From the NCBI GenBank assembly GCA_033345275.1, contig JAWPOF010000007.1, forward strand, positions 100,636 through 164,635: 64,000 nt of DNA, in the 5' to 3' direction. The notes under the pieces were generated by a model. It searched no databases, had not been told where the DNA came from, and worked only from the letters and a program-made list of their open reading frames with translations. Position numbers and translations under genes: made by a program. Every line of letters begins with the position of its first letter. Positions within the stretch are counted from its first letter, which is position 1. The stretch is from Alphaproteobacteria bacterium. GTDB taxonomy: Bacteria; Pseudomonadota; Alphaproteobacteria; Rs-D84. Positions 1-64,000 of the stretch are shown piece by piece.

Positions 1-656
1 ACCCTAAAATCATCTTCCAAAGAAATATTTTTAGGGGCTAATAATTGATTCACTGACGAAATGTTTTTGTGTCTAGTGCTACCTGCAACTTCAACGCTTT
101 TGCTTTTCAGCATTTTGTCTATCATTTCACCTATTGTAATTTTCTCAAATCGTTGTGCGCGTTGGCAAGGCAAATAAATTGCACCATTCGCGCCAGGTAA
201 CATATTGGAAATTACGAAAGAATCGCGCCCTAAAGCATCTGTAACAGACAAACCATTTTTGCTAAGTTCTAACTTTTTATTGAACATGAAGTCTTCTTCT
301 ACTGCACCCAAAAGTTTATCGCCACCTTCACGGTCTAACAATGCTATCTTATTGCCTATATGCTGCGCAACAGAAGCTTGAGATTGTTTTAGCCGCATTG
401 CCAATGTTTCAGGTGTTCCGCTCTTGCTTTTATATAGCTTATCTAAATTGGTTGCTGCTTGTGTAATCAGTTCTGCGTCAGATAATTTGTTCATTTCCTG
501 GTTTTGCAACCAATAATCTGCCTTCAATTGAATTTCTGTTATTTTAGTTTCGTCCGACAGGTCTTCAATTTGCTTTTTAGTCAATGTGGCCTTTCCGTTA
601 TTGTACCACCTAGCAAATGCGGCCAATTCTTCTGGTGTCATATCTTTGTAAGTCAT
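1..656 (-). CDS. hypothetical protein, N-terminal part only (continues beyond window start)
   Basis: Hand translation of minus strand from ATG at 656-654 (MTYKDMTPEELAAFARWYNNGKATLTKKQIEDLSDE...) reads open to position 1 with no stop; not in ORF table because it is truncated by the window edge. No family recognised. Confidence 0.4.
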   Translation of the reverse strand, partial: MTYKDMTPEELAAFARWYNNGKATLTKKQIEDLSDETKITEIQLKADYWLQNQEMNKLSDAELITQAATNLDKLYKSKSGTPETLAMRLKQSQASVAQHIGNKIALLDREGGDKLLGAVEEDFMFNKKLELSKNGLSVTDALGRDSFVISNMLPGANGAIYLPCQRAQRFEKITIGEMIDKMLKSKSVEVAGSTRHKNISSVNQLLAPKNISLEDDFR

Positions 657-979
657 CACAGGCCTTTTTATTCTTCTTGCCCTAGCTAAGGCAACACGCA
701 AATCAGTAGTCCCTAGAGACCGCCGAATTGATTTATATTTACCGTTACTTTGTTTTACATCTAATCTAAAATAAAATATGCCGTTGCGCAACACTAGATT
801 TTTTGTTTCACGTCCCAAATTCCGTCTCAACAGTTTTGCCCCATTTTACTAAATGTTGTTCAATGAGACACAAAAGTGGTATAATGTGCTGATTTTACAA
901 GAAAAACATTTGACTTTTGCCTATAAATAAGAAATACTGTTTCTATCTAAAGAAACAGCATTCCCTATTAGTATAAATC

Positions 980-1070
980 TGGCGGAGACGAAGGGATTTG
1001 AACCCTTGATACGGGGTTGCCGTATACACGATTTCGAGTCGCGCGCATTCAACCGCTCTGCCACGTCTCC
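980..1070 (-). tRNA. tRNA-Ser (anticodon CGA), class II with long variable arm
   Basis: Reverse complement folds as GGAGACG acceptor, 3-bp D-stem, anticodon stem CGCGA/TCGTG with loop CTCGAAA, long variable arm, T-arm GGGTTCAAATCCC, 3' GCCA. Confidence 0.8.
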
Positions 1071-1119
1071 AGCACGGCGCATTATACATGTCAAAAAATC
1101 TTTTTGCAAGGTGAAATAA

Positions 1120-1482
1120 TTGCGTTATACTGACTGTATGGAAAAAACATTTAATGCAAAGGTTTACGAGACTGTTTCGCGCATACCATATGGGCGTGTT
1201 GCAACATTTGGTCAAATCGCAGCAATGATTGGCCGTCCGCGTATGGCGCGTTTTGTTGGTTATGCTTCTAATAATAAAAACAGTTGGCATTTACCGTGGC
1301 ACCGCGTTGTGTTCAAGGATGGTTCACTGTGCTGTGGTATGGCAACTGAACAATACCGCGCACTAAAATCCGAAGGTGTAAAATTCACCCCAGAAAAGAC
1401 GGTCATTATGTCTGAATATCAGTGGGACCCTGAACGCGACGGCGTGCCCATGGATATACGTGATTTTCCGCTGGTATTTTAA
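1120..1482 (+). CDS. alkyltransferase-like (ATL) / MGMT-family DNA-binding protein; active-site Cys replaced by Trp (PWHRV). Alternative start at 1138 (MEKTF...)
   Basis: Motifs RIPYGRVATFGQIA and LPWHRVV match the O6-alkylguanine-DNA alkyltransferase C-terminal domain, with Trp in place of the acceptor Cys as in Atl/YbaZ-type proteins. Confidence 0.6.
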   Translation: MRYTDCMEKTFNAKVYETVSRIPYGRVATFGQIAAMIGRPRMARFVGYASNNKNSWHLPWHRVVFKDGSLCCGMATEQYRALKSEGVKFTPEKTVIMSEYQWDPERDGVPMDIRDFPLVF

Positions 1483-1514
1483 ACCAGAAACATACTGGAC
1501 GGTCTGCGCCCGGA

Positions 1515-2243
1515 TTATTTTTTTTCAGATTTTTGTTTTCTGATTTTGCTAAAAATAACATCTTTATTCAGCTTTTTGTATGTCATGAACCAAGGGGTTT
1601 GTTTGTGGGCGCGCATTTGTTTTACGGTTGTTGGGGCAGGTTGTAAAACATCGTTGCCTGGCATCCAGTTCGCGCCTGTGGCAACCCCAAAGGTGTCGCC
1701 GGTCTGTAATCCAACAATCATTCGTTTGATTTCATCTATGTTACGCCCCAGAACTGCCGGATAGTACAATATGGCACGTATGGTCTCTTGCGGGTCAATA
1801 ATAAACACGGCGCGCACAGCATGCGTACTTGACATGTCGGGATGAATCATTCCGTATATTTGAGCAATTTTTCCGCTTAAATCATCAATCAAAGGAAATG
1901 TTATTGCTACGCCATTTTTCATTGTTGCAATCGCTTCAATCCATGCCAGGTGCGAAGACAATGCGCCAACAGACAGTCCGATTAATTGCACGTTTAGTTT
2001 TTCGAATTCATCCAATTCGCGCTGAAAAGCAATAAATTCGGACGTGCAAACTGGTGTAAAATCTGATGGGTGTGAAAAGAAAACAATCCATTTGCCCTGA
2101 AAATCCCCAGGAAAGTCAATTGGGCCATTGGTTGTGCTGGCGCTAAATTTGGGTGCTTTGGCACCGATAAGGGGTATTGTTGGATTATTTGTACGATTTT
2201 CCGCACATTCGCCACATTCGTATAAATCGAATAAATCATCCAT
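1515..2243 (-). CDS. peroxiredoxin (1-Cys Prx6-like, AhpC/TSA family)
   Basis: Peroxidatic motif FTPVCTSEF in the ORF translation; start trimmed to the internal Met (MDDLF...). Confidence 0.7.
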   Translation of the reverse strand: MDDLFDLYECGECAENRTNNPTIPLIGAKAPKFSASTTNGPIDFPGDFQGKWIVFFSHPSDFTPVCTSEFIAFQRELDEFEKLNVQLIGLSVGALSSHLAWIEAIATMKNGVAITFPLIDDLSGKIAQIYGMIHPDMSSTHAVRAVFIIDPQETIRAILYYPAVLGRNIDEIKRMIVGLQTGDTFGVATGANWMPGNDVLQPAPTTVKQMRAHKQTPWFMTYKKLNKDVIFSKIRKQKSEKK

Positions 2244-2398
2244 GCTTTTTCTCCTTTGGCATATAGAAAACAATATCATTTTTGGCTAATTTTGGTCACA
2301 GGAACGTATTCCGAACAAATAAAAAACTTTATTCTTGATAAAATATGCTAAGATATTAAGATGTAAACAATAAAGGGCAACAACAAAGGATATAAAAT

Positions 2399-2680
2399 AT
2401 GAAAAGGTCAGACATTGTACGTTCTATTCAGGTTCGGTTCAAACACATGCGCGCGAATGATGCTGCAGCTATTTTGGATACGGTATCGGACCATATGATT
2501 GAATCTGTTGCTAACGGCGATCGTATTGAAATTCGTGGTTTTGGCACGTTTCAGCCACGCGCCCGCGCAACAAAAATTGGTTATAACCCCTGTACGGGTC
2601 AACCTATGCCGTTGCCGGCCAGTACGACAATTTTGTTTAAGCCCAGTCGCGAATTAACCAAAAAAATGAATGGACAGTAA
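2399..2680 (+). CDS. ihfB: integration host factor beta-like / HU-family DNA-binding protein
   Basis: 93 aa with GDRIEIRGFGTFQPRARATKIGYNPCTGQ and a C-terminal FKPSRELTK, resembling IHF-beta (GERIEIRGFGSF...FKPGKELR). Confidence 0.65.
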   Translation: MKRSDIVRSIQVRFKHMRANDAAAILDTVSDHMIESVANGDRIEIRGFGTFQPRARATKIGYNPCTGQPMPLPASTTILFKPSRELTKKMNGQ

Positions 2681-2682
2681 TT

Positions 2683-4419
2683 ATGTTGTTTGGTAAAAAA
2701 TCGGGCATAAAAAATCGAAATCGCGAACGATACGAGCGCGTCCGTCGCCTGATGTGGATAAAATGCGAATCGTGCGGTAAATTGGTTTATTATAAAGACT
2801 ACAAAGATAACAAATACATTTGCCCCAGTTGTGGTCGTGCATTTATCATGACCCCGAAACAACGGTTTGATTTATTGTTTGACGACAATACATGGGAAAA
2901 ATTAACACCGCCGACAGTATCTGATGATCCGTTGTGTTTTGTTGATCGTGTTGCATATACCCAGCGTCTGAACGAAGCGCGCGATGAAACAGGTTGTTAC
3001 GACGCTGTGTCAACGGCCGATGGTATGATAGGTGGTGTCCCTTCAACGATATGCGTGCTGAATGGTCTTTTTATGATGGGGTCTATGGGGCGCGCTGCGG
3101 GTGATGCAATTGTTGCTGCTATCGAGCATGCGATTTCAGAACATCGTCCATTTATTATGGTTACATCCAGTGGCGGTGCACGCATGCAGGAAAATATACT
3201 GTCATTAATGCAAATGGCGCGCACAGTGGCGGCGGTTAACAAACTGCACGCAAACGGCGTTCCGTACATTGTTTTATTAACAGACCCGACATTTGGCGGA
3301 GTAACGGCGTCTTTCGCGATGTTGGGCGATATTCATATTGCGGAAAAGGGTGCGCGTATTGGTTTTGCGGGGCGCCGTGTTATCGAGCAGAATATACGTG
3401 AAAAACTGCCGTCTAATTTCCAGACAGCGGAATATTTGTATGAGCATGGTATGGTTGATATGGTTGTCGCGCGCAGCGATTTGCATGACACAATTGCCAA
3501 GATTTTAGCGGTATTAACCAAGCAGGAACGCACCCCAAAACAAATCGTTGCCACAACACCTGCACACGATGCATCAAAGAAGATACGTGGCATGGGCGAG
3601 AATGAGGCCTATGACAAAGTGTTATTGGCGCGTCATGAAAATCGTCCACATTTCTTGGATTATATTAACAGTATTGTTGACGACTGGACATACTTGGCGG
3701 GCGACAGGTTATATTCCGAGGATGCGGCAATGGGTTCCGGTATTGGATTTTGGCGTGGTTTTCCTGCGGTAATTATTGGTCAAGAACAGGGGCGTACAAT
3801 CGAAACCCGTCAAAAACATCGTTTTGGCATGGCGAATCCTGACGGCTATCGCAAGGCGATTCGTATGATGAAGCTGGCTGAAAAATTCCAGTTGCCTTTG
3901 ATTTCATTGTTTGATACGGCGGGCGCATTTGCCGGTCGCGAGGGCGAGGAACGCGGTCAGTCCCAGGCGGTCGCATCGTCAATTGCTGCGGGGTTGTCTA
4001 TGCGCGCGCCATATATCGCTGTGAACACAGGTCAGGGCGGTTCCGGGGGCGCAATAGCAATTGGTACTGGCGACCGTATTTTGATGATGGAAAACGCTAT
4101 TTATTCAGTTATTGCGCCAGAATCTTGTGCCAGCATTTTGTGGCGCGACAATAAATATCGCGCAACCGCATCTGCTGCCATGAAATTGACCGCGCGCGAC
4201 ATGGCGGACATGAACGTTATTGACGAGATTATTCATGAGCCTGCGGGTGGCGCACACACAGATTGGCAAACAACGATGGAATTACTAGCGACCGCCGTGG
4301 CCGAGCATATTGCTCAATTGCAAAAAATTCCAATCGAAGAATTGCCGGCACGTCGCGGGGACAAGTTTCTGGCAATGACTCGTGATGTCGAGATTTATCA
4401 ACCCGAACACATAGGGTAA
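2683..4419 (+). CDS. accD: acetyl-CoA carboxylase carboxyltransferase, fused beta (AccD, Zn-ribbon CxxC..CxxC) and alpha (AccA) subunits in one 578-aa polypeptide
   Basis: N-terminal half has CESCGK...CPSCG zinc finger and an AccD-like crotonase fold (GSMGRAAGDAI...SSGGARMQE). C-terminal half is AccA-like (RPHFLDYI..., ANPDGYRKA, TAGAFAGREGEERGQ, SGGAIAIG). Confidence 0.8.
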   Translation: MLFGKKSGIKNRNRERYERVRRLMWIKCESCGKLVYYKDYKDNKYICPSCGRAFIMTPKQRFDLLFDDNTWEKLTPPTVSDDPLCFVDRVAYTQRLNEARDETGCYDAVSTADGMIGGVPSTICVLNGLFMMGSMGRAAGDAIVAAIEHAISEHRPFIMVTSSGGARMQENILSLMQMARTVAAVNKLHANGVPYIVLLTDPTFGGVTASFAMLGDIHIAEKGARIGFAGRRVIEQNIREKLPSNFQTAEYLYEHGMVDMVVARSDLHDTIAKILAVLTKQERTPKQIVATTPAHDASKKIRGMGENEAYDKVLLARHENRPHFLDYINSIVDDWTYLAGDRLYSEDAAMGSGIGFWRGFPAVIIGQEQGRTIETRQKHRFGMANPDGYRKAIRMMKLAEKFQLPLISLFDTAGAFAGREGEERGQSQAVASSIAAGLSMRAPYIAVNTGQGGSGGAIAIGTGDRILMMENAIYSVIAPESCASILWRDNKYRATASAAMKLTARDMADMNVIDEIIHEPAGGAHTDWQTTMELLATAVAEHIAQLQKIPIEELPARRGDKFLAMTRDVEIYQPEHIG

Positions 4420-4425
4420 GAACAA

Positions 4426-4452
4426 TAAAAAAACGCCGTTTGGCGTTTTTTT
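4426..4452. terminator. bidirectional rho-independent terminator between convergent accDA and sodB
   Basis: aaaaaaacgccgtttggcgttttttt: GC hairpin flanked by A-run and T-run. Confidence 0.6.
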
Positions 4453-5041
4453 ATTGTTGCAAATTTTTCGCAACAAAATCCCAGTTAACCAGGTTGTCCA
4501 AAAAGGCGTCAATAAAATCTGCGCGTTTGTTTTTATAGTCTAAATAATATGCATGCTCCCACACGTCCAGATTTAATACAGGTTTCATATCATGCGCGAT
4601 TGGCGAGTCTGCATTGGCGGTATTCACAATTTTAAGTTTATTATCGGCATCGCGCACTAACCACGTGTATCCACTGCCAAAAATCGATAAAGCAGCGGCT
4701 TTGAATTGCTTGTTAAAGTTTTCTTTGCTGCCAAATTGCGCTATGATTTCATCTGGAATTTGCGCAGAGCATTTTTTGCACATTCCATGAAAGAAAAAAT
4801 CATGATTATAAACCTGTGCAGCATTATTGAATATTTTTTGTTCTTCCGGCTTGCCTGCGGATTGTTGAATAATTTCTTCCAAAGAAACTTTTTGATACGG
4901 GGTATTTTCGATTAGATTATTCAGGTTGTCAATATACCCCGCCACATGTTTTCCATAATGGGTTTCAATTGTCTCTTGGGAAATATACGGAGCCAAAGCA
5001 TCCATAGTATACGGCAGTGGAAATTGCGCTAATGCGAACAT
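4451..5041 (-). CDS. sodB: Fe/Mn superoxide dismutase
   Basis: 196 aa; HHxKHH-like N-terminus (THYGKHVAGY), DVWEHAYY metal-binding motif. Confidence 0.8.
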   Translation of the reverse strand: MFALAQFPLPYTMDALAPYISQETIETHYGKHVAGYIDNLNNLIENTPYQKVSLEEIIQQSAGKPEEQKIFNNAAQVYNHDFFFHGMCKKCSAQIPDEIIAQFGSKENFNKQFKAAALSIFGSGYTWLVRDADNKLKIVNTANADSPIAHDMKPVLNLDVWEHAYYLDYKNKRADFIDAFLDNLVNWDFVAKNLQQ

Positions 5042-5172
5042 GTTTTTCTCCTTAATTTTTTGCTAAGATAATGGCACTTTGTCTGCCTAATAGCAACAGG
5101 AAATATTTATTAAAAATTGCTTGCGCGCACATAAAAATATTTTCTATAATTAACTATCGAAAGGAGTTAATT

Positions 5173-5760
5173 ATGGCAAAAACATCATTTTTATCTGCAT
5201 TTTTAGTTTTAAGTTTTATTAACGCGGTATCTGCGGCTGATGTCACAATTTATTATTCACCATCATGCCCACATTGTCATCATGCGCGCGACTTCATATC
5301 CAATACATTGGTTTACGAATACCCAGAAATCAAAGTCACAGCAGTCAATGTTATGGAACAAGAAAATCTGCCAATGTTCCAAGAAGCGTTGCAAAAGTGC
5401 AAATTTGAATCCGGTGGTGTACCTGTGATTATTATTGGTGACAAATGTGAACAGGGGTATGCGGATGCTATGCAGGACACATTGCGGGGGCATGTCGAAT
5501 CGGATATGACTGACGAACAAAAGGCTTCAGCAGCAGAAAATAAAGCTGCAATGGCAACAGATGCAGAAAAGTTCAAATTTGAACATTCTGATCGCGCAAA
5601 CGCAATTGTTGAATACAGCGCAACCGCGGCTCAGGAATCAGAATCAGCGCAGTCCGTAAAAAAAAATGAAGATGGCAGCACTATTTGGTTCTGGGTGTTG
5701 TTGATTGTCTTGGTCGCTGGACTGGGATACGTTTTAGTTCGCAAAGACAACAAAAAATAA
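5173..5760 (+). CDS. secreted thioredoxin-fold protein (CPHC active site) with C-terminal membrane anchor
   Basis: Signal-like N-terminus MAKTSFLSAFLVLSFINAVSA, YYSPSCPHCH redox motif, C-terminal hydrophobic IWFWVLLIVLVAGLGYVLV. Start chosen at the internal Met preceded by aaggag. Confidence 0.5.
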   Translation: MAKTSFLSAFLVLSFINAVSAADVTIYYSPSCPHCHHARDFISNTLVYEYPEIKVTAVNVMEQENLPMFQEALQKCKFESGGVPVIIIGDKCEQGYADAMQDTLRGHVESDMTDEQKASAAENKAAMATDAEKFKFEHSDRANAIVEYSATAAQESESAQSVKKNEDGSTIWFWVLLIVLVAGLGYVLVRKDNKK

Positions 5761-5781
5761 TATCTGAATCGGAACAGGCAT

Positions 5782-6564
5782 ATGTTTGATTTAACGACTC
5801 TTGATTATGTTTATGTAGGTGTCATATTAGTGTCCACGATTTGGGCAACTGTTCGTGGTGGCGTTTATGAAACGATTGCGACGCTGTCATGGGTTGTTGC
5901 TGCGATTTCAGCGCGTTTTGCATCCCCTTGGTTGGACAAAGTATTGCAGTCGTGGTTTGATTTGTCGGATTCGACTGTTGGCACGCTGGTTGCATCATAC
6001 TTTATAATATTTTTTGCGATATTAATGTTGGCGGTTTTTTTGAATCAAAAATTGCGCGACAGAATCCAAGACAGTATTATGAATGTGACCGACAAAACAT
6101 TAGGGGTAATTTTCGGCATAATTCGTGGCGTAGTTGCGATGGGGATATTTTATTGGGGGGCGTTATGGTATTATTCAGATGTACCATTTTTGCCGGACTG
6201 GCTGTCCCAGGCGCGGACACGTCCAATAATGCAAATTGCAGCGGTAAAACTGGACGATTGGTTTATCCCTGGGCCAGAAAATAAATTGTTGGCGCGTGAT
6301 GTGGCGGGCACGCACGAAGCCCTAGAAATTTATAACAATCTTATAAATCCGGCCATTTCTGGTGCGTCTGAACCCGCCGAACCAATCCAACCCGCACAAT
6401 CAGATACGCTTGTTCCTGTCGAGGAACCGGAACCCGAAACCGGCTATAAATCATCAGAACGTGCAGCGTTGGAAAATCAGTTGTTACAGATTGAAACTGT
6501 TGCCCAGGCCGTCGAAGAACGTATCGATTCAGAAGCCGCGGCGACCGATTTAGTCACAGAATAA
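5782..6564 (+). CDS. cvpA: CvpA-family membrane protein (colicin V production protein-like)
   Basis: Four predicted TM helices in the N-terminal 160 aa, acidic/Pro-rich tail; typical CvpA architecture. Confidence 0.5.
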   Translation: MFDLTTLDYVYVGVILVSTIWATVRGGVYETIATLSWVVAAISARFASPWLDKVLQSWFDLSDSTVGTLVASYFIIFFAILMLAVFLNQKLRDRIQDSIMNVTDKTLGVIFGIIRGVVAMGIFYWGALWYYSDVPFLPDWLSQARTRPIMQIAAVKLDDWFIPGPENKLLARDVAGTHEALEIYNNLINPAISGASEPAEPIQPAQSDTLVPVEEPEPETGYKSSERAALENQLLQIETVAQAVEERIDSEAAATDLVTE

Positions 6565-6821
6565 TAAAATTCCCCAATTATTTGGGGGGATTATTATCTT
6601 GATTTTATTCACAAAAGCGCTAATATGCGAAAGGAACAGACAGAATAATGGTCAAGATGTCTGAATTTGAATTTATCCCTGTGTCATTATGATTGAAAAT
6701 AAAATATCATGGGGGCAAACCAAGCCTCGCGACCACAGATTCACTGCAAATAAAGAAACTTTCTTTATTAGTAATGAATTTAGTGGTCGTGAAAACGATA
6801 AACACAAAAAAAGGATTATAA

Positions 6822-8618
6822 ATGGTAAAAGTAAAAGAAAAAAAGACCGCGCCATCCAAAGCGGACGCGCCCATAACACCCAAAGCGATTAAGGGTATGA
6901 ACAAACATGAAACAGATGCCAACGATGATAAAGTTTATTTTATGGCGTTGGGCGGCCTGGAACATATCGGCCAGAATATGTATTTATATAAATATCGCGG
7001 CAAATTTTTGGTCGTAGATTGTGGTATGGGATTTTTAGACGAAGAAATTGGGGCAGGGGATGTTCAATACTGTGACACAACCTGGCTAGAAAAACGCAAG
7101 AAAGACGTTATCGGCTTTGTAATCACGCACGGGCACGAAGACCACATCGGTGCATTAAAATATATCTGGCCAAAAATCAGAAAGCCTATTTATTGTACCC
7201 GTTTTCCGGCGGAAATTTTGCGTCGCACATTTGCGGGCATAGAAATGGATTTTGACCCACAGCACGATATAATAGAGTTCGACCATAACGGTGCGACATT
7301 GGATTTGGCGCCATTTACGGTCGAAACATTTCATGTCACTCACAGTGTGCCCGAGGCTCAGATGCTGATTATCAACACAGGTGCGGGCAAGATTTTGCAT
7401 ACAGGTGACTGGACATTTAACGATGATATTCCAATCGAAGCTCCAACAGATTTCGCGCGTTTAATGGAAATAGGTTCTGATCCAAAATTATTGGCATGTA
7501 TGTGTGATTCTACAAATTCATCGCGACAGACCAAACAGACTACCGAGACCCAGGTTCGCGAAACTTTGACTGAAATTATGAAGAATGCACCAGGTCGTGT
7601 ATTGGTGACGGGTTATTCTCGCAGTATTGCGCGCATTAAAATGTTCTCGCAAGCTGCGCGTGCCGCGGGACGAGTTGCCGCAATAAAAGAGCGCAGCAAT
7701 CCAAACCCTGTACCGTATGTTGGGTTGCCGGAATTTCGTGAAATGGGGATTAAGTTCGGTTATTTGGACAAAGACGATGTTTATCTGCATAATGAAATCA
7801 AAGATTTGCCTGCAGAAAAACAGGCTATATTCCTGACTGGTTCCCAGGGCGAAAAATTTGCGATGTTGACACGCTTGTGTCATGGCCAGGTCAAGGAATT
7901 AAAGTTAATGCCAACTGACACAGTTGTTTTCAGCGCAATTATTATCCCAGGGCGTGAACAGGATGTGTCGTATTTGTATAACAAATTGGCGCGTATGGGT
8001 GTCAAAACTCACACAATCTTTGATACGGACAATCTGCACGCCAGTGGCCACGCTGGACGTCCAGAATTGGAAAAGTTTTATGATATGGTTCATCCCCAGG
8101 TGTCTGTTCCAATGCATGGTGATTACATCAATGAAATGTTGAACGGCAAAATGGCGATGGAGCGCGGTGGCGCAAAGCATATGATGGTATTACATAATGG
8201 TGAAATGTTGGCGCTGGCTGATGGTGCAGAACCATATGTCGCAGAAACAATCGAAACCAGTTACGTTGTTATGGAAGGGGAAACAGAACGCAACGCCAAT
8301 GACCAGGTGTACAAGAATCGCAAGAAAATCGCTTCAAATGGCGCGGTGTTCGTGACATTACCTGTGGACAAACGTGGCTTTTTAAAAGGCTCGCCCGAGG
8401 TTTCCAGTGCAGGAATTTTTGAAACTGACGAAACAGGATTTATGAAGCGACAGATTCAAATTGAAATCGCGCGTGCAATTGATGGCCTGACCAAGGCCGA
8501 GCGCAAAGACAGGGACAATCTGGTTCGTGCGGTACAGATTGCCTCAAATAAAGTTGTGCGTGCAGCTTTGGGGTCAGATAAAAAACCACAATACAGCGTT
8601 CACTTTATCCAAAAATAA
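6822..8618 (+). CDS. rnj: ribonuclease J (metallo-beta-lactamase / beta-CASP RNase)
   Basis: VITHGHEDHIGAL metallo-beta-lactamase motif, beta-CASP region (HASGHA), about 560-aa core. Confidence 0.8.
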   Translation: MVKVKEKKTAPSKADAPITPKAIKGMNKHETDANDDKVYFMALGGLEHIGQNMYLYKYRGKFLVVDCGMGFLDEEIGAGDVQYCDTTWLEKRKKDVIGFVITHGHEDHIGALKYIWPKIRKPIYCTRFPAEILRRTFAGIEMDFDPQHDIIEFDHNGATLDLAPFTVETFHVTHSVPEAQMLIINTGAGKILHTGDWTFNDDIPIEAPTDFARLMEIGSDPKLLACMCDSTNSSRQTKQTTETQVRETLTEIMKNAPGRVLVTGYSRSIARIKMFSQAARAAGRVAAIKERSNPNPVPYVGLPEFREMGIKFGYLDKDDVYLHNEIKDLPAEKQAIFLTGSQGEKFAMLTRLCHGQVKELKLMPTDTVVFSAIIIPGREQDVSYLYNKLARMGVKTHTIFDTDNLHASGHAGRPELEKFYDMVHPQVSVPMHGDYINEMLNGKMAMERGGAKHMMVLHNGEMLALADGAEPYVAETIETSYVVMEGETERNANDQVYKNRKKIASNGAVFVTLPVDKRGFLKGSPEVSSAGIFETDETGFMKRQIQIEIARAIDGLTKAERKDRDNLVRAVQIASNKVVRAALGSDKKPQYSVHFIQK

Positions 8619-8620
8619 AA

Positions 8621-8650
8621 AATCCCCCCATTTTGGGGGATTTTTTTAAT
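8621..8650 (+). terminator. rho-independent terminator after rnj
   Basis: aaaaaatccccccattttgggggattttttt. Confidence 0.6.
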
Positions 8651-8774
8651 AAACTGGATAGTTGCGTGGAAACGATGGGTCAGGGCGCGCCAAATCAGAT
8701 TTTACCCCACAACCGGCCACAGTCAATATACTTATAAAAATAAAGCCAATAAATACCTTTTTCATATTGCAGAT

Positions 8775-8965
8775 TATACACCCAGTGCCACCAGCTGTCA
8801 ATTTGTTTAAAACTGGTTGTGGGGGGATAAGTTAGTTTTATTTCTAACACCATCTGATTTCTTATAAAAATCTTGCAGAAAACATAAAACAGTGGCGTTT
8901 TTTCTTGAAATTATGAATGGTGTATAATACAATACTGGTGTATAATATAAATAAAGGCTAAAACC
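8775..8965. repeat. about 190-bp direct repeat, copy 1 (partner at 9830-10020)
   Basis: cacccagtgccaccagctgtcaatttgtttaaaactggttgtg...cttataaaaatcttgcagaaaacataaaacagtggcgtttttt...gaaattatgaatggt.ataatacaatactggtgt.taatat.taaaggctaaaacccaatgcata is shared by both copies. Confidence 0.7.
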
Positions 8966-8967
8966 CA

Positions 8968-9168
8968 ATGCATAAACACACAGAAATTATCAGAGTTGGT
9001 TATAAAATATATATAATAACCAAAGCGACAGATAAAACATTTGTTGCAACAATGGGCTTGGGCACCAAAATAGAAACAAGAGTGTACAAATCAGAATTAG
9101 ATATGCCCTCTAAAGAACGGCTTAAAATAAGGATAGCAAGAATTTTTCAAAGAAAACATTTTAAATAA
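8968..9168 (+). CDS. hypothetical small protein (66 aa)
   Basis: ORF only; lies between the direct repeats; no recognisable family. Confidence 0.2.
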   Translation: MHKHTEIIRVGYKIYIITKATDKTFVATMGLGTKIETRVYKSELDMPSKERLKIRIARIFQRKHFK

Positions 9169-9408
9169 GGTAACAGATAATTAAAAACCACCTGTTTTTG
9201 GTGGTGTTTTTATGTTATTCATTTTTTCAATTTTTCAAAGGGGTGCACTCTTTATACTTAATCCTAAAACAATATTTTCAATCAAGATTTTTCTTTTTTT
9301 TTGCTACAATATTTATCATGCTTTTGATACCAATTTTCGCTTTATTTTTTTAATTTATTCCTTGCCAGAACCATAACCAATCTCTTGTTATATATATGAA
9401 GAATATCA

Positions 9409-9855
9409 TTATTTGCCACAACAAAATCTGTCAATTCTGTATTTTTTTTCAAGGAGTTGCCCTTTTGTTATGCTTAATTTCGGTGCATAAAAGATTTTTA
9501 ATTTTTTATTTTTACGTAAAAAATTATCCCCAACTTCCTGCAAAGCCGGCAGATTTAATTCAGTTAAACCCAGATTTTCAGGCATAACAAGGTCGCCAAT
9601 CTTTTTTAACTTTGGTGCATTAAAATACGCCAAGTTTATATTTTCTCTTAAAACGCCATTTCCAATTTTGTGTACATTAGGCAAATCCAATTCAGTTAAC
9701 ATCATATTTTCTTTCAAAAAAATAGCCCCTATGATTTCCACTTTTGGCGCATACAGTTTTGATAATGCAAGATTGTCTTTCAGGCAATAATCTGCAATTT
9801 TTTTCAATGATGGCAATTCCAATGCAGTTAAACACCCAGTGCCACCAGCTGTCAA
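9409..9855 (-). CDS. leucine-rich-repeat protein
   Basis: Tandem about 22-aa units (LxxLxLPxLxxIGxxxLxxNxxL...); its N-terminus is encoded inside repeat copy 2. Confidence 0.5.
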   Translation of the reverse strand: MTAGGTGCLTALELPSLKKIADYCLKDNLALSKLYAPKVEIIGAIFLKENMMLTELDLPNVHKIGNGVLRENINLAYFNAPKLKKIGDLVMPENLGLTELNLPALQEVGDNFLRKNKKLKIFYAPKLSITKGQLLEKKYRIDRFCCGK

Positions 9856-10020
9856 TTTGTTTAAAACTGGTTGTGTGTGGGGGGGATCGGATTTCTTATA
9901 AAAATCTTGCAGAAAACATAAAACAGTGGCGTTTTTTGGATATTTTTCTTGAAATTATGAATGGTTATAATACAATACTGGTGTGTAATATATATAAAGG
10001 CTAAAACCCAATGCATATGT
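9830..10020. repeat. about 190-bp direct repeat, copy 2
   Basis: See copy 1. Confidence 0.7.
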
Positions 10021-10091
10021 AATATTGTAATTTTTTTTCAAATCACACACAGAAATATGTGCTTGTTTAATTACAATACAAGGGTTTTATT

Positions 10092-11474
10092 ATGGCTTTA
10101 ATTTCTTTGTCAAAGTGTATCTTTGGATATAACGATAATAATTTATTGGATGCCGTTTCAATTGTTTTTAGTGACAATGAACACGTGGCAATTATTGGTG
10201 ATAACGGGTGTGGAAAGACAACGCTTTTGCGGTTGTTAACCGGGGAATTATTGCCCGATTCCGGCACCATTAACAAAGATGCCAGTATTTATATACTAAA
10301 TCAAATAAATGTATCGGATTCTAAAAGCGGCGGTGAACAACAAATGTTTGCATTAATGCGTGCTTTTGAATCAAATGCAGATATTTTATTATTGGACGAA
10401 CCGACTAATAATCTAGATGCGGATGCAAAACAAATATTCTTTAATCGTCTGAACGCATATCCAAATGGTGTTGTGATTGTTTCGCACGACCGGGAATTGT
10501 TGCAGAGTGTGGATAAAATAATTGAATTACATAATGGACAGTTGACGGTTTATGGGGGTAATTATGATTTTTATTTGGCGCAAAAGCAAATTGAAACCGA
10601 CAGCATTCATTCAAAATACAACAATGCACAGAAAACGATTGCGCGATTAAATAATACACTGAATATCGCCCAAAATACACGGCAGCATCATGAATTCAAA
10701 CAACAAAAAGAAATCAATAATTCGCGTCGCAGCAGATTGGCAGCAAATGCACTGCGTGGCAAAAGCCAAGAAACCGAGGCTAAAAAGCGTGCAATCATTC
10801 AAAAGAAATTAGACGAACAAATGGCGTTGCGCCAATCGCTGTCTGAACAAATGCGAAATGAAACGATTAAAATACCGGTACCAAATAAACCATTTTATGG
10901 CAAAGAACAGATAAATATATCTGGCTTGTGTTATTCGTATGGTGATAAAATTATATTCCAAGATTTTGATTTCGCAATGTATGGAAAATCAAGGATAAGA
11001 TTGGTTGGTAAAAATGGTTCTGGAAAATCTACATTGTTAAAAATTATTTGTGGCGAACTAAAACCAAATTTGGGAACAGTTAAAACTTATGGTAAGATAT
11101 CATATGTAAATCAAGATTTGTCCATTTTAGACCAAGACAAAACCATAGTTGAAAATATTATGGATATATCTGGATGCTTGAAACACGATGCGCATGCGAT
11201 TGCGGCGAACTTTGGATTTCGTGGGAATGCCGCGCAACAACTGGTCGGAACATTATCAGGCGGTGAACTTTTAAAGGCAACCTTGGCAGCAATTTTGGGT
11301 GGTGACAATCAACCAGATTTATTGATTCTGGACGAACCAACAAACAACCTGGAAATCAAAAGCATCGGCATATTGGAAGACGCCTTGAATCAATATACTG
11401 GCGCGATATTGCTTGTTTCTCATGATGAAATGTTTGTGAAAAATGTAAATATAGATACAGAGTTATATATTTAA
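10092..11474 (+). CDS. ABC-F-type ATPase (two nucleotide-binding domains, no TM domain); first NBD compressed/degenerate
   Basis: Two Walker A motifs (GDNGCGKTT, GKNGSGKST), two signature motifs (SGGEQQ, LSGGELL), two Walker B motifs (LLLDEP, LILDEP), coiled linker between. Confidence 0.6.
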   Translation: MALISLSKCIFGYNDNNLLDAVSIVFSDNEHVAIIGDNGCGKTTLLRLLTGELLPDSGTINKDASIYILNQINVSDSKSGGEQQMFALMRAFESNADILLLDEPTNNLDADAKQIFFNRLNAYPNGVVIVSHDRELLQSVDKIIELHNGQLTVYGGNYDFYLAQKQIETDSIHSKYNNAQKTIARLNNTLNIAQNTRQHHEFKQQKEINNSRRSRLAANALRGKSQETEAKKRAIIQKKLDEQMALRQSLSEQMRNETIKIPVPNKPFYGKEQINISGLCYSYGDKIIFQDFDFAMYGKSRIRLVGKNGSGKSTLLKIICGELKPNLGTVKTYGKISYVNQDLSILDQDKTIVENIMDISGCLKHDAHAIAANFGFRGNAAQQLVGTLSGGELLKATLAAILGGDNQPDLLILDEPTNNLEIKSIGILEDALNQYTGAILLVSHDEMFVKNVNIDTELYI

Positions 11475-11477
11475 TTT

Positions 11478-11570
11478 CGAAAAAGTTTGTAAATGTTCAA
11501 TTCACGAACTGATTTTATTCGTGATTTGTTGCGGTTCGGGAAAGATATAAAAACATTTTTGCAAATTTTG
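11478..11570 (+). repeat. intergenic repeat family, copy a (partial: IR-like element + conserved 'gatttgttgcggttcgggaaaga' block)
   Basis: Shares ttcacgaactgattttattcgtgatttgttgcggttcgggaaagatataaaaacatttttg with the copies at 12.3, 13.1, 14.3, 15.7 and 16.45 kb. Confidence 0.6.
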
Positions 11571-11606
11571 TGATATAATTATTTTTGAACGATAAAAAGG
11601 TAAAAA

Positions 11607-12302
11607 ATGAAAAAAGTTATTATAATCGCAATCGTTGCAATTTTTGGAACAATTGGATATTTTCTTATATCTTCAAACAGACATCACCAAAACTTAACCG
11701 ACCAACAAATTATTGAACGATTAGACACGGTTTTAAAACGAGTAGATGATTTCTTTGTTTCTGCTGATATTGTTCCAGAAAATTACAAACAAATGAAAAT
11801 ACAAGAAAATAGTAATGATGAATTTTTCTATCGCAACTTATGGTTGCGAGATGCAGCACATCAAATAAAGCCAAATCAAAATATGTTTTCTTTTTCTGCT
11901 GACGAAATAGATAAATATAAAATTCCGTCATATGTGGTCGGTTGTTCCGGTCGTGCTAATTTGTTTGCCAAATATGCAAAAGAAGCAGGTATAAAAGATC
12001 TTTATATTGTCGTCAGTGTCTATACACCCGATATTGGCAAACAACATATGAACGGACATCAGATTGTAGCAGTAAAAATGTCTAATGGTTTGCAATTGTT
12101 GGACCCTGCAAATGGTGCATATAATTTTAATCGTGCCAAAATAAATGGAAAATGTGAATTAAACGAAATGATTGATGCAACACACCAAGGCACAAAAGAA
12201 TACCAAATTGCCGCCATTATGACACAGGAAGAACATGAAAAATTAACTTCTGTTGAAAAACTTATGGAAGTTTATAACCGTGTTTCAAAAACATCAAAAT
12301 AA
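11607..12302 (+). CDS. membrane-anchored transglutaminase-like cysteine protease-like protein
   Basis: N-terminal TM; putative Cys-His-Asp triad (GCSGRANLFA...NGHQIV...LLDPANG). Confidence 0.4.
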   Translation: MKKVIIIAIVAIFGTIGYFLISSNRHHQNLTDQQIIERLDTVLKRVDDFFVSADIVPENYKQMKIQENSNDEFFYRNLWLRDAAHQIKPNQNMFSFSADEIDKYKIPSYVVGCSGRANLFAKYAKEAGIKDLYIVVSVYTPDIGKQHMNGHQIVAVKMSNGLQLLDPANGAYNFNRAKINGKCELNEMIDATHQGTKEYQIAAIMTQEEHEKLTSVEKLMEVYNRVSKTSK

Positions 12303-12417
12303 ACACCCAAACGGGTGTTTTTGATTTTTGGCAGGGCAACTCGCGCAATTCACGAGTTGATACTATGCGCGATTTGTGCGGCTCGGGAAAGAAGTTAAAG
12401 AATTTTTTGGATGTCCA
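12303..12417 (+). repeat. intergenic repeat family, copy b (terminator hairpin + 'ttggcagggcaactcgcgcaattcacgag' + conserved block)
   Basis: acacccaaacgggtgtttttgatttttggcagggcaactcgcgcaattcacgagttg...gatttgtgcggctcgggaaagaagttaaag. Confidence 0.65.
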
Positions 12418-12942
12418 TTATAACTTCTTTGACATATAGATTGCGGCTTCATCGTCGTTTTTCAAGTCGGCATACGGGTCAAGGTTTTTTCCATTCCACC
12501 ATAAACCTGTTCCGTCTGGAATAAAACCTCGCTTGATGTACAATCTTTGTGCAGAACCATAATTACGATTTATGCCAACCCCCAAATAAACCGTATCTGA
12601 ATATCTATGTGCTATATCTTCTGCCACTTGCATTAAAGCATTACCAATACCGCGTCTTCTGTATTTTGCAAGCACCCCAAAATCAACCAATTCAGGTAAT
12701 CCTTTACCGCCAAAAGAGCCGCCCATTGAATTTGGATACACATTGAAATACCCAGCGACATTACCCTTGTATTCCGCAACCAATGATACGCATTTTCCGT
12801 CGGCAACATCTTTTAATCGGCGTGTATATTTTTCAACTTTTTGGTCTGTCCAGCCTTGCAAATGTTCTTCATGGGTAATTATCTCCGGGTCTGTTTCAAC
12901 CATATCCCTTATAACTATATCGTTCACATTATAATAAATCAT
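12418..12942 (-). CDS. GNAT-family N-acetyltransferase
   Basis: RRRGIGNALM acetyl-CoA-binding motif. The listed 268-aa ORF is trimmed to the internal Met (MIYYNV...) because its upstream 94 codons are read-through of repeat copy c. Confidence 0.6.
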   Translation of the reverse strand: MIYYNVNDIVIRDMVETDPEIITHEEHLQGWTDQKVEKYTRRLKDVADGKCVSLVAEYKGNVAGYFNVYPNSMGGSFGGKGLPELVDFGVLAKYRRRGIGNALMQVAEDIAHRYSDTVYLGVGINRNYGSAQRLYIKRGFIPDGTGLWWNGKNLDPYADLKNDDEAAIYMSKKL

Positions 12943-13039
12943 TTTTGTGCCTCTATTATAGAATCTGTGCAAATTATATATCAATATACAAAAATTATCA
13001 ATAAGAACACCCGAAAAAGTTCGTAAATTGGCGAAACAT

Positions 13040-13215
13040 GCTGTATTTTCATCGCTCAACTTACGAACTCGCAAAACGATTGAAAATCTAATAAAAAAAC
13101 ACCCAAAGGTGGTTTTGATTTTTTGGCAGGGCAACTCGCGCAATTCACGAGCTGATTTTATGCGCGATTTGTTGCAGTTTGGGAAAGAAATTAAGGTGTT
13201 TTTGAATACATGTGT
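13040..13215 (+). repeat. intergenic repeat family, copy c (IR element gttcgtaaat..cttacgaac + terminator + ttggcagggcaactcgcgcaattcacgag + conserved block)
   Basis: Near-identical to copy b over the ttggcagggcaactcgcgcaattcacgag..gatttgttgcagtttgggaaagaaattaaggtgttttt portion. Confidence 0.65.
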
Positions 13216-13330
13216 GGATATCAAAGTGACTTAAAATACATTGACTTTAGGTATTATTATGATAGCATATTTTGTGTAAAAAAACATTTTTTAGTGAGCA
13301 GAGAGTGTAAAAAACAAAAAGGCAAAAACA

Positions 13331-13945
13331 ATGCAATTACAATCATCTGTTCATTTTGAGATTTTTTCCGAGCTGTTTTATTTAAAAAATATATCCGACC
13401 AGACTGGATACAAGCAGCTGTTGACATCATCGTCACGCAGAGATTCGATAGCTGCACAATCAAGGGACGGTACAATAAAACAAACTCAGGAACTAGCAGA
13501 ATCTGTCCGCGATTTCTGTTCGTGTATTGCGACAAGTGCCAAAAATCCCTTTTACCTGGACAAACTGACATACTTAGTTCAATTGTATCGCAAGGTTAGA
13601 ATTGCCGATACTGATGACAAAGAGTATTTTCAATATCATGATTTTAATGGTGACAAATTTGAATTTATACTGGCCACAAATGATAAATTGATATACCCAC
13701 GCGATATTAAAAGTGCTTTGCGTGTCCCATTTTATTTTAGCAGCATTATAAGCGATAAAGAATTAAAGTCGGATACCCCAGTATATATAGAAAAATATGA
13801 CACACATAATGCCGTTGTGCGACCATTGACAATGCAAGATAGGGTCGTTGATAAAAATTTGAACCAAATTTGGCCACTGGACACAAGAGAAACTCTAGCG
13901 GGGTTAAAGAAATTGCTAGAACAAACAACCGAAAATGTCCGGTAA
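13331..13945 (+). CDS. hypothetical protein (204 aa)
   Basis: ORF in repeat-delimited module; no family recognised. Confidence 0.4.
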   Translation: MQLQSSVHFEIFSELFYLKNISDQTGYKQLLTSSSRRDSIAAQSRDGTIKQTQELAESVRDFCSCIATSAKNPFYLDKLTYLVQLYRKVRIADTDDKEYFQYHDFNGDKFEFILATNDKLIYPRDIKSALRVPFYFSSIISDKELKSDTPVYIEKYDTHNAVVRPLTMQDRVVDKNLNQIWPLDTRETLAGLKKLLEQTTENVR

Positions 13946-13954
13946 ATTTTGACA

Positions 13955-14110
13955 TTTTTGTTCTAAAAAGTTCGAGAATTTATAAAATGGGTACAGTTTT
14001 GCGCGTCATATTTTCGAACTTGCACAAGTATTGGAAATCCAACAAAAAACCGCAAAAATGCGGTTTTATCAATCTTGGCAGCCCCAACATCGCTCCTCGA
14101 TACGCAATAA
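13955..14110 (+). repeat. module boundary: IR element + terminator + tRNA-Glu 3'-end pseudo-copy (ttggcagccccaac at 14075-14088)
   Basis: aaaaccgcaaaaatgcggtttt hairpin followed by the 13-14 nt that match the 3' end of tRNA-Glu at 17095. Confidence 0.65.
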
Positions 14111-14149
14111 ACAAAATCAAAAAATCTCCCTTGGTCGATTTTTTAAGAT

Positions 14150-14405
14150 TTTTCTAATTGTATATTCTCGTATTCGCCATGCGTGCCTGTGGGCGTTGCC
14201 CACGAAAACTGCGTTTTCATATGGTGCGTACGCACCAATATCGGCACTCTGACCGATCCGGTTGGGACTGCTTTTACAAAAATAAAAACCACCCAAAGGT
14301 GGATTTGATTTTTGGCAGGGCCATCTGTGCAATTCACGAGTTGATTTTATTTACGATTTATTACAGTTCGGGAAAGAAATTAAGATTTTTTTGAATAAAT
14401 ACTAT
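14150..14405 (+). repeat. intergenic repeat family, copy d (structured element + terminator + ttggcagggccatctgtgcaattcacgag + conserved block)
   Basis: Paralogous to 15510-15770; shares ctctgaccgatccggtYgggactgc and ttggcagggccatctgtgcaattcacga. Confidence 0.6.
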
Positions 14406-14448
14406 CATATCTGAACTATGTTATGCAAATTATTGACGTTTATATATT

Positions 14449-15324
14449 TTGTATTATATTATAAACGACAATAAGAGAAAAAACAAATTGGCAATTCAAA
14501 TAGATTTTGACCGAGCCTTGCATGATATGGAATGTCATGATTCAACAACACGGGTAACCTTTGGGCCGTATTCGCCGACATATCTTATCGCAACAGATGA
14601 AGATGCAAACCAAGATATCAACCGTTATATGTATAACGGAAAAGATAAAAAATACTGCGAAAAAGTTCTGACCGTATCGGCATCTGGCGACCATCCATTA
14701 TTTTGTAAAATGTATGGTGCTAAACAAATTACTACTTTTGATATAACATATGCCTCCAAAATAATTATGGATATTAAAACACTGGCTATAAAAACGCTTA
14801 CTTTTGACAGCTATTGGCAATTATTAAAAGATTTATGGAACAATCCGAACATTACATCTGTGTCAAATTTTGAGAGTATTATGCAAAACTTAGGTTCAAA
14901 CGAACAAAAATATATTCATACAATGGATAGAAAATTCGCATTATTTAACTTTGGAACACCGCCAGGTTATTATCATGTTTCGGATACAAATAACCAAAAA
15001 TCACTTTACGAAGGATTACATCTGGTTGATTTGCCAACATTTCCTTTTATTTGGACTGATATTGAACACCTGAACGCAAAATTGGGTGATAATACATATG
15101 ATTTTATACATTTATCCAATATCTTAGATTTTGTAAATGATGACATCAAAGTATCTGTTTTAAAACAATTGACGCAAAGATTGAATTATGGTGGTCGTAT
15201 ATTAATGCGCAGAATAAATGGCAATTATCAATTGGTCGACATATGTCAAAACATAGAAAAACAATCAGATGATTTAGCTTTTATCAATCGTTGGGAACAA
15301 ATGATTTTATTAAAATGCAGATAA
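14449..15324 (+). CDS. hypothetical protein, possible class I SAM-dependent methyltransferase fold
   Basis: VLTVSASGD (motif I-like), acidic residue after the next beta strand (TFDITYA), YDFIHLSNIL, YGGRILM. Confidence 0.4.
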   Translation: MYYIINDNKRKNKLAIQIDFDRALHDMECHDSTTRVTFGPYSPTYLIATDEDANQDINRYMYNGKDKKYCEKVLTVSASGDHPLFCKMYGAKQITTFDITYASKIIMDIKTLAIKTLTFDSYWQLLKDLWNNPNITSVSNFESIMQNLGSNEQKYIHTMDRKFALFNFGTPPGYYHVSDTNNQKSLYEGLHLVDLPTFPFIWTDIEHLNAKLGDNTYDFIHLSNILDFVNDDIKVSVLKQLTQRLNYGGRILMRRINGNYQLVDICQNIEKQSDDLAFINRWEQMILLKCR

Positions 15325-15334
15325 TCAAAACAAT

Positions 15335-15480
15335 TTAATAGTTCGTAAATGTGCAAAACGGGGCATGTTTTTACTACCTAATTTACGAACTTGTGAAAGT
15401 ATTAGAAAACAAAGAAAAAACCGACCGTTGCGGTCGGTTTGAATTTTTGGCAGCCCCAACTTCGCGCCTTGACAACCAAT
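15335..15480 (+). repeat. module boundary: IR element + terminator + tRNA-Glu 3'-end pseudo-copy (tggcagccccaac at 15448-15460)
   Basis: gttcgtaaatgtgcaaaacggggcatgtttttactacctaatttacgaac IR, ccgaccgttgcggtcgg hairpin, then tttggcagccccaac. Confidence 0.65.
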
Positions 15481-15509
15481 AATCAAACCCAGACACAAAA
15501 ACTCTATTG

Positions 15510-15770
15510 AGCATATCCGTTTTTGCAGGTTTGCTAATTGTTTGTCTGCGTATTGGTCATGCGCGCCATCTGTCACGTACACTTCGTTTACGTGTGGCAC
15601 ATAAATGTGCCTGGGCGCTCTGACCGATCCGGTCGGGACTGCTGATTCAAAATAAAAAGACCACCGAAATGGTGGTCGTTTTATTTTGGCAGGGCCATCT
15701 GTGCAATTCACGAACAAGGTTTATTCATGATTTGTTGATGTTTGGGAAAGATATTAAGGTGTTTTTGATG
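15510..15770 (+). repeat. intergenic repeat family, copy e
   Basis: See copy d. Confidence 0.6.
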
Positions 15771-15828
15771 TACTTATTGAAATAATCATGGTATATTGCG
15801 GTATAATGAATAACAAAAAGAGCACGCT

Positions 15829-16431
15829 ATGCATTATTTAATAGATTTGGATAATACTTTATTAACAACTTTCTTTTTTGATAAAGATAACAACGTAAAC
15901 TTCTATTGGTCACAGAATTTTAAAAACGATTTTGGACAATCCCCAAGAATTTTAAAAGATTTATTTTGTGAACCATTTTTTACTATGTTGTCAACCAATG
16001 ATGATTTACGGTCATACGTTAATACTTTCTTGCAAAAACATAATTTAAAAATAACAGCGGAAGAATTTTTGGAATATTGGTTGTCCCGAGATTCGCGAAT
16101 CAATCCAGATGTTTTAGATTGGATCCGCAAACATCATAATCCAGAAAACCATTTTCATATTGCTTCTAACCAAACAAATGTTCGTATGAACTACATTTGG
16201 GAACACAGACCTGAATTACACGAGTTTTTTGAAAATATTTTTATATCTGCCAACATCGGAACATCAAAACCAGACCCTGTGTTTTTTATAAAAATACAAC
16301 AAAAACTGAAAGTCCCCTTTTCTGAAATTTGTTTGATAGATGATGACCCTAAAAACACACAATCTGCGAAAACTTTAGGCATGCAAACCGTATTGTTTAA
16401 TTCAACGAACGACTTGCCTGAGTGTTTATAA
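15829..16431 (+). CDS. HAD-superfamily hydrolase
   Basis: N-terminal DLDNTLL (DxDxT) motif, C-terminal DDDPKN. Confidence 0.6.
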   Translation: MHYLIDLDNTLLTTFFFDKDNNVNFYWSQNFKNDFGQSPRILKDLFCEPFFTMLSTNDDLRSYVNTFLQKHNLKITAEEFLEYWLSRDSRINPDVLDWIRKHHNPENHFHIASNQTNVRMNYIWEHRPELHEFFENIFISANIGTSKPDPVFFIKIQQKLKVPFSEICLIDDDPKNTQSAKTLGMQTVLFNSTNDLPECL

Positions 16432-16439
16432 ATATTGCA

Positions 16440-16495
16440 ACAAATAGATTTTATTGTTGTTCGGGAAAGATGTTAAAGTGTTTTTGAAAAATTTA
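16440..16495 (+). repeat. intergenic repeat family, copy f (short: gttgttcgggaaagatgttaaagtgtttttga) followed by extended -10 tgatataat
   Basis: Conserved block directly upstream of the 16529 gene; tgatataat lies 30 nt upstream of a good RBS. Confidence 0.5.
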
Positions 16496-16528
16496 TGATA
16501 TAATGATACTATAACCAAGGAGTAAAAA

Positions 16529-16921
16529 ATGAAAAAATTATCTTTGTTAATTTTGCCAATAGCAGCCATGTTACTTACAGCATGTGAAAAAAAAGAAGAT
16601 ACAAAAAAGATAGAACGTTGTATCGACCAAATTGGTGAAAAGGTCGAATATGATGGTGAAAAACTATACGTATTCAGCACTTTAAATGTACATTCGAAAG
16701 ATGGTCAATCCGTCAAAATGTATTCAAATCATCGTGTAGAAATTCCCGCAGAAGAAGCCATTAAAATTTCAAAGAATTGGGATTTGAATAACATAAAGTT
16801 ATATACAAATACCGATAAAAAATTGCAAGAACACGAAAAAGATGCCTGTGAAACTTTATATAACTTGAATCTGTATATATCTTCGCATGATTTAGACATT
16901 GTTCATGAATATGAAAAATAA
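16529..16921 (+). CDS. lipoprotein (130 aa)
   Basis: Signal peptide with lipobox LLTAC. Confidence 0.5.
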   Translation: MKKLSLLILPIAAMLLTACEKKEDTKKIERCIDQIGEKVEYDGEKLYVFSTLNVHSKDGQSVKMYSNHRVEIPAEEAIKISKNWDLNNIKLYTNTDKKLQEHEKDACETLYNLNLYISSHDLDIVHEYEK

Positions 16922-16974
16922 TAAAAACATACACTATGAATATGGACAAAGAAAAAGGTTAGATTTCTAACCTT

Positions 16975-17094
16975 TTCTTTTCTAAAAGTTCGTAAATTGT
17001 CAAAACGGTGGGCGTTTTTGCCACCCGACTTACGAACCACAGAAAAGCAAAGAAAATAAATAAAAAAACCGCAAAAATGCGGTTTTATCTATTT
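16975..17094 (+). repeat. IR element + terminator immediately downstream of tRNA-Glu 3' end
   Basis: gttcgtaaattgtcaaaacggtgggcgtttttgccacccgacttacgaac nested hairpin, then aaaccgcaaaaatgcggtttt. Confidence 0.6.
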
Positions 17095-17170
17095 TGGCAG
17101 CCCCAACCGGATTCGAACCGGTGTTCTCGCCTTGAAAGGGCGGTGTCCTAGGCCTCTAGACGATGGGGCC
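17095..17170 (-). tRNA. tRNA-Glu (anticodon TTC)
   Basis: Reverse complement GGCCCCATCGTCTAGAGGCCTAGGACACCGCCCTTTCAAGGCGAGAACACCGGTTCGAATCCGGTTGGGGCTGCCA; anticodon loop CTTTCAA. Confidence 0.8.
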
Positions 17171-17247
17171 AAAACTGCCGTGTTCATATCGAACGCCGAC
17201 GAATTATACATTTTGTTTCGGCCCTTGTCAAGTGAATATGAACGAAT

Positions 17248-17688
17248 TTATTCAGCTGCTTCTTCGGTTGTTTCAGTCGTGGCTGTGTCGCCTGGCAGTT
17301 CTTCAACCTGAACAAAAACGATTTCTTTGCCATCTGTTGCGGTCAGTGTCAGTTTGCCATCTGCCAGTTCATATGTTTCGACCGTTGGCATAAACTCAAA
17401 ATATTCACGTTCTGTTTCCATAGCCTCGGCATCACCCATCATCATAGTGGACGCAAAGCCTTCGAATTTGATGTTGTCGCCGTCCGCGCTATAGCCACCA
17501 TTATAGCGATTTACAACCCCGCCATACACACGCATTTCAACCGGGTCAAAAGATAATGTGATATCAACCCCAGGCTGGGCCGATATAAAGTTTGCGCCTT
17601 TTAACATTTCTGGATTTTGGGTTGTGTTATCCCCACATGCCGTCAATGCCAATGCACATGCGCCAATTGCTAATAATTTGAATTTCAT
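17248..17688 (-). CDS. lipoprotein, HslJ-like (META domain)
   Basis: Lipobox LTACG; two repeats of a ~60-aa unit consistent with a META domain. Confidence 0.45.
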   Translation of the reverse strand: MKFKLLAIGACALALTACGDNTTQNPEMLKGANFISAQPGVDITLSFDPVEMRVYGGVVNRYNGGYSADGDNIKFEGFASTMMMGDAEAMETEREYFEFMPTVETYELADGKLTLTATDGKEIVFVQVEELPGDTATTETTEEAAE

Positions 17689-17775
17689 GTAAGTTTCTCC
17701 TTTTTTTGATATGTACTATATAAGTATAACAATCGTTACGTATTTGTAAATATTATTTTATTCATCTGGTTCAGA

Positions 17776-18534
17776 TTAAAAATTTATCTTTGGATACAGG
17801 CTTTTTACATTTGTTTCTAAAATTCTTTCCAGTTCATCCAACGATACGCCCTTGACCTGGGCCAGGACACGCGCCGTTTCAATAACCATCGCTGGTTCAC
17901 AGACTTTGCCACGATATGGCACAGGCGCACAGTATGGTGCATCTGTTTCGATAACAATTCTGTCCAATGGAATCTTGGTAAAAGTTTCACGAATTTCGCC
18001 CGCATTTTTGAATGTTAAAATACCGCTTGCAGAAAACATAAACCCCCGGTCCAGCATTTTTTTTGCCAAATCCCATGAGCTTGTGAAACAATGTATAACG
18101 CCGCCCACATCTCCTGTCAGTATGGCGGTGGTGTCGTCCTCGGCTTCGCGCGTGTGAATTGCCACGGGCAGGGCATATTTTTTTGCAATATCTAACTGCT
18201 GTTCAAACAATTTAATTTGTTGCGCGCGCGTGTCAGCCCCATAATGATAATCCAAGCCAATTTCGCCAATTCCAACAACCCGTGAATTTGTTAACACGGA
18301 TTCTGTCAAAAGCTGTTTTGCGTCCACAGGCGCACATTCTGGATGGATTCCAATTGTGCAGAATATATTTTTATGCGCATCTGCCAACTTTAACGCTGCG
18401 GGAATATCGGCTGGGTCTGCGGTTGGGCAAATCATGACACCGACGCCGGCATCCACAGCGCGATTAATTATTTCATTATTATCAACGCCATCACAGTATC
18501 CATCAGTCAGGTGGCAATGTGTGTCTATAAACAT
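17776..18534 (-). CDS. tatD: TatD-family metal-dependent DNase/hydrolase
   Basis: MFIDTHCHL N-terminus, HxH and Asp metal ligands spaced as in TatD. Confidence 0.8.
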   Translation of the reverse strand: MFIDTHCHLTDGYCDGVDNNEIINRAVDAGVGVMICPTADPADIPAALKLADAHKNIFCTIGIHPECAPVDAKQLLTESVLTNSRVVGIGEIGLDYHYGADTRAQQIKLFEQQLDIAKKYALPVAIHTREAEDDTTAILTGDVGGVIHCFTSSWDLAKKMLDRGFMFSASGILTFKNAGEIRETFTKIPLDRIVIETDAPYCAPVPYRGKVCEPAMVIETARVLAQVKGVSLDELERILETNVKSLYPKINF

Positions 18535-19430
18535 TTTTTTATTTCCATTATAATTTTAAATATAGCTGTCTCTGGTTCCAGATACACATTCTTTATATCC
18601 GCAATCGCGCGTGTTGCATTTGGATACAAATCCGCCAGCCCAAAATACGCAATCGAATCCAATAAAATTCCGTACAGTTCAGGGTGTGGCGCGATTTTGC
18701 GCGCTAATGCCATAATATCCGAACTGCTGCTGTGTTTGTTTCCAAGCTTTTCGATAAGTTCTGCATAAATAACATCCCCACCAGACTTTTTCAAATTTGC
18801 GATTTTTCCAAAACTGCCGTTTGCTAATCGCAATGTCTCGGTGTTAATTTCGTCTTCGGGCATAAACTTTACGCACAGTTCCCGCAACTGAGCAATCGTC
18901 AACGGTCGCATTTTTTCCACACGTGCGCGTGAACGCACCGTTGGCAATACATTAGACAATTGATGAACGACTAATAAAAATAATGTTTTTGCAGGCGGTT
19001 CTTCCAGTAATTTCAGGATAGCATTTGATGCAAATGTATTCAATTGATCGACCGAGTCAATCAGAATCACCCTCCAATCCCCAGACATAGACGACATCTG
19101 CATTTTATCAATCATCGCGCGCACGGTGTACACAGAAATCACTTTGCCATCTGTTTTAAGATTGCCTTGCTTGTCAATGTTTCTGTCTATATCCACAATA
19201 AAGAAATCACCGACATTCCCATATACCATTTTGGCGATTTTATAAGCCAAAGTTGCCTTACCAATTCCCATCGGCCCAGTCAATATCCACACGGGATGCA
19301 CTGGATGCAAGTCTCGCTGATTCCAAGCATTCATAAAATTACGCCATGTATCAGCATGACCAACTAAATGTTCGTTATCCATCGGGTGTGGAAAATTATA
19401 TTCGTTCAAAGCCTTTTTACGCGGTGCCAT
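18525..19430 (-). CDS. holB: DNA polymerase III delta-prime subunit
   Basis: Degenerate AAA+ P-loop GPMGIGKATLAYKIA, SRC-like motif; overlaps tatD by 10 nt (operon). Confidence 0.7.
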   Translation of the reverse strand: MAPRKKALNEYNFPHPMDNEHLVGHADTWRNFMNAWNQRDLHPVHPVWILTGPMGIGKATLAYKIAKMVYGNVGDFFIVDIDRNIDKQGNLKTDGKVISVYTVRAMIDKMQMSSMSGDWRVILIDSVDQLNTFASNAILKLLEEPPAKTLFLLVVHQLSNVLPTVRSRARVEKMRPLTIAQLRELCVKFMPEDEINTETLRLANGSFGKIANLKKSGGDVIYAELIEKLGNKHSSSSDIMALARKIAPHPELYGILLDSIAYFGLADLYPNATRAIADIKNVYLEPETAIFKIIMEIKKCL

Positions 19431-19433
19431 ACT

Positions 19434-20612
19434 TTATTCCCATCCAAACATTACCTTGATATTTTTAATTACGCGTCCCAGGAATTGGGTTTTGCTGACT
19501 TTGTCTTTGGCAACCAGTGGGGCTGTCGCGATGACACGTCCATTTTGTTCTGCGATTAGTTGCCCAATCTCGTCCCCTGCGTGAACTGGCGCCGCCAGGG
19601 GCTCGTTAAAGCGGGCCAACACACGAACGTTTTTCATATCTGTGTCTTTGTCCAGTGTCACAGCGAACGGTTTCTTCACAGTTGCAATCACAGTTGCGCG
19701 TCTGCCGTACCAAACTGGGATTTCTGTGACCGTATCGCCCGGCTGAAAGAAAACCTTGCTGATGGTATTCGCAAAACCGAACTCCAGCAATTTTTTTGCT
19801 TCGCTTGCCAAGGCCTCGTGTCCTTTGCCATGAAAGCCATTGATGACAGCAATTAATCGTCTTCCGCCGATTTTGGCGCTGGCGACCATGCCATAGCCAC
19901 CTTCGTTTGTGTGTCCTGTTTTCAAACCGTCTGCGCCACGCATGTTGAACAACAGTTTATTATAGTTCATAGTATGCGTGCGTCCCCATTCACGACACCA
20001 ATCTGTTTTATGGTCTTGAAATTCAAAACGTTTTGTTGCAAACATCGGATAAATATCTGGATAGTCTGTTATCAAATGTTCGGCCAGTATCGCCAATTCT
20101 CGACTGGTCATTAAATTGTTTGGGTTGGGCAGGCCACTGGCATTTCCAAATGTTGACTTTTCCATCCCAATGCTGCGCGCCTTTTTTTCCATCATTAATG
20201 TAAACGCTGTCTCGGACCCCGCCAGTTGTTCGGCCACAACAACGGATGCGTCGCCACCCGACAACACAATCAGTCCCAAAATCAAATCTTGCACAGAAAT
20301 ATCCTGGCCTGCTACCAGACATATTTTGCTGGCAGGGTACCATTCGGGGCGGTTATAGTCTGCATTTTCCCCCACAGGGAACCGTGTGTTCATTGTGATA
20401 TTGCCCGCCTTTAATTCATCAAACAGCACCGCCAAAGTCATCAACTTAATCATTGATGATGGCGGCATCAATGTATCTGCATTTTTTGCAACAATTTCCA
20501 CCCCCGAATCATAGTCAATCAGAAACGCGGATTTTGCCTTGGTGTTAAATTCGGCCGCCCCGGCCATCCCAGACAATAAAGTAAAAAATAAAGCGATAAT
20601 TTTCTTTTTCAT
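19434..20612 (-). CDS. D-alanyl-D-alanine carboxypeptidase (PBP5/6 family, S11)
   Basis: Signal peptide, SMIKLMT (SxxK), SGN and KTG motifs. Confidence 0.75.
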   Translation of the reverse strand: MKKKIIALFFTLLSGMAGAAEFNTKAKSAFLIDYDSGVEIVAKNADTLMPPSSMIKLMTLAVLFDELKAGNITMNTRFPVGENADYNRPEWYPASKICLVAGQDISVQDLILGLIVLSGGDASVVVAEQLAGSETAFTLMMEKKARSIGMEKSTFGNASGLPNPNNLMTSRELAILAEHLITDYPDIYPMFATKRFEFQDHKTDWCREWGRTHTMNYNKLLFNMRGADGLKTGHTNEGGYGMVASAKIGGRRLIAVINGFHGKGHEALASEAKKLLEFGFANTISKVFFQPGDTVTEIPVWYGRRATVIATVKKPFAVTLDKDTDMKNVRVLARFNEPLAAPVHAGDEIGQLIAEQNGRVIATAPLVAKDKVSKTQFLGRVIKNIKVMFGWE

Positions 20613-20631
20613 GATTTAGATGTTATCAGTT

Positions 20632-21876
20632 CTAAATTAGATTGCCAACAAAATAATCGCCATCAATGCCATTCAATACAACATTGCAGATTGTTCGGGC
20701 AGGAATGTTTTGTCCCTGAATCCGCACTGCGATATCATGTGGGCACCGTGCGACATTGTTTTCTTCGGCCAGAACTTGAACAACTGTTCCCGTCCGGGTA
20801 CGCATAAACTCGGCACGATTTTTATTGGCCAAATCGGTTAAAATCTTAACCCGTTTTTTTGATACAGACCGGTCAACTTGTTCCGGCATATTGGCGGCCA
20901 AGGTGTGGGGGCGGGGCGAAAAAGGAAAGGCGTGAATTTTAATTGGCTTTACTTCGTTCGCCAATGCCATTGTTTCATAAAACAAATTATCAGTTTCACC
21001 CGGGAAACCACAAATAATATCCCAACTGAAGGTAATCTTGCCAGCGCCCCGTGCGACTAAATCTCTAACGCGTTGCGCAGTATGTCGCCGTCCCATGGCG
21101 CGTAAAATTGTATCGGATCCCGACTGCATTGAAAAGTGCAGGTGTGGCATCATGCGCGGTTCACTTAAAATTAAATCTATAACATTATCAATGTCAGGCA
21201 CTGCCGGATCAACCGATGACAGGCGCAACCGTTCAATTCCAGATACATCTGCCAACAAGCGCCGACATAAATCAGAAATTAAATAAATCTTGTCGCCTTC
21301 TTTCTGGACGTATGATGCCAAATCCACCCCCGTCAGCACAATTTCGCCGAACCCATCACAGACCGCTTGCTGAACATCTCTCAAGATATTCTCGTATTCA
21401 AACGAAACAGCAACGCCACGCAGTTGTCGTGTGATACAGTACGCACAATTATGGTTGCAACCATTTTGAATCTGTACAAACTGTTTAGACAGTTTTGTGT
21501 CCTTGTGATTAAATTTCAAGATTTCCGGCTTTTCTATATTTGTTTGTTGCCCCAGGTATGCATTTAACTTCATCTTGTCGTGGTTTGAAATAACGATTGC
21601 ATTTGATACGTTCAAAAACAGTTTCGGGTTACGTGTCGCAGCACACCCAGTGACAAACAGCGCGACATTTGGGTTCTCGCGCGCTATACGCCGCACCGCC
21701 TGACCCGATTGACGTTCTGCCTCGGCTGTGACCGCGCAAGTGTTGACTACAATTGCCACATCCATATGCTGATCCAGCATATTTTTAATCTTTTCAGACT
21801 CCAAAGCATTCAACCGACAGCCGAAAGATAATGTTTTAATATTACTTTTTTTATTTTCTGCTTGCATTTTAATCAT
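20632..21876 (-). CDS. MiaB-family radical SAM methylthiotransferase (MtaB/RimO-like)
   Basis: N-terminal MTTase Cys triad, CNHNCAYC radical SAM motif, TRAM-like C-terminus; 414 aa. Confidence 0.7.
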   Translation of the reverse strand: MIKMQAENKKSNIKTLSFGCRLNALESEKIKNMLDQHMDVAIVVNTCAVTAEAERQSGQAVRRIARENPNVALFVTGCAATRNPKLFLNVSNAIVISNHDKMKLNAYLGQQTNIEKPEILKFNHKDTKLSKQFVQIQNGCNHNCAYCITRQLRGVAVSFEYENILRDVQQAVCDGFGEIVLTGVDLASYVQKEGDKIYLISDLCRRLLADVSGIERLRLSSVDPAVPDIDNVIDLILSEPRMMPHLHFSMQSGSDTILRAMGRRHTAQRVRDLVARGAGKITFSWDIICGFPGETDNLFYETMALANEVKPIKIHAFPFSPRPHTLAANMPEQVDRSVSKKRVKILTDLANKNRAEFMRTRTGTVVQVLAEENNVARCPHDIAVRIQGQNIPARTICNVVLNGIDGDYFVGNLI

Positions 21877-21926
21877 CCGAATGGCATTATAACCTGACTA
21901 AAAATGATTTCAACAAAGGAATTAAA

Positions 21927-22304
21927 ATGGCGCGTACAACAAATTCTGATACATTACCATATGTGGAAAGTCGTTATGAACTGGGGATGTTGGCATCTCA
22001 GCGTGTTCGTGATTTGAATGGTGGTGCGGAACCCGTGGTTGAACGTGGCAACGACAAATTGACGGTTGTTGCATTGCGTGAAATTGCAAGTGGTAAATTG
22101 GATGTCAATGCAGTTCGGCATGAATTTATACAGTCTTACAAGGAAGTTCCAAGTGTGTCGGATGCTGAAACTAATCTCGAGGTTGGAAGCGAAGATCCGT
22201 TGTTGCGAGAAATAGATGCAGAGTTAGAAGCCAGTTTGACAGATGACGAACTTGGCGCAATCAGCGTCGAAGAAGCGGTTGATGTTGCCGCGGACGCAGA
22301 ATAG
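21927..22304 (+). CDS. rpoZ: RNA polymerase omega subunit
   Basis: MARTT..SRYELGMLASQRVRDLNGG and LTVVALREIASGKL match the RpoZ consensus; acidic C-terminal tail. Confidence 0.7.
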   Translation: MARTTNSDTLPYVESRYELGMLASQRVRDLNGGAEPVVERGNDKLTVVALREIASGKLDVNAVRHEFIQSYKEVPSVSDAETNLEVGSEDPLLREIDAELEASLTDDELGAISVEEAVDVAADAE

Positions 22305-22313
22305 TTTAGATTC

Positions 22314-22404
22314 GGAGATGTCGCATAGTTGGTCTAGTGCGCTACATTGGAAATGTAGTATACCCGCAAGGGTATCAAGGGTTCGAATCCCTTCATCTCC
22401 GCCA
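22314..22404 (+). tRNA. tRNA-Ser (anticodon GGA), class II
   Basis: GGAGATG acceptor, anticodon stem CTACA/TGTAG with loop TTGGAAA, long variable arm, T-arm GGGTTCGAATCCC, CTCCGCCA 3' end. Confidence 0.85.
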
Positions 22405-22846
22405 CTAATAAGGTACTGAAAGTACTTAATTTTTTAACAAAACATCGCCGTAAAAAAGCGATGTTTTATTTTTGTAAAAATGGGTAAAAAATATCGCTTT
22501 GTTTGGGGTAAAAATGGGTTTTGTGGGGCTAAAAAAATAATGGCGATAGATGATGTAAAAAAGGTAAAAACGCATGACGAGCCAAAGGTATCGAATTTTC
22601 GAGTATATTATGAACCGCCAGAAATAATCAAAACCCCGACAAAATCTGTCGGGGCTTTGTTTTTAGGCGGATTTCAGCCACTTTTTCGCCACGAAGTTAC
22701 CAGTATGTACAACGAAGTTATCAAATAATCGAATAATCCCACCACTTACATACAAGCCTCAAAATCCCGATGCCAGTTTCGCACGTTTTTCCCTTGAAAA
22801 ACGTCAAAAAAATCCTACATGTAGAGTAATAAACAAAGGATTAAAA

Positions 22847-23917
22847 ATGGCTCCAGTACCGAATTCTAAATTAGCATTAAAAAGACAACAGCTTATTGCG
22901 GATAACCAAAAGTTAGAATTGCAAAGTGAAACGCTACAAAACGATATATCACAAGCACAGGAAACGTTGGCTTCATTGCAATCAAATATTGATGTGATCA
23001 GACAGGAGTTATCAGATTCCAGGTTGGAAAAAGAAGGGCTGATTAGTGATGTCAGTCAATTAAAAACAGAAAAAGAAGAACTAAAAAATGAAATTGGAGT
23101 CTCTGATGATGCTGATGTATATCCAGAAGGATCGCTAAATTATGAAAAACAAAAGTTGAAAAATGCGATTAAAAAGTTGGAGACTGATGGACAAAAGCGT
23201 GAAGAAGAAATCGATGCGAAAACAAAAGAATTAGATGTTGCATACCAAAAACATAAAGCAAAAATAGAAAAAAATATAACAATTATAGATAATGTAAAAA
23301 AATTTAAAGAAGAATCCGTTCGAAATATGCGCTTCTACGGTCGATGCATGGTGTTAGCGATTTTTTTAGTATTGGTGGTTGGTTGGTTTTCTCTGCATAA
23401 CATTTCTGAGACTTTGCAACTTTTTTCAGAACAGCTGAAAGTTATTAATGTCGGTCTTGTTCCGAATGGGTGGAACTGGGTGTATGCCGCACTTTCAATT
23501 GTCATCGTTAAGATTCCCAATGCTTTATTGTTTGCGGGTTTGTTGTTTGTGTTATACAAAATATTTGGGGTGTTGTTTGGTGTGTACGAAAAAATTAATA
23601 CCGAAAAAAGAAAAATATCAACAATAGAAGCATTAGTGCATCATATGAACGAACAGAGTGTCGGAATTGTACTTGGACGAGAAATAGATTATGAAAACAA
23701 AGATGAGATTGAAAACGCCAAAGACGATTTGAAATGGAACATATTATCAGAATATTTTTCACAGACCGCAGAAGATTCTGCTGACTCAGATAATGTATTA
23801 CGCCGCGAAAATAAAGTTCTAAGGGAAATATTTTTGGATAAACACAAGAAGTATAGTTTTAATGGCCATATGGTCGGTGCGGAGATGGAAACAGGAAACC
23901 CTACAAAATCATTATAA
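22847..23917 (+). CDS. hypothetical coiled-coil protein with two TM helices
   Basis: N-terminal heptad-rich region, central hydrophobic segments; present only in the left copy of the duplicated recombinase module. Confidence 0.4.
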   Translation: MAPVPNSKLALKRQQLIADNQKLELQSETLQNDISQAQETLASLQSNIDVIRQELSDSRLEKEGLISDVSQLKTEKEELKNEIGVSDDADVYPEGSLNYEKQKLKNAIKKLETDGQKREEEIDAKTKELDVAYQKHKAKIEKNITIIDNVKKFKEESVRNMRFYGRCMVLAIFLVLVVGWFSLHNISETLQLFSEQLKVINVGLVPNGWNWVYAALSIVIVKIPNALLFAGLLFVLYKIFGVLFGVYEKINTEKRKISTIEALVHHMNEQSVGIVLGREIDYENKDEIENAKDDLKWNILSEYFSQTAEDSADSDNVLRRENKVLREIFLDKHKKYSFNGHMVGAEMETGNPTKSL

Positions 23918-25501
23918 CTGATTACCTTTTGCAATTTGAAATAAATCATTAACATTGATATGTATTTTTCCGGACAGGATTTCATTAACCTTGTCCGGAT
24001 TCATATACGCGATATCTAGGTGTCGGTAAAACTGGCGTGGTGAAGTGTGCTCTTCTTGGAATATTCTGTGGATATCCCCATCCCTTTCATATAATTCTCT
24101 AAATTTCCATGCGGTGGCAAAGGCCTTTAATATCAGGTGGTTGTTTTCTGTAATGCTCAGCGTGCCATTACGCCCTCCGCTAAATCTGGTATTAGCATAT
24201 CGACGCAGTACAACCGGTCGCACAATCGTCACATTATCGCCATTTACCGTGTATTCCATTGGGTTTGCATTTTGATTAATGTGATATTCAGATAAAAATG
24301 CATTGAATAACTGAGGATTGGTATTGATATGAAATATCAGTTTTTCTTGTGAATAAATAGCTCGGTCAATCATAACGCGAACCAATTCTCGTCTTTGCAG
24401 GTATGACAAGTCATCCCACACAATCCGTTTTAAAGCCACGACTCCATTCTGAGACAGGGCACTCATATCACTGTCCAGAAACTCGGCTACAACAGACATG
24501 GCTATTTCATCCACCTGTGCCGCCGGCAGATAGAATCCCCGTGTCCCATAGTAATATGGCCCCATCTTGTCCTTGGGGCATGCGTGCTGATTGGCAAAAC
24601 GTACACCTTTGTCGTTATACAGCTTTCGTGACAGCAGGTTTGGCGACCGCCTGCGATGACTGGTATTGTTAGAATTCGCCCTCAATGCATCCTGTACCTG
24701 TTCAAATACATCTGGCGACAAGATCGCCTGATGTTCGCCACGGGCAACATTATTGCTGACTTTATTTTCAATCATTCCGATATAGATTTTATCTCGCAGA
24801 ATCTTATGCATGCTATGCGGGGCAATCGGTTTCCCTCCGCGTTGCACCCCCTTGGCGGTTGTCCATGCCTTGGCGCGAATACCGTTGCTTTCGGCCCACA
24901 GGGTCAAGTCGTTCACAGATTGCAGCTCCAAGTATTTACCAAACAGTTGTCTAACTTGCTCGGCTTCGGCTGGATTTACAATCAGCTTCTTGTCCACGAC
25001 ATCATACCCCAACCGTGGCATGCCACCCATCCATATGCCTTTTGCTTTACTTGCGCGTATTTTATCCCGTACTCGTTCGGATGAAACCTCTCGTTCAAAT
25101 TGGGCGAACGACAGCAACATATTCAGCGTCAATTTACCCATAGATGTACTGGTGTCAAACGATTGGGTTATGGACACAAAGTTCGCGTTATACTTGTTGA
25201 AATACTGCATCATCTTATGAAAATCTAATATGGAACGTGATAACCGATCAACCTTATAAACCACCACGGTATTAACCAAGCCACGTGCCATATCGTCCAA
25301 CATTTGTTTCAGGGCAGGCCGTTCCATAGTCCCACCAGAAATCGCCGCATCACTGTATGTTTTACAATATTGCCAACCGTTGAACGATTGGGACGCAATA
25401 TATGCCTTGCATGATTCTTCCTGATTTTGTAATGAGTTAAACTCCATATCCAACCCATGCTCGGTTGATTTTCGTGTATAAATCGCACATCTAACTGTCA
25501 T
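23912..25501 (-). CDS. large serine recombinase (resolvase/invertase N-terminal domain + recombinase + zinc-ribbon/coiled-coil C-terminus)
   Basis: AIYTRKST...VVYKVDRLSRS resolvase catalytic domain, 529 aa. Confidence 0.8.
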   Translation of the reverse strand: MTVRCAIYTRKSTEHGLDMEFNSLQNQEESCKAYIASQSFNGWQYCKTYSDAAISGGTMERPALKQMLDDMARGLVNTVVVYKVDRLSRSILDFHKMMQYFNKYNANFVSITQSFDTSTSMGKLTLNMLLSFAQFEREVSSERVRDKIRASKAKGIWMGGMPRLGYDVVDKKLIVNPAEAEQVRQLFGKYLELQSVNDLTLWAESNGIRAKAWTTAKGVQRGGKPIAPHSMHKILRDKIYIGMIENKVSNNVARGEHQAILSPDVFEQVQDALRANSNNTSHRRRSPNLLSRKLYNDKGVRFANQHACPKDKMGPYYYGTRGFYLPAAQVDEIAMSVVAEFLDSDMSALSQNGVVALKRIVWDDLSYLQRRELVRVMIDRAIYSQEKLIFHINTNPQLFNAFLSEYHINQNANPMEYTVNGDNVTIVRPVVLRRYANTRFSGGRNGTLSITENNHLILKAFATAWKFRELYERDGDIHRIFQEEHTSPRQFYRHLDIAYMNPDKVNEILSGKIHINVNDLFQIAKGNQL

Positions 25502-25928
25502 TGCTTTTCCTTTGGCTCAGCCCAAAGAAATCCGGCCCCGAAATCTTGATGCCTGATATATCTTTGGCTATTGCGGACAGAGTGCGATATTTTTCGCCAT
25601 TATACGTGAACGTATTGTCGTCATTGACGATGATTTCATGCATGATTCCGCGGAACTCTTTGCGTATAATCGCCCCCGGTGTCAGGTTGTATTTGGTCCG
25701 TGCTGCACGTGTCACGCACTCTGATGGATTATCTTTATACCGCTTGATTTTGACCAGATACTTTTTCTCTATTCGTAGGCCCAACCGGTCGAATTGAATA
25801 TAGTACCATAACGAACGGTTCTGGCGTTTGAACGGGTAGGGCGAATATTTTGCCCATAACTTTGCCCGTTCTGAATACGGCAATGCCTTTAATACGTCCA
25901 TGGTTTTGGGCAACTCTCTTTTTCTCAT
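25491..25928 (-). CDS. DUF2924-like protein (conserved partner of large serine recombinases)
   Basis: 145 aa, overlaps the recombinase start; family assignment from memory of gene neighbourhoods, not searched. Confidence 0.5.
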   Translation of the reverse strand: MRKRELPKTMDVLKALPYSERAKLWAKYSPYPFKRQNRSLWYYIQFDRLGLRIEKKYLVKIKRYKDNPSECVTRAARTKYNLTPGAIIRKEFRGIMHEIIVNDDNTFTYNGEKYRTLSAIAKDISGIKISGPDFFGLSQRKSNDS

Positions 25929-26128
25929 TTTTGCGCCTCTATTTCAACATTAAACCAAGCCTGCACAGCCGGCACTAAGCCCATCTGTGCGATGTCGTTT
26001 ATAAACACTTCGGCCTCGTTTTGAATCCCATGTTTCCAGAACACATCAAGACATTGCAAAACCAAACGGGTATTATCAATTGGTTGTGTGATTTTAATAG
26101 TAATTTCCGGATGTTTTGGCATATTCAA
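25925..26128 (-). CDS. small conserved protein (67 aa) in the recombinase module
   Basis: Translationally coupled upstream of DUF2924; a second copy at 50114-50311 is 85% identical. Confidence 0.35.
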   Translation of the reverse strand: MNMPKHPEITIKITQPIDNTRLVLQCLDVFWKHGIQNEAEVFINDIAQMGLVPAVQAWFNVEIEAQK

Positions 26129-26245
26129 CTCCTTTGCTTAACATCACGCAATTACTGCTTACAAAGTGGCATAAGTCAAGTTATTTAATTGAAATGTATG
26201 TGAATTTTGTTTAGCCTGGTTTTAAGATGAAAATGGATTAAAAAA

Positions 26246-26632
26246 ATGAAAGTAACTGCTGCGATTTTTAGAGATGGTGATAAAGTTCTGCTGATGCGAC
26301 GTGGGGCAGACCAACCGTTGGCGGGCGAATGGGAATACCCCGGCGGCAAGTTTGAAGATGGCGAAGACGGCCCAACATGCCTGCACAGAGAATTGTTTGA
26401 AGAATTGGGGATAGATGCGCAAATTGGCGACTTGATTACAATCGCAAAACACACAACGGATTCCGGCAAGGTTATAGAACTGCACACATACGAGATTTTG
26501 GACTATACCGGCGAAATTCAATTGCGCGTCCACGATGATATGCGCTGGGTGCCGGTCGCAGACCTGCCATCCTACCCACAACTCCCAGCAGATTTACTTG
26601 TGTCACAAATCTTATCCCAAAAACCATATTGA
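26246..26632 (+). CDS. NUDIX hydrolase, MutT-like
   Basis: Nudix box GGKFEDGEDGPTCLHRELFEELGI. Confidence 0.7.
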   Translation: MKVTAAIFRDGDKVLLMRRGADQPLAGEWEYPGGKFEDGEDGPTCLHRELFEELGIDAQIGDLITIAKHTTDSGKVIELHTYEILDYTGEIQLRVHDDMRWVPVADLPSYPQLPADLLVSQILSQKPY

Positions 26633-26684
26633 TTTATGGGGATTTATTCATTAGACTTTACAGTAGTATAACAAGAGGATTGTA

Positions 26685-27056
26685 ATGAAAAAGTTTGGCA
26701 TTTTACCAATTTTGTTTGCTTTGTCGGCATGTGGTACATTGGGTATCGGCAGCAATCATGAAACCCGTCTGTATAACAATTCCAAAGATACGATAACCGT
26801 ATCTGCCGATAGCGGTGTGTACAAGATAAAGCCAGACCAAGATATGGTTATATTTTCAAATAATGATTTGACCATCAAGTCATCTAATTCGGCATGTTCC
26901 GAAAAGACAGTTATGCGCCAGTTAAATACACCTGCGGTTATTTTGGACGTATTTCCAATTGGATGGATGGTTGGTATTTTGCCCGTATTCATAGATGCGA
27001 TATCTAATAATATGTACAGAATGCCAGAAGCGTATTCGTATTCATGTGTAGAATAA
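26685..27056 (+). CDS. lipoprotein (123 aa)
   Basis: Signal + lipobox LSACG. Confidence 0.4.
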   Translation: MKKFGILPILFALSACGTLGIGSNHETRLYNNSKDTITVSADSGVYKIKPDQDMVIFSNNDLTIKSSNSACSEKTVMRQLNTPAVILDVFPIGWMVGILPVFIDAISNNMYRMPEAYSYSCVE

Positions 27057-27072
27057 AACAAAGGAGAAAAAA

Positions 27073-27435
27073 ATGAGCAAAACTTGGACTTTTGTTTTAG
27101 GGATGGTAACAGGTATTGTATTGTCGTGCTTGTTTATTGCAGGTACTGCTCCTACAGATTCTTCAGTTGTTACTATGCTAGATGAGCCGGGCGATTGCTT
27201 AACAACTTCAAACCTTACTGTTTTTCAGGTGTTGGCACCAAACATGGCACTGGCGGCAATAGATTCTTCTTTTGATTCGTTGCTTTTTTTGGTAACAAAT
27301 GATGACGGGCAAATCTATTACGATGCGCAAGTGATTAAAGTGCCAAACAAAAAATGTTTTAGACAAATGGGGACTTATAAATACAAAACAAAATCTCAAA
27401 ACATCAGAACTGTACCGATTGTGAAAATAAACTAA
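27073..27435 (+). CDS. hypothetical membrane-anchored protein (120 aa)
   Basis: N-terminal TM; ORF only. Confidence 0.3.
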   Translation: MSKTWTFVLGMVTGIVLSCLFIAGTAPTDSSVVTMLDEPGDCLTTSNLTVFQVLAPNMALAAIDSSFDSLLFLVTNDDGQIYYDAQVIKVPNKKCFRQMGTYKYKTKSQNIRTVPIVKIN

Positions 27436-27477
27436 ACGATTCCAGCCCCAACTGGGCGGGTTTCTTTATCCATACAA

Positions 27478-27512
27478 TCCTTTTTGACATCCTGTGAATT
27501 CGGTTTATACTG
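27478..27512 (+). promoter_or_regulatory. sigma70-like promoter (TTGACA-16-TATACT) overlapping an imperfect inverted repeat (gtgaatt..N..aattcac), candidate damage-inducible operator
   Basis: tttttgacatcctgtgaattcggtttatactgattcacgg; the whole ~85 bp is duplicated at 56405-56490 upstream of the degraded polymerase copy. Confidence 0.45.
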
Positions 27513-27521
27513 ATTCACGGA

Positions 27522-28784
27522 ATGGCGGAAAGGTTTTATCTTTGCATTGATTTAAAGAGTTTTTTTGCCTCGGTCGAAGCGGTTGACCGTGGGCTGGACC
27601 CATTTACAACAAACCTGGTGGTGGCGGACCCGTCACGGGGGCGGGGGTCGGTCTGTTTGGCGATAACGCCGGCGATGAAGGCGCTGGGGATTCGCAATCG
27701 TTGCCGGATCTTTGAAATCCCGCGTGGGGTCGAATACATCACCGCCATGCCCCGCATGAAAAAGTATATGGAGGTATCTGCCCAGATTTACGGTATTTAT
27801 CTGCGCTATATCTCGCCCGAAGACATCCATGTCTATTCCATTGACGAATGCTTTATCGATATCACGCCTTACTTGAAAATGTATAAACGGTCGCCCAAAG
27901 AAATGGCGATAATGCTGATGGATGCGGTGCGGGCCGAGACGGGAATATGCGCCACCGCCGGCATTGGTACGAACCTGTTCCTGGCCAAGGTTGCGCTGGA
28001 TATCACGGCCAAGAAAGTCCCCGACCATATCGGATACTTGGATGCGGAATCGTTCCGCCAGCACCTGTGGCATCATCGGCCAATAACGGACATCTGGAAC
28101 ATCGGTGCGGGAATTGCAAGGCGATTGGAAAAGTACGGTGTGTATGACCTGTATGGGGTGACGCAGATGCCACCCGAAACCCTGTACAAAGAATTCGGCA
28201 CAAATGCGGAATACCTGATTGATCATGCGAACGGCATCGAGCCGTGCACGATTGCCGACATTCACAATTATCAGGCGAAATCCCATTCCCTGTCCAACGG
28301 CCAGATTCTGTTTGAGGACTATAACTTTGATGATGCGATGATTGTGATGCAGGAAATGGTGGATAACCTGGTCTTGGAATTGGTGGAAAAGAACCTGGTG
28401 GCGGATGAAATATCACTGTCGGTGGGGTATTCACGTGATGTGCGACGCCCAACCGGGGGCAGTCGTAAATTGCCAGCGCACACATCGTCCTATAAATCAT
28501 TGGTGGCGGAGTTTATGCGATTGTATCGGGAAACAACGGACCGGCGCACGCCGATACATAAATTGACGGTGGGGCTGGGGAACCTGGTTGATGCGGATAC
28601 TGTGCATTTGCAACTGGATTTATTTGCAGACACAAGGGCGGATGAACGCGAAAGTAAACTGCAACATGCGCTGTTGGATATCAAGGGCAAGTTTGGCAAG
28701 AATGCCGTCCTGCGTGGCATAAATTATCACGAGAAATCCACAGGCCGCAAACGTAATACTTTGGTTGGGGGACATAATGGCTGA
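27522..28784 (+). CDS. Y-family DNA polymerase (UmuC/UvrX-like translesion polymerase)
   Basis: FYLCIDLKSFFASVE start, SIDECFID catalytic motif, little-finger domain; 420 aa. Confidence 0.8.
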   Translation: MAERFYLCIDLKSFFASVEAVDRGLDPFTTNLVVADPSRGRGSVCLAITPAMKALGIRNRCRIFEIPRGVEYITAMPRMKKYMEVSAQIYGIYLRYISPEDIHVYSIDECFIDITPYLKMYKRSPKEMAIMLMDAVRAETGICATAGIGTNLFLAKVALDITAKKVPDHIGYLDAESFRQHLWHHRPITDIWNIGAGIARRLEKYGVYDLYGVTQMPPETLYKEFGTNAEYLIDHANGIEPCTIADIHNYQAKSHSLSNGQILFEDYNFDDAMIVMQEMVDNLVLELVEKNLVADEISLSVGYSRDVRRPTGGSRKLPAHTSSYKSLVAEFMRLYRETTDRRTPIHKLTVGLGNLVDADTVHLQLDLFADTRADERESKLQHALLDIKGKFGKNAVLRGINYHEKSTGRKRNTLVGGHNG

Positions 28785-29106
28785 TAATACTGCACGTGCA
28801 AAACAGTTTATGCCATTCGCGGCCCTGCGTGGGTATTATGCGATGGTGCTGGCTAAAAATCGGGTGGTTGAGCCCAGGCGGGAGTTGATTGGCGATGCCG
28901 CCGAACGGTTATCTAAAAAGCTCGGGCTGGTTAAAAAAGGTATGATGATAACAGTGCGATTTTACCGGACCGATGCCTATGACACCATAACGGGCATGGT
29001 CACCCGTATAGACCCCGAATACCGATACATTACCATAGTCAAAACCAAAATCCCATTTGATGACATCGCCGACATATATGGCGCCGATATTGTAGATGTA
29101 GAGTAG
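28765..29106 (+). CDS. YolD-like accessory protein of UvrX-type polymerases
   Basis: 113 aa, overlaps the polymerase stop; FMPFAAL motif typical of the YolD family. Confidence 0.5.
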   Translation: MGDIMADNTARAKQFMPFAALRGYYAMVLAKNRVVEPRRELIGDAAERLSKKLGLVKKGMMITVRFYRTDAYDTITGMVTRIDPEYRYITIVKTKIPFDDIADIYGADIVDVE

Positions 29107-29122
29107 AGAGTGTGGTATTGGG

Positions 29123-29509
29123 CTAGGGAATTGGATCAAAGGAACCGATAATATCTCTCATGGGTAAAAAGACTCTTATGTTAAACCGTTTTTTGTAGCC
29201 AAAATTTTTCTCAAGTACCAACATAAGAGAACCACTATCTTCTACATTCGCTAGATGCAAAAGCTGCACTATATCTAGGAATTCTCCAACGGTTTTAATA
29301 TAGATGGTGGTGTCTTCTCTGACCCGGACTGGAATTTTTACCGCAGTCTCTAGTCCTGTAGATTTATTGATAGAATAGAATTCCGCAGTTTGCGTATCCT
29401 TATGGGCTTCAATGCGTAGTCTATTATATTTCGGGTGTAACCAAAACTTTTTAATTTTCTCAACCTCAAGAAGAAAATGCTTTGCATCAAATATGATTCT
29501 GTCATACAT
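29123..29509 (-). CDS. hypothetical protein (128 aa), last gene of the WYL-ARH operon
   Basis: ORF 11 nt downstream of the ARH gene on the same strand. Confidence 0.35.
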   Translation of the reverse strand: MYDRIIFDAKHFLLEVEKIKKFWLHPKYNRLRIEAHKDTQTAEFYSINKSTGLETAVKIPVRVREDTTIYIKTVGEFLDIVQLLHLANVEDSGSLMLVLEKNFGYKKRFNIRVFLPMRDIIGSFDPIP

Positions 29510-29519
29510 AGCCTACACC

Positions 29520-30302
29520 TTATTTGTTTTCAAATTCTTCTACAATCTCCAGCAAATCAGCAGGAATGTATTTTTTTGCCTGTTCTTTCAGCTCAGCAGG
29601 CACGCCATAATAAGCACCAGCAACTGCACCGGTTATGGCTGCGATGGTGTCCGAATCCCCACCGATGGAAATAGCGTTCCGGATTGCATCTTCATAGTCA
29701 GTGGATTCAAAGAAACACTGCAATGCCGGTGGAACAGTTCCCTGGCACGAAGAATCCCAATCATAGTCTGCTTGTAAATCTTCCAAACAATCGCACATGT
29801 CATAGTAGTTTTTTTCTATATACTCGGCTATCTCTTCCTTAGAGCAGCCATTGCGAGCCAAGAATATTGCAATAGCAACGGCTTCAGCACCCTTGATACC
29901 TTCAATATGGTCATGCGTTGGGGATGTAATCATATAGGACAGGCGTTTAACCTCTGCTACAGATGTGCCAAGCCAACCAGCAGCCGATACACGCATAGCG
30001 GCACCATTGCCCCAGCTATTGTATGGCCCCATGTCTGGATCACGCAACCACTGCCAGAACATTCCACCATACCCTTTGTCGGGGTAGCGATTGCCAACTA
30101 AACGCATGGATTCAGCAGCGATTTGCGACAAGTCGCCGCCTTTTTCTTTCCATTCTTTGATTGCGCTGGCCAAGGCTATGGTCATGCACGAGTCATCAGT
30201 GATGAACCCATTTTTCGCAAAGAAAGGGAATTTTTTGGAACGCAGGTTCCGGAATTCATAGATAGAACCAACAATATCACCAATAATCGCACCGTAAAGC
30301 AT
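29520..30302 (-). CDS. ADP-ribosylglycohydrolase family (ARH/DraG-like)
   Basis: MLYGAIIGDIVGS...DDS N-terminus and GGDSDTIAAITGA C-terminal metal-binding motif. Confidence 0.75.
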   Translation of the reverse strand: MLYGAIIGDIVGSIYEFRNLRSKKFPFFAKNGFITDDSCMTIALASAIKEWKEKGGDLSQIAAESMRLVGNRYPDKGYGGMFWQWLRDPDMGPYNSWGNGAAMRVSAAGWLGTSVAEVKRLSYMITSPTHDHIEGIKGAEAVAIAIFLARNGCSKEEIAEYIEKNYYDMCDCLEDLQADYDWDSSCQGTVPPALQCFFESTDYEDAIRNAISIGGDSDTIAAITGAVAGAYYGVPAELKEQAKKYIPADLLEIVEEFENK

Positions 30303-30380
30303 AACAGACTCCTTTTTGGGTAGTCTAGAACATCATGTCAGAATGTCAATTTGGAATAAGATGTTGCGACCAAAAATGAC

Positions 30381-31391
30381 TTATTTGCCGGATTGGCTGT
30401 TCAGAATAATGTCTTTCAGGATACCGTTATAGGTGGAAACCAGTTCCGCAGGGGCGATGGGCTTGATTTTACCACTCCACTGGAACAGATACCAAGACAT
30501 TTCCTTAAACCCATCCGCACGCATTTTGATTGTGACTGTACCATCAGAATTCTTGATAAATTGTTGGGTTGGGTGGAAAGTATAGCGCAAAACAGCATCT
30601 GCCACATCGGCATCCGCCAACCACTCAACATCATAAGGGCCGTTTTCAGAATGATACATGCCAAAAGATTCCATAGCATACTTTTTGATATCAAACTTGC
30701 CAGGGTTGAACCGTTTGTCGGTATTTTCAATATCAGACAATTGGCTAATGATATAGGTGCGAATATTCTTTTTATCGCTATTTTTATAGGCAACCAGGTA
30801 ATTATTGCTGTGACCATATAGGAACCCCAGTGGACAAACGGTATGACGTTCATTGCGACCATCACGATAATGGTAAGTCATATTTACCTTGGTAGAAGAC
30901 ATGACCGCATATTGCAGCATACCGACAACTTTATCATCGGTCTTGATATGTGGAAACGGCGCAGCGGTATTGGTGCGTGATAAAATCATACCTTCCAGAT
31001 CATTAAGTTCACGAATGGACTTTTTCATCTGCAAGATACGGTTCAATTTGTATTCCAGTGATTCCAGGTTGCGATGGATTTCTTCATTTTTAATGCGATT
31101 AACCGCAGCATTCAAGGCCAGCATATCACCACTGGAAATGTATTCTGGTGGCAGATCGTCTGGCATTTCAAGACGGAACCGGTGCTGTTTCGGATTGGCT
31201 GCATCGGGACTAACAACCAAGGCATCACCAAAACGTTCGGTTAGAAACTTGACAGTACGTTCGGCGGTTTTGCGACTGCACCCCATTGATTCCATGATTT
31301 CCTCATAGGTCATGCCAGCCATAGGCTTGCAAAACTGCTGAATCAAATCCAGCAACTCATTAAACTTACGATAGTCATCACGTACGGCCAT
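30381..31391 (-). CDS. WYL-domain transcriptional regulator (HTH-WYL-WCX; BrxR/CapW-like)
   Basis: N-terminal wHTH (YEEIMESMGCSRKTAERTVKFL), central WYL-like region (MTYHYRDGRNERHTVCPLGFLY...NYLVAYK), C-terminal extension. Start trimmed to the internal Met. Confidence 0.65.
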   Translation of the reverse strand: MAVRDDYRKFNELLDLIQQFCKPMAGMTYEEIMESMGCSRKTAERTVKFLTERFGDALVVSPDAANPKQHRFRLEMPDDLPPEYISSGDMLALNAAVNRIKNEEIHRNLESLEYKLNRILQMKKSIRELNDLEGMILSRTNTAAPFPHIKTDDKVVGMLQYAVMSSTKVNMTYHYRDGRNERHTVCPLGFLYGHSNNYLVAYKNSDKKNIRTYIISQLSDIENTDKRFNPGKFDIKKYAMESFGMYHSENGPYDVEWLADADVADAVLRYTFHPTQQFIKNSDGTVTIKMRADGFKEMSWYLFQWSGKIKPIAPAELVSTYNGILKDIILNSQSGK

Positions 31392-31534
31392 AATCAACCT
31401 CTTTGTTAAGAATAATTGTATCAGAAAAAACAATATAAAACAACCTAACTACGACACATTTGGTCGTATAATCTAGTTGTTGAATTGAACTTTGTTGTAG
31501 ATGTAATAAGATAAATGTAATCCAGGAGGCAAGT

Positions 31535-32548
31535 ATGATGAAACCAGAGTTCTTGAGATTTTTCAGCAAAAAGGTAAAAAGTGATCAGGCAAGATTAAAA
31601 GACAGAGCGGATTTGCTAGATTATGTGCTTCGTGACCAAAAGGTTCCTGGGCGCATCACGAATATAGAATCAGGTCCCTTGCTCGATTTATTCAATTTTG
31701 TTCCCGATGCAGGAGTAACCCCAAAAAAGATTTTTGATATTGTCATTGCGAACGATGGCAGTGCAAGGATTTTACCGCAAACAGGTGATGTACAAATATA
31801 TCTGCCCAAACAAGAACGCAAAACGCTCCTACTTGAAGATTTGTTAAAATCCAGTATTTTTAAGAAATGTCTTGCATTGCTACCAGTAGCTGTAGGAGTG
31901 GATGTTTCGGGTAAAACTTGTGTGTTGGATTTATCAGAAACTCGAAATATCTTGATAGATGGCAGATTAGGAACAGGTAAAACAAACTTGATCATTTCCA
32001 TGCTGATGTCTTTAGCAACCTGTAAAGATTCAACAGAAGTCACTTTCGTTGTTGTTGATACGATGAATGAATATAGTGTAATAGATGGATTGCCGCATTT
32101 ATCAAAACGAATAACAGATGATAATCATGTGGAAGAATTACAGAAAATCTTGGACCTTGTGAACGCCAGAACGTTGAATAGCGATATTTTGCACACCCCA
32201 ATGATACTGGTTATAGACAAGATTACGGATTTAACACCAGAATCACAGCAAGTGGTGCACCGCATATTGCAACAAGGACTATCTGTCGGTATTTACTGTA
32301 TCGCAACTGGAAACAAAACAGTTGAGTTGTCAGAAAACTTGCAGGCATGGTTTGACACCAGGGTTGTATTTAATCTGCCGGAATCCGAACTGCAACATAT
32401 TCTTGGTGCAGATGCAAATGCCTTGACATTGTTATCACATGGTGATGCAGTTTACAGTATAAGATCACAACAGCCAGAGCGTATACATACTCCTTATATA
32501 GCAGAATATATATTGGTCAGTATTGTGAACATGCTTGCAAAGAATTAG
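31535..32548 (+). CDS. FtsK/SpoIIIE-family P-loop ATPase (motor domain only; Walker B DE replaced by DK)
   Basis: ILIDGRLGTGKTNLIISMLMSL (Walker A), VTFVVVDTMNEYSVIDGLPHL (cf. FtsK [22 protein letters not shown]), PMILVIDKITDL, GIYCIATGNKT. Confidence 0.7.
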   Translation: MMKPEFLRFFSKKVKSDQARLKDRADLLDYVLRDQKVPGRITNIESGPLLDLFNFVPDAGVTPKKIFDIVIANDGSARILPQTGDVQIYLPKQERKTLLLEDLLKSSIFKKCLALLPVAVGVDVSGKTCVLDLSETRNILIDGRLGTGKTNLIISMLMSLATCKDSTEVTFVVVDTMNEYSVIDGLPHLSKRITDDNHVEELQKILDLVNARTLNSDILHTPMILVIDKITDLTPESQQVVHRILQQGLSVGIYCIATGNKTVELSENLQAWFDTRVVFNLPESELQHILGADANALTLLSHGDAVYSIRSQQPERIHTPYIAEYILVSIVNMLAKN

Positions 32549-32567
32549 ATTTATTTGTACAATTTAG

Positions 32568-33275
32568 ATGTGTGAGGTAGACATGTGTAATGTATTAAAA
32601 AAAATCCAGAAAGCTTTTAATAAATTGGAAAAAAGAGTTTTCGTATCCGAGGCGGATTTTCAGCACGCTTTTGCTATGAAATTGGAAAAACAATTCCCTA
32701 GCAAAGTACGATTGGAATATCCGATTAAAAAGCCAGAATATATCATGACAACCAAAGGGGAATATGTTTATGCCGATATTGTAATTAAAGATGGCGAAAA
32801 AAAATATGTAATCGAATTAAAATACAAGACACAAGCGATAAAAGATGTGCCTGATACGAAAGATGACGGTGGACTTGCCTGTAAACTATTAAAAAATCAG
32901 AGTGCTTATGATTTCGGGGCGTATGACTTTTGGGCAGACATCAACAGAACCGAACAGTTGGTTGCACAAAATGAGTATGATGGAGGCGTTTGTATATTTT
33001 TAACAAATGATTCAAATTATACAAGGTCGCATACAGGTACCATTTACTCAAATTTTTCTATGGAGGGTGGCAAGCATGATAAAGGCGAGAAACAATGGAT
33101 GGTAACGGATCGTTGTCCCGAACAAAGAATAGCAGAGATACAAAAAACTCGTCCCAATTTAAATATACAAAATGTATATAACTTTGAATGGCAAGACTTC
33201 CTGTCCGTTTCTGATGTGTCGGGTGGAAAATTTCAATATTTGTATATTGAAATTCAGCCTAAAGACAAGGCTTAA
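32568..33275 (+). CDS. hypothetical protein with PD-(D/E)xK nuclease-like motifs
   Basis: EADF...YADIVIKDGEKKYVIELKYK (D...ExK spacing). Confidence 0.4.
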   Translation: MCEVDMCNVLKKIQKAFNKLEKRVFVSEADFQHAFAMKLEKQFPSKVRLEYPIKKPEYIMTTKGEYVYADIVIKDGEKKYVIELKYKTQAIKDVPDTKDDGGLACKLLKNQSAYDFGAYDFWADINRTEQLVAQNEYDGGVCIFLTNDSNYTRSHTGTIYSNFSMEGGKHDKGEKQWMVTDRCPEQRIAEIQKTRPNLNIQNVYNFEWQDFLSVSDVSGGKFQYLYIEIQPKDKA

Positions 33276-33277
33276 AT

Positions 33278-33817
33278 TTATTTCGCCGCCCGTCTGATTT
33301 TGGATAATGTATCCATAATGGCTATATCTTTATGAGTGGCGTATACACGGTTAAATTCAGTACTTGTAATAACAGACAGGTTATAGTTTGTGTCATCTGT
33401 TTTTGGGGGTATAATATCAACCAGATTGGACAAGATAACTTTCATATTCTTTTTATTGGCAGCAATAAGCATAATCTGTGGAAAATGTTTTTCGTCAAGA
33501 ATCAATTCAATGTGCTTTTTTAAGTTTTCTTTATCCAGCAATATATTCTGATCGCTTAGTATAAAGATCTCATAATAGGGGTGAAAGATAGTTGCAGGAT
33601 ATATTTTTTCTCTTTCTGGCAATTTAACGCATTCTGTAACAGCAGAAAATTTCAAACCGCCAACATAGCAATCAGAACCAATAAGTGCATTCACTGTGTC
33701 GTAGAAAGCAATGGGGCTTATTGCATAAATTTTTTCAAGTTTAGACACATAGGTATTTTTTGACTCATCAAAATTTAAGGTCTTGCGCATACTATCCCTC
33801 TTTTTTGATGTAATCAT
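33278..33817 (-). CDS. hypothetical protein (179 aa), antisense-oriented inside the cluster
   Basis: ORF convergent with 32568-33275; no family recognised. Confidence 0.35.
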   Translation of the reverse strand: MITSKKRDSMRKTLNFDESKNTYVSKLEKIYAISPIAFYDTVNALIGSDCYVGGLKFSAVTECVKLPEREKIYPATIFHPYYEIFILSDQNILLDKENLKKHIELILDEKHFPQIMLIAANKKNMKVILSNLVDIIPPKTDDTNYNLSVITSTEFNRVYATHKDIAIMDTLSKIRRAAK

Positions 33818-33983
33818 ATAAAAAGCGTAAAAAATAGCAATTAAAAATAATCATATGCGACAGATTTGGACTTAGATAAATATACCGACTGGAAAGCCGA
33901 AAAATTATTGCTACGATAAAATCAAACAATAGGATTGCAAGCCCAAAATATAGTGGTAAGATTCCTAAAAAAGGAAAGAGAAG

Positions 33984-35447
33984 ATGTTCAAAATATCAAA
34001 ATCAGATTATGTATTAGGGGTAAAATGTCCAAACGCAATATGGTTCAAGAAATTGCGCAAGGATATCCAGACTGAAATGAACATGGCAATCCTGGAACGA
34101 GGAACTGCGATTGGTGAACTGGCACAGAAGAAATTCCCAGGTGGCACGATTATAACAGCCAAACCATGGGAATATGAGGCAGCATGGCGTACACAAGATG
34201 CCATTAAAGCCGATGATCCATATATCTACGAGGCAACATTATCCACCAAGACAGGCGAATACTGTGCGGTGGACATTCTTCGTAATAACAATGACGGCAC
34301 ATGGGATATCATAGAGGTAAAATCAACTTCCCACCCACACGAATATCACTACCTTGATGCTTCGTTCCAGAAATACGTATTCACACAATGTGGGGTCAAA
34401 ATACGTGATTGCTTTATCATGACCCTGAACCCAGAATACGTCAGACATGGTGCGCTGGATATTCAAGAACTATTTATGCTGCATAATGCAAATGAAGAAC
34501 TGCAGCCAATGGAACAAGTCGCAGCAGATGTGAAACGCATTCGTGCGGTGTTAGACGGCCCAGAATTGGGGATTGCAATATCTAAGGGCAAGTGCAACAA
34601 GTTCTATGACTGTCCATATCAGCATCATTGCTGGAAAGATGTACCAGCATTTTCAGTGTTTAATGTATTCCGTGGTGCGCTGGCAGATGAAATGTACGCA
34701 GCCTATGGGGCAGACCTAAAGAATGTGCCAGCAGAAGAACATTGCAGACAGATGAACAAGGGCGATATTGAGGCATATCTGAGCGGTAATGAGAATATAA
34801 ATAAAGATGTCTTACAGGAATTTACAGACCAACTGCAATGGCCACTGTATTTCTTAGACTATGAATCCATTCAGTCGGCTGTGCCAATATTTGATAATTC
34901 AAGGCCATATCAGCAGATTTGTTTCCAGTTTTCATTGCATGTGCAGCAGACCTCTGGGGGCGAACTGGAACACTACGAATACCTGCACAATGAATCCGGC
35001 ACAGATCCAAGACCAGGTTTGATAAAGAAACTGATAGAAACCATCGGGACCACTGGATCCGTTATCGTCTATAACCAGGGATTTGAACAAGGTCGCAATA
35101 CAGAAATGGCACGTGACTTTCCAGAATATGCAGACCAACTGTTGGCAATAAATGAAAGAATGATAGATCTGTTAAAGCCATTCAAGGAACGTGGCCTGTA
35201 TCGCCCATGCCAGAACGGCAGCGCATCAATCAAGCAGACACTACCAGCTTTTGTGCCGGAAATGTCGTACGAGAACCTGGGGATCCACAACGGAACCGAG
35301 GCCAGCGACCAGTTCATGAACTTTATGATTGGCAAACAAACACCGGCACAAACCGAAGAGATGATGCAGAACCTGCATGAATACTGCGGCCAAGACACCA
35401 TCGCAATGATAAAACTATTAGATGTGATACTAACCTATTGTAACTAA
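33984..35447 (+). CDS. DUF2779-type protein: N-terminal Cas4/RecB-like PD-(D/E)xK nuclease motif + C-terminal DnaQ-like 3'-5' exonuclease-like motifs
   Basis: DIIEVKS (ExK) in the N-terminal half; YFLDYES, HYEYLH and CGQDTIAM acidic motifs in the C-terminal half; 487 aa. Family name from memory. Confidence 0.55.
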   Translation: MFKISKSDYVLGVKCPNAIWFKKLRKDIQTEMNMAILERGTAIGELAQKKFPGGTIITAKPWEYEAAWRTQDAIKADDPYIYEATLSTKTGEYCAVDILRNNNDGTWDIIEVKSTSHPHEYHYLDASFQKYVFTQCGVKIRDCFIMTLNPEYVRHGALDIQELFMLHNANEELQPMEQVAADVKRIRAVLDGPELGIAISKGKCNKFYDCPYQHHCWKDVPAFSVFNVFRGALADEMYAAYGADLKNVPAEEHCRQMNKGDIEAYLSGNENINKDVLQEFTDQLQWPLYFLDYESIQSAVPIFDNSRPYQQICFQFSLHVQQTSGGELEHYEYLHNESGTDPRPGLIKKLIETIGTTGSVIVYNQGFEQGRNTEMARDFPEYADQLLAINERMIDLLKPFKERGLYRPCQNGSASIKQTLPAFVPEMSYENLGIHNGTEASDQFMNFMIGKQTPAQTEEMMQNLHEYCGQDTIAMIKLLDVILTYCN

Positions 35448-35458
35448 GAGATAACAAC

Positions 35459-37894
35459 ATGAGCATTAAACACTTCTCTGTAAATTTGGGAAATGCGGAA
35501 AACGGAACTCCAGTTATTAAGAACCTAAATGACTTGCGTTCAATTTATGTTGCAGGGGGTGGCGGCAAAAGCCGATTTTTAACAAGTTTTATCATCTCAT
35601 TGGTAGAAAATACACCAGCAGAAGAGATAAGTGTTGTAATGTGCAATCCTCGAAGAGCTGATTGGGACCTGTGTTGGGGCGATCTGCCACATGTGTCAAT
35701 TGCAGACAAAGAGCAAACATTAGATTGCCTCCAAAACATTGTCGCTGAAATTGAAAAAAGAAAGACTATGGGCGAGGATTTATTATACCTGCCAAAACGT
35801 TTTGTATTTATTGGTGATACCTATGATTTAATGAATAATGAAAAGAAACGCATTGTTGATTATATAAAGACAATAGCTACACAGGGACCAGACGTTGGGA
35901 TTTATTCATTGGTCACAGGATATCCCTGGATGATAGATAGTAACTATATAACACAGGATATTATAGACTGCTTCGATACTAAAATCCTATTCCAGGCCGA
36001 TGCCGGCAAGAATGATTATAAGATGTTGTTTGGTGACGAAGAATTTTCCAAAACACCCATTCCGACTGACGAAAAGAGAGGCGGTGATCTGCACGGAAAT
36101 GCAGCAATGATGGAAAAAAATGGCGATAAGACAAGGTTCATTATTAACTATGAAGATAAGAGAGATAATGCGAGGACGATATTTAAACTGTTTGGGGATT
36201 ATCATAAAAGCTATCAGTATGACCGGTTTGTAATGCAAAAAGCCGGATACCATATTCAAAGTATGGCCAGGAAACATAATCTGGAAACACCGAAAGATTT
36301 CACATTTATAAAGACAGAAAGATTGTATCCTGCATTTGACGATATGAATTTCAGATATAAAAACAAGATGTTCTCGATATTGTTTGATGTTATTCTGAAT
36401 GGCAAATCAAAACTGGAGGAATACAGAAAATATAAGCACATTCATATGGCGAAGAATAATAATATGATTCCCGTTGTATTCCCCATATTGGTAGATTTTC
36501 CTATGGAACATGGACCACATGGATATGGAATTTATGTTGGCCCAGACAGAAGAGTCAAAACAACATATAATGTGAAAGACAAGGATAGTTGGAATCTGTT
36601 TGATGCAGAAACAGGCGAACCTATTGACCCATTGGCGATAGCTGATGATGCGGCAGTAAAAATGTCCAGATATGAACAGGAAAACTTTGCCGTTCAAATA
36701 GCGTGCAACCTTATAAAGGAAAAAGGCGGCGGTCTGATACAGGTATCAGACAATGCAAGTCATATACCACAAATTGTATTTAGGACCAATACAGGACAGC
36801 TTCAATGGTGTGCGGTTTCTGTAACAGATGAAGACTGGGATGAAACCAAAGGTTCATGGTTAGGGGACAGTCAATCAATAATAGATGGTAATCGTTACAT
36901 AAGTAAGGTCATGACAGAAGAAAACGGTATGTTTCTTCATGTTTACATAGAGAATTCAGAAAGGGGCGGAAAGATTCATTACAAGTACAAATCAATCGAT
37001 GTACCCAGAGGAGTAAAGTGGAATAATCTACTCAGAAATGAATATACAAAGTGGCAAAATTTGGTGACTGGTGCGGATGAATCAGAAATGGGCTACACAT
37101 ACGTGGATGTAATTACAGCAAAAGAAACTGTAACATTCAAAATGCTGGAACCTCAAACAGACGAACAATCTGCAAGAGGGTTATCCCAGTTCAATCAAAT
37201 ACTCGAAAAAACTGGAATGATATATTTTTCCACCAATCCTAGGGAACCAGGACATCCGTGTTTTCAAGCAAATATGAACACGGCAAACACAAAGTTCCCA
37301 GTTGACTTCCTGTTTATAGATTGGTGTGGCAACATAATTCAGATAGATAAGAATGTTCCAGCTCTGTCATCAGAAATACACACCGCATCTAATGTAGTGG
37401 CAGTGATGGAAATCAATGCTGGCGAATGTGACAAGTATGGCATAGAGGTTGGCGATAGCGTAATACATGAAAAACTGCGCATACGACCTGGGAATAAAGT
37501 CCTCTATAAAGAGATGATGTTTGATAAGCTCACAGAGAGAACCCTGGACAGGATTAACCCAGAAGACATCATGTTCTTTGCGATTGCCGAGGGCGGCGCA
37601 ATGGGCTGGGCTGGTGCTATCCAGATTATAACCAAGAACAAGGACGGTATAGGTCTGTATTTTATCGACTACACAACATTCAAGGATTTAACAAGTATAG
37701 AGAAATTATTCCCACCGGTTAAATGGGTTGAAACCAACACAGTTGGCAACAAAGACTGGTTTATGAAGCCGATGGGTTTTGGGAATCATCTCATACTGAG
37801 AACAGAGTATTATGAAGAATTCAATGATTTGATTAAGGGGAAACATGTCTATAAGGAATGGCTAAATGTAGCAATAGAAATACTTTCAGAATAA
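35459..37894 (+). CDS. large FtsK/SpoIIIE-like protein: degenerate motor domain (aa 30-230) + about 570-aa extension of unknown function
   Basis: YVAGGGGKSRFL (Walker A), ISVVMCNPRRADWDL..LPHV, RFVFIGDTYDLM (Walker B with DT instead of DE), GIYSLVTGYP. Confidence 0.55.
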   Translation: MSIKHFSVNLGNAENGTPVIKNLNDLRSIYVAGGGGKSRFLTSFIISLVENTPAEEISVVMCNPRRADWDLCWGDLPHVSIADKEQTLDCLQNIVAEIEKRKTMGEDLLYLPKRFVFIGDTYDLMNNEKKRIVDYIKTIATQGPDVGIYSLVTGYPWMIDSNYITQDIIDCFDTKILFQADAGKNDYKMLFGDEEFSKTPIPTDEKRGGDLHGNAAMMEKNGDKTRFIINYEDKRDNARTIFKLFGDYHKSYQYDRFVMQKAGYHIQSMARKHNLETPKDFTFIKTERLYPAFDDMNFRYKNKMFSILFDVILNGKSKLEEYRKYKHIHMAKNNNMIPVVFPILVDFPMEHGPHGYGIYVGPDRRVKTTYNVKDKDSWNLFDAETGEPIDPLAIADDAAVKMSRYEQENFAVQIACNLIKEKGGGLIQVSDNASHIPQIVFRTNTGQLQWCAVSVTDEDWDETKGSWLGDSQSIIDGNRYISKVMTEENGMFLHVYIENSERGGKIHYKYKSIDVPRGVKWNNLLRNEYTKWQNLVTGADESEMGYTYVDVITAKETVTFKMLEPQTDEQSARGLSQFNQILEKTGMIYFSTNPREPGHPCFQANMNTANTKFPVDFLFIDWCGNIIQIDKNVPALSSEIHTASNVVAVMEINAGECDKYGIEVGDSVIHEKLRIRPGNKVLYKEMMFDKLTERTLDRINPEDIMFFAIAEGGAMGWAGAIQIITKNKDGIGLYFIDYTTFKDLTSIEKLFPPVKWVETNTVGNKDWFMKPMGFGNHLILRTEYYEEFNDLIKGKHVYKEWLNVAIEILSE

Positions 37895-37917
37895 AACGCA
37901 GAACAAAGGAGGTAGCA

Positions 37918-39018
37918 ATGAATGTGATAATGAAAGGCAAAGAATGGCTAAAAACAGGAAATAACTCGCTATGGGTTGCTACGGCAGTAATGATAGCAAT
38001 TGGGACGATTGCGATTTATCTGCTGGCTCCATTTCAGGATGTGCGCATAGGATTACCACAGGGCTTTTTGTTCGGACGATATCTGCCATATCTGATATTT
38101 GGAATCATAATGATGGTTGGATGCAGCAAGATGTCCAAGAAATTCATGATCAAGTTCAGCTACATACTGGGGGCGTTTGGATGTTTCTTAATGCTGATTA
38201 CCATGGTTGAACCACACATAATTCGTGGTGCAGCTCGATACGTTCCTCTGTTTGGTGTTGTGAACATTGATCCTTTTATGATGACTTTGCCAGCATACAT
38301 TGTACTGATGTCCAACTGGCTGAGCAAAGAAACAACCAAGGAGAAGAAATTCAGGATATGGTTAGGATGCTCTGCAATAACAGTTTTTATCATGTTTACT
38401 GCGATCATGGCCCCATATATGATAATTGCAGCAGCCTATGCCTTGGTATTCCTTGTAATGTCGATACAAACGCGCAAGAATATGCCTATGGCATTCTACA
38501 CATCAATTGCGCTGGGGTTGGGATTGGTAGCAGCTTTTTCATATAGTGTACTAACAAATAGCTATATGCATGCCAGATTGGAACACATTATGTATGGCAC
38601 CAGCTACACAGTTCAGGCAGCAAAGGCAGTTATACATTCCAGCAGTTTGATAGGTTCAAACCCAGAATCAATCCAGGCCCTGACAAACCTGCCAGATGTC
38701 CCAACTGACTTTATGTTTGCCGGTATCGTGGGTAAGATGGGGTATTTGATGGGGGCTTTGGTCCTTATGCTGTACATATGGGCATCGACATCAATATACA
38801 GAACCACACAAAACGCAAGCCAGTTTAGAAAGCTGTTGGGTGCTGGTGTCCTTACCGTGTTTATTTTCGGATTCTTCGGGAACATGGACACATCGATTGG
38901 GGGATTACAACACGCAAGCTACCTGCCATTTATGTCATGCAGCTGGAATGCGCTGCTGTCATTTTGCATCATGTTTGGCTTCCTGTTGGGTCAGAAGGTA
39001 GATGGTTCAAAAGTATAG
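37918..39018 (+). CDS. divergent SEDS-family (FtsW/RodA/SpoVE)-like polytopic membrane protein
   Basis: About 10 TM segments; C-terminal block LPDVPTDFMFAGIVGKMGYLMG...ASQFRKLLGAGVL...NMDTSIGGLQHASYLPFMSCSW aligns to the FtsW block [21 protein letters not shown]...LPTKGLTLPLISYGGSS. RGAARYVPLFGV..IDPFMM aligns to the GAKRWI..G..IQPSEF block. Confidence 0.5.
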   Translation: MNVIMKGKEWLKTGNNSLWVATAVMIAIGTIAIYLLAPFQDVRIGLPQGFLFGRYLPYLIFGIIMMVGCSKMSKKFMIKFSYILGAFGCFLMLITMVEPHIIRGAARYVPLFGVVNIDPFMMTLPAYIVLMSNWLSKETTKEKKFRIWLGCSAITVFIMFTAIMAPYMIIAAAYALVFLVMSIQTRKNMPMAFYTSIALGLGLVAAFSYSVLTNSYMHARLEHIMYGTSYTVQAAKAVIHSSSLIGSNPESIQALTNLPDVPTDFMFAGIVGKMGYLMGALVLMLYIWASTSIYRTTQNASQFRKLLGAGVLTVFIFGFFGNMDTSIGGLQHASYLPFMSCSWNALLSFCIMFGFLLGQKVDGSKV

Positions 39019-39183
39019 GTGCGCTTTTGTTACGCTATTGAAAAAAGAGGATTAAATTACTATAATAATCTAAAGTGAGGATATAAAATGGTGCAATCTA
39101 TTGAAATTAATCCGAATTTATCTGGTTTTTTGTCATCGTTTAGAGAAAAAAGTTGGAATTAGTATGTGATAAATCGTACTATG

Positions 39184-39197
39184 TTCATACTCCGCCA
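39184..39197 (+). repeat. att-core-like copy of the tRNA-Ser 3' end (ttcatactccgcca)
   Basis: 13 of 14 nt match cttcatctccgcca at 22391-22404; embedded in a ~100-bp element also present at 49255-49400. Confidence 0.5.
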
Positions 39198-39295
39198 CAA
39201 AAATCAAACGCCCGATATGGGCGTTTTATTTTTGTGCCGAAATAAGGGGCTCCCCCAACAAGCCACGATAGTGGTGGGGGGCAAAGAGTAGGTCT

Positions 39296-41929
39296 TTACT
39301 GAGTTGATTCCAGCTGTCCCAGGATTATATCACTCACAGACAGTTCGTCTGCAATTACATATGATATTGCATCTTTTGCTACTGTGCCAACGTTATACAG
39401 ATCCGTTTGAGCCTGTTTTATTATATTTATAACCTTGGCAGGTGCACTAATTTTGATGTTTGTTACCGGGGTTTTTAGGCTAACATTAGCATTTGTTTTT
39501 TCTTTCCTAATTTCGCTACTTATTACACTCAGCGCATCATACAATTCAGTGCTTTCTGCTATTTTGTTATCAAAATCTTCCATTTTTGGCCATGGCTCTA
39601 AATGGATTGTTTTTCCTTTGGCCCAACTGCACGCCTGATAGATTTCTTCTGTTACAAACGGACAGAATGGTGCAAATAGCTTAACGAAAGTATCAAGCGA
39701 GAACATCAATGCATTAATAGCAGATTTATTGTCAGAGTTGTATGCTCGTCCTTTTACAATTTCAAGATAGTTATTGCAGAAATCCCAGAAGGCTTTTTCA
39801 ATAATATCCAAGGCCTGTGCGTAATCATTTTGTGCAAAACTTTTACTAGCTCCTTTTACTGCATCAGACAATTTTTTTAACCAAGATTTATCTGTTGGCT
39901 CTATAATATTCGACTTGTAGTCATCTTTGATATTGATGTGTGCGTTTTCGACAATGTTCAGAACGAATTTACTGGCGTTAAAGATTTTTGTAACCAGTTT
40001 CTTGCCTTGTTCCATTATTTGTTCTTCAAAAACTGCATCAGCTCCCAATTTTGCCCTAGAAGCCCAATAACGTACCGCATCAGACGAGTATTTAACTATT
40101 AAATTCATCGGGGTAATTACATTGCCTTTAGATTTACTCATTTTCTTGCGGTCTGGATCCATGATAAATCCGCTGATAAAGCAACGTTTCCACGGAATTG
40201 TGTTTTCGTGCAACAATGCCTTGGCAATGGTATAAAACGCCCAGGTTCTGATTATGTCGTGTGATTGTGGTCTGACATCAAACGGCAAAGACAGATTTGT
40301 TTTGTCGGATGCACAATTTATCGCAATTTGTGGTGTCAACGAAGAAGTTGCCCATGTGTCCATAACGTCTTTGTCACCAACAAAACCATTTGGTTGTCCA
40401 CGTTGTTCTTCGGTATATCCTGTTGGAACATCAGACATCGGATCGACCGGCAGGTCTTCTTTACGTGCAAAAATAGGATTGTTATAGTCAACATTGCCAT
40501 TTTCATTAATTGGATACCACACCGGGAACGGTACGCCAAAGAAACGCTGGCGACTGATGCACCAGTCTTGGTTCAATCCTTTGGTCCAGTTTTCATATCT
40601 GCTGTGCATGTGTGCAGGGAACCAATCAATCTTATTTCCAGCGTCAATCATACGTTCTTTTTCTTGCATCAAACTGATGAACCATTGTCTGGACGACACA
40701 AATTCCAGGGGTAATGCACCTTTTTCATAAAATTTAACAGGGTGCACAATTTCCTTTAAGTCGCCTTTCAAGGTGCCGTCCTCTTTTAGCATTTCAACAA
40801 TTTTGTCTTGTGCTTCTTTGATTGTTAATCCTGCGATTTTATTAAAGTTTCGTTGTGCTTTTTCTTTGTTTAGTGTGACAAATGCACCTTCACCATATAC
40901 AATGTTCGCGATTTTACCATCTTTGCCAATAATCTGTTTAATTGGCAAACCGGATTGCTTCCACCATTGCACATCGGTAATATCGCCAAATGTACAAACC
41001 ATCATTATGCCAGTGCCTTTGTCCATTTCTGCGTTTTCAGACGGTACGATTGGCACAGGGATGTCAAACAACGGAGTGATAGCATTTTTACCAAAGAACT
41101 TTTTATATCTTTCGTCTGCCGGGTTTGCAACAATTGCTATACAAGCTGGTAATAACACAGGGCGTGTTGTTGCGATAATAAAAGTATCTTCTTCGCCTTC
41201 GACCTTGAACTCAATATCGTGAAAATAACCTTTTACTTCGCGATCTTCTATTTCTGCCTGGGCGATTGCAGATTGGAAAGTGATATCCCACATTGTTGGA
41301 GCTTCAACAGATTGTGCCATGCCTGCAGCAACCAAATCCAAGAAAGAAGCTTGGGATATTGCGATTGAATCTTTGCCAATGGTCGAATATTGTAAATCCC
41401 AATCATAAGAATTGCCAATCTTTTTAAAAATTTCTTCAAAAATCTTTTCATCTTCTTTGGTCAGAATTTCACAAGCTTCTATAAAATTCTTTCTAGAAAC
41501 TTCAATACGATCTGACATGTCACCTGGATTATGAACAGGTTTGAAATTTGGGTTGTATGGAACGGATGGATTGCATGCGATGTTATAATAATTTTGTACA
41601 CGTCTTTCCGTCGGCAATCCATTGTCGTCCCAACCAATTGGAAAGAAAATGTTTTTGCCAGACATTCTTTGGAATCTTGCTACTACGTCTGTTTGAACAT
41701 AACTGAATATGTGGCCAATATGCAAAGACCCCGACACTGTTGGGGGCGGTGTATCAATCATATAAGTATCCCCCCTGGGGGTGTTTGGATTGTATTTATA
41801 AACCTCATTGTCTGCCCAAAATTTTATACATCTTTGTTCAATCTCTTCAAAATTAATTTTTTTGTCCAAAGATTTTTGTTCTTTATATGTCATAGTAAGA
41901 TCCATTCTAAATTCTATTGTTTGTCTCAA
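39296..41929 (-). CDS. valS: valyl-tRNA synthetase, short archaeal/rickettsial-type (877 aa, no bacterial C-terminal coiled-coil)
   Basis: PPPTVSGSLHIGH (HIGH) and KMSKSKGN motifs; editing-domain insertion; ValRS-like N-terminus. Confidence 0.8.
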   Translation of the reverse strand: MRQTIEFRMDLTMTYKEQKSLDKKINFEEIEQRCIKFWADNEVYKYNPNTPRGDTYMIDTPPPTVSGSLHIGHIFSYVQTDVVARFQRMSGKNIFFPIGWDDNGLPTERRVQNYYNIACNPSVPYNPNFKPVHNPGDMSDRIEVSRKNFIEACEILTKEDEKIFEEIFKKIGNSYDWDLQYSTIGKDSIAISQASFLDLVAAGMAQSVEAPTMWDITFQSAIAQAEIEDREVKGYFHDIEFKVEGEEDTFIIATTRPVLLPACIAIVANPADERYKKFFGKNAITPLFDIPVPIVPSENAEMDKGTGIMMVCTFGDITDVQWWKQSGLPIKQIIGKDGKIANIVYGEGAFVTLNKEKAQRNFNKIAGLTIKEAQDKIVEMLKEDGTLKGDLKEIVHPVKFYEKGALPLEFVSSRQWFISLMQEKERMIDAGNKIDWFPAHMHSRYENWTKGLNQDWCISRQRFFGVPFPVWYPINENGNVDYNNPIFARKEDLPVDPMSDVPTGYTEEQRGQPNGFVGDKDVMDTWATSSLTPQIAINCASDKTNLSLPFDVRPQSHDIIRTWAFYTIAKALLHENTIPWKRCFISGFIMDPDRKKMSKSKGNVITPMNLIVKYSSDAVRYWASRAKLGADAVFEEQIMEQGKKLVTKIFNASKFVLNIVENAHINIKDDYKSNIIEPTDKSWLKKLSDAVKGASKSFAQNDYAQALDIIEKAFWDFCNNYLEIVKGRAYNSDNKSAINALMFSLDTFVKLFAPFCPFVTEEIYQACSWAKGKTIHLEPWPKMEDFDNKIAESTELYDALSVISSEIRKEKTNANVSLKTPVTNIKISAPAKVINIIKQAQTDLYNVGTVAKDAISYVIADELSVSDIILGQLESTQ

Positions 41930-42021
41930 AGTTTCCGTTAATTCTACAAAAAAAAAGCCCTAACGCAAGCAATAAATTGTCTGCAACGTCTTGACAAACA
42001 ATAATTTTAAGGAGACGATTT

Positions 42022-43233
42022 ATGGGTTCTAGCGTACGTTTTATAAATCGTATAACAAACGACTTTCCTATGTTATCAAGGAATGTCAATGGAACAAGAC
42101 TTGTTTATCTAGATAGTGCAGCGACCTCATTAAAACCGAATAAAGTCATATCCAAAATCAATAATTTTTATAATTCCAGTACATCAAATGTGTATCGTGG
42201 GACCTCTGTTTTATCAGAAGAAACAACATTGGAGTTTAACGAAGTTAGATGCAAAGTAGCAGATTTTATTGGTGCAAATCATCAAGAAGTAATATTTACA
42301 TCTGGTGCCACAGATTCTATAAATAAATTAAGTTTGATGCTTGGTTTGAAAGAAAATGATGTTGTTTTGACTACGTTGTTGGAACATCATTCCAATTTTT
42401 TACCGTGGCAATGTCGGGCAAAAACGAAAATAATCAAGCTTGATATAAATGGAAATATTGATATCGATAATCTGGAACGGGCGATAGATGCGAATACAAA
42501 ATTGGTTGCTTTCAGTTTTGCTTCTAATGTAACAGGGAATATACAGGATGTTCGTAAAATTGTAGAAGTGTGTAAAAAACATTCCGTTTTATCATTGGTG
42601 GACGCAACTCAGGTCGCAGGACACATAAGTTTTAATGTCAAAGACATCGATTGTGATTTTCTTGTTTTTTCGGCTCATAAAATGTTAGGACCCTCAGGTG
42701 TTGGGGTTTTATATGTTCACAACAGAAATTTTCCCAACTTATTGCCGGCCTTCTATGGGGGTGGTATGGTGGATAAAATAACTGGTTCCGAAGTTAAATA
42801 CAAAGTTCCGCCATTTTGTTTTGAGTCAGGAACCCCAAACATAGAAGGGGTCTTGGGTTTTGGGGGGGCAATAGATTATATCAATGAAATAGGTTTACAC
42901 AATGTACATAAATATCTGGAAGAAATTGATAGTTATCTAATTTCTCAAATTCAAACATTGCCCAAAATTATTCTGCCGTTTAAGATATCAAAAACGCATC
43001 TGCCGAATTTAACGTTTTGTTTGAAAAACACTGGTGTTGACATTGGGTATTTAGCTAGGGTACTGTCGGATACTTATGGTATAGTGTTAAATACGGGCTA
43101 TCAGTGTTGTCAACCATTATATAACAATTACGGCATAAATGGAGGAATACGGGTTTCCTGTTATTTGTATAATACAAAGCAAGACATAGACTGTTTAATA
43201 AATGCGTTAAAAGATTTGGAGTTTATGCTATGA
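42022..43233 (+). CDS. cysteine desulfurase-like PLP enzyme (aminotransferase class V, SufS/CsdA-like)
   Basis: SAHKMLGPSGVGVLYV PLP-lysine motif and GYQCCQPL catalytic-cysteine loop (cf. SufS GHHCAQPL). Confidence 0.7.
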   Translation: MGSSVRFINRITNDFPMLSRNVNGTRLVYLDSAATSLKPNKVISKINNFYNSSTSNVYRGTSVLSEETTLEFNEVRCKVADFIGANHQEVIFTSGATDSINKLSLMLGLKENDVVLTTLLEHHSNFLPWQCRAKTKIIKLDINGNIDIDNLERAIDANTKLVAFSFASNVTGNIQDVRKIVEVCKKHSVLSLVDATQVAGHISFNVKDIDCDFLVFSAHKMLGPSGVGVLYVHNRNFPNLLPAFYGGGMVDKITGSEVKYKVPPFCFESGTPNIEGVLGFGGAIDYINEIGLHNVHKYLEEIDSYLISQIQTLPKIILPFKISKTHLPNLTFCLKNTGVDIGYLARVLSDTYGIVLNTGYQCCQPLYNNYGINGGIRVSCYLYNTKQDIDCLINALKDLEFML

Positions 43234-44126
43234 TAAAAAATAGGCTAATTAATATAGAGTCTTCTTCTTTTTGTAATGCGAATTGCGCCATGTGTCCGCG
43301 TGATGTGATAAAAGAAAAAGGACATATGAGTCCTGCTATGGCTAGCATTATTGCACAAAAAATAAAAGATGTTCCCAACATATACGAAGTTTCTATTTCA
43401 GGCAGGGGAGAACCGAGTCTGAACCCAAATATTGAAAAGCTGCTAGAAATTTTCTCTTCCCTGCCTAACTTGGCATTGGTTACAACAGGGACTCGTGTTA
43501 ATGATAGTATATTAGAAGCTTTAAATAAATACGTATCTAAATTGCGACTGTCCATCAGTTCCCTGGCCCCAGACATTTTTCAAAAAGTGCACACAACGTT
43601 GGATTATAACAAAGTGTGGGGCAATATTGAAAATATTATTCAAACTTATGACAAGAATAAGATAGTTATTCATCTTGTTGGTGGGCCGGTGATTTATCCG
43701 GGGTTGGAACAGACGATAGCGTTCTTCAAAGAACGTGGTGTTGATAATATTAAACTGTTCCCGTTATGGAACAGGGGGGGCAGCAAATCCCAGAACTCTG
43801 AACAGCTTCTGCGTTATAGTTTAATAGATAAGTATGGATTAATTGCGCCAGAAAGCGACTATTTGTCAAAAAGCGAACTAGAAAGCATTCAAAACAAGCC
43901 TGATTTTTGTCCCGTTGGTGATTCCAGTTTGTGCATAAATTTCAAAGGGGAAATAGTTGGCTGCTTCCAAGATTTTGCCTATGATAATATTGTTGGAAAA
44001 ATTACTGATGATACACTGGATATAAACAATCTGTTATTAACCAGAAGGGCTATTTTAGGCAAAATGAATGTTTGCAAAAAATGTAATTCATTTCGTGAAT
44101 TGGTAGGTAAAAATGCTCAGCGATAA
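43230..44126 (+). CDS. radical SAM enzyme with C-terminal SPASM/twitch-like Cys cluster
   Basis: CNANCAMC (Cx3Cx2C), GRGEPSL, and C-terminal CPVGDSSLC...GC...CKKC. Confidence 0.7.
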   Translation: MIKNRLINIESSSFCNANCAMCPRDVIKEKGHMSPAMASIIAQKIKDVPNIYEVSISGRGEPSLNPNIEKLLEIFSSLPNLALVTTGTRVNDSILEALNKYVSKLRLSISSLAPDIFQKVHTTLDYNKVWGNIENIIQTYDKNKIVIHLVGGPVIYPGLEQTIAFFKERGVDNIKLFPLWNRGGSKSQNSEQLLRYSLIDKYGLIAPESDYLSKSELESIQNKPDFCPVGDSSLCINFKGEIVGCFQDFAYDNIVGKITDDTLDINNLLLTRRAILGKMNVCKKCNSFRELVGKNAQR

Positions 44127-45456
44127 TGATGTAAAGCAAGAATTACATAGGCTGTTTTTGTCCGTCCCTGCTACGAACCTACATAATGTCGGAATAGAAA
44201 TAGAGCTATCCATTGTAAGCAAAGAAGAAGACTATTCCGGCGATCATAGTCATGACCTGCAAAATTTTATAATAAATCATCTAAACTTTATACAGCTCTT
44301 TCCTGATAAACTAATATTTAGACACAAGACAGAAAAAGATATTATTTCCTTTGAATACAGTATCAATACCCTAGAGTTTTCAATGGAAAAATCCGATAGT
44401 TTAATGAAGATCAAAAAACGTTTTTTGGGTTATTATGATGCACTGCAAAATTTCATGAAAACTAAAAATCTTATGTTGTGCGGTTGTGGTTTGCATCCGC
44501 ATTGGCAAAAAATAAATACGCGAGCATTGGAATTGCCACATTATCAATTGACAGAGTATTATTTAGCACAGGGGGCTAAGGAATCGTATTTGCATAATCA
44601 TGATGATTTTTGTGCGTATTCATGTGCAGTACAAACACACATTGATATAAATCATAGTATTCCAGAACTTTTAAACATATATTCATTTTTAGGTTGTATC
44701 AAAGGATTCCTGTTTTCAAATTCTGTTGACCTGACCCAAACATGTGACTTCCAAGGAATGGCATGCGTCAGGGACTATTTATGGTGGCACAGCATGTTTG
44801 CGTTTTGTTCAGAGAATGTTGGCTATTATCACGATATAAAAACAAATGATGATATTATCGACAATATGTTGCAACGCAGTATGTATTATGTTTGTCGCGA
44901 TAATGAATACCTATATATTGGACCGTACAAACTTGCTGAATACTTTTCTAAAGACAGCGTGCTTGCATATAATATATTTACAGGCAATAAAACAACATTG
45001 TCGCCACAGATTACAGATTTACAGTATTTTCGTTCATACAAGGCAATAGAACTAACAAAGCGTCATACCATAGAAATCCGTGATGATTGTCAACAGCCTG
45101 TTTATGATACCTTTGGTCCATGTGCATTTAATCTTGGTATATCAGAGGCTCTGCCCGAAGCATACTCTTTGATAGACAAACTTTGTAAAGATATGAGAAT
45201 AGATTTCTATAATTTTATAAACAATCGTAGGTTGTCAACGTCTCTTAACCCAATGCTAAGTGAGTTTGTCCTAGATAAGTGGCGTATTTATTGCAGAGAA
45301 TTTGTCTTGATTGCACGTAAGGGGTTGCAGAAAAGAAATCTGGGTGAAGAAGAATTATTAGATAGTGTTTTGAAACGACACGACATCTTAGAAAACCCTG
45401 CAAAAGTCGCGTACAAAAAATGGCACTGTGATAATGTGTTACTTGGTATAGATTAA
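44113..45456 (+). CDS. carboxylate-amine ligase, glutamate-cysteine ligase family 2 (GCS2/YbdK-like)
   Basis: VGIEIELSIV N-terminal motif; about 450 aa; overlaps the rSAM stop. Confidence 0.5.
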   Translation: MLSDNDVKQELHRLFLSVPATNLHNVGIEIELSIVSKEEDYSGDHSHDLQNFIINHLNFIQLFPDKLIFRHKTEKDIISFEYSINTLEFSMEKSDSLMKIKKRFLGYYDALQNFMKTKNLMLCGCGLHPHWQKINTRALELPHYQLTEYYLAQGAKESYLHNHDDFCAYSCAVQTHIDINHSIPELLNIYSFLGCIKGFLFSNSVDLTQTCDFQGMACVRDYLWWHSMFAFCSENVGYYHDIKTNDDIIDNMLQRSMYYVCRDNEYLYIGPYKLAEYFSKDSVLAYNIFTGNKTTLSPQITDLQYFRSYKAIELTKRHTIEIRDDCQQPVYDTFGPCAFNLGISEALPEAYSLIDKLCKDMRIDFYNFINNRRLSTSLNPMLSEFVLDKWRIYCREFVLIARKGLQKRNLGEEELLDSVLKRHDILENPAKVAYKKWHCDNVLLGID

Positions 45457-45475
45457 CAGAAAAAAGGAAAATCTT

Positions 45476-46411
45476 ATGAAAAAAGTTGGTTTATGGTTTT
45501 ATCGTAATGATGGCGGCCAAAAGGTGTTAACAAAACTGATCGCAGAATTACAAAACAGGGGTTATGAGGTAATTTCTGATTTTGATATGAGAAAATGCTA
45601 TATTCTTAATGGTAAAGTGTATACTGCAGATGGGTATAATCTTTCTGCGTTAGATGCTTTTTATCACATGAATGCCGATGAACAAAACCAATTTCAAAAT
45701 GATATTTTAAATGTTTTAAGCAAATCAAACGTAAAGGTATTTAATCATTATGATGCTTTTAGTGTTGCCAAAGACAAAATGCTTGCAAATAGCCTTTTGC
45801 GTGATTCTGGTCTATCTGTTCCACCATCATTATTTATTGGGGCTGAGTTCGATAAAAATATAATAAAGCAAGTATTTAGCGACTGGAAAAAGGTTGTTTT
45901 GAAACCACGCCGAAATCATGGAGGAAAGGGTATATTAATGTTTGATGATTATGAAAAATTTGACGACTTTTGTCAGGCGACTAAGGGATTCTATAATGAT
46001 TATTATTTAGAAAAGTTCATAGAATTTGGAACTCATGATTATCGTATAGAGGTATTTGATGGCAAGGTCATAGGTGGGTATAGCCGTCAAAGAACCCATG
46101 CCTTTAAAACAAATATTAGTTCTGGTGGGCAGCATATTTATATTCCTGTGAACAAAGAGTGCGAAGATATTGCATTAAAAGCTGCCGCCTCTATTGGTAT
46201 AACTACGACTATTGTAGATATGATAAAATCTGTTGAAGATAACCAATATTATATTCTAGAAGTCAATCCGATTATGGGGATTTTTTTAGAGTCTGCAATT
46301 TCTTCGGGGGAAAGGTTCCCAGCACCAGACATCATAGAACAACAACTTTGCTCGGATGGAACCAAAATAAAGTGTATTGCAGATTATTTTGATAAAATTT
46401 TGTTTAATTAA
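45476..46411 (+). CDS. ATP-grasp ligase, RimK/glutathione-synthetase-like
   Basis: KPRRNHGGKGI, HDYRIEVFDGKVIGGYSRQ, ILEVNP ATP-grasp motifs. Confidence 0.65.
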   Translation: MKKVGLWFYRNDGGQKVLTKLIAELQNRGYEVISDFDMRKCYILNGKVYTADGYNLSALDAFYHMNADEQNQFQNDILNVLSKSNVKVFNHYDAFSVAKDKMLANSLLRDSGLSVPPSLFIGAEFDKNIIKQVFSDWKKVVLKPRRNHGGKGILMFDDYEKFDDFCQATKGFYNDYYLEKFIEFGTHDYRIEVFDGKVIGGYSRQRTHAFKTNISSGGQHIYIPVNKECEDIALKAAASIGITTTIVDMIKSVEDNQYYILEVNPIMGIFLESAISSGERFPAPDIIEQQLCSDGTKIKCIADYFDKILFN

Positions 46412-46427
46412 AACAAGGAGGGAACAT

Positions 46428-47177
46428 ATGTCATTAGATAGCCCGATATTTATCGCAGTGTCATCTTGTAATGCTAATGTGGACATAAATTTTTCAAGGT
46501 CGCAGCGTCTTTCTTATGTGTCCGATGCTTATGTTAGATTAATTTCGGATTATGGGGCAGTACCATTGATTATTCCATCCAACATTGGGATTGAACACAT
46601 TGATGGGGTTGCTTCTATTTGTCATGGATTGCTGTTGTTGGGCGGTCCTGATATTTCTTCAGATTTATCATGTGCCGTTCCTGGGGGTGCAATAGATGCC
46701 ATTAATAAATCAGATAGCAAGCGAGATGATTTTGAGCTGGCGTTGTATAAATCGTTTGTTTCTTACAATAAGCCTGTTTTAGGAATTTGTCGTGGTATGC
46801 AAATCATAAATGTCGCCCATGGCGGAACGTTGGTTCAAAATCTTGACACGTCGCTAAATCATTATATAGAAAGCGATGGTTGGATAAACTACCACGAAAT
46901 AAAAATAGTTACAAAGACAAAGGTATATGAACTAATGAATTGTGATAAGTATGTGACCTCATCCATTCATCATCAAGGCATAGATAAGTTAGGTGATAAA
47001 TTGAAGGTGGCTGCATATTCTGAAGATGGGGTGATCGAAATGATAGAATCAGAAGATAAAAACCGCTTTGTCATCGGAATACAGGGACACCCAGAAAAAA
47101 CAAGAACAAATTTGCCAAAATACGAAACCATATTTAGTGAATTTATTAAAACCGCAGGAAAACATAATGAACAATAG
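46428..47177 (+). CDS. class I glutamine-amidotransferase-like gamma-glutamyl hydrolase (peptidase C26, PuuD-like)
   Basis: GICRGMQ nucleophile elbow, HHQ and QGHPE; start at the internal Met with aaggaggg RBS. Confidence 0.65.
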   Translation: MSLDSPIFIAVSSCNANVDINFSRSQRLSYVSDAYVRLISDYGAVPLIIPSNIGIEHIDGVASICHGLLLLGGPDISSDLSCAVPGGAIDAINKSDSKRDDFELALYKSFVSYNKPVLGICRGMQIINVAHGGTLVQNLDTSLNHYIESDGWINYHEIKIVTKTKVYELMNCDKYVTSSIHHQGIDKLGDKLKVAAYSEDGVIEMIESEDKNRFVIGIQGHPEKTRTNLPKYETIFSEFIKTAGKHNEQ

Positions 47178-48351
47178 TTATCTCGATCTAAAATTATATA
47201 AAGATTTATATTCAAATACGGTGGCACAAAAAAATCAAATGGGTATACCTTATTTGTTTAAGCAAGATATCGTACGCGGCTTTCCGCTTAATTTTATGAC
47301 CCAACGCCTTAAACAGTTAATAGCCGAAGATAAAATAGAATATACAACAACATCTGGTACGACATCGGATAGAATGCAAATCATGCGAAACAAGGGCTGG
47401 TGGCAAAATGAATATATCAGAACTTATAAAAACCATCCGCTTTTGCATAAAGTTATACAAGACAAATTGCCAAAGGCAATTTTGACGACAGCCATTTGTT
47501 CAAATACAGTGTGTTATTTAAATACGCCGTCTTATGAAGAACGCATAATAAATGGTACTTTATATCTTAATTACCAACATAATCCATGGGATTGGACCAA
47601 AGAAGATATTTTACAGATTATAGACGAAATGAAACGTTTTAATGTCTATTATTTAGATGTTGATCCTATTTATTTTTATATATTCTTGTATAAAATGAAA
47701 CAATACAATATTACTAAACCATTGCCACAACCCAAAGTGATGACACTTAGTTATGAATATTCTCCAATCAGTATAACATCATACATAAAGCAGACCATGT
47801 CTTGTCCGGTACTTGATTTATACGGCACAACAGAGTTTGGCTATGTTTTTTTGACAAACCAAGATGGCGAGTTGGCGTTATGCCCTGAATTGTTGGATGT
47901 GGATTTTATCCAAATTGAAAACGCAGATAATCTTTACGAATTGGTAATTTCGTCATTTAAGAACGAGCATATGCCACTTATAAATTATCGTATGGGCGAC
48001 ATAGTTGAAATGACTAAAAATCAATATGATAAATTCAAAGAACATGGGATTATCACTAGAATAGCAGGAAGAACAAAAAATCTTATAAAAAACAATGGTA
48101 AAACTATTGTAGTATCAACAATAGATGACATTATTAGCAAATATAAAACAATTGCTTTTTATCAACTGTCTATAATTAGCAATAAGCGTTACAATATAAA
48201 ATTGTTGTTACATCCGGACGCTTATTTATCTGTTGTTGAACTAAATAGTTTGAATCAAGAATTACAGGATTTATTGTGTGGAGATGTTGATTGCTCTATA
48301 GGTGAAACGATAGCTCCAGAAATGTCAGGGAAATTTGCTCTTATAAAATAA
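47167..48351 (+). CDS. adenylate-forming enzyme, PaaK/CapK/F390-synthetase-like
   Basis: TSGTTSDR adenylation core motif; overlaps the upstream stop by 11 nt. Confidence 0.55.
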   Translation: MNNSYLDLKLYKDLYSNTVAQKNQMGIPYLFKQDIVRGFPLNFMTQRLKQLIAEDKIEYTTTSGTTSDRMQIMRNKGWWQNEYIRTYKNHPLLHKVIQDKLPKAILTTAICSNTVCYLNTPSYEERIINGTLYLNYQHNPWDWTKEDILQIIDEMKRFNVYYLDVDPIYFYIFLYKMKQYNITKPLPQPKVMTLSYEYSPISITSYIKQTMSCPVLDLYGTTEFGYVFLTNQDGELALCPELLDVDFIQIENADNLYELVISSFKNEHMPLINYRMGDIVEMTKNQYDKFKEHGIITRIAGRTKNLIKNNGKTIVVSTIDDIISKYKTIAFYQLSIISNKRYNIKLLLHPDAYLSVVELNSLNQELQDLLCGDVDCSIGETIAPEMSGKFALIK

Positions 48352-48413
48352 ATGCAAAAATCCCTGTAAATTCCCTGTAAAAGCGGAATTTGTATGTGGT
48401 TCTTCGTATTGTA

Positions 48414-48427
48414 TTCATACTCCGCCA
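48414..48427 (+). repeat. att-core-like copy of the tRNA-Ser 3' end (ttcatactccgcca)
   Basis: Identical to the 39184 copy. Confidence 0.45.
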
Positions 48428-48575
48428 GTAATATTGAACATCCCGTGGTAATCCCACGGGTTGTTCTTTTTCGCCCCGTTTCCGGCAGTTTTTATGGGTG
48501 ACATTACCTGCGTATATCACCGTCCGCGCCAAATCCGCCCAACACCACTGCAACTATATAACTTGCCCAAAAATG

Positions 48576-49172
48576 TTATGCCCGTTTTGGGTAGTTTTTG
48601 TGTTCTTTCAAATAATCTGAATATAGTTTTGACCATGTCATTAAATCATAAAATTTTTTGTTCATATAAACTGCCTGTCTAGAAACGCCATCTAAAATAA
48701 AACCAGTTTGTTCAGCTAGCTTTGCAGAATCTTTATTTTCTACAATATTTACACGCATGATTTTATTAACCTTTAGTTTATTAAATGCGATTTCTTCTAT
48801 AGCGCGGTATGATTCTGCGGCAAAACCATGACCACGAGCATTTGATAGCAACCATACGGTGTTTAATTTTAATGATAGGTTCTCTTTATAAAAAGATATT
48901 TTTCGGACGCCGATGAACTGACTATTATGAAATATATAAAATATACATGCATCGTTTTTTTCGCTTTCTGCATGATATTGCATCATTTTCAAGGTATCAG
49001 AGACAGATGTTGGCAGTATTTTTGGGGTTTTCATCAAAGGTTCATATTTATAATCTTGTGGATTTTCATTTTTTAACGCAGCAAATATGATTTTTGCATT
49101 TTGTATATTAGGTTCTAAATGTTTTAACACTAATCTTGCAGAGCGTAAATCTTTTGAAAAATATTTTATCAT
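48576..49172 (-). CDS. GNAT N-acetyltransferase, RimJ/RimL-like
   Basis: 198 aa; NARGHGFAAE acetyl-CoA motif. Confidence 0.65.
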   Translation of the reverse strand: MIKYFSKDLRSARLVLKHLEPNIQNAKIIFAALKNENPQDYKYEPLMKTPKILPTSVSDTLKMMQYHAESEKNDACIFYIFHNSQFIGVRKISFYKENLSLKLNTVWLLSNARGHGFAAESYRAIEEIAFNKLKVNKIMRVNIVENKDSAKLAEQTGFILDGVSRQAVYMNKKFYDLMTWSKLYSDYLKEHKNYPKRA

Positions 49173-49460
49173 GAAAGCACCTTTAGTTCATTTGATTATT
49201 ATAAAAAAACTTTATTTGGGCAATATATTTGTATACAATCCATACACAACAGATATCTAATACCGTCATTTATTACGATTCCGCCACAAAAATAAAACGC
49301 CCCATTGTTGGGCGTTTTATTTTTGTGCCGAAATCGGGGTTTGAACCCGGTAAAGCCACGATAGTGGCGTGGGTTCGACAATGAGTAGGTTTTGCAAACA
49401 TAGTGTAGCAAAACCGTCATGAATGCCCCACAGCCCCGCCATCCGCGGGGCGAGGGAATA

Positions 49461-49474
49461 CTTCATCTCCGCCA
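49461..49474 (+). repeat. exact direct repeat of the tRNA-Ser 3' end (cttcatctccgcca), candidate attR, followed by ~150 bp homologous to 22615-22760
   Basis: 14/14 match to 22391-22404; the downstream block gaaataat.aaaccc..acaa.atctgtcg...ccactttttc.ccgcgaagttacc.gtatgtacaa.gaagttatcaaataatcgaata.ccccaccacttacatacaa is shared. Confidence 0.7.
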
Positions 49475-49671
49475 GAAATAATTAAACCCTCGACAATATC
49501 TGTCGATGGTTTATTTTTAGCCGGAAATCCGCCACTTTTTCACCGCGAAGTTACCGGTATGTACAATGAAGTTATCAAATAATCGAATATCCCCACCACT
49601 TACATACAATGGTTAAAATAGAGATGTCAAAAAAAGAAAAAGCCGCATATAATCCGGCATTAGATTCTAGG

Positions 49672-50046
49672 TTATAACTGATTTTCTTTTGCAAGTTTAT
49701 ATATATCGTTTATATTAATCTGTTGTTTGCCCGACAGGATCTTATTTACAATTTCTGGGTTCATGTACGCCACCTCTAAACATCGGTACACATGGCGCAG
49801 GGCGACATGTTCGGCGCGGCCAATTGAATCTACATCACCACCCTGTTCATACATCTCGCGATACCGCCACGCGGCGACGAACGCCTTCAATATCAGGTGG
49901 TTGTTTTCTGTAATGCTAAGCGTGCCGTTACGTCCACCACCAAATCTGGTGTTGGCATATCGGCGCAGCACAACTGGTCGCATTGAATATAGTACCACAA
50001 CGAACGGTTTTGTCGTTTGAACGGGTGGGGCGAATATTTTGCCCAT
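49672..50046 (-). pseudogene. serine recombinase remnant (C-terminal ~100 aa only)
   Basis: Homologous to the C-terminus of 23912-25501 (VVLRRYANTRF.GGRNGTLSITENNHLILKAF...). The catalytic N-terminus is removed by a deletion joined at the aaccggtcg microhomology. Confidence 0.7.
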
Positions 50047-50117
50047 AACTTTGCCCGTTCTGAATACTGCAATGTCTTTAATACGTCCATGGTTTTGGGT
50101 AATTCCCTTTTTCTCAT
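49893..50117 (-). pseudogene. DUF2924-like remnant (first ~50 aa homologous, then the deletion junction)
   Basis: MRKRELPKTMDVLK.L.YSERAKLWAKYSP.PFKRQNRSLWYYIQ shared with 25491-25928, then divergent. Confidence 0.55.
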
Positions 50118-50311
50118 TTTTGTGCCTCTATTTCAACGTTAAACCAGGTCTGCACAGCCGGCACTAAGCCCATCTGTGCGATGTCGTTTATAAACTCTTC
50201 GGCCTCGGCCTGAATTTCGTATTTCCGGAACGCATCAAGACACTGTAAAACCAAGCGTGTGTTGTCAGTCGGTTGAGTGATTTTAATAGTAATTTCAGGA
50301 TGTTTTGGCAT
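50114..50311 (-). CDS. small conserved protein, second copy
   Basis: Paralogue of 25925-26128. Confidence 0.35.
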   Translation of the reverse strand: MPKHPEITIKITQPTDNTRLVLQCLDAFRKYEIQAEAEEFINDIAQMGLVPAVQTWFNVEIEAQK

Positions 50312-50409
50312 GTTTAACTCCTTTGCTTAACATCACGCAATTACTGCTTACAAAGTGGTATAAATCAAGTTATTTCATTGAAATATTTGTTGTTTAATTT
50401 TATGTTGTT

Positions 50410-50799
50410 ATGAAAGTAACTGCTGCGATTTTTAAGCGTGGCGACAAAGTCTTGTTGATGCGACGGGCGGCCGACCAGCCGTTGGCGGGCGAATGGGAAT
50501 ATCCCGGTGGTAAGTTTGAAGACGGCGAGGACGGCCCAACATGCCTGCATCGGGAACTGTTTGAAGAACTTGGTATTGATGCGCAAATTGGCAACCTGAT
50601 TACAATTGCAAAACACACAACGGATTCAGGCAAGGTTATCGAACTGCACGCATATGAAATCGCATCCTATACCGGCGAAATTCAACTGCGCGTCCATGAT
50701 GATATGCACTGGGTGCTAGTCCCAGACCTGTCAGCACACCCTCAATTACCAGCAGACCTAATTGTGTCACAGACATTATATTCCGTTGGAACATATTGA
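50410..50799 (+). CDS. NUDIX hydrolase, MutT-like (second copy)
   Basis: About 85% identical to 26246-26632; Nudix box present. Confidence 0.7.
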   Translation: MKVTAAIFKRGDKVLLMRRAADQPLAGEWEYPGGKFEDGEDGPTCLHRELFEELGIDAQIGNLITIAKHTTDSGKVIELHAYEIASYTGEIQLRVHDDMHWVLVPDLSAHPQLPADLIVSQTLYSVGTY

Positions 50800-50843
50800 T
50801 ATTTCTGAAAAAGCGGTTTAAAATATCGCAAAGGGGGCATCTT

Positions 50844-51404
50844 ATGAAAGAGATTGAAATCTTGGTTCAGGTTTTCGCGGACGAAGCGGACGTTCTGCGT
50901 AAGTTGTCTAAATTTGAATTCCTGGGCAATAAACGAACGGTTGATACATACTATTATGACCCGTTGCGTCCCGAATTACAGCTGGACAGCAACGGTCGCC
51001 TGTATGCATGCTGTCGCACACGTCAAAAAGACGGGGTGAATTATATCACATATAAGAATGATCATTTTGATGGTGATACATGGCTTTATTCTGACGAAGC
51101 GGAAACAACCGTAGCAGACATGTCCACAATGTGCGAAATTATGCATGCGCTGGGACTGCGTGAATTGATAAAAATTGATAATCTGAAACGAACATATCGT
51201 GCCGGCGATTACACAATTGAATTTGAAACTGTGGCAGATCTGGGGCTGTTTTTAGAAGTGGAATATTGCACCCCTGATGACATAGATGTGACACGCATAA
51301 AATCACAGATTCAATCCTTTATTGATAATTTGGGATTTGCTGTGTCGCCTGAATTGAATGCCGGTAAACCAGAACTGATGTTGCGCAAGAAACAACAGGG
51401 GTGA
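50844..51404 (+). CDS. CYTH-domain protein (class IV adenylyl cyclase / triphosphate tunnel metalloenzyme)
   Basis: N-terminal EIEIL, C-terminal LFLEVEY acidic beta-strands. Confidence 0.5.
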   Translation: MKEIEILVQVFADEADVLRKLSKFEFLGNKRTVDTYYYDPLRPELQLDSNGRLYACCRTRQKDGVNYITYKNDHFDGDTWLYSDEAETTVADMSTMCEIMHALGLRELIKIDNLKRTYRAGDYTIEFETVADLGLFLEVEYCTPDDIDVTRIKSQIQSFIDNLGFAVSPELNAGKPELMLRKKQQG

Positions 51405-51407
51405 ACA

Positions 51408-51917
51408 ATGCTGATTCTTAATATCAATGGACCGATAAATTCTGGCAAATCAACAGTATCTAAACTGTTGGTGCAAATGTTGCCGCGCGCAGTTTTTATA
51501 GAAGTTGATGACCTGTTATCAGATGATGAAGAGAAAAAATTAGGTTTGACCATGCAGGCCGGCTGGGGCGAACGCCTGAACCGATTGGATAGAATTATCG
51601 TCGACCAAAAAAATCAACGCCAATACGAAACAATTATTTTTGCGTATCCAATGACAGAAAATTTGTATCGGCGCTGGTCGGCACATATTGATAAGAACAC
51701 AGGTTTTATTGCAATTACACTGGCGCCCAGTTTGGAAAAGTGTTTGACCAATCGTGGAACACGTACATTGACCAACTGGGAAATTGGGCGCATACGTGAA
51801 ATGTATAATGAAAATTATCACAGGCCGATAAATTCAGATTTGATAATAAACAATGACGGACAGACACCGCACCAGACTGCCCAACAAATTGCAGATTATA
51901 TTACAAAACAAAGATAG
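51408..51917 (+). CDS. P-loop kinase-like protein (AAA_33 / nucleotide kinase fold)
   Basis: NGPINSGKST Walker A, 169 aa. Confidence 0.5.
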   Translation: MLILNINGPINSGKSTVSKLLVQMLPRAVFIEVDDLLSDDEEKKLGLTMQAGWGERLNRLDRIIVDQKNQRQYETIIFAYPMTENLYRRWSAHIDKNTGFIAITLAPSLEKCLTNRGTRTLTNWEIGRIREMYNENYHRPINSDLIINNDGQTPHQTAQQIADYITKQR

Positions 51918-51929
51918 GAGGAAACCAAA

Positions 51930-52403
51930 ATGTCAGAACGTGCAATGTTTAAGGGTGTAATAAACCTGATTATAAAAAAAGACGACAAAGTCTTGTTATT
52001 CTTTCGCAATGATGGATTTTTTAACTATGATGGTGGTTGGTGGGTTCTGCCGGCAGGACACATAGAGCATGGAGAAACCGCACGTGCCGCCGCCATACGA
52101 GAGGCCAAAGAAGAACTGGATATCGACATTGCGCCCGACGACATCAAATGCGTACACGTCACCAGCAATCTGGCCAGTCGCACAGAATCTTTTGATTTCT
52201 TTTTCGAGGTGTCAAAATACACCGGCACAATTCGCAACTGCGAAGGGGACAAGTGTGCCGATATGCAATATTTCACATTGGACGAAGTCACCAAATTGAA
52301 GAACGTTGTTTCAACAACCCGTATTTCATTGGCGGGATTGGCGCGTGGCGAAATATATTCCGAATGTAAATCGTATCGCAGTGAATCAAAGGATACAAAA
52401 TGA
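51930..52403 (+). CDS. NUDIX hydrolase
   Basis: GHIEHGETARAAAIREAKEELDI Nudix box. Confidence 0.65.
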   Translation: MSERAMFKGVINLIIKKDDKVLLFFRNDGFFNYDGGWWVLPAGHIEHGETARAAAIREAKEELDIDIAPDDIKCVHVTSNLASRTESFDFFFEVSKYTGTIRNCEGDKCADMQYFTLDEVTKLKNVVSTTRISLAGLARGEIYSECKSYRSESKDTK

Positions 52404-53170
52404 ATAAAATAATCAAATCATTTCAAGAAAATACACATTGTTCTGATTTGTTGCATGAAATATACGGTATTTCATCTGCCGAACATTTTGATTGCGTATT
52501 TATTGCACCATCTTGGCCAATTGATAAAGTCTTTGATAGTGCCACAACAGATATTACTGAAATATATTCAGACAGATTCTCAAAATCGCATCGTATAAAG
52601 CATAATGGCAAATCATACTTATATATTCAATTACGGGTTGGTGCGCCAAATATAGTTGACTTTTGTTTGTCCTGTCATTCGGCCAACTGTGCAAAATTTG
52701 TATTTGTCGGCTCGGTGGGTTCACTGGTTCCGGAACTAGAAATCGGGGATGTTATTATTCCGACATGTTCTATATCTGGCAATGGCGCAACATTGTACCT
52801 GGATGATAAATTAAGCCCAGAAAAGATGTTTGAACGCACATATTCATCACCAGAATTAAATTCAGAATTATTGAAAGTTTGCACAGGTGTTGCACTGACG
52901 ACCAAAAACGCAATGCCGATATCGGTTGATAGTGTAGCATGCGAATATGCACACTTGGACGAGTTTCGACAAATGGGCGCAACCCTGATAGAAATGGAAA
53001 CGGCAACCTTTTTCAAGGCCATGCAGACTATAGGCAAACCTGCATCGGCACTGTTGGTCGTGGCTGATAATTCAGCCGTTGGCCAACATCTGGTCGGCCA
53101 AGGCGCAGACTTGCGTGCAAAATACCATGCGGTTCGTTCACGAATAAAGGATGTTTTATTAAATCTGTAA
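52400..53170 (+). CDS. nucleoside phosphorylase-family protein (PNP_UDP_1; MTA/AMP-nucleosidase-like)
   Basis: FVGSVGSL...GDVIIP and ATLIEMETATF motifs. Confidence 0.5.
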   Translation: MNKIIKSFQENTHCSDLLHEIYGISSAEHFDCVFIAPSWPIDKVFDSATTDITEIYSDRFSKSHRIKHNGKSYLYIQLRVGAPNIVDFCLSCHSANCAKFVFVGSVGSLVPELEIGDVIIPTCSISGNGATLYLDDKLSPEKMFERTYSSPELNSELLKVCTGVALTTKNAMPISVDSVACEYAHLDEFRQMGATLIEMETATFFKAMQTIGKPASALLVVADNSAVGQHLVGQGADLRAKYHAVRSRIKDVLLNL

Positions 53171-53179
53171 GGAACAGTC

Positions 53180-53680
53180 ATGAAAATTTTTGTAACAAAA
53201 GAATACTTTGATAAGTCCCAACGGAAAGTTCGAGAGTTGCAAGAACGACTGGCCCAGATACGCAGCGACAAAACAGCCGCATACACAGAAGACACAAACA
53301 CATGGCACGATAATTTTGCATATGAACATTTGACACGGGAAGAAAAGCAGACAGAAAAATTGGTCGCTGATTTATTGGCAGACCTGGACAATATGCTTGT
53401 CGTACCAAGGAATAAGCCGGCAACCTCAGAAACAGTCGGTTTGTATTGCTGGGTATGCGTGACCCAAGAAAACGAAACCACTGGCGCAGAAACAGAATGC
53501 AGGCTGGGGATTGTGCCATTGGGGGCAGAAGAGATACCACAACAAAAGTACGCATATAATATGCCATTGGTTCAACCCTTGGTCGGATTATCTGTTGGGG
53601 ACGAAATAACGGTGCGTGTTCCATCAGGCGAAATACATATGACAATTCAAACAATTGAACCCCTACAACCCCAGGAATAA
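53180..53680 (+). CDS. GreA/GreB-like protein (N-terminal coiled coil + C-terminal FKBP-like domain)
   Basis: Architecture plus LVGLSVGDEITVRVPSGE resembling the GreA C-terminal domain. Confidence 0.35.
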   Translation: MKIFVTKEYFDKSQRKVRELQERLAQIRSDKTAAYTEDTNTWHDNFAYEHLTREEKQTEKLVADLLADLDNMLVVPRNKPATSETVGLYCWVCVTQENETTGAETECRLGIVPLGAEEIPQQKYAYNMPLVQPLVGLSVGDEITVRVPSGEIHMTIQTIEPLQPQE

Positions 53681-53682
53681 AG

Positions 53683-54465
53683 ATGATAAAAGATATCAGT
53701 TATTCAGCATATATTTTGCCGGTGCGTGATGGACAGGTTGCGCTATTAAAATACGGCGAAAATGGATACGGACCAATTGGCGGGCGACTGGATGATGGCG
53801 AAGATTTTTTGACTGCGCTGCGGCGTGAACTGACCGAAGAACTGGGCGAATCTACATCTGCGCTGGCAGATAGTGCAATTGAAATTCCGGTGCCATATGC
53901 GTTTCGTCACCCAACCCCCGAACGGGCTCAAAAACGTGGCGCATTGGGCGAAGAACATCACTTTTTTATCGTTCACGTCCTAGATGATATGGAATTGAAT
54001 TTTTGTGAAAATCGCCCCGAGGAAATATCGGTTGCATGGGTTGCCCCCGACGACTTATTAAACCCAAAAATCACACCATTTGATGATATGCGTGAATTTT
54101 ATGCAACGCATCTCTTGCCAAACTTGGACTGTAAATTTTCAATGAGTTTGCGCCCTGGATATTATGAAATGGTGCGTTCTGGTGAAAAGGATATCGAACT
54201 GCGTCTGTATGATGAAAAACGTCGCAGAATGCACAACGGTGACACTATTCTGATATATGATGCGCAAAACCACAATGATTATATTCGTGCAAAGATCGTT
54301 CGCCTGCATATTGCGCACAGTTTTGCAGACCTGGCGACAAAAATCAGCATGCCCCGAACCGGTTTCGCATCGCTAAATGCACTAATGTCCGCAATATCAA
54401 AATTCTATGATGCCGAAATGGAATCCAAATACGGCATTGTGGGGATAGAGTTAGAGGTTATATAA
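53683..54465 (+). CDS. NUDIX hydrolase fused to a C-terminal ASCH/PUA-like domain
   Basis: GGRLDDGEDFLTALRRELTEELG Nudix box; C-terminal ~110 aa beta-barrel-like region. Confidence 0.5.
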   Translation: MIKDISYSAYILPVRDGQVALLKYGENGYGPIGGRLDDGEDFLTALRRELTEELGESTSALADSAIEIPVPYAFRHPTPERAQKRGALGEEHHFFIVHVLDDMELNFCENRPEEISVAWVAPDDLLNPKITPFDDMREFYATHLLPNLDCKFSMSLRPGYYEMVRSGEKDIELRLYDEKRRRMHNGDTILIYDAQNHNDYIRAKIVRLHIAHSFADLATKISMPRTGFASLNALMSAISKFYDAEMESKYGIVGIELEVI

Positions 54466-54796
54466 CCACAAACTCGTTTAATTCCAGCAGATCTGTTTCC
54501 TGAAAATCGGGAAAGTATTTGTTAAAAAAATCAATGTGGACCGTACGCCAGTATGCCAGGGACAGGTCGCCTTCGCCCTCTATTTTTGCCCATGCGTCAT
54601 CAATGTCACAAAACCGACACTTTCGAACGGCTGTAATTTGAATTCGTATTGTTTCGCCACGACTGTTATAGATTTCCTGAACGTCACCAATTTTTGCCAT
54701 TGGTTCTTCGTCAGAATTCCGGCCACAGGTTCCACGTTTTCGACCTATGCGCACTAGTTCAAACAATTCATCATTATCAAAAGTCCAACGGTTCAT
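54458..54796 (-). CDS. ASCH-domain protein
   Basis: 112 aa; ASCH-like fold assignment from memory. Confidence 0.4.
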   Translation of the reverse strand: MNRWTFDNDELFELVRIGRKRGTCGRNSDEEPMAKIGDVQEIYNSRGETIRIQITAVRKCRFCDIDDAWAKIEGEGDLSLAYWRTVHIDFFNKYFPDFQETDLLELNEFVVI

Positions 54797-55526
54797 TATT
54801 TTTACTCAGCGTTATATCCTTGTCAACCAACCAAATCTTGCCATCGTTTTCGATACAAAATTCAACATTATCATTAGAACATCTGATAAAGCTGACATCT
54901 GTTAGGCCATCTTCTCTTAAATTATCCTGTAATAGATAGAATTTACCGTAATCTTTGGCAACCTGTAGCAAATCTGATTTTTTATACACTTCATCACCAG
55001 AAACAAGTTCTTCCGGATAATTCTTGTCTGATGTGTTATTATGTGGATAAATTGAAATGCCATCCAGATTTAGACCTGGCTCAATATGAAAATTTGGAAA
55101 CTCATCACTACAAGGCGTGATAATGATATATTTAGACATCAGCATAGCGCCCGCACTAAAACCCAACATTACCCCATTGAACTTTTTCAATTCGTCCATA
55201 ATCCCAAGCCCATCACAAAGCTCTCTTTGCTTAAAGGGATCGCCCCCCATCAGCATGACAAAGCTCGCACTTTTTATCATATCCTTTGCTTCTGCGGGGG
55301 ACAGTTCGGGCGTGATGATATTTACAGATTCAAATTCTATTCCCACGTTTTTGAAATGCTTTGTGAAATTAGGAATATGTTTTGCACGTGCTTTTTCTAT
55401 TTTTTCCGCACCAGCAGGAATATAGACTATGCTCTTTGTGTCTTCTAGTTCGGCTTTGAACATCTTGCCAAGTCTGTGTCCAAAAATATTATCAAGGTCG
55501 AAACCGCTGCAATAATATCTTGTCAT
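54777..55526 (-). CDS. peptidase S51 family (dipeptidase E / cyanophycinase-like)
   Basis: MLMGGDP...GFSAGAM nucleophile-serine motif. Confidence 0.5.
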   Translation of the reverse strand: MTRYYCSGFDLDNIFGHRLGKMFKAELEDTKSIVYIPAGAEKIEKARAKHIPNFTKHFKNVGIEFESVNIITPELSPAEAKDMIKSASFVMLMGGDPFKQRELCDGLGIMDELKKFNGVMLGFSAGAMLMSKYIIITPCSDEFPNFHIEPGLNLDGISIYPHNNTSDKNYPEELVSGDEVYKKSDLLQVAKDYGKFYLLQDNLREDGLTDVSFIRCSNDNVEFCIENDGKIWLVDKDITLSKNNEPLDF

Positions 55527-55541
55527 TTTTAAGTGTTCCTT

Positions 55542-55994
55542 CTATTTGAATCTTTCTATTATCCAATTTTTAATAACAACGGGATATAATTTTGTGCCTG
55601 GCAAATCAGAAATTTTCACTTTTTCAAAGCCAATCAAATCCTCTTTGCTGCTTATGTCATCTGCATTGATGTCCACACGTTTAACAACTTCAATCCCGTA
55701 CAGGAAATTTCCATTGGAATCATAGCCCTGATTTTCAATAGCCAATAAGATGCCATCATGAATAGTGATGTCAGATTCTGCAACGCCCATTTCTTCATTC
55801 AGTTCACGTGTAATGCACTGATTCAATGTTTCGCCAATTTCCAATCCGCCACCAGGCAAGAAATAATAACCGCCAGCCAAGTGCTTGCATAAAACGATGC
55901 TGTCGCCTTGCACAATTAAACATCTGCTTGTTGTTTGTGTTCTCATGACTACATTCCCCCTTGATTTTATCTTATAATCGTGTGCTTGAACCAC
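55542..55994 (-). CDS. NUDIX hydrolase
   Basis: PGGGLEIGETLNQCITRELNEEMGV Nudix box. Confidence 0.65.
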   Translation of the reverse strand: MVQAHDYKIKSRGNVVMRTQTTSRCLIVQGDSIVLCKHLAGGYYFLPGGGLEIGETLNQCITRELNEEMGVAESDITIHDGILLAIENQGYDSNGNFLYGIEVVKRVDINADDISSKEDLIGFEKVKISDLPGTKLYPVVIKNWIIERFK

Positions 55995-56323
55995 TGTTCT
56001 TGGAAAGCGGTTTTTTGTTCAATATATTCGTTTGTTGGATTTTGTCCGTCTGGCACAACAATCAGTTTGTCATCGTTGTCATTTGTACGATGGATAATCG
56101 CAATGCATTTGCCGGTAAAGGTTGCCAACGGCGTATCGATACCCAATACGTATGCGTCTAATTCTTCGCCATCACCCGATATGGTGTTTGGTATAAATCC
56201 ATAATTCACTTCGTATGTAAAACCGTGTTTTGGATGTTTGCTGCCCAGCGGTCTGTCCATTTGTACATTGACGATTTTACCCAGAAAATCACGTGTATTT
56301 ACGATGTTGGAATTTGTGGACAT
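55967..56323 (-). CDS. small inorganic-pyrophosphatase-like protein
   Basis: GDGEELDAYVLG resembles the PPase DGDPLDVLVL motif; 118 aa. Confidence 0.45.
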   Translation of the reverse strand: MSTNSNIVNTRDFLGKIVNVQMDRPLGSKHPKHGFTYEVNYGFIPNTISGDGEELDAYVLGIDTPLATFTGKCIAIIHRTNDNDDKLIVVPDGQNPTNEYIEQKTAFQEQWFKHTIIR

Positions 56324-56446
56324 TTTATATCCTTATGGCTGGTATTATAGAATCAGTATATATTACAATATTTATGTTGTCAAAGTTTATGTATGCTGAT
56401 TTTTTCACAGCATACAATCCTTTTTGACATCTGGTGAATTCGGTTT

Positions 56447-56640
56447 ATGCTGATTCCTGAAATGGCGGAAAGGTTTTATCTTTGCATTGATTTAAAGAGT
56501 TTCTTTGCCTCGGTCGAAGCGGTTGAGCGTGGGCTGGACCCGTTTACAACAAACCTGGTCGTGGCGGACTCTTCACGGGGGCGGGCATTGCACGACGACT
56601 GGAAAAATACGGTGTCTATGCCCTGTATGGTCTGACTGGT
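56447..56640 (+). pseudogene. Y-family polymerase remnant (N-terminal 40 aa + internal deletion)
   Basis: MAERFYLCIDLKSFFASVEAVERGLDPFTTNLVVAD identical in register to 27522; then jumps to sequence matching 28108-28170 and diverges. Confidence 0.6.
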
Positions 56641-56783
56641 CCGTCCGCCAGAATGCCAGATGGAACATATATCTACAACTATTTTACAACTGGTTCTGGT
56701 TATTATCCAACGTCTAAGATGTATTATAACTGTACGGGGTTATCGGATTATAACAGTATACCATCAAGTGCCAAGTAAATATT

Positions 56784-58787
56784 TTAATTTATGTTAGTAC
56801 TACAAATTGTGGGTGAATTTGGATTCACTTTAGCAGTGTCTGATGTGTAATAGGTTTGTCCGTTATAGTTGACGTGTATTGCGTTTGTGAATTCACAAGA
56901 TTCTTGTTGATGTGTTAGGCTTGCGTAACATGTCATGTTGTTTACTTTGACCACTATGGCGGGGGTGGTTTGTTTGTCGTTGTATAAAGGTATGGACAGA
57001 CCGCTGTTGGTTTTTATATATCGTACACCTGCCAAACAGAATTGACCGCATCGGTTATCGTGTGTTTGATTGAACCCGTCGTTGCATGTCCATGGACAGT
57101 TGTCTGGGGCGGTGCCATTGCCAGTATATGTAGCGTTATTTGGTTTTGTGCAGGCGTTGCATTGATTTGTGCCACCTGGACTGTATGTGCCACTGGCGCA
57201 TTTGGTACATGCGGGGGAGGCTGTATTATTGCCAGATGCCCCATATTTTGGGTCGCAGTTCACAGTGTACTGGCATGATGGATATGATGTGCCGTTGTAA
57301 TATTGTTTTGTTTCGTTTGGTGTGGCGGTACCGTTATCAATGGTTAGGCGACATTCTGTATAGCAATCTGTGCTTTGGGCGCGTGTGTTGTCGGAACCAC
57401 TATAGCCCGCTGGGCATTCGTTGACTGTTTGTGCGGTTCCATATGTTAATACGCCGCCTTCGAAGTAATAACCGTTTTCAACAGGTTTACATACACCTAT
57501 CCATACCGCGTCCATCGAATTTGTTGTTTCTAGTCCGTCATAATAATAACCAGGATTACAAGAAGACCCAGAAAATCCGCCGCAATATCGAGTGTAGATA
57601 CCATCGCTGTTTGCGTAACACCCAAAATCAATTAAACCCTCGGGGCGTTGTTCGCGAAAACGCGCCATACACCCTTCGATTGAAATGCGACCTTCAAATG
57701 AACCGACTGACATTGTTGCGGCAGCGTGGGTGTTTTTTGGGTTGGGGCATTGTTTACAGGATGTTTGGCCTGATTGCCCCTGGTAATAACCTTGGTAGCA
57801 TTGTGTTTGTTTTGTGGCGCCAGAGGTGCTTACAAAATATCCAGGCTGGGCCGTGGTGCATGTTGTTTTAACATGGGCGCTGCTGGACATATAGGTGCCT
57901 GGGGAACATGCTGTACAAGAGCCGGCAGTGTTGGCGTATGTGTTCCCGGATGAATACGCGGCCCCCTGTTTACAATTTTTTACCATACACAGGTTTGAGA
58001 CTGTATTTGCAGTCCATTTTGGGGTTTGCCATGCATTGATGTATTTGTTGCTGTTGGCGCACGCAGAGCAAGTGGCAGAAGAATGACCTGGTTTTGTCGT
58101 CGTTGTGCCGGCAGCACATGCTGTGCATGTGGTATTGCCCGTGCCTGTTGCGTATGATCCGATAGCGCATGCGACACAACTTGTGCTGGATACAGAACCA
58201 GGGTCGGGGTTGTATGTACCAGCTGCGCATGGTGTACATGTGGCGTTTGCTTTGGTGCCTTTGCCTGATTTATATGTGCCCGCAGCGCACGCTTGCCAAA
58301 TCGCATAAACGGTTGTTGCTTGTGTTACTGTAATTGTTTCTGTGCCAGTTTGGGCGTTTGGATCTGTGTTCCACCCCATAAATATGTGACCTGCGCGGTA
58401 AAAGTTTGTTGTGTTACCAGATTGTAATGTACACGTGATCCCTGGGGTGCATTGTGTGCTGGTCGGTGCGGTATCCTCTTGGGTTGCGCCATTAGTTGAA
58501 TAATTATATGTGACTGTGAATGTATTTATCTTGGGGCAGGTTGTGCTGCCTGGGCATGAATAGCCAGCAGGACACGATTTGCACGAATTGTTAATTGAAG
58601 GCGATGTTATTGTCTGGCCCTCGTATTGTGTTCCGTCACAGTCAGATAAATAGAAATCTTTATTGCATGATGTGTATTTAATGTATGCGCTACAACTATA
58701 TCCTGCTGAATATGCAGGATAAGTGAATAGGGTTAAAAATAATATCCCCCCAACAAGAAGGAACGAACGTTTTGTTTGTTTGCGCAA
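56784..58787 (-). CDS. secreted cysteine-rich repeat protein (CxxCxAGTY ephrin-receptor/GCC2_GCC3-like repeats + Listeria-Bacteroides-type repeat)
   Basis: Signal peptide; >15 copies of C..C.AG(T/S)Y; FMGWNTDPNAQTG...YAIW motif. Confidence 0.55.
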   Translation of the reverse strand: MRKQTKRSFLLVGGILFLTLFTYPAYSAGYSCSAYIKYTSCNKDFYLSDCDGTQYEGQTITSPSINNSCKSCPAGYSCPGSTTCPKINTFTVTYNYSTNGATQEDTAPTSTQCTPGITCTLQSGNTTNFYRAGHIFMGWNTDPNAQTGTETITVTQATTVYAIWQACAAGTYKSGKGTKANATCTPCAAGTYNPDPGSVSSTSCVACAIGSYATGTGNTTCTACAAGTTTTKPGHSSATCSACANSNKYINAWQTPKWTANTVSNLCMVKNCKQGAAYSSGNTYANTAGSCTACSPGTYMSSSAHVKTTCTTAQPGYFVSTSGATKQTQCYQGYYQGQSGQTSCKQCPNPKNTHAAATMSVGSFEGRISIEGCMARFREQRPEGLIDFGCYANSDGIYTRYCGGFSGSSCNPGYYYDGLETTNSMDAVWIGVCKPVENGYYFEGGVLTYGTAQTVNECPAGYSGSDNTRAQSTDCYTECRLTIDNGTATPNETKQYYNGTSYPSCQYTVNCDPKYGASGNNTASPACTKCASGTYSPGGTNQCNACTKPNNATYTGNGTAPDNCPWTCNDGFNQTHDNRCGQFCLAGVRYIKTNSGLSIPLYNDKQTTPAIVVKVNNMTCYASLTHQQESCEFTNAIHVNYNGQTYYTSDTAKVNPNSPTICSTNIN

Positions 58788-58984
58788 AAAACAGGCCCAT
58801 AATAATGAGATATTATTTTTGATAACAGAAAAATTTTCTTTGATATTTTTAATGTATGAACCCTCCTGGGTGGGAGGTTATCATATAACAGGTGGATGGA
58901 CAATAAAAATTTTATGAAAAAATAGAAGAATGCGATGGGGTTAACTGGTTTAAAGTATTTGATTTTTAGCACATTTGATTCACT

Positions 58985-59369
58985 TAACCTTTATCCTGGC
59001 AATTAGTTCGCGTTGGCGGGATGGGGTGATGTTGCCGTAATTGCATCGGGTGGTGCCGATACTGCTGTGGCCAAAGTCTTGTTGCAAGGTGACTATGCGG
59101 TCGTCGTGTGTTATGTTTTCAATGTGCCTGGCACGGGTGCAGCGGGCTGTGAGTTATTTGTGCAAAGTGTAAAACACGCCACGGGTTGTGCCTTGTTTTG
59201 ATATGTGCCCGCGTTTAACCAATGCTTGTGCCGCCTTGCGAATGGTTTCTGGATTTTTATCCATTGCGGGTATCTTATTGGTAAAACTTTGTCTGTAGTT
59301 TTGGATGGTTAATATGAGTTTTAATATTGAGGGAGTTGAGTGCTTTATATTTTTTTTGAAAGTGTCCAT
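58985..59369 (-). pseudogene. tyrosine recombinase (integrase) remnant, frameshifted
   Basis: Minus-strand frames give ...LTARCTRARHIENITHDDRIVTLQQDFGHSSIGTTRCNYGNI (box II/LGHSS..TT..Y catalytic region) in a different frame from the 59154-59369 ORF. Confidence 0.5.
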
Positions 59370-59439
59370 TTTTTATTGTAAACTGAGAATGTTGATAAAG
59401 ATGTCTAATCAAGTTTAAAGCCTATATTAAGGAGTGTCT

Positions 59440-59565
59440 AATGTTGTTGTCAGATCTAATTAAACCTACAAAATTAAAACCTGGAGATACTGTTGCTGTA
59501 ATCTCTCCTTCATGGGCGGGGGCTTCTGTATATCCAGAACGTTATTTGGCAGGCAAGAAACAGTA
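59440..59565 (+). pseudogene. LD-carboxypeptidase (LdcA/MccF, S66) N-terminal fragment
   Basis: MLLSDLIKPTKLKPGDTVAVISPSWAGAS then stop; matches the S66 N-terminal PGD.I..IAPS motif. Confidence 0.4.
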
Positions 59566-59862
59566 AGTAGGTTGAACGACATCATTGCTATAAAATGCCC
59601 CGGCTTAAAATGTCGGGTCAAGACGTTATCAAGTAGAAAATCAGACGAAAAATTTGAACGTATAGGCCTAAAAAATCTTGTTCAAAAGGACAGAAAATGA
59701 CGAAAATATGTTGTGACATCAAACGTTCGGCCTGTCAGTATTGTCTGTGTGCGTCAGATAAAAAATCCGTAAATGCCAGACAAAATTAAGGCTTGAAAAT
59801 TTGCTGTTTGGGGGGTAATATAAGCTGAATTAGTTCCATTAATACGGCATATAGGGCAAAAA

Positions 59863-61602
59863 ATGAATATTTACAAATTGATATCAAACAAAATTAAAAC
59901 AAAATTACAGGAATTACCAGAATTGCGACCGATTGTTGGCACTTCGGTGTGGGACAACGTTGTTGTCGAGGTTCCAAAAATACGTGATTTCGGGGATTTT
60001 GCTACAAATGTAGCGATGGTTCTGGCGCGCGAATTAAAGAAGAATCCGCGTGAAATAGCAAACATCTTGTTGCCTCACATAGAGCAAATAGACGGCATAA
60101 ACAATGCCACTATTGCTGGGCCTGGTTTTATAAACATTAATATAGACAACGCCTTGTGGGAAGAGTTAATAGATTCTATTTTGCTTCAGCCCGATAAATA
60201 TGGTGACTCGGATATTGGGGCTGGCGAGAAGGTCAACATAGAATTTTTATCTGCAAATCCGACGGGACCGGTACATATTGGCCATGCGCGTGGTGCAATT
60301 CTAGGCGATGTCTTGGCCAGATTGCTTACAAAGAATGGCTATGATGTCACCAAAGAATATTATATCAACGACTATGGTCACCAGGTCGAGGTTTTGGCGC
60401 GGTCTGTATATTGGCGCTATCAGGAATTGTTTGGCTTGCACGATGGTGAAAAACTGCCCGAGGGTTCGTATCCAGGCGACTATCTTATTCCTGTGGCGAC
60501 CGACATTAAAAATCAAGATGGCGACAAATGGCTGTCCGCGTCTGAATCTGAATATATCCCATATTTCAAGGCATTTGCTGCAAATGCGATGATGGAGTTA
60601 ATCAAGGCAAGTTTACGCAAAATGGGGATTGAATTTGATGTCTTTACATCTGAACGTCGCTTAATTGAATCTAAACTGGTTGAAAAAACAATCGAGTTTA
60701 TGAAGGGGCAGGGCTTGTTGTACATTGGTTCATTGCCAAAACCATTGGGCGAAACGGACGAAGATTGGACGCCTACAGAACAGTTGCTGTTCAGGGCCAG
60801 CCAGTTTGGCGATGATTCCGACCGTGTTATTGCGCGCGAAAATGGCGAGCTAACATATTTCGCATCTGATATTGCATACCACTTGAACAAATACGAGCGT
60901 GGCTTTGCGAAGCAAATTGATGTTTGGGGCGCCGATCATGGCGGTTATGTAAAGCGTATTAAATCTGCTGTGGGCGCTGTGACAAACAGTCAGGCGGAAT
61001 TGGATGTTGTTTTGTGTCAAATTGTGAATCTTGAAAAAGACGGCAAGCCATTCAGGATGTCCAAACGCGCAGGTAACTTTGTAATGATAGAAGACGTTCT
61101 AGAAGAAATTGATGCAGATGTGCTAAGATTGTTCATGGTTATCAAAAGTGCAGATACCCAAATGACATTTGATTTGCAAAAGGCCAAAGAGCAATCCAAA
61201 GACAATCCTGTATATTACATTCAATACGCATATGCGCGCGCCAATTCTGTGTTAAAAAAGTACGACACATTATTCCCGGGCGAATTGCATTCAGTATTGC
61301 AGGGACACTATAATTTTGCCAACGCAACAGACGCAGAAAGCAGATTAGTTAAAATGCTTAGTGATTATCCAAAAATCATAGAAAGTGCCGGCAAGAACAA
61401 GGCGCCAAATCTGCTGACCAAATATCTAGAGGAATTGGCATCCGCGTTTCACTCTTTGTGGGCGCCGCACAGTGGTGTTAAATTAATAGACGAAAAAGAT
61501 ATGGACACAACAAACAATCATATGCTGTTGGTTATGGCATTAAAGAATGTTGTGGCCAATGGCTTACGAACACTTGGTTGTGAATTAAAAGAAGTAATGT
61601 AA
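59863..61602 (+). CDS. argS: arginyl-tRNA synthetase
   Basis: 579 aa; PTGPVHIGHARGA (HIGH-class motif), C-terminal DALR anticodon-binding domain, MSKRAGN in place of KMSKS. Confidence 0.85.
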   Translation: MNIYKLISNKIKTKLQELPELRPIVGTSVWDNVVVEVPKIRDFGDFATNVAMVLARELKKNPREIANILLPHIEQIDGINNATIAGPGFININIDNALWEELIDSILLQPDKYGDSDIGAGEKVNIEFLSANPTGPVHIGHARGAILGDVLARLLTKNGYDVTKEYYINDYGHQVEVLARSVYWRYQELFGLHDGEKLPEGSYPGDYLIPVATDIKNQDGDKWLSASESEYIPYFKAFAANAMMELIKASLRKMGIEFDVFTSERRLIESKLVEKTIEFMKGQGLLYIGSLPKPLGETDEDWTPTEQLLFRASQFGDDSDRVIARENGELTYFASDIAYHLNKYERGFAKQIDVWGADHGGYVKRIKSAVGAVTNSQAELDVVLCQIVNLEKDGKPFRMSKRAGNFVMIEDVLEEIDADVLRLFMVIKSADTQMTFDLQKAKEQSKDNPVYYIQYAYARANSVLKKYDTLFPGELHSVLQGHYNFANATDAESRLVKMLSDYPKIIESAGKNKAPNLLTKYLEELASAFHSLWAPHSGVKLIDEKDMDTTNNHMLLVMALKNVVANGLRTLGCELKEVM

Positions 61603-61632
61603 AATAAATCCCGCCTTGTGCGGGTTTTTTAT
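61603..61632 (+). terminator. rho-independent terminator after argS
   Basis: aaataaatcccgccttgtgcgggttttttatc. Confidence 0.6.
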
Positions 61633-61688
61633 CAAATGTTTGCAGATTTGTTGGGGGTGGGGCACCAACCAAACAAACACGCAAAACA

Positions 61689-61765
61689 TGGCGCACCCGG
61701 CGCGATTCGAACGCGCAATCCCCGCCTTCGGAGGGCGATGCTTTATCCAATTAAGCCACGGGTGC
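61689..61765 (-). tRNA. tRNA-Arg (anticodon CCG)
   Basis: Reverse complement GCACCCGTGGCTTAATTGGATAAAGCATCGCCCTCCGAAGGCGGGGATTGCGCGTTCGAATCGCGCCGGGTGCGCCA; loop CTCCGAA. Confidence 0.8.
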
Positions 61766-61930
61766 AATGAAATCTATTATAATTAATTTATTATTAAATG
61801 CAAGGCGTCTTTCACAATCTGTTGGGCATTTATGCTTTGGCGACAACCATGCTTCGGCAAAAAATAAAATCTATAAATTGATTAAAAAATGCCTTGCATA
61901 TTATTCGAATTTATATATAATATCCCCCGT

Positions 61931-62006
61931 GGGTTAGTAGCTCAGTGGTTAGAGCGGAGCGCTCATAACGCTTTGGTCGTGGGTTCAAGTCCTACCTAAC
62001 CCACCA
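61931..62006 (+). tRNA. tRNA-Met (anticodon CAT; elongator-type or tRNA-Ile2/lysidine)
   Basis: GGGTTAG acceptor, D-arm GCTCAGTGGTTAGAGC, anticodon loop CTCATAA, T-arm GTGGGTTCAAGTCCTAC, ACCA end; no initiator signatures. Confidence 0.75.
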
Positions 62007-62013
62007 GAATAAA

Positions 62014-62042
62014 AAAATCCCCATTTTCTTGGGGATTTTTTT
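62014..62042. terminator. bidirectional rho-independent terminator
   Basis: aaaaaaatccccattttcttggggatttttttt. Confidence 0.55.
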
Positions 62043-62046
62043 TACT

Positions 62047-62355
62047 TTATTCTTCTACCAACACCATCGCCTGCCCATCTGCTACAATCAGGTCGGGGTC
62101 ATCTGATGTATCCTTGCCCCCAGTCCAAACATAATAAGAATACGGCACGTCCTGCTGTCCCTGAATTTCAATCACATGCTTGGCGGTTTCCAGAACCAAA
62201 TCGTTCCCGTCTGGCGAAGTATAACTTACAACCGAACACTTGTCGCCGACACAAGATGTTATGACATTAGAATCTGCTTCAAACTTGCTTGACGATGACT
62301 GACAGCCCGCCAGTACAATCATCACACCCGCCAAGGGCAAAATAATCTTTTTCAT
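62047..62355 (-). CDS. lipoprotein (102 aa)
   Basis: Lipobox LAGCQ. Confidence 0.45.
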   Translation of the reverse strand: MKKIILPLAGVMIVLAGCQSSSSKFEADSNVITSCVGDKCSVVSYTSPDGNDLVLETAKHVIEIQGQQDVPYSYYVWTGGKDTSDDPDLIVADGQAMVLVEE

Positions 62356-62590
62356 ACTGTTTATTATATCATACCCGCTCCAGACAAAAAAGCAGAAAAT
62401 ATACGATTGAACAAATTACGTTTATTTATGCAAAATTTTTAATTTTTTCGCACGAATAAAACGACAGAGAATTTTATTCTGCACGGCCGTCAAATCGCAT
62501 TTGTCCCCAATAAAAAACGGTTGCTTTAGTGTACTCAAATGTTGTACTAATACAGCATAAGAATACAATGTAAACAATATGGGGGGATTC

Positions 62591-64000
62591 ATGAACCTTA
62601 AGAAAACCAGCTTTATAGCGCTGATTGCGTTGTTGTCATACGATTCGTTTGGGGCCAGTTCTATTGTGCGTGCGGGGGTGACACCGCTGGCCCAGGGCAG
62701 TGTCAAGGCAACATCATCAACCGGCAACAAAAGTCGTGCATCCCTTGGTATTGGTGGTTATTCAGATATTGGCAAACTGCGTCCAAACCGCACCCAGACC
62801 GGAACGGGCAGCACAACGGGCGGTTCAACGGGCGGCACAACCGATAAAAACACATGTGGTGACCATGACAAGATTCAGGAAGAATTAACCAAGCTTAAAG
62901 AAACCCAGGCAGAACTCGAAGACCTTATAAAAGATTTAACACAAGTGGTTGCGGACAAAGACCAAGAAATCAAGGATTTGCGGAAAGATTTGGCATCTGC
63001 AACCAATGAAATCAAAGATTTTACAGGGTCAAGTTATGTCACAAAAACCGACCTTGCCACGCGTGCCGACGAAATCGCAGAATATGCCGTGGCACATGCG
63101 CTTGATGCTATTGACACTAAATTGTCCGGCTATACTACGCTAAAAGATGTCACAACCGAGATTGCCAAGGCCAGGTCATCAATCGCCAGCGACCGCGTCG
63201 AGGCTCTAAAAAACTACGCCACCATCGAAGACTTGGAACAGACAGCGGATAACGTGGTCAAAGATATAGAGGGACGTAATTTTGTACAACAGGGCGGACT
63301 GGACAACGCCATCTTATTGGCCAACCAAACTGCCATCGAAGCCGCGTTCCAGCAGACTTTGGCAAGTGTGGAACAAAAGTATGCCACCAAAGAGGCTTTA
63401 ACAACAGCGATAACTGGCGCGGTAAAGACGGTTAATGCCGCCCGTGCCGAAGACTTAAAATCATACACCAACACCAGCCAGATGGTAAAATTCGTGGACG
63501 AAGTAGCAAGCCAGGCAGTCCGCACAGCTGTCAACGATGTGGCAAGACAGGGCTATGTCCTTCCCGACAAGCTGCAAGAGACCTTTGACAAAGCTGTTAC
63601 AGATGCCACCCTCAGCGCAGTACAACAAGTAAAAGGGTTGGGGTATGTGACTGCTGATGTAATGAATGCGGCCGACAACGTTGTTCTGGGCAAAATCGAG
63701 AAAGATTATGCCACAAACCAACGGGTTAATCAGATTACTCAAACAACCTTGACCAGCATAGGTGACCTTAAGACCCAGATTTCCGGCGTAAGAACTTCTG
63801 TCGACAACCTTGATGTTACTGTTCAAAACGGCATTGATACGGCTGCGGTCCAAGAAATTGTCACCAAAACACTAACCGATGGCGATTATGCTTCCAAGAC
63901 AGATGTTAACAAATGGGGCGCGCTGTTCGTCGAACAATTTAATACATATGCCAAGAAAGAAACGGTTAACAACTTAACGAATGATTTACAAGGCCTTACC
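62591..64000 (+). CDS. large secreted alpha-helical/coiled-coil surface protein, N-terminal 470 aa (continues beyond window)
   Basis: ATG with ggggggatt RBS; signal peptide MNLKKTSFIALIALLSYDSFGA; Gly/Thr-rich linker then long heptad-rich region. Open to the window end; not in the ORF table because it has no stop. Confidence 0.45.
   Translation, partial: MNLKKTSFIALIALLSYDSFGASSIVRAGVTPLAQGSVKATSSTGNKSRASLGIGGYSDIGKLRPNRTQTGTGSTTGGSTGGTTDKNTCGDHDKIQEELTKLKETQAELEDLIKDLTQVVADKDQEIKDLRKDLASATNEIKDFTGSSYVTKTDLATRADEIAEYAVAHALDAIDTKLSGYTTLKDVTTEIAKARSSIASDRVEALKNYATIEDLEQTADNVVKDIEGRNFVQQGGLDNAILLANQTAIEAAFQQTLASVEQKYATKEALTTAITGAVKTVNAARAEDLKSYTNTSQMVKFVDEVASQAVRTAVNDVARQGYVLPDKLQETFDKAVTDATLSAVQQVKGLGYVTADVMNAADNVVLGKIEKDYATNQRVNQITQTTLTSIGDLKTQISGVRTSVDNLDVTVQNGIDTAAVQEIVTKTLTDGDYASKTDVNKWGALFVEQFNTYAKKETVNNLTNDLQGLT

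Follow-up and report, generated by a model that had tools for sequence, protein, structure and literature searches.

An array of swappable, mostly single-gene cassettes joined by one conserved junction at a tRNA-Glu gene of Candidatus Enterousia

We found that the array next to tRNA-Glu in the analysed stretch of DNA (64 kb, hereafter the window) consists of swappable, mostly single-gene cassettes that are joined by one conserved junction of ~200 bases. The host belongs to Candidatus Enterousia (order Rs-D84), uncultured gut Alphaproteobacteria with genomes of <1 Mb. A preliminary description of this DNA had reported a family of repeats with four parts between six small genes. All four parts are present where it had placed them, far above chance frequency, and in a scan of the whole window the repeats are confined to 11480-17107 (Table 1). 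Of the six genes, the HAD hydrolase and lipoprotein genes share one module, which corrects the earlier picture of single-gene modules. Pfam matches bear out the earlier GNAT and HAD assignments and identify one of the former 'unknowns' as a DUF3419/methyltransferase-like gene, while the label 'transglutaminase-like' for gene 1 is unsupported. The GNAT gene lies on the minus strand, which corrects the earlier annotation.

Table 1. Features of the array and its flanks, in window coordinates
Feature	Position	Strand	Basis and remarks
ABC-F ATPase gene	10092..11474	+	Pfam ABC_tran, ABC_tran_Xtn; conserved flank at array end far from tRNA
Terminal site AAAAAGTTTGTAAATGTTCAATTCACGAAC	11480..11509	+	Read from sequence; D4 left half-site GTTTGTAA and inverted D1 half-site TCACGAAC, 9 nt apart
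Partial D1 core CAATTCACGA..GTTCGGGAAAGA	11494..11573	+	nhmmer, 133-copy D1 profile: 75 bits, model positions 57-136
Putative extended -10 promoter TGATATAAT	just after partial D1 core of 11494..11573	+	Read from sequence
Cassette gene 1, 231 aa	11607..12302	+	ORF; no Pfam match
D1 junction: terminator, then TTGGCAGGGC..CAATTCACGAG..GCTCGGGAAAGA	12289..12413	+	D1 profile 88 bits; terminator 12301-12320
Cassette gene 2, GNAT acetyltransferase, inverted in slot	12418..12942	-	Pfam Acetyltransf_1
Complete junction: D4 (13015-13097), terminator, D1 (13085-13211)	13015..13211	+	D4 and D1 profiles
Cassette gene 3, 204 aa	13331..13945	+	ORF; no Pfam match
D4 (13966-14048) and bidirectional terminator	13966..14070	+	D4 profile
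EL-A structured element, read on tRNA strand	14075..14276	-	Covariance-model match 111 bits; covarying core 14154-14261
D1 junction	14280..14401	+	D1 profile 99 bits
Cassette gene 4, 291 aa, DUF3419/methyltransferase-like	14449..15324	+	Pfam
D4 (15337-15419) and bidirectional terminator (15418-15440)	15337..15440	+	D4 profile, terminator scan
EL-B structured element	15447..15647	-	Covariance-model match 92 bits; nhmmer; core 15534-15632
D1 junction	15649..15771	+	D1 profile 98 bits; terminator 15659-15677
Two-gene module, HAD hydrolase and lipoprotein	15829..16921	+	Pfam
HAD hydrolase gene	15829-16431	+	Pfam
Core remnant between HAD and lipoprotein genes	16451-16498	+	D1 profile positions 89-136
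Putative lipoprotein gene, 130 aa	16529-16921	+	Second gene of HAD module
D4 (16984-17066) and terminator shared with tRNA-Glu (17065-17086)	16984..17086	+	D4 profile, terminator scan
tRNA-Glu(UUC), array anchor	17095..17170	-	ARAGORN, Rfam

The junction has the order D4 (two inverted GTTCGTAA half-sites), bidirectional terminator and D1 (TTGGCAGGGCC..CAATTCACGA..GTTYGGGAAAGA). The TTGGCAGGGC..CAATTCACGAG variant and the conserved block just upstream of the genes form one element of ~125 nt, D1; this block has six good matches in the 64-kb scan, all within the array (0.54 expected), besides two further matches with three mismatches upstream of the array (10098 and 11432). Terminator-like hairpins number 16 in 11400-17250, compared to 3.9 +/- 1.6 in shuffles, and most of them are bidirectional; the one in 13966..14070 is the same hairpin as that behind tRNA-Glu (repeats D7 and I12), a gene with a consensus promoter at 17231-17203 (12/12 matches). 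Each slot holds one or two genes in either orientation with its own predicted promoter, and is closed at its right end by D4 (GTTCGTAA..TTACGAAC) and a bidirectional terminator. The slots are separated by a 65-nt core (TTTGGCAG..CAATTCACGA..GTTYGGGAAAGA) that is linked to neither adjoining gene: within D1, the terminator columns track the upstream gene and the columns after GGGAAAGA the downstream gene, whereas the middle 65 nt track neither. The conserved upstream block, previously suggested as a possible shared promoter or regulator site, is not the promoter but the right edge of this core, and the predicted cassette promoter (extended -10) lies just downstream of it; from there on the sequence travels with the cassette. 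Changes in the D4 arms are mostly uncompensated (8 double vs 32 single changes at one pair), and D4 is therefore better read as paired putative protein-binding sites than as a hairpin. The GTTCGTAA-type half-sites resemble the T-loop box GTTCGAAT; the likeness of D1 to tRNA-Glu is limited to CTGCCA, and it is D1, rather than a true tRNA repeat, that bounds most cassettes.

That the cassettes are exchanged is seen from ten contigs with an identical ABC-F protein, in which the first position is taken by gene 1, gene 3 or the lipoprotein gene. Gene 3 is the first cassette in L002, L005, L007 and L008 and the second in L001, while an allele of the lipoprotein gene comes first in L001, L003, L004 and L009; in all ten contigs the terminal site is common up to ..CACGA and divergent beyond. 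Another species (L109) has an empty site, in which the ABC-F stop codon is directly followed by D4, terminator and tRNA-Glu, the same arrangement as at the tRNA-proximal end of the window array. Cassette content thus differs in the tRNA-Glu neighbourhood of relatives, which agrees with the earlier proposal of 'cassette-like units of an uncharacterised kind' stacked at the tRNA-Glu 3' end. Between species, cassettes are 94-98% identical, compared to 75-87% for the flanking ABC-F and META-domain genes (the META-domain protein gene lies beyond tRNA-Glu, and every contig that carries it ends at the array). For gene 1 the nucleotide identity is 95-97% in L092 and L079, which are two other species, and for GNAT gene 2 the identity is 93.7-97.1% in four others (L105, L048, L065, L089), with an identical protein in a different context in L136. 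Identity is 96% for the HAD gene in L090, 98% for the lipoprotein gene in L018 and about 80% for gene 4 in L055 and L102.

The array is not peculiar to one strain, and its repeats are not REP-like. Scanning genomes for the pattern CAATTCACGA-N24-32-TYGGGAAAGA, we found at least 119 stretches, at least 109 of them in the family, from at least about 93 genomes, and the D4-terminator-D1 junction separates cassettes in at least 93 species-level genomes of Ca. Enterousia/order Rs-D84, with up to 7-8 cassettes per 8 kb. Among the matches listed, 65 tRNA-Glu genes were called in array loci (56 UUC and 9 CUC); in every pair listed D1 and tRNA-Glu are convergent, with the tRNA 3' of D1 and the nearest D1 usually 0.7-1.9 kb away. 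Some genomes contain two arrays, one per tRNA-Glu isoacceptor gene. The junctions do contain palindromes and terminators, like BIMEs, and one could imagine that a static group of small genes was invaded by an intergenic repeat of a generic REP/BIME-like kind. However, the repeats occur at only one or two loci per genome, always next to tRNA-Glu, and long contigs (260-530 kb) have the motif at a single place; near-identical strains differ in gene content, an empty site exists, and species share cassettes at the high identities given above. Relatives with the six genes but without the repeats were not found. The present data argue strongly against such an invasion, which we regard as extremely improbable.

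As the most likely mechanism we favour serial integration at the tRNA 3' end combined with exchange inside the 65-nt core that the junctions have in common, both carried out in trans by a putative enzyme; that the recombination is site-specific we infer from the anatomy alone. Units carrying EL, the structured element described below, would integrate site-specifically at the 3' end of the tRNA, close to the T-loop, which would restore the tRNA and push its old end outward, as in the classical attL/attR picture. EL may act as the attachment module, in the form of folded single-stranded DNA or RNA. Cassettes would then be inserted, lost and reshuffled by recombination within the shared core and at GTTCGTAA-type half-sites, and the gene for the enzyme may lie at another place in the genome or on an element that visits it. 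Serial insertion at the tRNA-Glu 3' end had been proposed before, and the architecture is indeed tied to this gene; but near-identical contigs differ at the array end far from the tRNA, and simple serial integration, which predicts variation at the tRNA, is therefore not the sole source of variation. The short likeness of D1 to tRNA-Glu, the mostly uncompensated changes in the D4 arms and the failure to see any circular form also count against the favoured mechanism.

The main rival is RecA-driven exchange without any dedicated recombinase. The junctions (about 200 bp, 80-90% identity even between species) would serve as portable homology arms, at which RecA-dependent homologous recombination swaps, deletes or inserts cassettes, either following the uptake of DNA or between a genome's two arrays, and the link to tRNA-Glu would be ancestral. 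Indeed, the core is unlinked to its flanks, and in one species a given cassette is combined with 3-4 different core variants; scattered homologous crossovers predict such a pattern, whereas one fixed crossover point does not. Even inside one species the core is a mosaic (L002 and L003 have identical cores, and the genes after GTGTTTTTG differ), and there are chimeric products, among them a compact junction in L001 and the mismatched outer helix of EL-A (see below). A ComEC-type competence gene is among the flanking genes, and the lack of a recombinase in the loci examined (see below) also speaks for this rival. However, exact identity between cores is short, and boxes of 10-15 nt are a poor RecA substrate. 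Homology alone also leaves unexplained that the boxes CAATTCACGA, GGGAAAGA and GTTCGTAA/TTACGAAC are nearly invariant across at least ~93 species while the neighbouring bases vary, and that arrays sit at two tRNA-Glu genes (UUC, CUC) which have only their 3' ends in common. Moreover, the tRNA-end repeats correspond to the tRNA variant at their locus and have a fixed starting point close to the T-loop, a signature of site-specific integration. Purely RecA-dependent exchange is a real possibility, though in our view not a probable one.

The sequence TTGGCAGCCCCAAC, i.e. the last 13 nt of tRNA-Glu(UUC) plus one base, has exactly three occurrences in the window: at 14075, at 15447 and, within the tRNA, at 17094. 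The displaced copies noticed earlier are real copies of the tRNA-Glu end, but they are not bare scars: both are the 3' ends of EL, which is ~195-200 nt long. EL-A has a 13-nt direct copy at its 3' end (14088-14075) and an inverted copy at its 5' end (14271-14256, repeat I25); in EL-B the direct copy lies at 15460-15447. Duplications match the resident tRNA at 26 loci (25 other genomes and the window), with lengths of 13 nt (type 1), 19-21 nt (type 2 and CUC) and 24 nt (L118). In general, EL consists of covarying helices, on the tRNA strand, between inverted and direct 3'-end copies of whichever tRNA precedes it. Its helices are paired in 95.5% of cells (86% in shuffles, with 0/500 shuffles reaching 95.5%; slid controls at most 46%), and 12 pairs are changed on both sides. 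The excess of G-U pairs (27) over A-C cells (5) places the structure on the tRNA strand, on which 23/24 copies fold better. EL-A has a minimum free energy of -72.6 kcal/mol (z = -5.4); its outer helix joins an A-type 5' strand to a 3' strand of type B, which marks EL-A as a recombinant. The covariance model gave 42 matches, each on a single strand only and, in the loci checked, downstream of tRNA-Glu on the same strand. In metagenomes a tRNA lies no more than 400 nt from 94/146 EL copies, in every case upstream of EL and on its strand; nine different tRNAs are followed by EL (isoacceptors for Glu, Gln, Tyr, Arg, Pro and Ser). Among 80 EL-tRNA pairs, 51 show a clear inverted copy of the end of that tRNA, with 45/51 stopping 18 or 21 nt from its 3' end, and 50 a clear direct copy, with 42/50 extending fully to the 3' end. 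The ends of many EL copies are truncated or degenerate, which counts against our main reading.

The same features might instead reflect a small RNA gene, whose product would mimic the acceptor/T-stem minihelix of the preceding tRNA; the EL 5' end would pair with the 3' end, ending NCCA, and the tRNA-end copies would be functional parts of the RNA. Covariation with G-U pairs on the tRNA strand, the low z-score, the constant co-orientation of EL with a tRNA, the terminator of its own that follows EL, and a terminal helix equivalent to acceptor plus T-stem (about 12-18 bp, with CCA kept in some copies) would all fit. However, we found no promoter before EL and a terminator between EL and the tRNA, EL has no Rfam family match, and many copies are truncated, tandem or chimeric, some without a 3' end. 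Folded DNA also tolerates G-T pairs, and EL flanks cargo exactly like the outer repeat of an integrated element. We thus consider a small RNA gene rather unlikely and prefer to read EL as a putative attachment module.

The arrays themselves, as noted before for the one in the window, contain no integrase: no recombinase gene was found within them (109 + 120 loci examined), no circular or extrachromosomal form was seen, and plasmid, phage and viral collections gave no matches. At some array edges there is a conserved Hin/Pin-like small serine recombinase (about 200 aa), which could serve the array as IntI serves an integron. In L021, L029 (both sides) and L047 an orthologue with Resolvase and HTH_7 domains is 0.2-1 kb away from the last D1 or D4, another adjoins EL in L202, the gene is 7-9 kb from the array in L260-L264, and it is conserved across the lineage (74-81% identity). 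In every context examined, however, its constant partner at a distance of about 300 nt is a divergent gene for a YadA-anchor adhesin. A hix-like site (TTAACCTTGGTT) accompanies the copies examined in L021 and L029a, which is the layout of a phase-variation switch; this site bears no relation to the GTTCGTAA half-sites. Judging from gene tables only, L265-L270 have no known cassette families within 10 kb of the invertase gene, and the 64-kb window has no copy of it. It is therefore very doubtful that this invertase is the array recombinase.

The array is not an integron, and we give hardly any credence to an integron or a cluster of attC sites without integrase (CALIN). Mostly single-gene cassettes, variation between strains and integron-typical cargo (GNATs, nucleotidyl- and phosphotransferases, a restriction-modification pair) are shared features, but there is no IntI-type tyrosine recombinase near the array. 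The junction differs from attC, with arms GTTCGTAA..TTACGAAC in place of RYYYAAC..GTTRRRY and in the opposite order; it is conserved in sequence and not in structure only, and the cassettes carry their own predicted promoters and terminators. Given the same arrangement in at least 93 related species and no integrase beside it, the array resembles an integron built from different parts. On balance, we lean towards the view that it is a platform in the chromosome, anchored at the tRNA-Glu 3' end, for mobile gene cassettes, and a feature of the Ca. Enterousia/order Rs-D84 lineage as a whole.

The repeat-punctuated gene array beside tRNA-Glu(UUC) reported in the preliminary description proved to be real: all of its repeat parts were found, and they are confined to the array. 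The genes between the ABC-F gene and the tRNA do form a cluster, but they are actually seven genes in six modules and not six genes, the HAD hydrolase and the lipoprotein sharing one module, and the gene that had been called transglutaminase-like encodes a 231-aa protein without a family match. Three repeat families punctuate the array, here termed D4, D1 and EL, and none of them has a copy elsewhere in the 64 kb. The tRNA-end-like segment and the conserved block upstream of the next gene, which had been listed as separate parts, are both present but united in a single element, D1. Of TTGGCAGCCCCAAC the window has exactly three copies, two of them in the array and the third in the tRNA, and the conserved block has six good matches, all within the array (0.54 expected), with two weaker ones (3 mismatches) at 10098 and 11432, just upstream of the array. 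Terminator-like hairpins number 16 compared with 3.9 expected, and a bidirectional terminator is found at nearly every junction. Directly downstream of the D1 core lie extended -10 promoters (TGATATAAT), called from sequence reading only. The gene adjoining tRNA-Glu is the lipoprotein cassette.

Features of the array, its repeat families and the recombinases considered (window coordinates unless a locus from another genome is named)
Feature	Coordinates	Strand	Size	Remarks
tRNA-Glu(UUC)	17095-17170	-		array anchor
ABC-F gene	10092-11474			far flank of array
Gene 1			231 aa	cassette gene without family match
GNAT acetyltransferase gene		-		cassette gene
Gene 3			204 aa	cassette gene without family match
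DUF3419/methyltransferase-like gene			291 aa	cassette gene
HAD hydrolase + putative lipoprotein genes			130 aa (lipoprotein)	two-gene module
D4			83 nt	AAAAGTTCGTAAAT..N..ACTTACGAAC + conserved tail
D1			~125 nt	terminator, then TTGGCAGGGC..CAATTCACGAG..GATTTGTTG..GTTYGGGAAAGA..GTGTTTTTG
EL	14075-14276; 15447-15647		~200 nt	two window copies
Tyrosine integrase gene	1-830		about 600 aa	DUF6538 + Phage_integrase; cut by window start
tRNA-Ser(CGA)	980-1070	-
tRNA-Ser(GGA)	22314-22404	+
Element at tRNA-Ser(GGA)	22314-49474		~27 kb	integrated element
Large serine recombinase gene	23912-25501	-	529 aa	near tRNA-Ser(GGA)
ImpB/UmuC gene	27522-28784			in tRNA-Ser(GGA) element
FtsK/SpoIIIE-like ATPase gene	31535-32548			in tRNA-Ser(GGA) element
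GNAT (Acetyltransf_3) gene	48576-49172	-		near outer end of tRNA-Ser(GGA) island
Direct repeat of tRNA-Ser(GGA) 3' end	49461-49474		14 nt	outer end of island
ORF beyond outer repeat	49672-50046	-	124 aa
Hin/Pin-like invertase gene	L021 1250-2028; L029 380-1152; also L260-L270		~200 aa	small serine recombinase

Scanning one genome per species with the pattern CAATTCACGA-N24-32-TYGGGAAAGA, we obtained at least 119 stretches, about ten of which are chance matches in unrelated phyla. At least 109 belong to the family; their sources are about 93 different MAGs of rumen, horse, sheep, yak and human gut, which go under the names Candidatus Enterousia or uncultured gut Alphaproteobacteria. All are members of the order Rs-D84, which, Ca. 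Enterousia included, consists of uncultured gut bacteria with genomes <1 Mb (PMC12306168). All comparisons draw on MAGs and short metagenome contigs, whose assemblies break at the arrays. A profile made from 133 D1 copies found 255 copies (1-7 per locus) in the window and the loci fetched by then. The usual junction reads D4, terminator, D1 without gaps, the cargo of 1-2 genes in either orientation being placed between D1 and the following D4; 8-kb tiles, and even adjacent tile pairs, can be array throughout. In the array loci 65 tRNA-Glu genes were called (56 UUC and 9 CUC); D1 and tRNA-Glu are convergent in every listed pair, the nearest D1 usually being 0.7-1.9 kb off, and some genomes have two arrays, one per tRNA-Glu isoacceptor gene. 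Random dispersal over the genome had been named beforehand as the mark of a generic REP-like element; we did not see it, the motif occupying a single place in contigs of 260-530 kb. A REP/BIME-type dispersed repeat was therefore rejected, given also the lack of copies outside the array in the 64 kb. Plasmid, phage and viral collections gave no matches to the array, so that such an origin was rejected as well, our literature search found the arrays described nowhere, and exact-protein look-ups of the cassette genes returned the same sample only, or nothing.

The comparison with relatives, proposed from the start, shows that cassette content differs among them. Among ten metagenome contigs with an identical ABC-F protein the first cassette is gene 1, gene 3 or the lipoprotein gene; their common sequence ends at ..GTTTGTAAATGTTCAATTCACGA and they diverge beyond it. 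An empty site exists in another species (L109), where the ABC-F stop codon is directly followed by D4, a terminator and tRNA-Glu. The META-domain protein gene lies on the far side of the tRNA, and every contig that includes it breaks off at the array. Copies of the window cassettes in other species show 94-98% DNA identity (GNAT, 97.1% in L105 and L048 and 95.0% in L065; lipoprotein gene, 97.7% in L018; gene 1, 96.7% in L092; HAD, 96.4% in L090), and the flanking ABC-F and META-domain genes of lineages sharing cassettes are just 75-87% identical. The cargo includes several GNATs, Pol-beta nucleotidyltransferases, APH-type kinases, an rRNA adenine dimethylase (Erm/KsgA-type), adenine deaminase, esterase, a MafB19-like deaminase, phage lysozyme, a MuF-like protein, BspA-type LRR proteins, surface proteins and a complete HinP1I-type restriction-modification pair. 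Strain variation, the empty site, cross-species sharing and this flexible-genome cargo establish that the cassettes are mobile.

Two loci show unusual arrangements. In L021 (4050-5750) an ABC-F gene lies cassette-like between D1 and D4, with two further genes and the invertase beyond, and the 'flanking' ABC-F gene may once have been cargo. In L136 (5340-5420 and 137-5057), which encodes an identical GNAT protein, D1 is cut directly after GTGCAATT, and the at least 5 kb past the cut code for an HTH_17 protein, for an MT-A70-like methylase and for a C5 DNA methylase. What we see there is a large insertion or else a cassette whose break falls within the CAATT centre of the D1 palindrome.

Where the cassettes are exchanged was judged by a boundary test, which records for each profile column how alike junctions are when the gene is shared on one side but not on the other (for D4 the linkage statistics comprise about 20 pairs). 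The terminator columns of D1 are linked to the upstream gene, and the columns past GGGAAAGA, a stretch including the putative extended -10 promoter, to the downstream gene. The 65-nt core from TTTGGCAG to GGGAAAGA is linked to neither. Within one species the lipoprotein cassette occurs with three core versions and gene 3 with four; since the core is linked to neither gene and single cassettes carry several cores, the core is an exchange zone, with exchange on both sides. L002 and L003, two contigs with identical ABC-F, have an identical core and different genes after it.

Several short boxes recur at the junctions: GTTCGTAA (D4 left), TTACGAAC (D4 right), TCACGAAC (D1), TTCGTGAT, which is weaker, and GTTCGGGA. 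They look like one half-site in differing orientations and spacings. The left and right half-sites face each other at the ABC-F end with 9 nt between them, compared with 34 nt in D4; the shorter spacing recalls what we take to be the layout of a simple recombinase site such as loxP. The half-site is also similar to the tRNA T-loop box GTTCGAAT, and in D1 its distance to TGGCAG is about that of the T-loop in the tRNA. Both likenesses may serve as leads. Good matches to the 13-mer half-site are found within the array only, except for a 2-mismatch match in the window (ATTTCGTGAATTG at 44090-44102, in the 3' end of a radical-SAM gene, 43230-44126), which is probably due to chance.

In 181 distinct copies the sequence of D4 is conserved, and the inner stem is paired in about 60%. 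Its arms are strongly conserved, yet their changes are mostly one-sided and uncompensated; we therefore rejected a conserved hairpin, and D4 fits protein-binding sites better. D1 does not behave as an RNA structure either, as its internal palindrome is replaced, not compensated, in variant forms. A sigma-54 promoter or a CtrA box in D1 was rejected because the spacing is wrong on sequence reading, and a displaced end of tRNA-Glu(CUC) or another tRNA was rejected as the source of its TTGGCAGGGCC because no tRNA of the loci ends in GGCCCTGCCA. In L028 and L108 some D1 copies begin with TTGGCAGCCCCATCTGTG, a hybrid of the genuine end of tRNA-Glu (..GCCCCA) and the common D1 form (..GGGCCA).

The main rival to a dedicated enzyme is RecA exchange on the conserved junctions, which would account for an unlinked, mosaic core, for the chimeric products that exist and for the absence of a recombinase, and leaves unexplained the near-invariance of the short boxes, the arrays at two different tRNA-Glu genes and tRNA-end repeats that have a fixed start and match the resident tRNA. 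Enzyme-driven integration and homology-driven shuffling may act together.

The absence of an integrase from the array, already remarked on in the preliminary description, extends to the array loci and the metagenome EL loci: using the window's integrase as jackhmmer query, we found no other tyrosine recombinase in the window, the 109 array loci and 120 metagenome loci. The window itself holds two recombinases, each by a tRNA other than tRNA-Glu. The tyrosine integrase, 10 kb away from the array, is encoded directly downstream of tRNA-Ser(CGA). Both L002 and L003 have it; L001, with an identical ABC-F protein, has a release-factor gene instead and keeps the array. The tRNA-Ser(CGA) island is therefore strain-variable, and its integrase was rejected as the array enzyme. 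The large serine recombinase belongs to the element at tRNA-Ser(GGA), whose further genes include those for an ADP-ribosylglycohydrolase, a WYL protein and DUF2779. At the outer end of this island, in front of a direct repeat of the tRNA 3' end, stands another small module, different from EL but similar to it in general build; thus a recombinase-bearing, full-size element uses the same kind of end module, which makes the island the best hint to candidate enzymes for the array. Its Acetyltransf_3 GNAT falls into a protein cluster that is array cargo elsewhere (e.g. L082 2611-3180), and the same cargo therefore moves between both kinds of element. Just beyond the outer repeat, the 124-aa ORF shows homology to the large serine recombinase, over the C-terminal part of the latter, and is probably what is left of an older element that used this tRNA.

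A lineage-conserved Hin/Pin-like recombinase stands at the edge of some arrays. In L260-L270 its invariable companion, at a distance of about 300 nt, is a divergent gene for a YadA-anchor adhesin; in L021 and L029 (L029a copy) the region upstream of the recombinase gene has a hix-like palindrome (TTAACCTTGGTT), and in several genomes no cassette genes are found within 10 kb of it. On its constant adhesin partner and hix-like site it was rejected as the array enzyme; it is probably the phase-variation invertase of an adhesin switch.

The 'pseudo-copies' of the tRNA 3' end noted earlier are true duplications of the resident tRNA end, but they are not bare: each is one end of an EL copy. On the tRNA strand, the parts of EL are, in order, an inverted tRNA 3' end (GCAGTCCCAACCGGAT), nested helices and hairpins, an A+T-rich hairpin and a direct copy of the tRNA end; a terminator comes after it. 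The direct repeats in the window measure 13 nt and start at 14075, 15447 and 17095. Repeats of 9-24 nt that match the locus' own tRNA-Glu variant were found in 26 loci (25 other genomes and the window), the direct copy being 13 nt long in type 1, 19-21 nt in type 2 and at tRNA-Glu(CUC), and 24 nt in L118. Only EL-bearing units are flanked by direct tRNA repeats; D1-only cassettes share merely CTGCCA with the tRNA. In 21 distinct sequences 95.5% of the scaffold cells are paired, compared with 86% in shuffles (0/500 reach the observed value) and at most 46% when the partners are slid, and 12 pairs are changed on both sides. With 27 G-U pairs against 5 A-C cells, the structure resides on the tRNA strand. 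This strand folds better in 23 of 24 copies, and the folding z of EL-A, one of the two window copies, is -5.4. A covariance model recovered 42 EL copies in 100 sources, each on a single strand, among them 'mini' forms with the outer helices only; at the checked loci EL lies downstream of tRNA-Glu on the same strand. When searched against Rfam 15, only tRNAs reached the gathering score, and up to E = 10 no model covered EL or D1 convincingly. EL units are sometimes tandem, e.g. in L056. In EL-A (14154-14261) the outer helix is mismatched, its 3' strand TGGCG (~14176-14180) being of the L025 type and its 5' strand GGTCA (~14249-14253) of the type of EL-B, the other window copy; EL-A is therefore a recombinant of two EL subtypes.

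Metagenomes scanned for the EL pattern gave at least 146 copies in at least 120 stretches. Among the matches listed, 94 of 146 copies have a tRNA within 400 nt, and all 94 lie downstream of it on its strand. The listed tRNAs are Glu-UUC (22), Gln-UUG (21), Tyr (16), Arg-ACG (11), Pro-UGG (9), Ser-CGA (6), Ser-GGA (5), Pro-GGG (2) and Gln-CUG (2), and the tRNA-end copies at the two ends of EL follow whichever of these nine adjoins. A clear inverted copy of the adjoining tRNA's own end was seen in 51 of 80 EL-tRNA pairs, and 45 of the 51 break off at 18 or 21 nt from the tRNA 3' end; a clear direct copy was seen in 50 of 80 and reaches the very 3' end of the tRNA in 42 of the 50. D1 was found in 16 and D4 in 25 of the 120 listed stretches. 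As EL occurs at many tRNAs and D1 or D4 in few stretches, EL is independent and retargetable, and the D4/D1 array is a speciality of tRNA-Glu. The frequent metagenome neighbours of EL are housekeeping genes only. A second family of small elements (~150 nt, ..GGTTCGACA..GTAGATTTT..) is bounded by a degenerate inverted copy and a direct copy of a tRNA 3' end and often stands in tandem with EL behind tRNA genes (window 49320-49475; L079; L136 5410-5600; L145, L243 and L251).

Our analysis establishes a conserved platform on which cassettes are mobile and have a zone of exchange in common; the end of the resident tRNA is truly duplicated, and a structured module, specific to one strand, contains its target twice. 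For the way in which these work together we propose that EL-carrying units would enter at the 3' end of the tRNA, close to the T-loop, through site-specific integration. Two stretches of the window, 14089-15446 and 15461-17093, comprise EL, D1, cargo, D4 and terminator each, between 13-nt repeats. The order of inverted copy, scaffold, direct copy and displaced flank could be the remnant of a folded single-stranded attachment site, as in CTXphi-type elements, and would equally suit an RNA pairing with both target strands. After entry, recombination at the half-sites and within the 65-nt core would add, remove and reorder cassettes, which would explain why the differences among near-identical contigs fall at the tRNA-distal end. 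A bolder reading, which we consider rather unlikely, makes EL a programmable targeting module and, together with D4/D1, the system one of nucleic-acid-guided, integron-like gene capture in bacteria with very small genomes. The ~150-nt scaffold would then stand between segments complementary and identical to the last 11-21 nt of the chosen tRNA gene, with homology starting by the universal T-loop box, and EL, as an RNA guide or a folded single strand, would aim a recombinase at the 3' end of any tRNA gene.

Among known systems, integrons and CALINs resemble the arrays in their long runs of 1-2-gene cassettes at a fixed chromosomal place, strain-variable and drawn from a pool common to several species, with cargo mainly of small modification enzymes and genes of unknown function. 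Unlike integrons, the arrays have no IntI, attI or attC, are anchored at a tRNA gene 3' end and use a sequence-conserved junction of ~200 bp with a terminator in its middle; integron cassettes are mostly promoterless and served by a common promoter, whereas here they have terminators and predicted promoters of their own. An attC is an imperfect palindrome of 57-141 bp, conserved in structure and not in sequence, whose 5' side reads RYYYAAC and whose 3' side reads GTTRRRY. D4 is conserved in sequence, its arms GTTCGTAA..TTACGAAC having GTT at the 5' end, AAC at the 3' end and C in an R position. We rejected an integron/attC (CALIN) reading because of the consensus and the order of the arms and the missing IntI. 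To our knowledge, integrons are reported absent from Alphaproteobacteria, the class of this host.

The tycheposons of Prochlorococcus integrate at tRNA 3' ends in streamlined genomes and have partial tRNA copies on their flanks; as new elements arrive, older ones are displaced into the island and remnants pile up, and the elements measure several kb, with their own tyrosine recombinase and replication genes (bioRxiv 10.1101/2020.12.28.424599). The array is likewise tRNA-anchored and accretive in a streamlined genome, and direct repeats of the target tRNA flank its EL-bearing units; in contrast, the units of the array are 0.2-1.6 kb long, lack a recombinase, share one conserved junction and include a structured module with an inverted target copy. 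An integrase of their own, usually beside the tRNA in such islands, is missing from the array, and in the tRNA-Ser(GGA) island a serine recombinase takes that place.

The dif modules of Acinetobacter plasmids are small, lack a recombinase gene, have sites of inverted half-sites and are thought to be shuffled by XerC/XerD encoded elsewhere (PMC6449649, PMC13141974). Recombinase-free units, inverted half-sites and an enzyme presumed to act from elsewhere are common to both systems, but the arrays are chromosomal and tRNA-anchored, and their junctions also hold a terminator and a tRNA-like end. Sites of dif modules span 28 bp (XerC arm, 6-bp spacer, XerD arm) in alternating orientation. By eye, GTTCGTAAAT loosely resembles TTTCGCATAA, which we take to be the XerC arm (the host's own dif may differ); no XerD-type arm follows 6 bp on and no 11-6-11 layout is seen, the half-sites being 9 or 34 nt apart.

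In the attP(+) of CTXphi-type IMEX, an inverted target copy and, across a spacer, the direct copy that is fused to the target can pair within a single strand and rebuild the double-stranded target. EL shows exactly this order, with inverted and direct target copies around a spacer beside the displaced target, and its structure is strand-specific. Its target is a tRNA 3' end and not dif, varies by copy (nine tRNAs), and its spacer is a conserved multi-helix scaffold; CTXphi integrates via a single-stranded circle and a host recombinase, a route that EL may share. CIMEs of the Streptococcus ICESt3 family are att-flanked units without recombination genes, tandem at a tRNA-type site and served by an enzyme in trans. 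The arrays, too, stack integrase-free units at a tRNA-type site, but these are far smaller and far more numerous and have a conserved junction in common, with no known helper element. We rate the system as belonging among tRNA-anchored cassette or island platforms, with two parts that appear to be undescribed, the D4/D1 junction and the EL module.

In Ca. Enterousia/Rs-D84 the cassette arrays extend over 6 kb to more than 16 kb even though the genomes stay below 1 Mb; very reduced genomes can thus keep a flexible, horizontally shared gene pool with no plasmids or prophages in sight, and several of the cargo families are sources from which resistance genes arise. The junction and EL offer exact sequences for enzyme hunting and for tracking cassette traffic in gut metagenomes. 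The system would be an integron-like solution in Alphaproteobacteria, made from different parts, and should EL indeed act as a guide, it would be a categorically new way to aim recombination at tRNA genes.

Follow-up and report, generated by a model that had tools for sequence, protein, structure and literature searches.

The segment at ~29.1-39.1 kb of the alphaproteobacterial DNA analyzed here (the window, 64,000 nucleotides in all) looks like a single regulon under a DriD-type WYL factor, organized in three transcription units: a leftward unit coding for an ADP-ribosylglycohydrolase (ARH) and the small protein p128; a rightward unit (31535-33275) coding for an FtsK-like protein with a D-K Walker B motif and a PD-(D/E)xK protein; and a further rightward unit (33984-39018) coding for a two-nuclease DUF2779 protein, an 811-aa fusion and a divergent SEDS protein. 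Judged from the sequence, this assembly of predicted nucleases, crippled FtsK copies and a divergent FtsW copy with a DriD-like regulator is a combination new to the literature, with a putative function. A preliminary description had presented a tight cluster of six genes beside the WYL gene; while each of its reading frames is present where it was placed, the cluster resolves into at least two rightward units split by an antisense gene, plus the leftward unit, whose ARH and p128 genes had been omitted and share the same regulon.

The regulator (30381..31391, minus strand; 336 aa) is a wHTH-WYL-WCX transcription factor (Pfam WYL, 9e-09; WCX, 3.8e-05; HTH) that likely starts at the ATG at 31391, with an AAGAGG ribosome-binding site; the ORF can be extended to a TTG at 31433 (30381-31433). 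In a phmmer search against the PDB, residues 7-317 match Caulobacter DriD (8TP8, 9PFQ and others) at E = 3e-33, and nothing other than DriD constructs is recovered even at E<=10. Hence, of the earlier assignment to WYL regulators of the BrxR/CapW type, the WYL domain stands and the BrxR/CapW identity has been dropped. The recognition helix reads R-K-T-A-E-R, against R36-R37-T38-A39-E40-R41 in DriD, an ssDNA-activated activator in an SOS-independent DNA-damage response (PMC10853764). The DriD regulon includes the nucleases bapE and recJ, an operon divergent from driD, and didA, whose product is a division inhibitor acting on FtsN/FtsW/FtsI (PMC13004042, PMC9186387).

Homologues of DriD have, within their own promoters, a box of the published consensus ATACGAC(N7)GTCGTAT (PMC10853764), and box 1 of the window (cTACGAC-ACATTTG-GTCGTAT; 31448..31471, plus strand), in the divergent promoter of the WYL and FtsK-like genes, agrees with that consensus. 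It scores higher on the PWM (29.7) than any other site in the window, is kept in 9/9 orthologous intergenic regions, and contains the inverted repeat ACGAC-N7-GTCGT noticed earlier, which was found at 31451-31467, overlapping a TATAAT at 31467-31472. Box 2 (33854..33877, plus strand; core CGACAGATTTGGACT at 33858-33872; PWM 22.0) occupies the divergent promoter of the antisense gene p179 and DUF2779, and has equivalents upstream of DUF2779 in L005, L008, L014 and L040 that are independent of the training set. Box 3 (30362..30385, minus strand; core at 30367-30381, CGACCAAAAATGACT on the plus strand; PWM 17.2) lies ahead of the ARH-p128 arm and overlaps the WYL stop codon; itself outside the training set, it has the third-best score in the 128 kb scanned and equivalents at the same position in L005, L008, L013, L020 and L040. 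The top three scores in these 128 kb all fall in promoter regions of the window locus, and independent hits occupy equivalent positions in L005, L008, L013, L014, L020, L021 and L040; in L009, a hit lies upstream of a solitary SEDS gene. Against CGNC-N7-GNCG, box 2 and box 3 show one mismatch apiece; taken alone, this loose pattern, with 57 hits in the window, is unspecific. The WYL control proposed in the preliminary description is thus strongly indicated by the near-perfect box in the divergent promoter, the two further boxes and their positions being kept in sister loci. As box 1 overlaps the TATAAT, repression of the rightward promoter would fit rather than DriD-style activation, the promoter assignments being tentative.

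In the leftward unit, the DraG/Tri1-like ARH (29520..30302, minus strand; Pfam ADP_ribosyl_GH, 2.1e-37; partial NCBIfam DraG and Tri1 matches) adjoins the WYL gene also in L003, L005, L013, L017, L020, L034 and L040, with L013 additionally carrying an ARH-Macro fusion beside its WYL gene. The last gene, p128 (29123..29509, minus strand; 128 aa), belongs to a family without assignment (no match in Pfam, NCBIfam, PHROGs or PADLOC), and its orthologues adjoin ARH/WYL in L003, L005, L008, L020 and L040. The conserved left flank of this island arm (27522..29106) consists of a UmuC-like Y-family polymerase (27522-28784, plus strand; Pfam IMS, 2.5e-28, and IMS_C) and a YolD-like protein (28765-29106, plus strand; Pfam YolD), upstream of which no regulator box was found. 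A umuC 5' fragment is present as a duplicate, and 6 kb upstream are genes for a large serine recombinase and a DUF2924 protein. The window and L040 have the gene order UmuC-109aa-p128-ARH-WYL in common, with 95.5% identity over window positions 27445-31467. Box 1 is a recombination breakpoint relative to both L040 and L013, with homology resuming exactly at box 2, and window positions 37902-39148 are again 96.5% identical to L040 9985-11231. The right edge of the sequence shared by the islands is marked by a remnant (the first ~20 codons; 39088..39148, plus strand) of a HATPase_c_3 gene whose 482-aa version in L040 starts at 11171. A strong promoter-like site (39038-39066) precedes the remnant, and a bidirectional intrinsic-terminator-like hairpin (39206..39226; 9-bp stem with 5 GC pairs, T-runs on both strands) separates the island from the convergent valyl-tRNA synthetase gene.

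The first rightward unit begins with an FtsK-like protein, type A (31535..32548, plus strand; FtsK_SpoIIIE, 3.9e-15), which aligns to the alpha+beta motor of P. aeruginosa FtsK (E = 4e-20). As first described, it has neither TM segments nor a gamma domain, and Lys replaces the Walker B Glu (LVIDKITDL vs VVVDEFADM in the alignment). Its Walker A motif is intact and ATQRPS has become ATGNKT; with the QR gone and a D-K Walker B, the protein is predicted to bind ATP without hydrolyzing it. The D-K is kept in L008 and L014 (91-92% identity) and in L005-384, which makes it a stable feature rather than decay. The following gene (32568..33275, plus strand) codes for a 235-aa protein with no HMM or PDB match; the D...ExK motif reported for it is borne out, with E28...D70...E83-x-K85 invariant in 4 orthologues of 46-97% identity, and the call of a PD-(D/E)xK nuclease, with this motif as its basis, is plausible. 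Between the rightward units, p179 (33278..33817, minus strand) likely codes for 170 aa from a start at 33790; like the first reading of the sequence, none of the databases searched yielded a match. The family, without assignment, has 7 representatives among 1.84e9 proteins. In each of 8 aligned loci its gene adjoins DUF2779 or an FtsK-like arm and is encoded on the opposite strand; in L040, a 168-aa gene is similarly placed.

The DUF2779 protein (33984..35447, plus strand; Pfam DUF2779, 1.2e-46; weak Cas4 match) is, by its motifs, an N-terminal Cas4-like PD-(D/E)xK nuclease with a Cys cluster joined to a C-terminal DnaQ-like 3'-5' exonuclease (domain assignments after PMC3985635 and PMC13621843). 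Both motif sets of this previously recognized architecture are invariant (C15, D97, E111-x-K113 and the Cys cluster in the former; D292-x-E294 and H465...D471 in the latter), and the gene is the best conserved of the module, at 62-92% identity across loci of otherwise differing content. The 811-aa fusion (35459..37894, plus strand) comprises a degenerate FtsK-beta-like N-terminus (residues 1-230; Pfam, 2.7e-4; PHROG, 6.7e-15; Foldseek to FtsK 6T8B, 1e-11), a domain X of the restriction-endonuclease fold (about 260-485) in which Q-I-V replaces the ExK strand, a DUF192 domain (566-668) and a C-terminal part. The Walker B of this second FtsK-like core reads IGDT, in agreement with the DT variant noted before, and the P-loop Lys varies among homologues (K/C/T). 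Domain X is a separate gene beside DUF2779 in L017-L020, as is DUF192 in L023 and L025; thus, domain fusions and adjacency tie together the FtsK-like, restriction-endonuclease-fold, DUF192 and DUF2779 components. The full-length family numbers 3 clusters in 5.8e9 proteins, and a 96%-identical copy of the gene occurs in one MAG labelled alphaproteobacterial. This label and the DriD similarity are what make the host, an uncultured bacterium of the ruminant gut, probably an alphaproteobacterium. Both FtsK-like proteins of the window are catalytically degenerate; the sister loci have canonical ones, and that canonical gene, the only such kind there, is absent from the window.

The operon ends in a divergent FtsW/RodA-type SEDS protein (37918..39018, plus strand; Pfam, 2.5e-19 over the full profile), which a profile search aligns with P. 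aeruginosa FtsW (8BH1; 1.8e-12). Its coordinates were correctly given at the outset, and its length is 366 aa, the 386 aa then quoted belonging to a longer ORF from 37858. The reported motif changes are QPSE to DPFM and GGSS to SWNA, and, with the QPSE Glu and the GGSS motif lost, the protein may be inactive. It keeps the Asp aligned with the putative catalytic D275 of P. aeruginosa FtsW (D275: PMC7614612), and 39 alignment columns are invariant; this Asp and the many invariant loop residues argue that it is under selection. The clade is discrete (about 20 clusters) and nearly confined to loci of this type, and its genes come last in their operons, at a tight spacing of 4-31 nt behind any of six different genes. 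In L002 and L020 they have PBP transpeptidase genes as partners, that of L020 being a class B-type transpeptidase with SxxK/SxN/KTG motifs; on the short contig L016, a PBP gene lies directly 3' of DUF2779 and has lost its catalytic Ser. With a PBP partner and a canonical FtsK-like ATPase both absent from the window, the local version may be reduced or partly disabled.

In the comparison set of some 35 related metagenomic loci, WYL and DUF2779 form the recurrent core, frequently joined by FtsK-like genes, the 170-aa antisense gene and the dedicated SEDS clade, and occasionally by a class B PBP. The DUF2779-WYL linkage was seen in about 11 rumen-type loci and on an Aliarcobacter plasmid, which has a trio of WYL, DUF2779 and PD-(D/E)xK genes; we know of no earlier report of its recurrence. 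All six genes of the preliminary description recur together, with one more, in L005, but they constitute a mosaic of exchangeable modules round the core and not a fixed system, with module swaps falling at regulator boxes and gene boundaries. Since gene content is highly variable between loci, adjacent modules may be independent systems with a common regulator.

The reading that we favor, with a confidence that falls a little short of even and by analogy to DriD, is an ssDNA-triggered DNA-processing module with a septal cell-wall arm, acting as a damage checkpoint or in defense. Here, ssDNA produced by DNA damage, or by foreign DNA as it enters or replicates, would bind the WYL domain, and the bound regulator would switch on the three promoters. 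In the DNA arm, the TM-less FtsK-like proteins, predicted to be non-hydrolyzing in the window, could be DNA-encircling or DNA-binding scaffolds that offer DNA ends or branches to the intact nucleases, DUF2779 and the probable 235-aa one. In the envelope arm, the FtsW-like SEDS protein, with the class B PBP in sister loci, would engage the septal peptidoglycan machinery and hold or re-route division during DNA processing, a role comparable to that of DidA in the Caulobacter DriD regulon; this part, the SEDS protein as a division modulator, is speculation. In Caulobacter, FtsK acts upstream of FtsWI (PMC10683668). The ARH might undo ADP-ribosylation damage. DNA-repair neighbors include UmuC/YolD (window, L040), UDG and a UvrD-like helicase (L040) and DprA (L005, L017). 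A response to DNA damage, or a checkpoint on division, would explain the locus at least as well as phage defense, and the high cassette turnover, together with the defense-island setting, points to foreign DNA or toxins, no less than endogenous damage, as the selective agent.

Those same surroundings lend themselves to another reading, possible but rather doubtful, of an anti-phage or anti-plasmid 'HerA/FtsK capture' system, in which the WYL factor would de-repress or activate the operons upon infection, the FtsK-like rings seize incoming foreign dsDNA and pass it on to the DUF2779 and PD-(D/E)xK nucleases, and the SEDS protein serve as a membrane anchor at DNA entry or as an abortive-infection effector on the cell wall. 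The neighborhoods of the related loci are of the defense-island type, frequently with type IIG, ISP, MmeI and DpnII restriction-modification, Cas9-Cas1, OLD-family nuclease, AIPR, MotA/OmpA pair, SNF2+PLD and HATPase_c_3 genes; modules are swapped at gene-boundary breakpoints, and the families are extremely rare and fast-evolving. An FtsK/HerA protein with active and inactive restriction-endonuclease domains is a predicted defense theme (PMC10853773), and CapW, another WYL regulator, senses ssDNA (PMC9122601, PMC11662680) and controls immune operons (PMC11662680). However, PADLOC yields no system model, just single weak domain matches (mad8, SspH and DndH for an FtsK-like protein), and HMM searches likewise place the genes in no named defense, conjugation or T7SS system, as anticipated earlier. 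Further, the regulator is nearest to a DNA-damage activator, not BrxR or CapW, and the missing catalytic residues of both window FtsK-like proteins make active 'pumping' unlikely here. To our knowledge, and in our literature search, no described defense system has a SEDS or PBP component. DUF2779 is also quasi-essential in minimal Mycoplasma (PMC13621843), so that a housekeeping nucleic-acid role is possible.

We consider it unlikely that unrelated or decaying cargo genes simply share an island as a patchwork, with the SEDS and FtsK-like proteins as degenerate paralogues without joint function. The degenerate motifs (Walker B D-K, the variable P-loop Lys, the lost QPSE/GGSS and L016 PBP Ser), the remnants (the truncated HATPase_c_3 start and duplicated umuC fragment) and the varying gene content would be accounted for; yet the degeneracy is itself conserved (VIDK at 91-92% identity, the invariant SEDS columns), all ORFs are intact with tight spacing across six different arrangements, a regulator box precedes each unit in many loci, and domain fusions tie the components. 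A TraB-like dsDNA conjugation or type VII/EssC-like secretion module on an integrative element is highly improbable: the weak FtsK/SpoIIIE-family similarity to EssC, EccC and TcpA (NCBIfam, Foldseek), the upstream recombinase and DUF2924 gene, and peptidoglycan-remodeling genes that could help transfer are outweighed by EssC and EccC model scores far below cut-offs, by TM-less, degenerate FtsK-like proteins, by the lack of conjugation or T7SS genes at the locus (no relaxase, VirB4, VirD4, WXG100, EssA/B or EsaA among the scanned 21.9-39.0 kb ORFs), by related loci adjoining restriction-modification and CRISPR rather than transfer genes, and by a search for viral or phage homologues that found none.

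Among known systems, the late divisome FtsK-FtsW-FtsI resembles the locus in the co-occurrence of an FtsK motor, a SEDS protein with the catalytic Asp and a class B-type transpeptidase (L020); TM-less FtsK paralogues exist, e.g., SftA of Bacillus. In contrast to the divisome, the proteins here are encoded on an island, restricted to a lineage and degenerate in their Walker B, Arg-finger and QPSE/GGSS motifs; they stand under a damage-type regulator amid nucleases and without FtsQLB or FtsN partners. The BrxR/CapW regulators of BREX and CBASS share the domain architecture, the divergent placement by the controlled operon and the defense-island setting. BrxR and CapW structures are present in the PDB, and no solved one is detectably similar to our regulator at E<=10; they are repressors, whereas its nearest relative is an activator, and PADLOC found no BREX or CBASS genes at the locus. 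The DndH/SspH-related 'HerA/FtsK capture' systems (PMC10853773, PMC12839542) likewise combine an FtsK/HerA-type P-loop domain with an active nuclease of the restriction-endonuclease fold, a domain of that fold that seems inactive, and DNA-binding modules, in mobile and defense neighborhoods; however, the domains here are FtsK-proper (alpha+beta) and degenerate, not HerA-like, no Orc/Cdc6, D5-helicase, PglZ or Dnd/Ssp partner accompanies them, and DUF2779, DUF192, SEDS and PBP are not among the components of those systems. Membership in the DUF2779/UU173 family (solo Cas4-like plus DnaQ-like), of putative function, is clear, with both nuclease motif sets intact (PMC3985635, PMC13621843), and the recurrent WYL linkage sets the present loci apart within it.

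Finally, the Caulobacter crescentus DriD regulon shares with the locus a wHTH-WYL-WCX regulator (full-length match, E = 3e-33), a near-identical palindromic box in a bidirectional promoter that also serves the regulator gene (PMC10853764, PMC13004042), and a regulon that joins nucleases to a factor directed against the late divisome, a target that is predicted for the SEDS protein here. The payloads are unrelated, with didA, bapE, recJ and dnaG, scattered in the chromosome, in Caulobacter, versus DUF2779, FtsK-like, SEDS and ARH proteins clustered on a mosaic island here; box 1 overlaps a -10-like hexamer, with activation proposed by analogy; and a full-size FtsW paralogue would stand in place of the small inhibitor peptide.

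The WYL regulator of the locus (30381-31433, minus strand; HTH, WYL and WCX in Pfam) is built as a wHTH, a helical bundle, a WYL and a WCX domain, as in DriD. In a phmmer search against all PDB sequences, this 336-aa protein matched Caulobacter crescentus DriD with an E-value of 3e-33 over residues 7-317, and every match was a DriD construct (8TP8/8TPK, 9PFQ/9PFV/9PGA, 9CU3, 7TZV and 7U02), with no non-DriD relative and specifically no BrxR or CapW chain recovered even at E<=10. Its recognition helix reads R-K-T-A-E-R, against R36-R37-T38-A39-E40-R41 in DriD. DriD is an ssDNA-activated transcription activator of the SOS-independent DNA-damage response with the consensus site ATACGAC(N7)GTCGTAT, and in 68 of 69 alphaproteobacterial DriD homologues the promoter of the regulator's own gene carries CGNC(N7)GNCG (PMC10853764). 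The corresponding region of the window contains box 1 (31448-31471), which at 31449-31469 reads cTACGAC-ACATTTG-GTCGTAT, has an AT-rich spacer, lies in the bidirectional promoter of the regulator gene itself and matches the published consensus; its ACGAC-N7-GTCGT inverted repeat overlaps a TATAAT, the two together spanning 31451-31472. The preliminary description had proposed this repeat as the operator of a WYL regulator of the BrxR/CapW type. Full-length similarity to DriD, combined with the site match, indicates that the operator is real and that the regulator is a WYL protein of the DriD rather than the BrxR/CapW type. What it has in common with the BrxR/CapW repressors of defence islands is a generic architecture; with no such chain among the PDB matches and no BREX or CBASS component reported by PADLOC, we rejected that identity in favour of DriD.

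The box is kept in all nine orthologous WYL-upstream regions that were extracted, while the remaining spacer sequence diverges. A weight matrix trained on 16 sites from these loci gives only three matches of at least 17 bits on both strands of the entire 64-kb window: box 1 at 31448 (score 29.7), in the divergent WYL/FtsK-like promoter; box 2 at 33854 (33854-33877; 22.0), in the divergent promoter between the antisense 179-aa gene p179 (33278-33817, minus) and the DUF2779 gene; and box 3 at 30385 on the minus strand (30362-30385; 17.2), upstream of an arm made of an ADP-ribosylglycohydrolase gene, ARH (29520-30302, minus), and a 128-aa gene, p128 (29123-29509, minus). Given this training set, only non-training sites were counted as independent. 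In the metagenomic sister loci L005, L008, L013 and L040 they are found at all three equivalent positions, in L014 they precede DUF2779 and in L020 the FtsK-like arm; the L017 and L021 sites ahead of that arm belonged to the training set. The loose pattern CGNC-N7-GNCG with one mismatch allowed is unspecific (57 matches in the window), and weight is given only to the matrix and to positional conservation. Separately, a solitary SEDS gene (L009-L012) is preceded, at L009 9860-9883, by a symmetric variant, TGAC-AATTTTG-GTCA, with both outer positions changed, which hints at a co-varying regulator, none being present within the 10 kb covered.

Since the three boxes stand in front of separate arms, the locus is predicted to comprise three or more transcription units besides the antisense p179, including ARH and p128, which had been left out of the gene set originally delineated. 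A bidirectional terminator-like hairpin at 39206-39226 ends the right arm. A DriD-type factor with three boxes would imply induction by ssDNA, and this regulatory layer is the best-supported part of our interpretation. In promoters that DriD activates in Caulobacter, the box takes the -35 position (PMC13004042), whereas box 1 overlaps the TATAAT hexamer, and either sign of regulation is possible.

The first gene to the right of box 1 encodes a 337-aa protein (31535-32548) that matches P. aeruginosa FtsK (2IUU; E 4e-20, residues 20-324) across the alpha+beta motor. Alignment to that protein shows an intact Walker A (GTGKT), VIDK in place of VDE at Walker B and ATGNKT in place of ATQRPS, the Arg of which we take to be the arginine finger. 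There is no TM segment, the single hydropathy match being a core beta-strand, and Pfam detects no FtsK_gamma domain either here or in the longer L005 orthologue, where a by-eye resemblance to it proved unsupported; profile search and alignment thus agree with the earlier view of an FtsK/SpoIIIE motor lacking TM and gamma domains, with its Walker B Glu replaced by Lys. Across the loci the FtsK-like genes fall into two types. In type A (the window, L008, L014 and L005-384) the motifs read VIDK and ATGNKT and are kept at 91-92% identity, and type B (L040, L020, L021, L022 and L005-259) has canonical GCGKS, VIDE and GTQR motifs, with Pfam E-values down to 5e-39 for two of its members.

The 811-aa protein (35459-37894) begins with a second FtsK-like core, as had been noticed: its N-terminus is an FtsK-beta-like domain that Foldseek matches to 6T8B (1e-11), its Walker B position reads IGDT and the P-loop Lys is C or T in homologues. 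With only type A and this pseudo-P-loop fusion encoded in the window, ATP-driven translocation is unlikely there. Further along lie a DUF192, on which a literature search returned nothing useful, and a C-terminal part; these and the FtsK-beta-like domain occur as separate genes beside DUF2779 in other loci. The full-length AlphaFold model was poor (pLDDT 58) and recovered only the FtsK-like domain, and a cropped model was needed to reveal the predicted restriction-endonuclease fold of the central domain X.

The conserved enzyme of these loci (62-92% identity) is the DUF2779 protein (33984-35447, plus; PF11074 1.2e-46), in which an N-terminal Cas4-like PD-(D/E)xK domain (Cas_Cas4 0.0039, below the model cut-off) and DnaQ-like motifs are both intact, domain assignments following PMC3985635 and PMC13621843. 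D97, E111-x-K113, the Cys cluster, D292-x-E294 and H465...D471 are all invariant, in keeping with the two-nuclease architecture first proposed for it. The 235-aa protein (32568-33275, plus), described before as D...ExK nuclease-like, does have an E...D...ExK motif invariant in four orthologues, but neither it nor p179 nor p128 has a match in Pfam, NCBIfam, PHROGs, PADLOC or PDB profile searches. Profile searches thus upheld the FtsK, DUF2779, SEDS and WYL calls and left the 235-aa and 179-aa proteins without a match; for p179, an exhaustive HMMER search gave no functional lead.

The last gene (37918-39018, plus) encodes a full-length but divergent SEDS protein (PF01098 profile positions 4-348 of 356, E 2.5e-19) with at least eight hydrophobic segments, consistent with a polytopic membrane protein. 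Its profile aligns full-length to 8BH1 and 6BAR; single-sequence phmmer returned no SEDS match in the PDB, and against the NCBIfam FtsW model it scores 82.8 bits, the cut-off being 337.5. As had been remarked of this FtsW/RodA-type protein, its signature motifs are altered, with DPFM replacing the QPSE of QPSE(x)xK and SWNA replacing GGSS. The segment NLPDVPTDFMF aligns with the loop-4 segment of P. aeruginosa FtsW, and the Asp of its TDF motif, kept in at least 90% of the clade, falls opposite D275 of that FtsW, the putative catalytic Asp in extracellular loop 4 (PMC7614612). The clade is almost confined to these island neighbourhoods, where the SEDS gene is always last, 4-31 nt after six different upstream genes. 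No class B PBP gene is present in the window. In the sister loci, a PBP gene directly precedes SEDS in L002 (TM-anchored; SIHK, SCN and KTA for KTG) and in L020 (a lipoprotein; SVFK, SCN and KTG), and directly follows DUF2779 in L016, with Gly in place of the catalytic Ser; judged by these motifs, the PBPs apparently range from active to inactive.

The families involved are rare: the 811-aa family has three clusters among 5.8e9 proteins, its central domain eight more, p179 has seven representatives among 1.84e9 proteins and the SEDS clade comprises about 20 clusters. Identifiable source samples are ruminant gut, and the one named genome is a MAG from water-buffalo colon, whose Alphaproteobacteria label agrees with the DriD similarity. 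Across the roughly 35 related loci examined, all six genes recur together in L005, beside an extra FtsK-like gene; hence the set is not peculiar to this genome, but its content varies. L008 lacks the 811-aa gene, and L013 and L040 have WYL, DUF2779 (651 aa), a vWA-like protein and SEDS. L020 comprises WYL, a domain-X protein, DUF2779, p179 (minus), DUF6998, FtsK-like, a gene of about 100 aa that corresponds to a beta-flower protein in L040, then a TM protein, PBP and SEDS; L002 has an 820-aa protein, an FtsK-like gene, bPBP and SEDS. WYL and DUF2779 form the recurrent core, a pairing found also in distant pairs (30-32% and 42-73% identity; L024 and L031), and an Aliarcobacter plasmid encodes PD-(D/E)xK, DUF2779 and WYL proteins side by side. 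DUF2779 is accompanied by an FtsK-like gene in about 12 loci and by SEDS in about nine of some 20 informative ones. The exchange of modules is plain in a DNA comparison with L040: two blocks of the window (27445-31467 and 37902-39148) share 95-97% identity with it and a third (33858-35433) shares 85%, and the sequence between the blocks is unrelated. The breakpoints lie within box 1, at box 2, where DUF2779 ends and a short way ahead of the SEDS start. On the right, the edge of the shared island is marked by 39088-39148, a truncated start (first 20 codons) of a HATPase_c_3 gene of which L040 has an intact copy.

Several neighbours of these modules deserve mention in their own right. In L014, Cas9-Cas1 takes the place of the 811-aa gene and SEDS: a compact Cas9 (961 aa, HNH + RuvC_III), Cas1 and a 109-aa gene, probably cas2, lie at 4240-8420 directly downstream of a DUF2779 gene 92% identical to that of the window, such that the Cas4-like nuclease adjoins a type II system without its own cas4. 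Beside the SEDS end, L040 encodes the HATPase_c_3 (MORC-like) gene and a 354-aa gene (11171-13680), and L013 has a MotA/ExbB-like and OmpA-like pair, an SNF2 helicase and DUF8245/HNH genes (15422-17265), with a Zorya-like flavour. A DUF2130 protein of about 400-430 aa recurs beside DUF2779 or the island SEDS (L006 6655-8511, L009 11245-13101, L035 4877-6076 and L042 1111-2397), preceded by a 184-aa partner in L006 and L009, and on the Aliarcobacter plasmid it lies about 4.6 kb from DUF2779, beside an OLD-type endonuclease; it looks like another uncharacterised recurrent module of such islands.

Elsewhere in the window, the region 22314-25928, with tRNA-Ser(GGA) (22314-22404), an LMBR1-like membrane ORF (22847-23917) that at its end runs into the stop codon of the gene for a 529-aa large serine recombinase (23912-25501, minus) and then a DUF2924 gene, may be the left end of an integrated element; neither att sites nor precise ends of the island were located. 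At 56411-56585 (plus) lies a second, truncated copy of 27471-27645 (175 bp, 93% identical), covering the umuC promoter region and the first ~41 codons (MAERFYLCIDLKSFFASVEAVERGL...), apparently left over from another island or a recombination event. Tightly packed co-directional genes at 42022-48351 encode a class V aminotransferase/cysteine desulfurase-like protein, a SPASM-domain radical SAM protein, an unknown 447-aa protein, a RimK-type ATP-grasp, a C26 peptidase resembling gamma-glutamyl hydrolase and an unknown 427-aa protein; together they could make up a pathway for peptide modification (RiPP-like) or for a small molecule. A further island may have been acquired at ~8000-17000, a low-GC stretch (0.32-0.37, against ~0.42 in its flanks) that carries an ABC-F-type ATPase, GNAT acetyltransferases and small unknown ORFs and ends at tRNA-Glu (17095-17170).

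We favour a payload in which a DNA-processing arm is coupled to an envelope arm. In the former, FtsK-like scaffolds, restriction-endonuclease-fold domains, DUF2779 and the PD-(D/E)xK nuclease would act together; in the latter, SEDS, with a PBP in some loci, would act on septal peptidoglycan synthesis. Several points speak for this ensemble having a role in a damage response or checkpoint. The DriD regulon of Caulobacter combines nucleases (bapE, recJ) with a division inhibitor acting on FtsN/FtsW/FtsI (PMC9186387, PMC13004042), and the nucleases and SEDS of the window parallel this; FtsK is upstream of FtsWI in Caulobacter (PMC10683668); and repair-type neighbours are present, namely UmuC/YolD nearby and UDG, a UvrD-like helicase and DprA in sister loci.

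The strongest rival is an anti-phage or anti-plasmid defence of the FtsK capture kind (PMC10853773). The company kept by these loci, including restriction-modification, Cas9, OLD nuclease, AIPR, the MotA/OmpA pair, SNF2-PLD and HATPase_c_3, together with the extreme turnover of cassettes, speaks for it. With ssDNA as the trigger in either case, it overlaps with the damage-response reading. PADLOC-DB v2 gave no match to a system model, only WYL and weak single-domain matches (mad8 6.5e-14, SspH 8e-09, Cas4 3.5e-4), with three of the seven proteins matching nothing. A conjugation or type VII secretion module, for which the FtsK-like proteins score far below the EssC and EccC cut-offs, lacks every partner gene, as Pfam and NCBIfam detected no relaxase, VirB4/VirD4 or WXG100/EssA/EssB/EsaA among the larger ORFs of 21.9-39.0 kb; the TraB-like dsDNA-transfer alternative entertained in the preliminary description is likewise very unlikely, in line with the statement there that the gene set fits no named defence or conjugation system. 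A phage origin was rejected, two viral-contig scans with the 811-aa and DUF2779 alignments finding no relatives and tblastn against GenBank phages giving weak FtsK-domain matches in Bacillus phages only, with none for SEDS or DUF2779. A junk patchwork of cargo genes is contradicted by the conservation of both the degenerate features and the boxes.

A less likely but more interesting proposal is that the divisome paralogues are themselves checkpoint or abortive effectors. A DriD-type ssDNA sensor would switch on decoy or alternative paralogues of the three late divisome enzymes (a non-hydrolysing FtsK and an FtsW-like SEDS, joined in sister loci by an FtsI-like PBP) along with dedicated nucleases, and the mobile island could then, on sensing damage or foreign DNA, arrest or re-route septation and process the DNA. 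Such decoys could amount to a SidA/DidA checkpoint realised by full-size protein mimicry, or to a new abortive-defence principle working through septal cell-wall synthesis, although we consider this doubtful at present. If the regulon works as proposed, the DriD paradigm of SOS-independent ssDNA sensing by a WYL activator would reach from a chromosomal Caulobacter repair circuit to mobile, rapidly reshuffled gut islands; the large, uncharacterised DUF2779 family would gain a context as a WYL-controlled nuclease with FtsK-like partners; and a SEDS/PBP pair would for the first time be seen at work in a damage-response or defence module, tying DNA surveillance directly to the synthesis of septal peptidoglycan. 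FtsK-like proteins that are conserved yet catalytically dead would also lend themselves naturally to testing non-motor roles of FtsK rings, within the practical limits set by uncultured hosts and very rare families.

Of the components of the predicted HerA/FtsK capture systems (PMC10853773), the window has FtsK-like proteins, active-looking PD-(D/E)xK proteins and a probably inactive restriction-endonuclease fold, and Pfam/NCBIfam found no Orc/Cdc6 or D5 helicase partner in the window proteins scanned. WYL/DriD regulation is of an already known kind, and so are FtsK/HerA-nuclease conflict modules and DUF2779. What is new within the searchable literature is their combination, the linkage of WYL with DUF2779 and, above all, a dedicated SEDS protein, with or without a PBP, in such a regulon.

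Follow-up and report, generated by a model that had tools for sequence, protein, structure and literature searches.

What could be made by a run of enzyme genes placed next to a valyl-tRNA synthetase (ValRS) gene, and does that position bear on what the product does? The question is raised by a locus in the window, the term used here for the whole 64,000-nucleotide stretch of alphaproteobacterial DNA that was analysed. Six co-oriented, tightly packed genes lie at 42022-48351, and neighbours either overlap or are separated by at most 19 nt; the original prediction had counted seven co-oriented genes, and its domain calls hold for all six of those found here. The valS gene is transcribed divergently from them, with a likely start at ATG 41893 (865 aa).

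39296-41929, minus strand: valS, archaeal-like 'alt_ValS' valyl-tRNA synthetase (NF000540, 1105 bits against a cut-off of 900; HIGH and KMSKS present)
41930-42021, no strand: divergent control region of valS and the operon (consensus matches only)
42022-43233, plus strand: SufS-like class-V PLP cysteine desulfurase (PF00266, Aminotran_5, E 1e-107)
43230-44126, plus strand: radical SAM enzyme (PF04055) whose C-terminus carries a short, twitch-like Cys motif for an auxiliary cluster
44113-45456, plus strand: divergent homologue of plant-type (group 3) glutamate-cysteine ligase (GCL), a GCS2-like carboxylate-amine ligase
45476-46411, plus strand: RimK-family ATP-grasp amino-acid ligase (PF08443)
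46428-47177, plus strand: C26/class-I GATase-fold gamma-glutamyl amidohydrolase of PuuD/SpuA type (PF07722, Peptidase_C26, E 5.5e-50)
47167-48351, plus strand: PaaK-fold adenylate-forming ligase (AFE, CapK_C-type), assigned from motifs, AlphaFold and Foldseek
48442-48470, plus strand: intrinsic-terminator-like hairpin (48442-48460) with a T-run, closing the operon

The control region contains a promoter-like TTGTCT-17-AATAAT at 41977-42005 and an AAGGAG ribosome-binding site preceding ATG 42022, both of them consensus matches only, together with an imperfect inverted repeat (41915-41943 / 41975-42003).

Enzymes of the six-gene operon

The desulfurase carries Cys362 (QC.QP motif), the PLP lysine Lys220 and His123, all invariant in 16 cluster homologues, and reaches 400.9 bits against TIGR01979, below the cut-off of 475. 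In the radical SAM enzyme the CX3CX2C motif is conserved as C15x3C19x2C22, and four further cysteines are conserved towards the C-terminus (C227..G240x4C245..C282xxC285). The latter agree with the earlier description of a SPASM-like C-terminal Cys cluster. Pfam gives no SPASM match, and among solved proteins the twitch enzyme BtrN is nearest (E 1e-12). The GCL-like protein has no Pfam match at default settings and reaches 22 bits with the model for true GCLs; its family profile aligns over the full length with plant Glu-Cys ligase (2gwc/6gmo, E 4e-21). Its relatives amount to only 16 clusters among 5.8 billion proteins, and the counterpart in one locus (L106), which at 516 bits exceeds the TIGR01436 cut-off of 463, is a genuine GCL. 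The ATP-grasp ligase is nearest to alpha-L-glutamate ligase, LysX and RimK among solved proteins and falls below cut-off for both TIGR00768 (101 bits) and MptN (108 bits).

The C26 protein matches Lin1909, 7d4r and PuuD, and its Cys/His/Glu triad (C121/H221/E223) is invariant; its reading frame opens at TTG 46377, with ATG 46428 as the gene callers' start. The AFE conserves the motifs TSGTT, YGTTE, GRxK and SGKF, and its AlphaFold model (pLDDT 90.8) adopts the PaaK fold (TM 0.72), with BT_0428, ClxA, PaaK1 and NatL2/AjiA1 as best Foldseek matches; this reading frame opens at TTG 47068. The AFE family comprises 108 clusters among 5.8 billion proteins. The C26 gene always lies directly upstream of the AFE gene, the two being fused in P0177, and a Rhizobium binae plasmid carries a distant pair in which AFE and desulfurase are again adjacent.

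None of the six enzymes reaches the curated cut-off of any equivalog model, which bears out the original view that this is not a nameable housekeeping pathway; likewise, the profile (HMM) searches proposed at that time assigned no enzyme to a named pathway at a curated cut-off, and a literature search found no publication describing the six-gene set.

A RiPP-like product had been suggested, in which a ribosomal precursor peptide would be modified by the radical SAM and ATP-grasp enzymes. Both enzyme types (twitch/SPASM-type radical SAM, ATP-grasp ligase) are known from RiPP pathways, and profile searches gave weak matches of the radical SAM protein to peptide maturases. We nevertheless regard this as barely credible, given the very short gaps within the operon, the lack of Pfam SPASM or RRE matches in its proteins, and the presence of GCL-like, C26 and PaaK-fold enzymes, which are small-molecule enzymes. 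A precursor-peptide reading frame had not been seen before, and comparison of the window with two related loci, L004 and L006, similarly found no conserved small ORF or flanking sequence.

The neighbouring GNAT, the repeats and the MccF-like remnant

Beyond the operon, the following features bear on an immunity function proposed for this locus.

39155-39280, no strand: left copy of an intergenic repeat of about 125 nt, holding a bidirectional terminator hairpin (39206-39226)
48385-48439, no strand: right copy A, corresponding to the first half of the repeat (76% identity with 39155-39209)
48576-49172, minus strand: RimL-like GNAT (Acetyltransf_3, PF13302), a neighbour and not a conserved part of the cassette
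49276-49373, no strand: right copy B, corresponding to the second half of the repeat (92-94% identity with 39191-39280)
59441-59566: MccF-like ORF of 41 aa, about 11 kb from the cluster

These features had led to a comparison with microcin C, that is, an aminoacyl-nucleotide antibiotic encoded on an att-flanked island, with the GNAT acting like MccE and an MccF-like protein in self-immunity. The GNAT gene is indeed adjacent, the repeat flanks valS, cassette and GNAT as a direct repeat, and NUDIX genes recur near the valS-plus-cassette unit in both the window and L004. However, the identical GNAT protein occurs in other genomic contexts without the cluster, is absent from the 57%-identity sister locus L004, from L006 and from other loci, and is unrelated to the GNATs found near other clusters; the GNAT is a separate mobile cassette, and a role in MccE-like immunity is not supported. 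The LD-carboxypeptidase fragment cited in favour is the distant 41-aa remnant. With respect to the att-core-like repeats, the 14-mer TTCATACTCCGCCA common to 39184 and 48414 is real but forms part of the longer three-copy element, which includes terminator hairpins; copies A and B lie on either side of the GNAT, and the ORFs scanned on the flanks of the cluster included no identifiable integrase gene. A role of the repeats as att sites is likewise unsupported. An MccB/ThiF-type enzyme is absent, as is a conserved precursor ORF. The microcin-C-like model is already largely refuted, and we consider it highly improbable.

Recurrence of the cassette and its linkage to ValRS

The six-gene set recurs in gut Alphaproteobacteria, Bacilli, Clostridia, an Enterococcus isolate and Stigmatella aurantiaca. 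Identities are 57-73% in a sister alphaproteobacterial lineage (L004/L094), 40-59% in L006, and 32-53% in Bacilli and Clostridia MAGs, Enterococcus sp. UD-01 and S. aurantiaca DW4/3-1. The window and L004 have only the valS-plus-cassette unit in common, their flanks being different, and the tailoring and transporter genes around the cassette are lineage-specific. Accessory enzymes in some loci include extra radical SAM enzymes (one of them B12-binding), P450, JmjC and biopterin hydroxylases, and DdaF-like and other ATP-grasp ligases; MFS/Bcr, POT, ABC and ABC-2 transporters and flanking transposases are also found. A U32-family gene is accessory in many loci and DAHP synthase in the L092 clade, both being absent from the window, and the aromatic-precursor genes of some loci comprise DAHP synthase, aromatic hydroxylases and a Trp/Tyr permease. 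Such variability of accessory genes is as expected of a natural-product cluster, and the original assignment as a biosynthetic gene cluster is upheld in that the genes behave as a horizontally spread cassette.

When the AFEs were clustered at 75% identity or more into 20 lineage groups, a ValRS gene was located within 8.2 kb, mostly within 4 kb, in 11 of them; the available DNA of the other nine, including the well-covered L006, L011 and L128, shows no valS. Wherever a class-I aminoacyl-tRNA synthetase (aaRS) adjoins the cassette it is ValRS, in arrangements that vary (divergent upstream, co-oriented upstream, co-oriented downstream, or convergent). The linked enzymes belong to three subtypes with only 26-40% identity between types, and all retain HIGH and KMSKS-type motifs and score as full-length matches to equivalog models. 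Linkage in this many groups across phyla cannot be chance, and the association of cluster and ValRS first noted in the window is real and far stronger than could be seen from that sequence by itself. In the Firmicute clade L092/L102, an 'a-type' ValRS gene without a T-box follows the cassette after 114 nt, and a T-box leader (131-149 bits) lies after this copy and before a 'b-type' host ValRS gene; the a-type enzymes share 75% identity, as against only 50-56% with the b-type, whose members are 84-88% identical among themselves.

The window's valS, the only copy visible there, is syntenic with that of L004 and 80% identical to it. Its product has a median identity of 61.6% to 117 lineage relatives, compared with 62.3% among those relatives, for which alt-ValRS serves as their ValRS in housekeeping contexts; substitutions at conserved columns number 10 against 4.5 +/- 2.0 in control pairs (maximum 9), a weak excess. 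On these comparisons it looks like an ordinary enzyme of its lineage, typical of the gut-alphaproteobacterial alt-ValRS clade, and not a divergent paralogue.

The linkage could also mean that ValRS is a biosynthetic partner and not a target, supplying Val-AMP or Val-tRNA for the product, as with VlmL in valanimycin and AbmK in albomycin. The co-transcribed extra ValRS that escapes the T-box, the tRNA-Val(UAC) gene directly upstream of the ValRS gene in L096, and the motifs kept in all linked enzymes are consistent with this. Yet the conserved core has none of the known aminoacyl-tRNA-using families (Fem/GNAT-type transferase, CDPS, LanB/PEARL), the sole GNAT of the window is a mobile neighbour, and coupling of free valine by the ATP-grasp, GCL-like and PaaK-fold ligases would be possible in the absence of any tRNA. 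We rate a partner role as unlikely.

Somewhat less probable again is an intracellular cofactor or low-molecular-weight thiol similar to glutathione, ergothioneine or a glutamylated cofactor, with the position of valS reflecting regulation or chance synteny. A plant-type GCL homologue combined with an ATP-grasp ligase recalls glutathione biosynthesis (GshA/GshB), the same homologue together with the gamma-glutamyl amidohydrolase and class-V PLP enzyme of the operon recalls EgtA, EgtC and EgtE of the ergothioneine pathway, and the ATP-grasp ligase is nearest to the cofactor glutamate ligases MptN and CofF. Against this, scores lie far below equivalog cut-offs, EgtB and EgtD are absent, the desulfurase keeps a persulfide cysteine that a C-S lyase would not need, and the cassette adds a radical SAM enzyme and a PaaK-fold ligase. 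Its rare, patchy distribution, the accompanying efflux transporters, transposases and tailoring oxygenases, and the valS linkage itself also argue against a cofactor.

Modification of tRNA-Val or of ValRS itself, for instance a thiolated or amino-acid-conjugated wobble modification to which the extra ValRS would be adapted, appears improbable. Cysteine desulfurase, radical SAM and adenylating enzymes do form the toolkit of tRNA thiolation and methylthiolation; U32-family proteins include the prephenate-dependent tRNA ho5U synthase, and the U32 and DAHP synthase genes and the tRNA-Val gene of L096 would suit such a role. But the core shows no detectable RNA-binding domain (THUMP, PUA, TRAM), U32 and DAHP synthase are missing from the window, RNA modification is at odds with the exporters, P450/JmjC enzymes and dipeptide-type ligases, and the distribution is very sparse.

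Proposed product and comparison with known systems

The reading that we prefer, held with slightly less than even confidence, is that 42022-48351 is one operon, a rare, horizontally spread cassette of six enzymes that is functionally tied to ValRS and makes a small metabolite containing sulfur, resembling an amino acid or peptide and probably exported. This product would most likely be an antimetabolite or inhibitor of ValRS, with the linked valS being or supplying the producer's insensitive target. Copies of an aaRS target are carried by the clusters for mupirocin (mupM/IleRS), albomycin (abmK/SerRS), agrocin 84 (agnB2/LeuRS) and borrelidin (borO/ThrRS). The present operon resembles these in its physical linkage to one specific aaRS gene and, in the L092/L102 clade, in a second, divergent ValRS gene that forms part of the operon and is not subject to the T-box regulating the host copy; it differs in that the six-enzyme set matches none of them and the window shows only a lineage-typical valS. 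We know of no natural-product cluster targeting ValRS, and a literature search found no publication on one. The albomycin warhead is a thionucleoside whose pathway includes AbmM, a twitch-type radical SAM sulfur-inserting enzyme. Common to both systems are linkage to an aaRS gene and sulfur chemistry by a small radical SAM enzyme that has an auxiliary cluster, whereas the cassette lacks a siderophore NRPS as well as genes for nucleoside modification and for carbamoyl- or methyl-transferases, and BtrN is the solved protein closest to its radical SAM enzyme. The conserved core also has no nucleoside-handling enzyme, a point that bears on the earlier idea of an aminoacyl-adenylate mimic.

We infer product and mechanism from the enzymes present, and the order of steps and the substrates given here are taken from family membership only. 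The GCL-like ligase would form a gamma-glutamyl amide (gamma-Glu-Cys type), to which the RimK-type ligase may add a further residue. The SufS-like enzyme would provide persulfide sulfur, and the twitch radical SAM enzyme may catalyze an oxygen-independent C-H functionalisation or oxidation. The C26 hydrolase would then remove the gamma-glutamyl group and free the amine for the adjoining PaaK-fold ligase. A transient gamma-glutamyl handle is used in polyamine catabolism (PuuA/PuuD, SpuB/SpuA), and the C26 protein is nearest to these hydrolases and is paired with an enzyme able to make gamma-glutamyl amides; unlike those systems, the ligase is of GCL type and not of glutamine-synthetase type, and the context, with three ATP-dependent ligases, is anabolic. 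Finally, the PaaK-fold ligase would adenylate a carboxylate, possibly an aryl acid, to give the final amide or, together with the neighbouring desulfurase, a thioacid. It shares its fold (TM ~0.65-0.72) with the amide- and ester-forming AMP ligases NatL2, AjiA1 and ClxA of benzoxazole pathways, and aromatic-precursor genes accompany some cassette loci. Sequence identity to these ligases is only 13-16%, however, and the AFE differs from them in an invariant CSNxxC (C111, C116), placed in a low-confidence loop of the model, and in being always paired with C26 and usually with a desulfurase.

An operon found beside valS here and in unrelated bacteria of several phyla thus offers a testable candidate for a natural product acting on ValRS.

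Operon layout and the six encoded enzymes

The operon comprises six co-oriented genes (42022-48351) that overlap or are separated by gaps of no more than 19 nt, one gene fewer than originally predicted, and the proteins of the region correspond to the metagenome-assembled records MDW2975003-MDW2975009. Its first gene is preceded by a promoter-like site and a ribosome-binding site, both of the consensus type. Rfam matches in the whole window were limited to five tRNAs, and a search of 48340-49700, the part with the GNAT and its repeats, gave no credible match.

Features of the cassette region (window positions; the six operon genes share one orientation)
39296-41929, minus strand: valS, divergent from the operon and 93-129 nt upstream of it
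42022-43233, operon: SufS-like class-V PLP enzyme (PF00266, E 1e-107)
43230-44126, operon: radical SAM enzyme with CX3CX2C and four further conserved Cys (C227..G240x4C245..C282xxC285)
44113-45456, operon: GCL-like ligase, very rare (16 relatives among 5.8 billion proteins)
45476-46411, operon: RimK-family ATP-grasp ligase; nearest named models MptN, RimK, LysX and CofF, all below cut-off
46428-47177, operon: C26 / class-I GATase-fold amidohydrolase, closest to PuuD/SpuA-type gamma-glutamyl-amide hydrolases; triad invariant
47167-48351, operon: adenylating ligase of the PaaK fold
48442-48460: terminator-like hairpin, 3' of the operon
48576-49172, minus strand: GNAT gene, after the operon

In 16 cluster homologues, the SufS-like enzyme keeps the PLP lysine (K220), H123 and C362 (the first Cys of the QC.QP loop) without exception and is therefore a desulfurase that forms a persulfide and not a C-S lyase; at the level of enzyme mechanism, it has the features of a SufS-type (group II) cysteine desulfurase. 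In the radical SAM protein, Pfam detected PF04055 alone and no SPASM match, and the four C-terminal Cys are those expected of a twitch domain with its single auxiliary cluster. Among solved proteins, the twitch-domain dehydrogenase BtrN is closest to it (E 1e-12); a single-sequence AlphaFold model (pLDDT 41) was too low for use. The GCL-like protein has no Pfam match at default settings. Its family profile aligns over the full length with plant glutamate-cysteine ligase (E 4e-21), and at a distant locus (L106) its counterpart exceeds the TIGR01436 cut-off of 463 with 516 bits and is a bona fide GCL. The window copy of the adenylating ligase also lacks a Pfam match. Its ANL motifs are invariant (the P-loop TSGTT, YGxTE and the C-terminal catalytic Lys), the predicted model reaches a pLDDT of 90.8, and the top Foldseek matches include BT_0428 (E 9e-19, TM 0.72), ClxA, PaaK1 and NatL2/AjiA1. 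With these motifs and a modelled two-domain fold, the protein belongs to the PaaK/ANL superfamily of adenylate-forming enzymes.

Comparison with named systems and neighbouring elements

None of the six cassette proteins (0/6) reaches any curated equivalog cut-off, which bears out the original statement that no housekeeping pathway can be named for them. A rival explanation is that the cassette constitutes a cofactor or thiol pathway. The GCL homology of the window, visible only at the profile level, is a likeness to glutathione biosynthesis (GshA and GshB); however, this pathway was rejected because the equivalog scores for glutamate-cysteine ligase (TIGR01436, 22 bits against 463) and glutathione synthase (glut_syn, 32 against 299) are not reached. 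Ergothioneine biosynthesis (EgtA-E) was dismissed as well, since homologues of EgtB and EgtD are absent from the operon and the PLP enzyme is far from reaching the EgtE model (73.7 bits on egtE_PLP_lyase against a cut-off of 400). For SUF Fe-S assembly, the desulfurase lies below the TIGR01979 cut-off (400.9 bits against 475.1) and no neighbouring gene encodes a Suf scaffold or acceptor, so that this candidate was also discarded. PADLOC made no defence-system assignment, returning only generic DndA/SspA matches for the desulfurase and weak pVip matches for the radical SAM protein.

A RiPP-like product had also been envisaged. Small ORFs and flanks were compared among the window, the sister alphaproteobacterial lineage L004 and locus L006, and none was conserved; with no conserved precursor and PF04055 as the only domain in the maturase candidate, where a SPASM or RRE domain would be expected, a radical SAM/SPASM RiPP was set aside. 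The locus differs from microcin C in that none of the six window proteins matches ThiF or E1 (MccB type) and no conserved small ORF at the window locus qualifies as an MccA-like precursor. A microcin C-like system was rejected on these grounds and because the two supposed immunity genes, the GNAT and an S66-like remnant, are not conserved with the cluster. The GNAT had been likened to MccE, a role contradicted by the finding of a 100% identical GNAT elsewhere without the cassette and by its absence from L004 and L006; no homology was found between the window GNAT and the GNATs near other clusters. The presumed MccF-like peptidase amounts to a 41-aa ORF (59441-59566) about 11 kb away, which resembles the N-terminus of an LD-carboxypeptidase (S66/MccF-like), lies in a 1-kb gap before argS (59863-61602) and appears to be a pseudogene remnant.

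Identical copies of the GNAT occur in several contexts (L146-L151); at L146 it is flanked by rpoZ and a gene for a 354-aa protein, in the place that tRNA-Ser(GGA) (22314-22404) occupies in the window. Judged from these contexts, it behaves like a mobile cassette of small size, with repeat copies on either side (48385-48439 and 49276-49373). These are the right-hand partial copies of a ~125-nt element, of which the window holds three copies and no others. The 14-mer that recurs at 39.19 and 48.42 kb is real and belongs to this element; the att role ascribed to it was not borne out, given terminator-like hairpins and the lack of any identified integrase gene in the scan of flanking ORFs. One terminator-like hairpin is common to the left copy and right copy B, and right copy A precedes the operon's own terminator hairpin. 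It may be that the repeats record where the GNAT cassette inserted, or else that they represent a dispersed intergenic repeat.

Elsewhere in the window, a nucleotide-metabolism run (50410-54465) encodes three NUDIX proteins (one ASCH-fused), a CYTH protein, a small P-loop kinase-like protein and a PNP_UDP_1 phosphorylase. In L004, an orthologue of the NUDIX at 51930-52403 (66% identity) is encoded 2.3 kb away from valS, and the Firmicute locus L092 likewise has a NUDIX gene close to the cassette. An 811-aa protein of unusual architecture (35459-37894) combines a weak FtsK/SpoIIIE-like N-terminal region with DUF192, and its gene overlaps the start of an FtsW/RodA-family gene (37858-39018). A Cys-rich repeat protein of 667 aa, probably located at the surface, is encoded at 56784-58787; its N-terminus has a hydrophobic, signal-like segment, and its repeats are Ephrin-receptor-like and of the Listeria-Bacteroides type. 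Several genes at 10092-16431 form a second low-GC patch (GC3 0.22-0.35), which may be another accessory region.

Recurrence of the cassette and its linkage to valS

The same six genes recur together in the sister lineage (L004/L094) at 57-73% identity, in L006 at 40-59% identity, and at lower identity in Bacilli and Clostridia MAGs, Enterococcus sp. UD-01, environmental contigs and Stigmatella aurantiaca DW4/3-1; they are also present in a common human-gut organism (L114 group, 1.34 Mb contig). Although the gene order varies, the C26 gene lies directly 5' of the adenylating-enzyme gene in every case, the two being fused in one cassette protein (P0177), and the desulfurase usually comes next. 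The Firmicute order is converted into that of the window by cyclic permutation. Accessory genes depend on the lineage, with U32-family proteins and DAHP synthase in anaerobes, P450, JmjC and biopterin-type hydroxylases in aerobes, and otherwise extra radical SAM enzymes as well as DdaF-like and other ATP-grasp ligases. Transporters (MFS/Bcr, POT, ABC and ABC-2) and transposases are found near the cassettes. Because of this recurrence, the shuffled order and the lineage-specific accessories, the comparison indicates that the cassette behaves like a natural-product cluster family and not like a housekeeping pathway.

Related genes also occur outside complete cassettes. The genome-collection scan seeded with the GCL-like family returned mostly GCL-like genes that stand alone in Streptococcus and Ruminococcus, with no cassette around them; homologues of about 30% identity stand alone in many streptococci and rumen Clostridia (L013-L089, from Streptococcus, Ruminococcus and others), and in a Bacteroidales MAG (L008/L012) the GCL-like gene lies directly 3' of a ThiF-family gene with the rest of the cassette missing. 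No true cassette member was found in the plasmid collection. Its sole match, on Rhizobium binae plasmid p6 (L157; NZ_CP071610.1, 204648-207355), is a 23.5%-identical PaaK-family gene that overlaps the start of a class-V PLP gene, whose SufS-like product is 35% identical to that of the window and keeps the catalytic Cys. This pair adjoins two hypothetical genes in a region with transposases and an ABC-three-component defence system, and it suggests a minimal module of adenylating enzyme and desulfurase. In the Firmicute clade L092/L102, a conserved set 5' of the cassette (e.g., L092 4696-9204) encodes a half-size ABC exporter, a NUDIX, an Acetyltransf_3 GNAT and a short, 476-aa RelA/SpoT-HD-TGS protein, which may be further members of that cluster version.

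In other lineages, NCBIfam assigns each class-I aaRS encoded next to the cassette to ValRS. When the adenylating enzymes were clustered at an identity of at least 75%, 20 lineage groups were obtained, and a ValRS gene lies within 8.2 kb of the cassette in 11 of them, mostly within 4 kb; in several of the remaining groups the flanking DNA is too short for a verdict. The valS gene is placed divergently upstream, co-oriented upstream, co-oriented downstream or convergently, and the linked enzymes fall into three subtypes (alt_ValS, PRK13208-type and bacterial PRK05729-type) that are 26-40% identical between types, so the linkage is not one inherited synteny block. The window and L004 have only the valS-plus-cassette unit in common, and their flanks differ. 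A valS-folC synteny exists in Firmicutes; as a trivial cause it was rejected because Alphaproteobacteria and Myxococcota show the linkage too and no folC turned up in the valS-cassette interval of the loci examined. These comparisons show a linkage of the cassette to its target-candidate aaRS gene beyond chance.

A second, divergent ValRS copy beside a T-box-controlled one is present in the L092/L102 clade. Here an a-type ValRS gene without leader lies 114 nt after the cassette, followed by a T-box leader (131-149 bits, in six loci) and a b-type ValRS gene; in L102, there is one ValRS at each cassette end. The b-type enzymes are 84-88% identical to one another and the a-type enzymes 75%, against 50-56% between the types, and the a-type is full length with its catalytic motifs kept. 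Owing to its position after the cassette, the lack of a T-box and its divergence from the b-type, the a-type is a cluster-specific extra ValRS outside host amino-acid-starvation control.

Two further loci deserve mention. L095 (2300-5972) contains a T-box leader, a 324-aa bacterial-type ValRS fragment (49% identical to the L114 enzyme) and an intact PRK13208-type (b-type) ValRS, which looks like an ancestral valS displaced by the other type right beside the cassette. In L096, a tRNA-Val(UAC) gene (19164-19239) lies directly 5' of the cassette-linked ValRS gene, whereas the closely related L018 has no tRNA there.

The valS linkage would be best explained if ValRS is the target of the product and the linked copy confers immunity. 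Rival explanations are that ValRS or Val-tRNA has a biosynthetic role, or that the cassette is a tRNA-Val modification system. The ValRS of the window itself is of the ordinary lineage type, with a median identity of 61.6% to 117 gut-Alphaproteobacteria relatives, compared with 62.3% among these relatives, whose valS genes occur without the cassette in unrelated housekeeping contexts. It is the one valS copy within the 64-kb window. Substitutions in conserved columns of the window and L004 enzymes are in weak excess (10 versus 4.5 +/- 2.0 in controls, maximum 9). The GC3 of the cassette (0.27-0.34) and of valS (0.347) was considered as a sign that both arrived together and is not decisive, as 9 of the 32 other window ORFs are equally low.

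Candidate pathway and its implications

Beside the observed enzyme families, six-gene conservation and valS linkage, family chemistry allows a route of six steps to be proposed. The GCL-type ligase would make a gamma-glutamyl amide of the gamma-Glu-Cys type (step 1), to which the RimK-type ligase would add a residue (step 2), as glutathione synthase does. The desulfurase would supply persulfide sulfur and the twitch radical SAM enzyme would carry out an oxygen-independent C-H functionalisation or oxidation (step 3). The C26 hydrolase would then strip the gamma-glutamyl handle and release the amine to the PaaK-fold ligase, its neighbour and sometimes its fusion partner (step 4), which would adenylate a carboxylate to give the final amide or, together with the neighbouring desulfurase, a thioacid (step 5), and the product would be exported (step 6). 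Because of the structural neighbours of the PaaK-fold ligase and the aromatic-precursor accessory genes, it can be speculated that the carboxylate substrate could be an aryl acid.

A joint reading, which we put forward tentatively and regard as rather unlikely, is that the cassettes specify the first known family of natural ValRS-directed antimetabolites, at low frequency but widespread in gut anaerobes, plus one myxobacterium. Under a gamma-glutamyl-amine amidotransferase logic, the GCL-like ligase would park a reactive amine on glutamate, and the C26 hydrolase, coupled to and sometimes fused with the PaaK-fold ligase, would free this amine and transfer it onto the adenylated carboxylate. Sulfur would be installed by the dedicated pair of desulfurase and twitch radical SAM enzyme, and self-protection would be provided by a dedicated or replaced ValRS.

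Biosynthetic clusters linked to the aaRS gene that they concern are already known as a kind of system; for the enzyme set, the ValRS specificity and the C26-adenylating enzyme coupling we found no description, and the literature yielded no relevant account of the gene set or of a ValRS-targeting natural product. To our knowledge, no natural product targets valyl-tRNA synthetase. Inhibitors of aaRSs are validated antibiotics, e.g., mupirocin. A six-enzyme cassette linked across phyla to valS, with a second ValRS embedded in the operon in some gut Firmicutes, is a concrete lead to a new class of compounds, a new determinant of resistance and unusual enzymology, namely the coupling of a gamma-glutamyl hydrolase to an adenylating ligase and the pairing of a desulfurase with a radical SAM enzyme. 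Since cultured carriers exist (Stigmatella aurantiaca DW4/3-1 and Enterococcus sp. UD-01), the hypothesis is directly testable. The finding also bears on why some lineages, such as that of L095, have atypical ValRS types.
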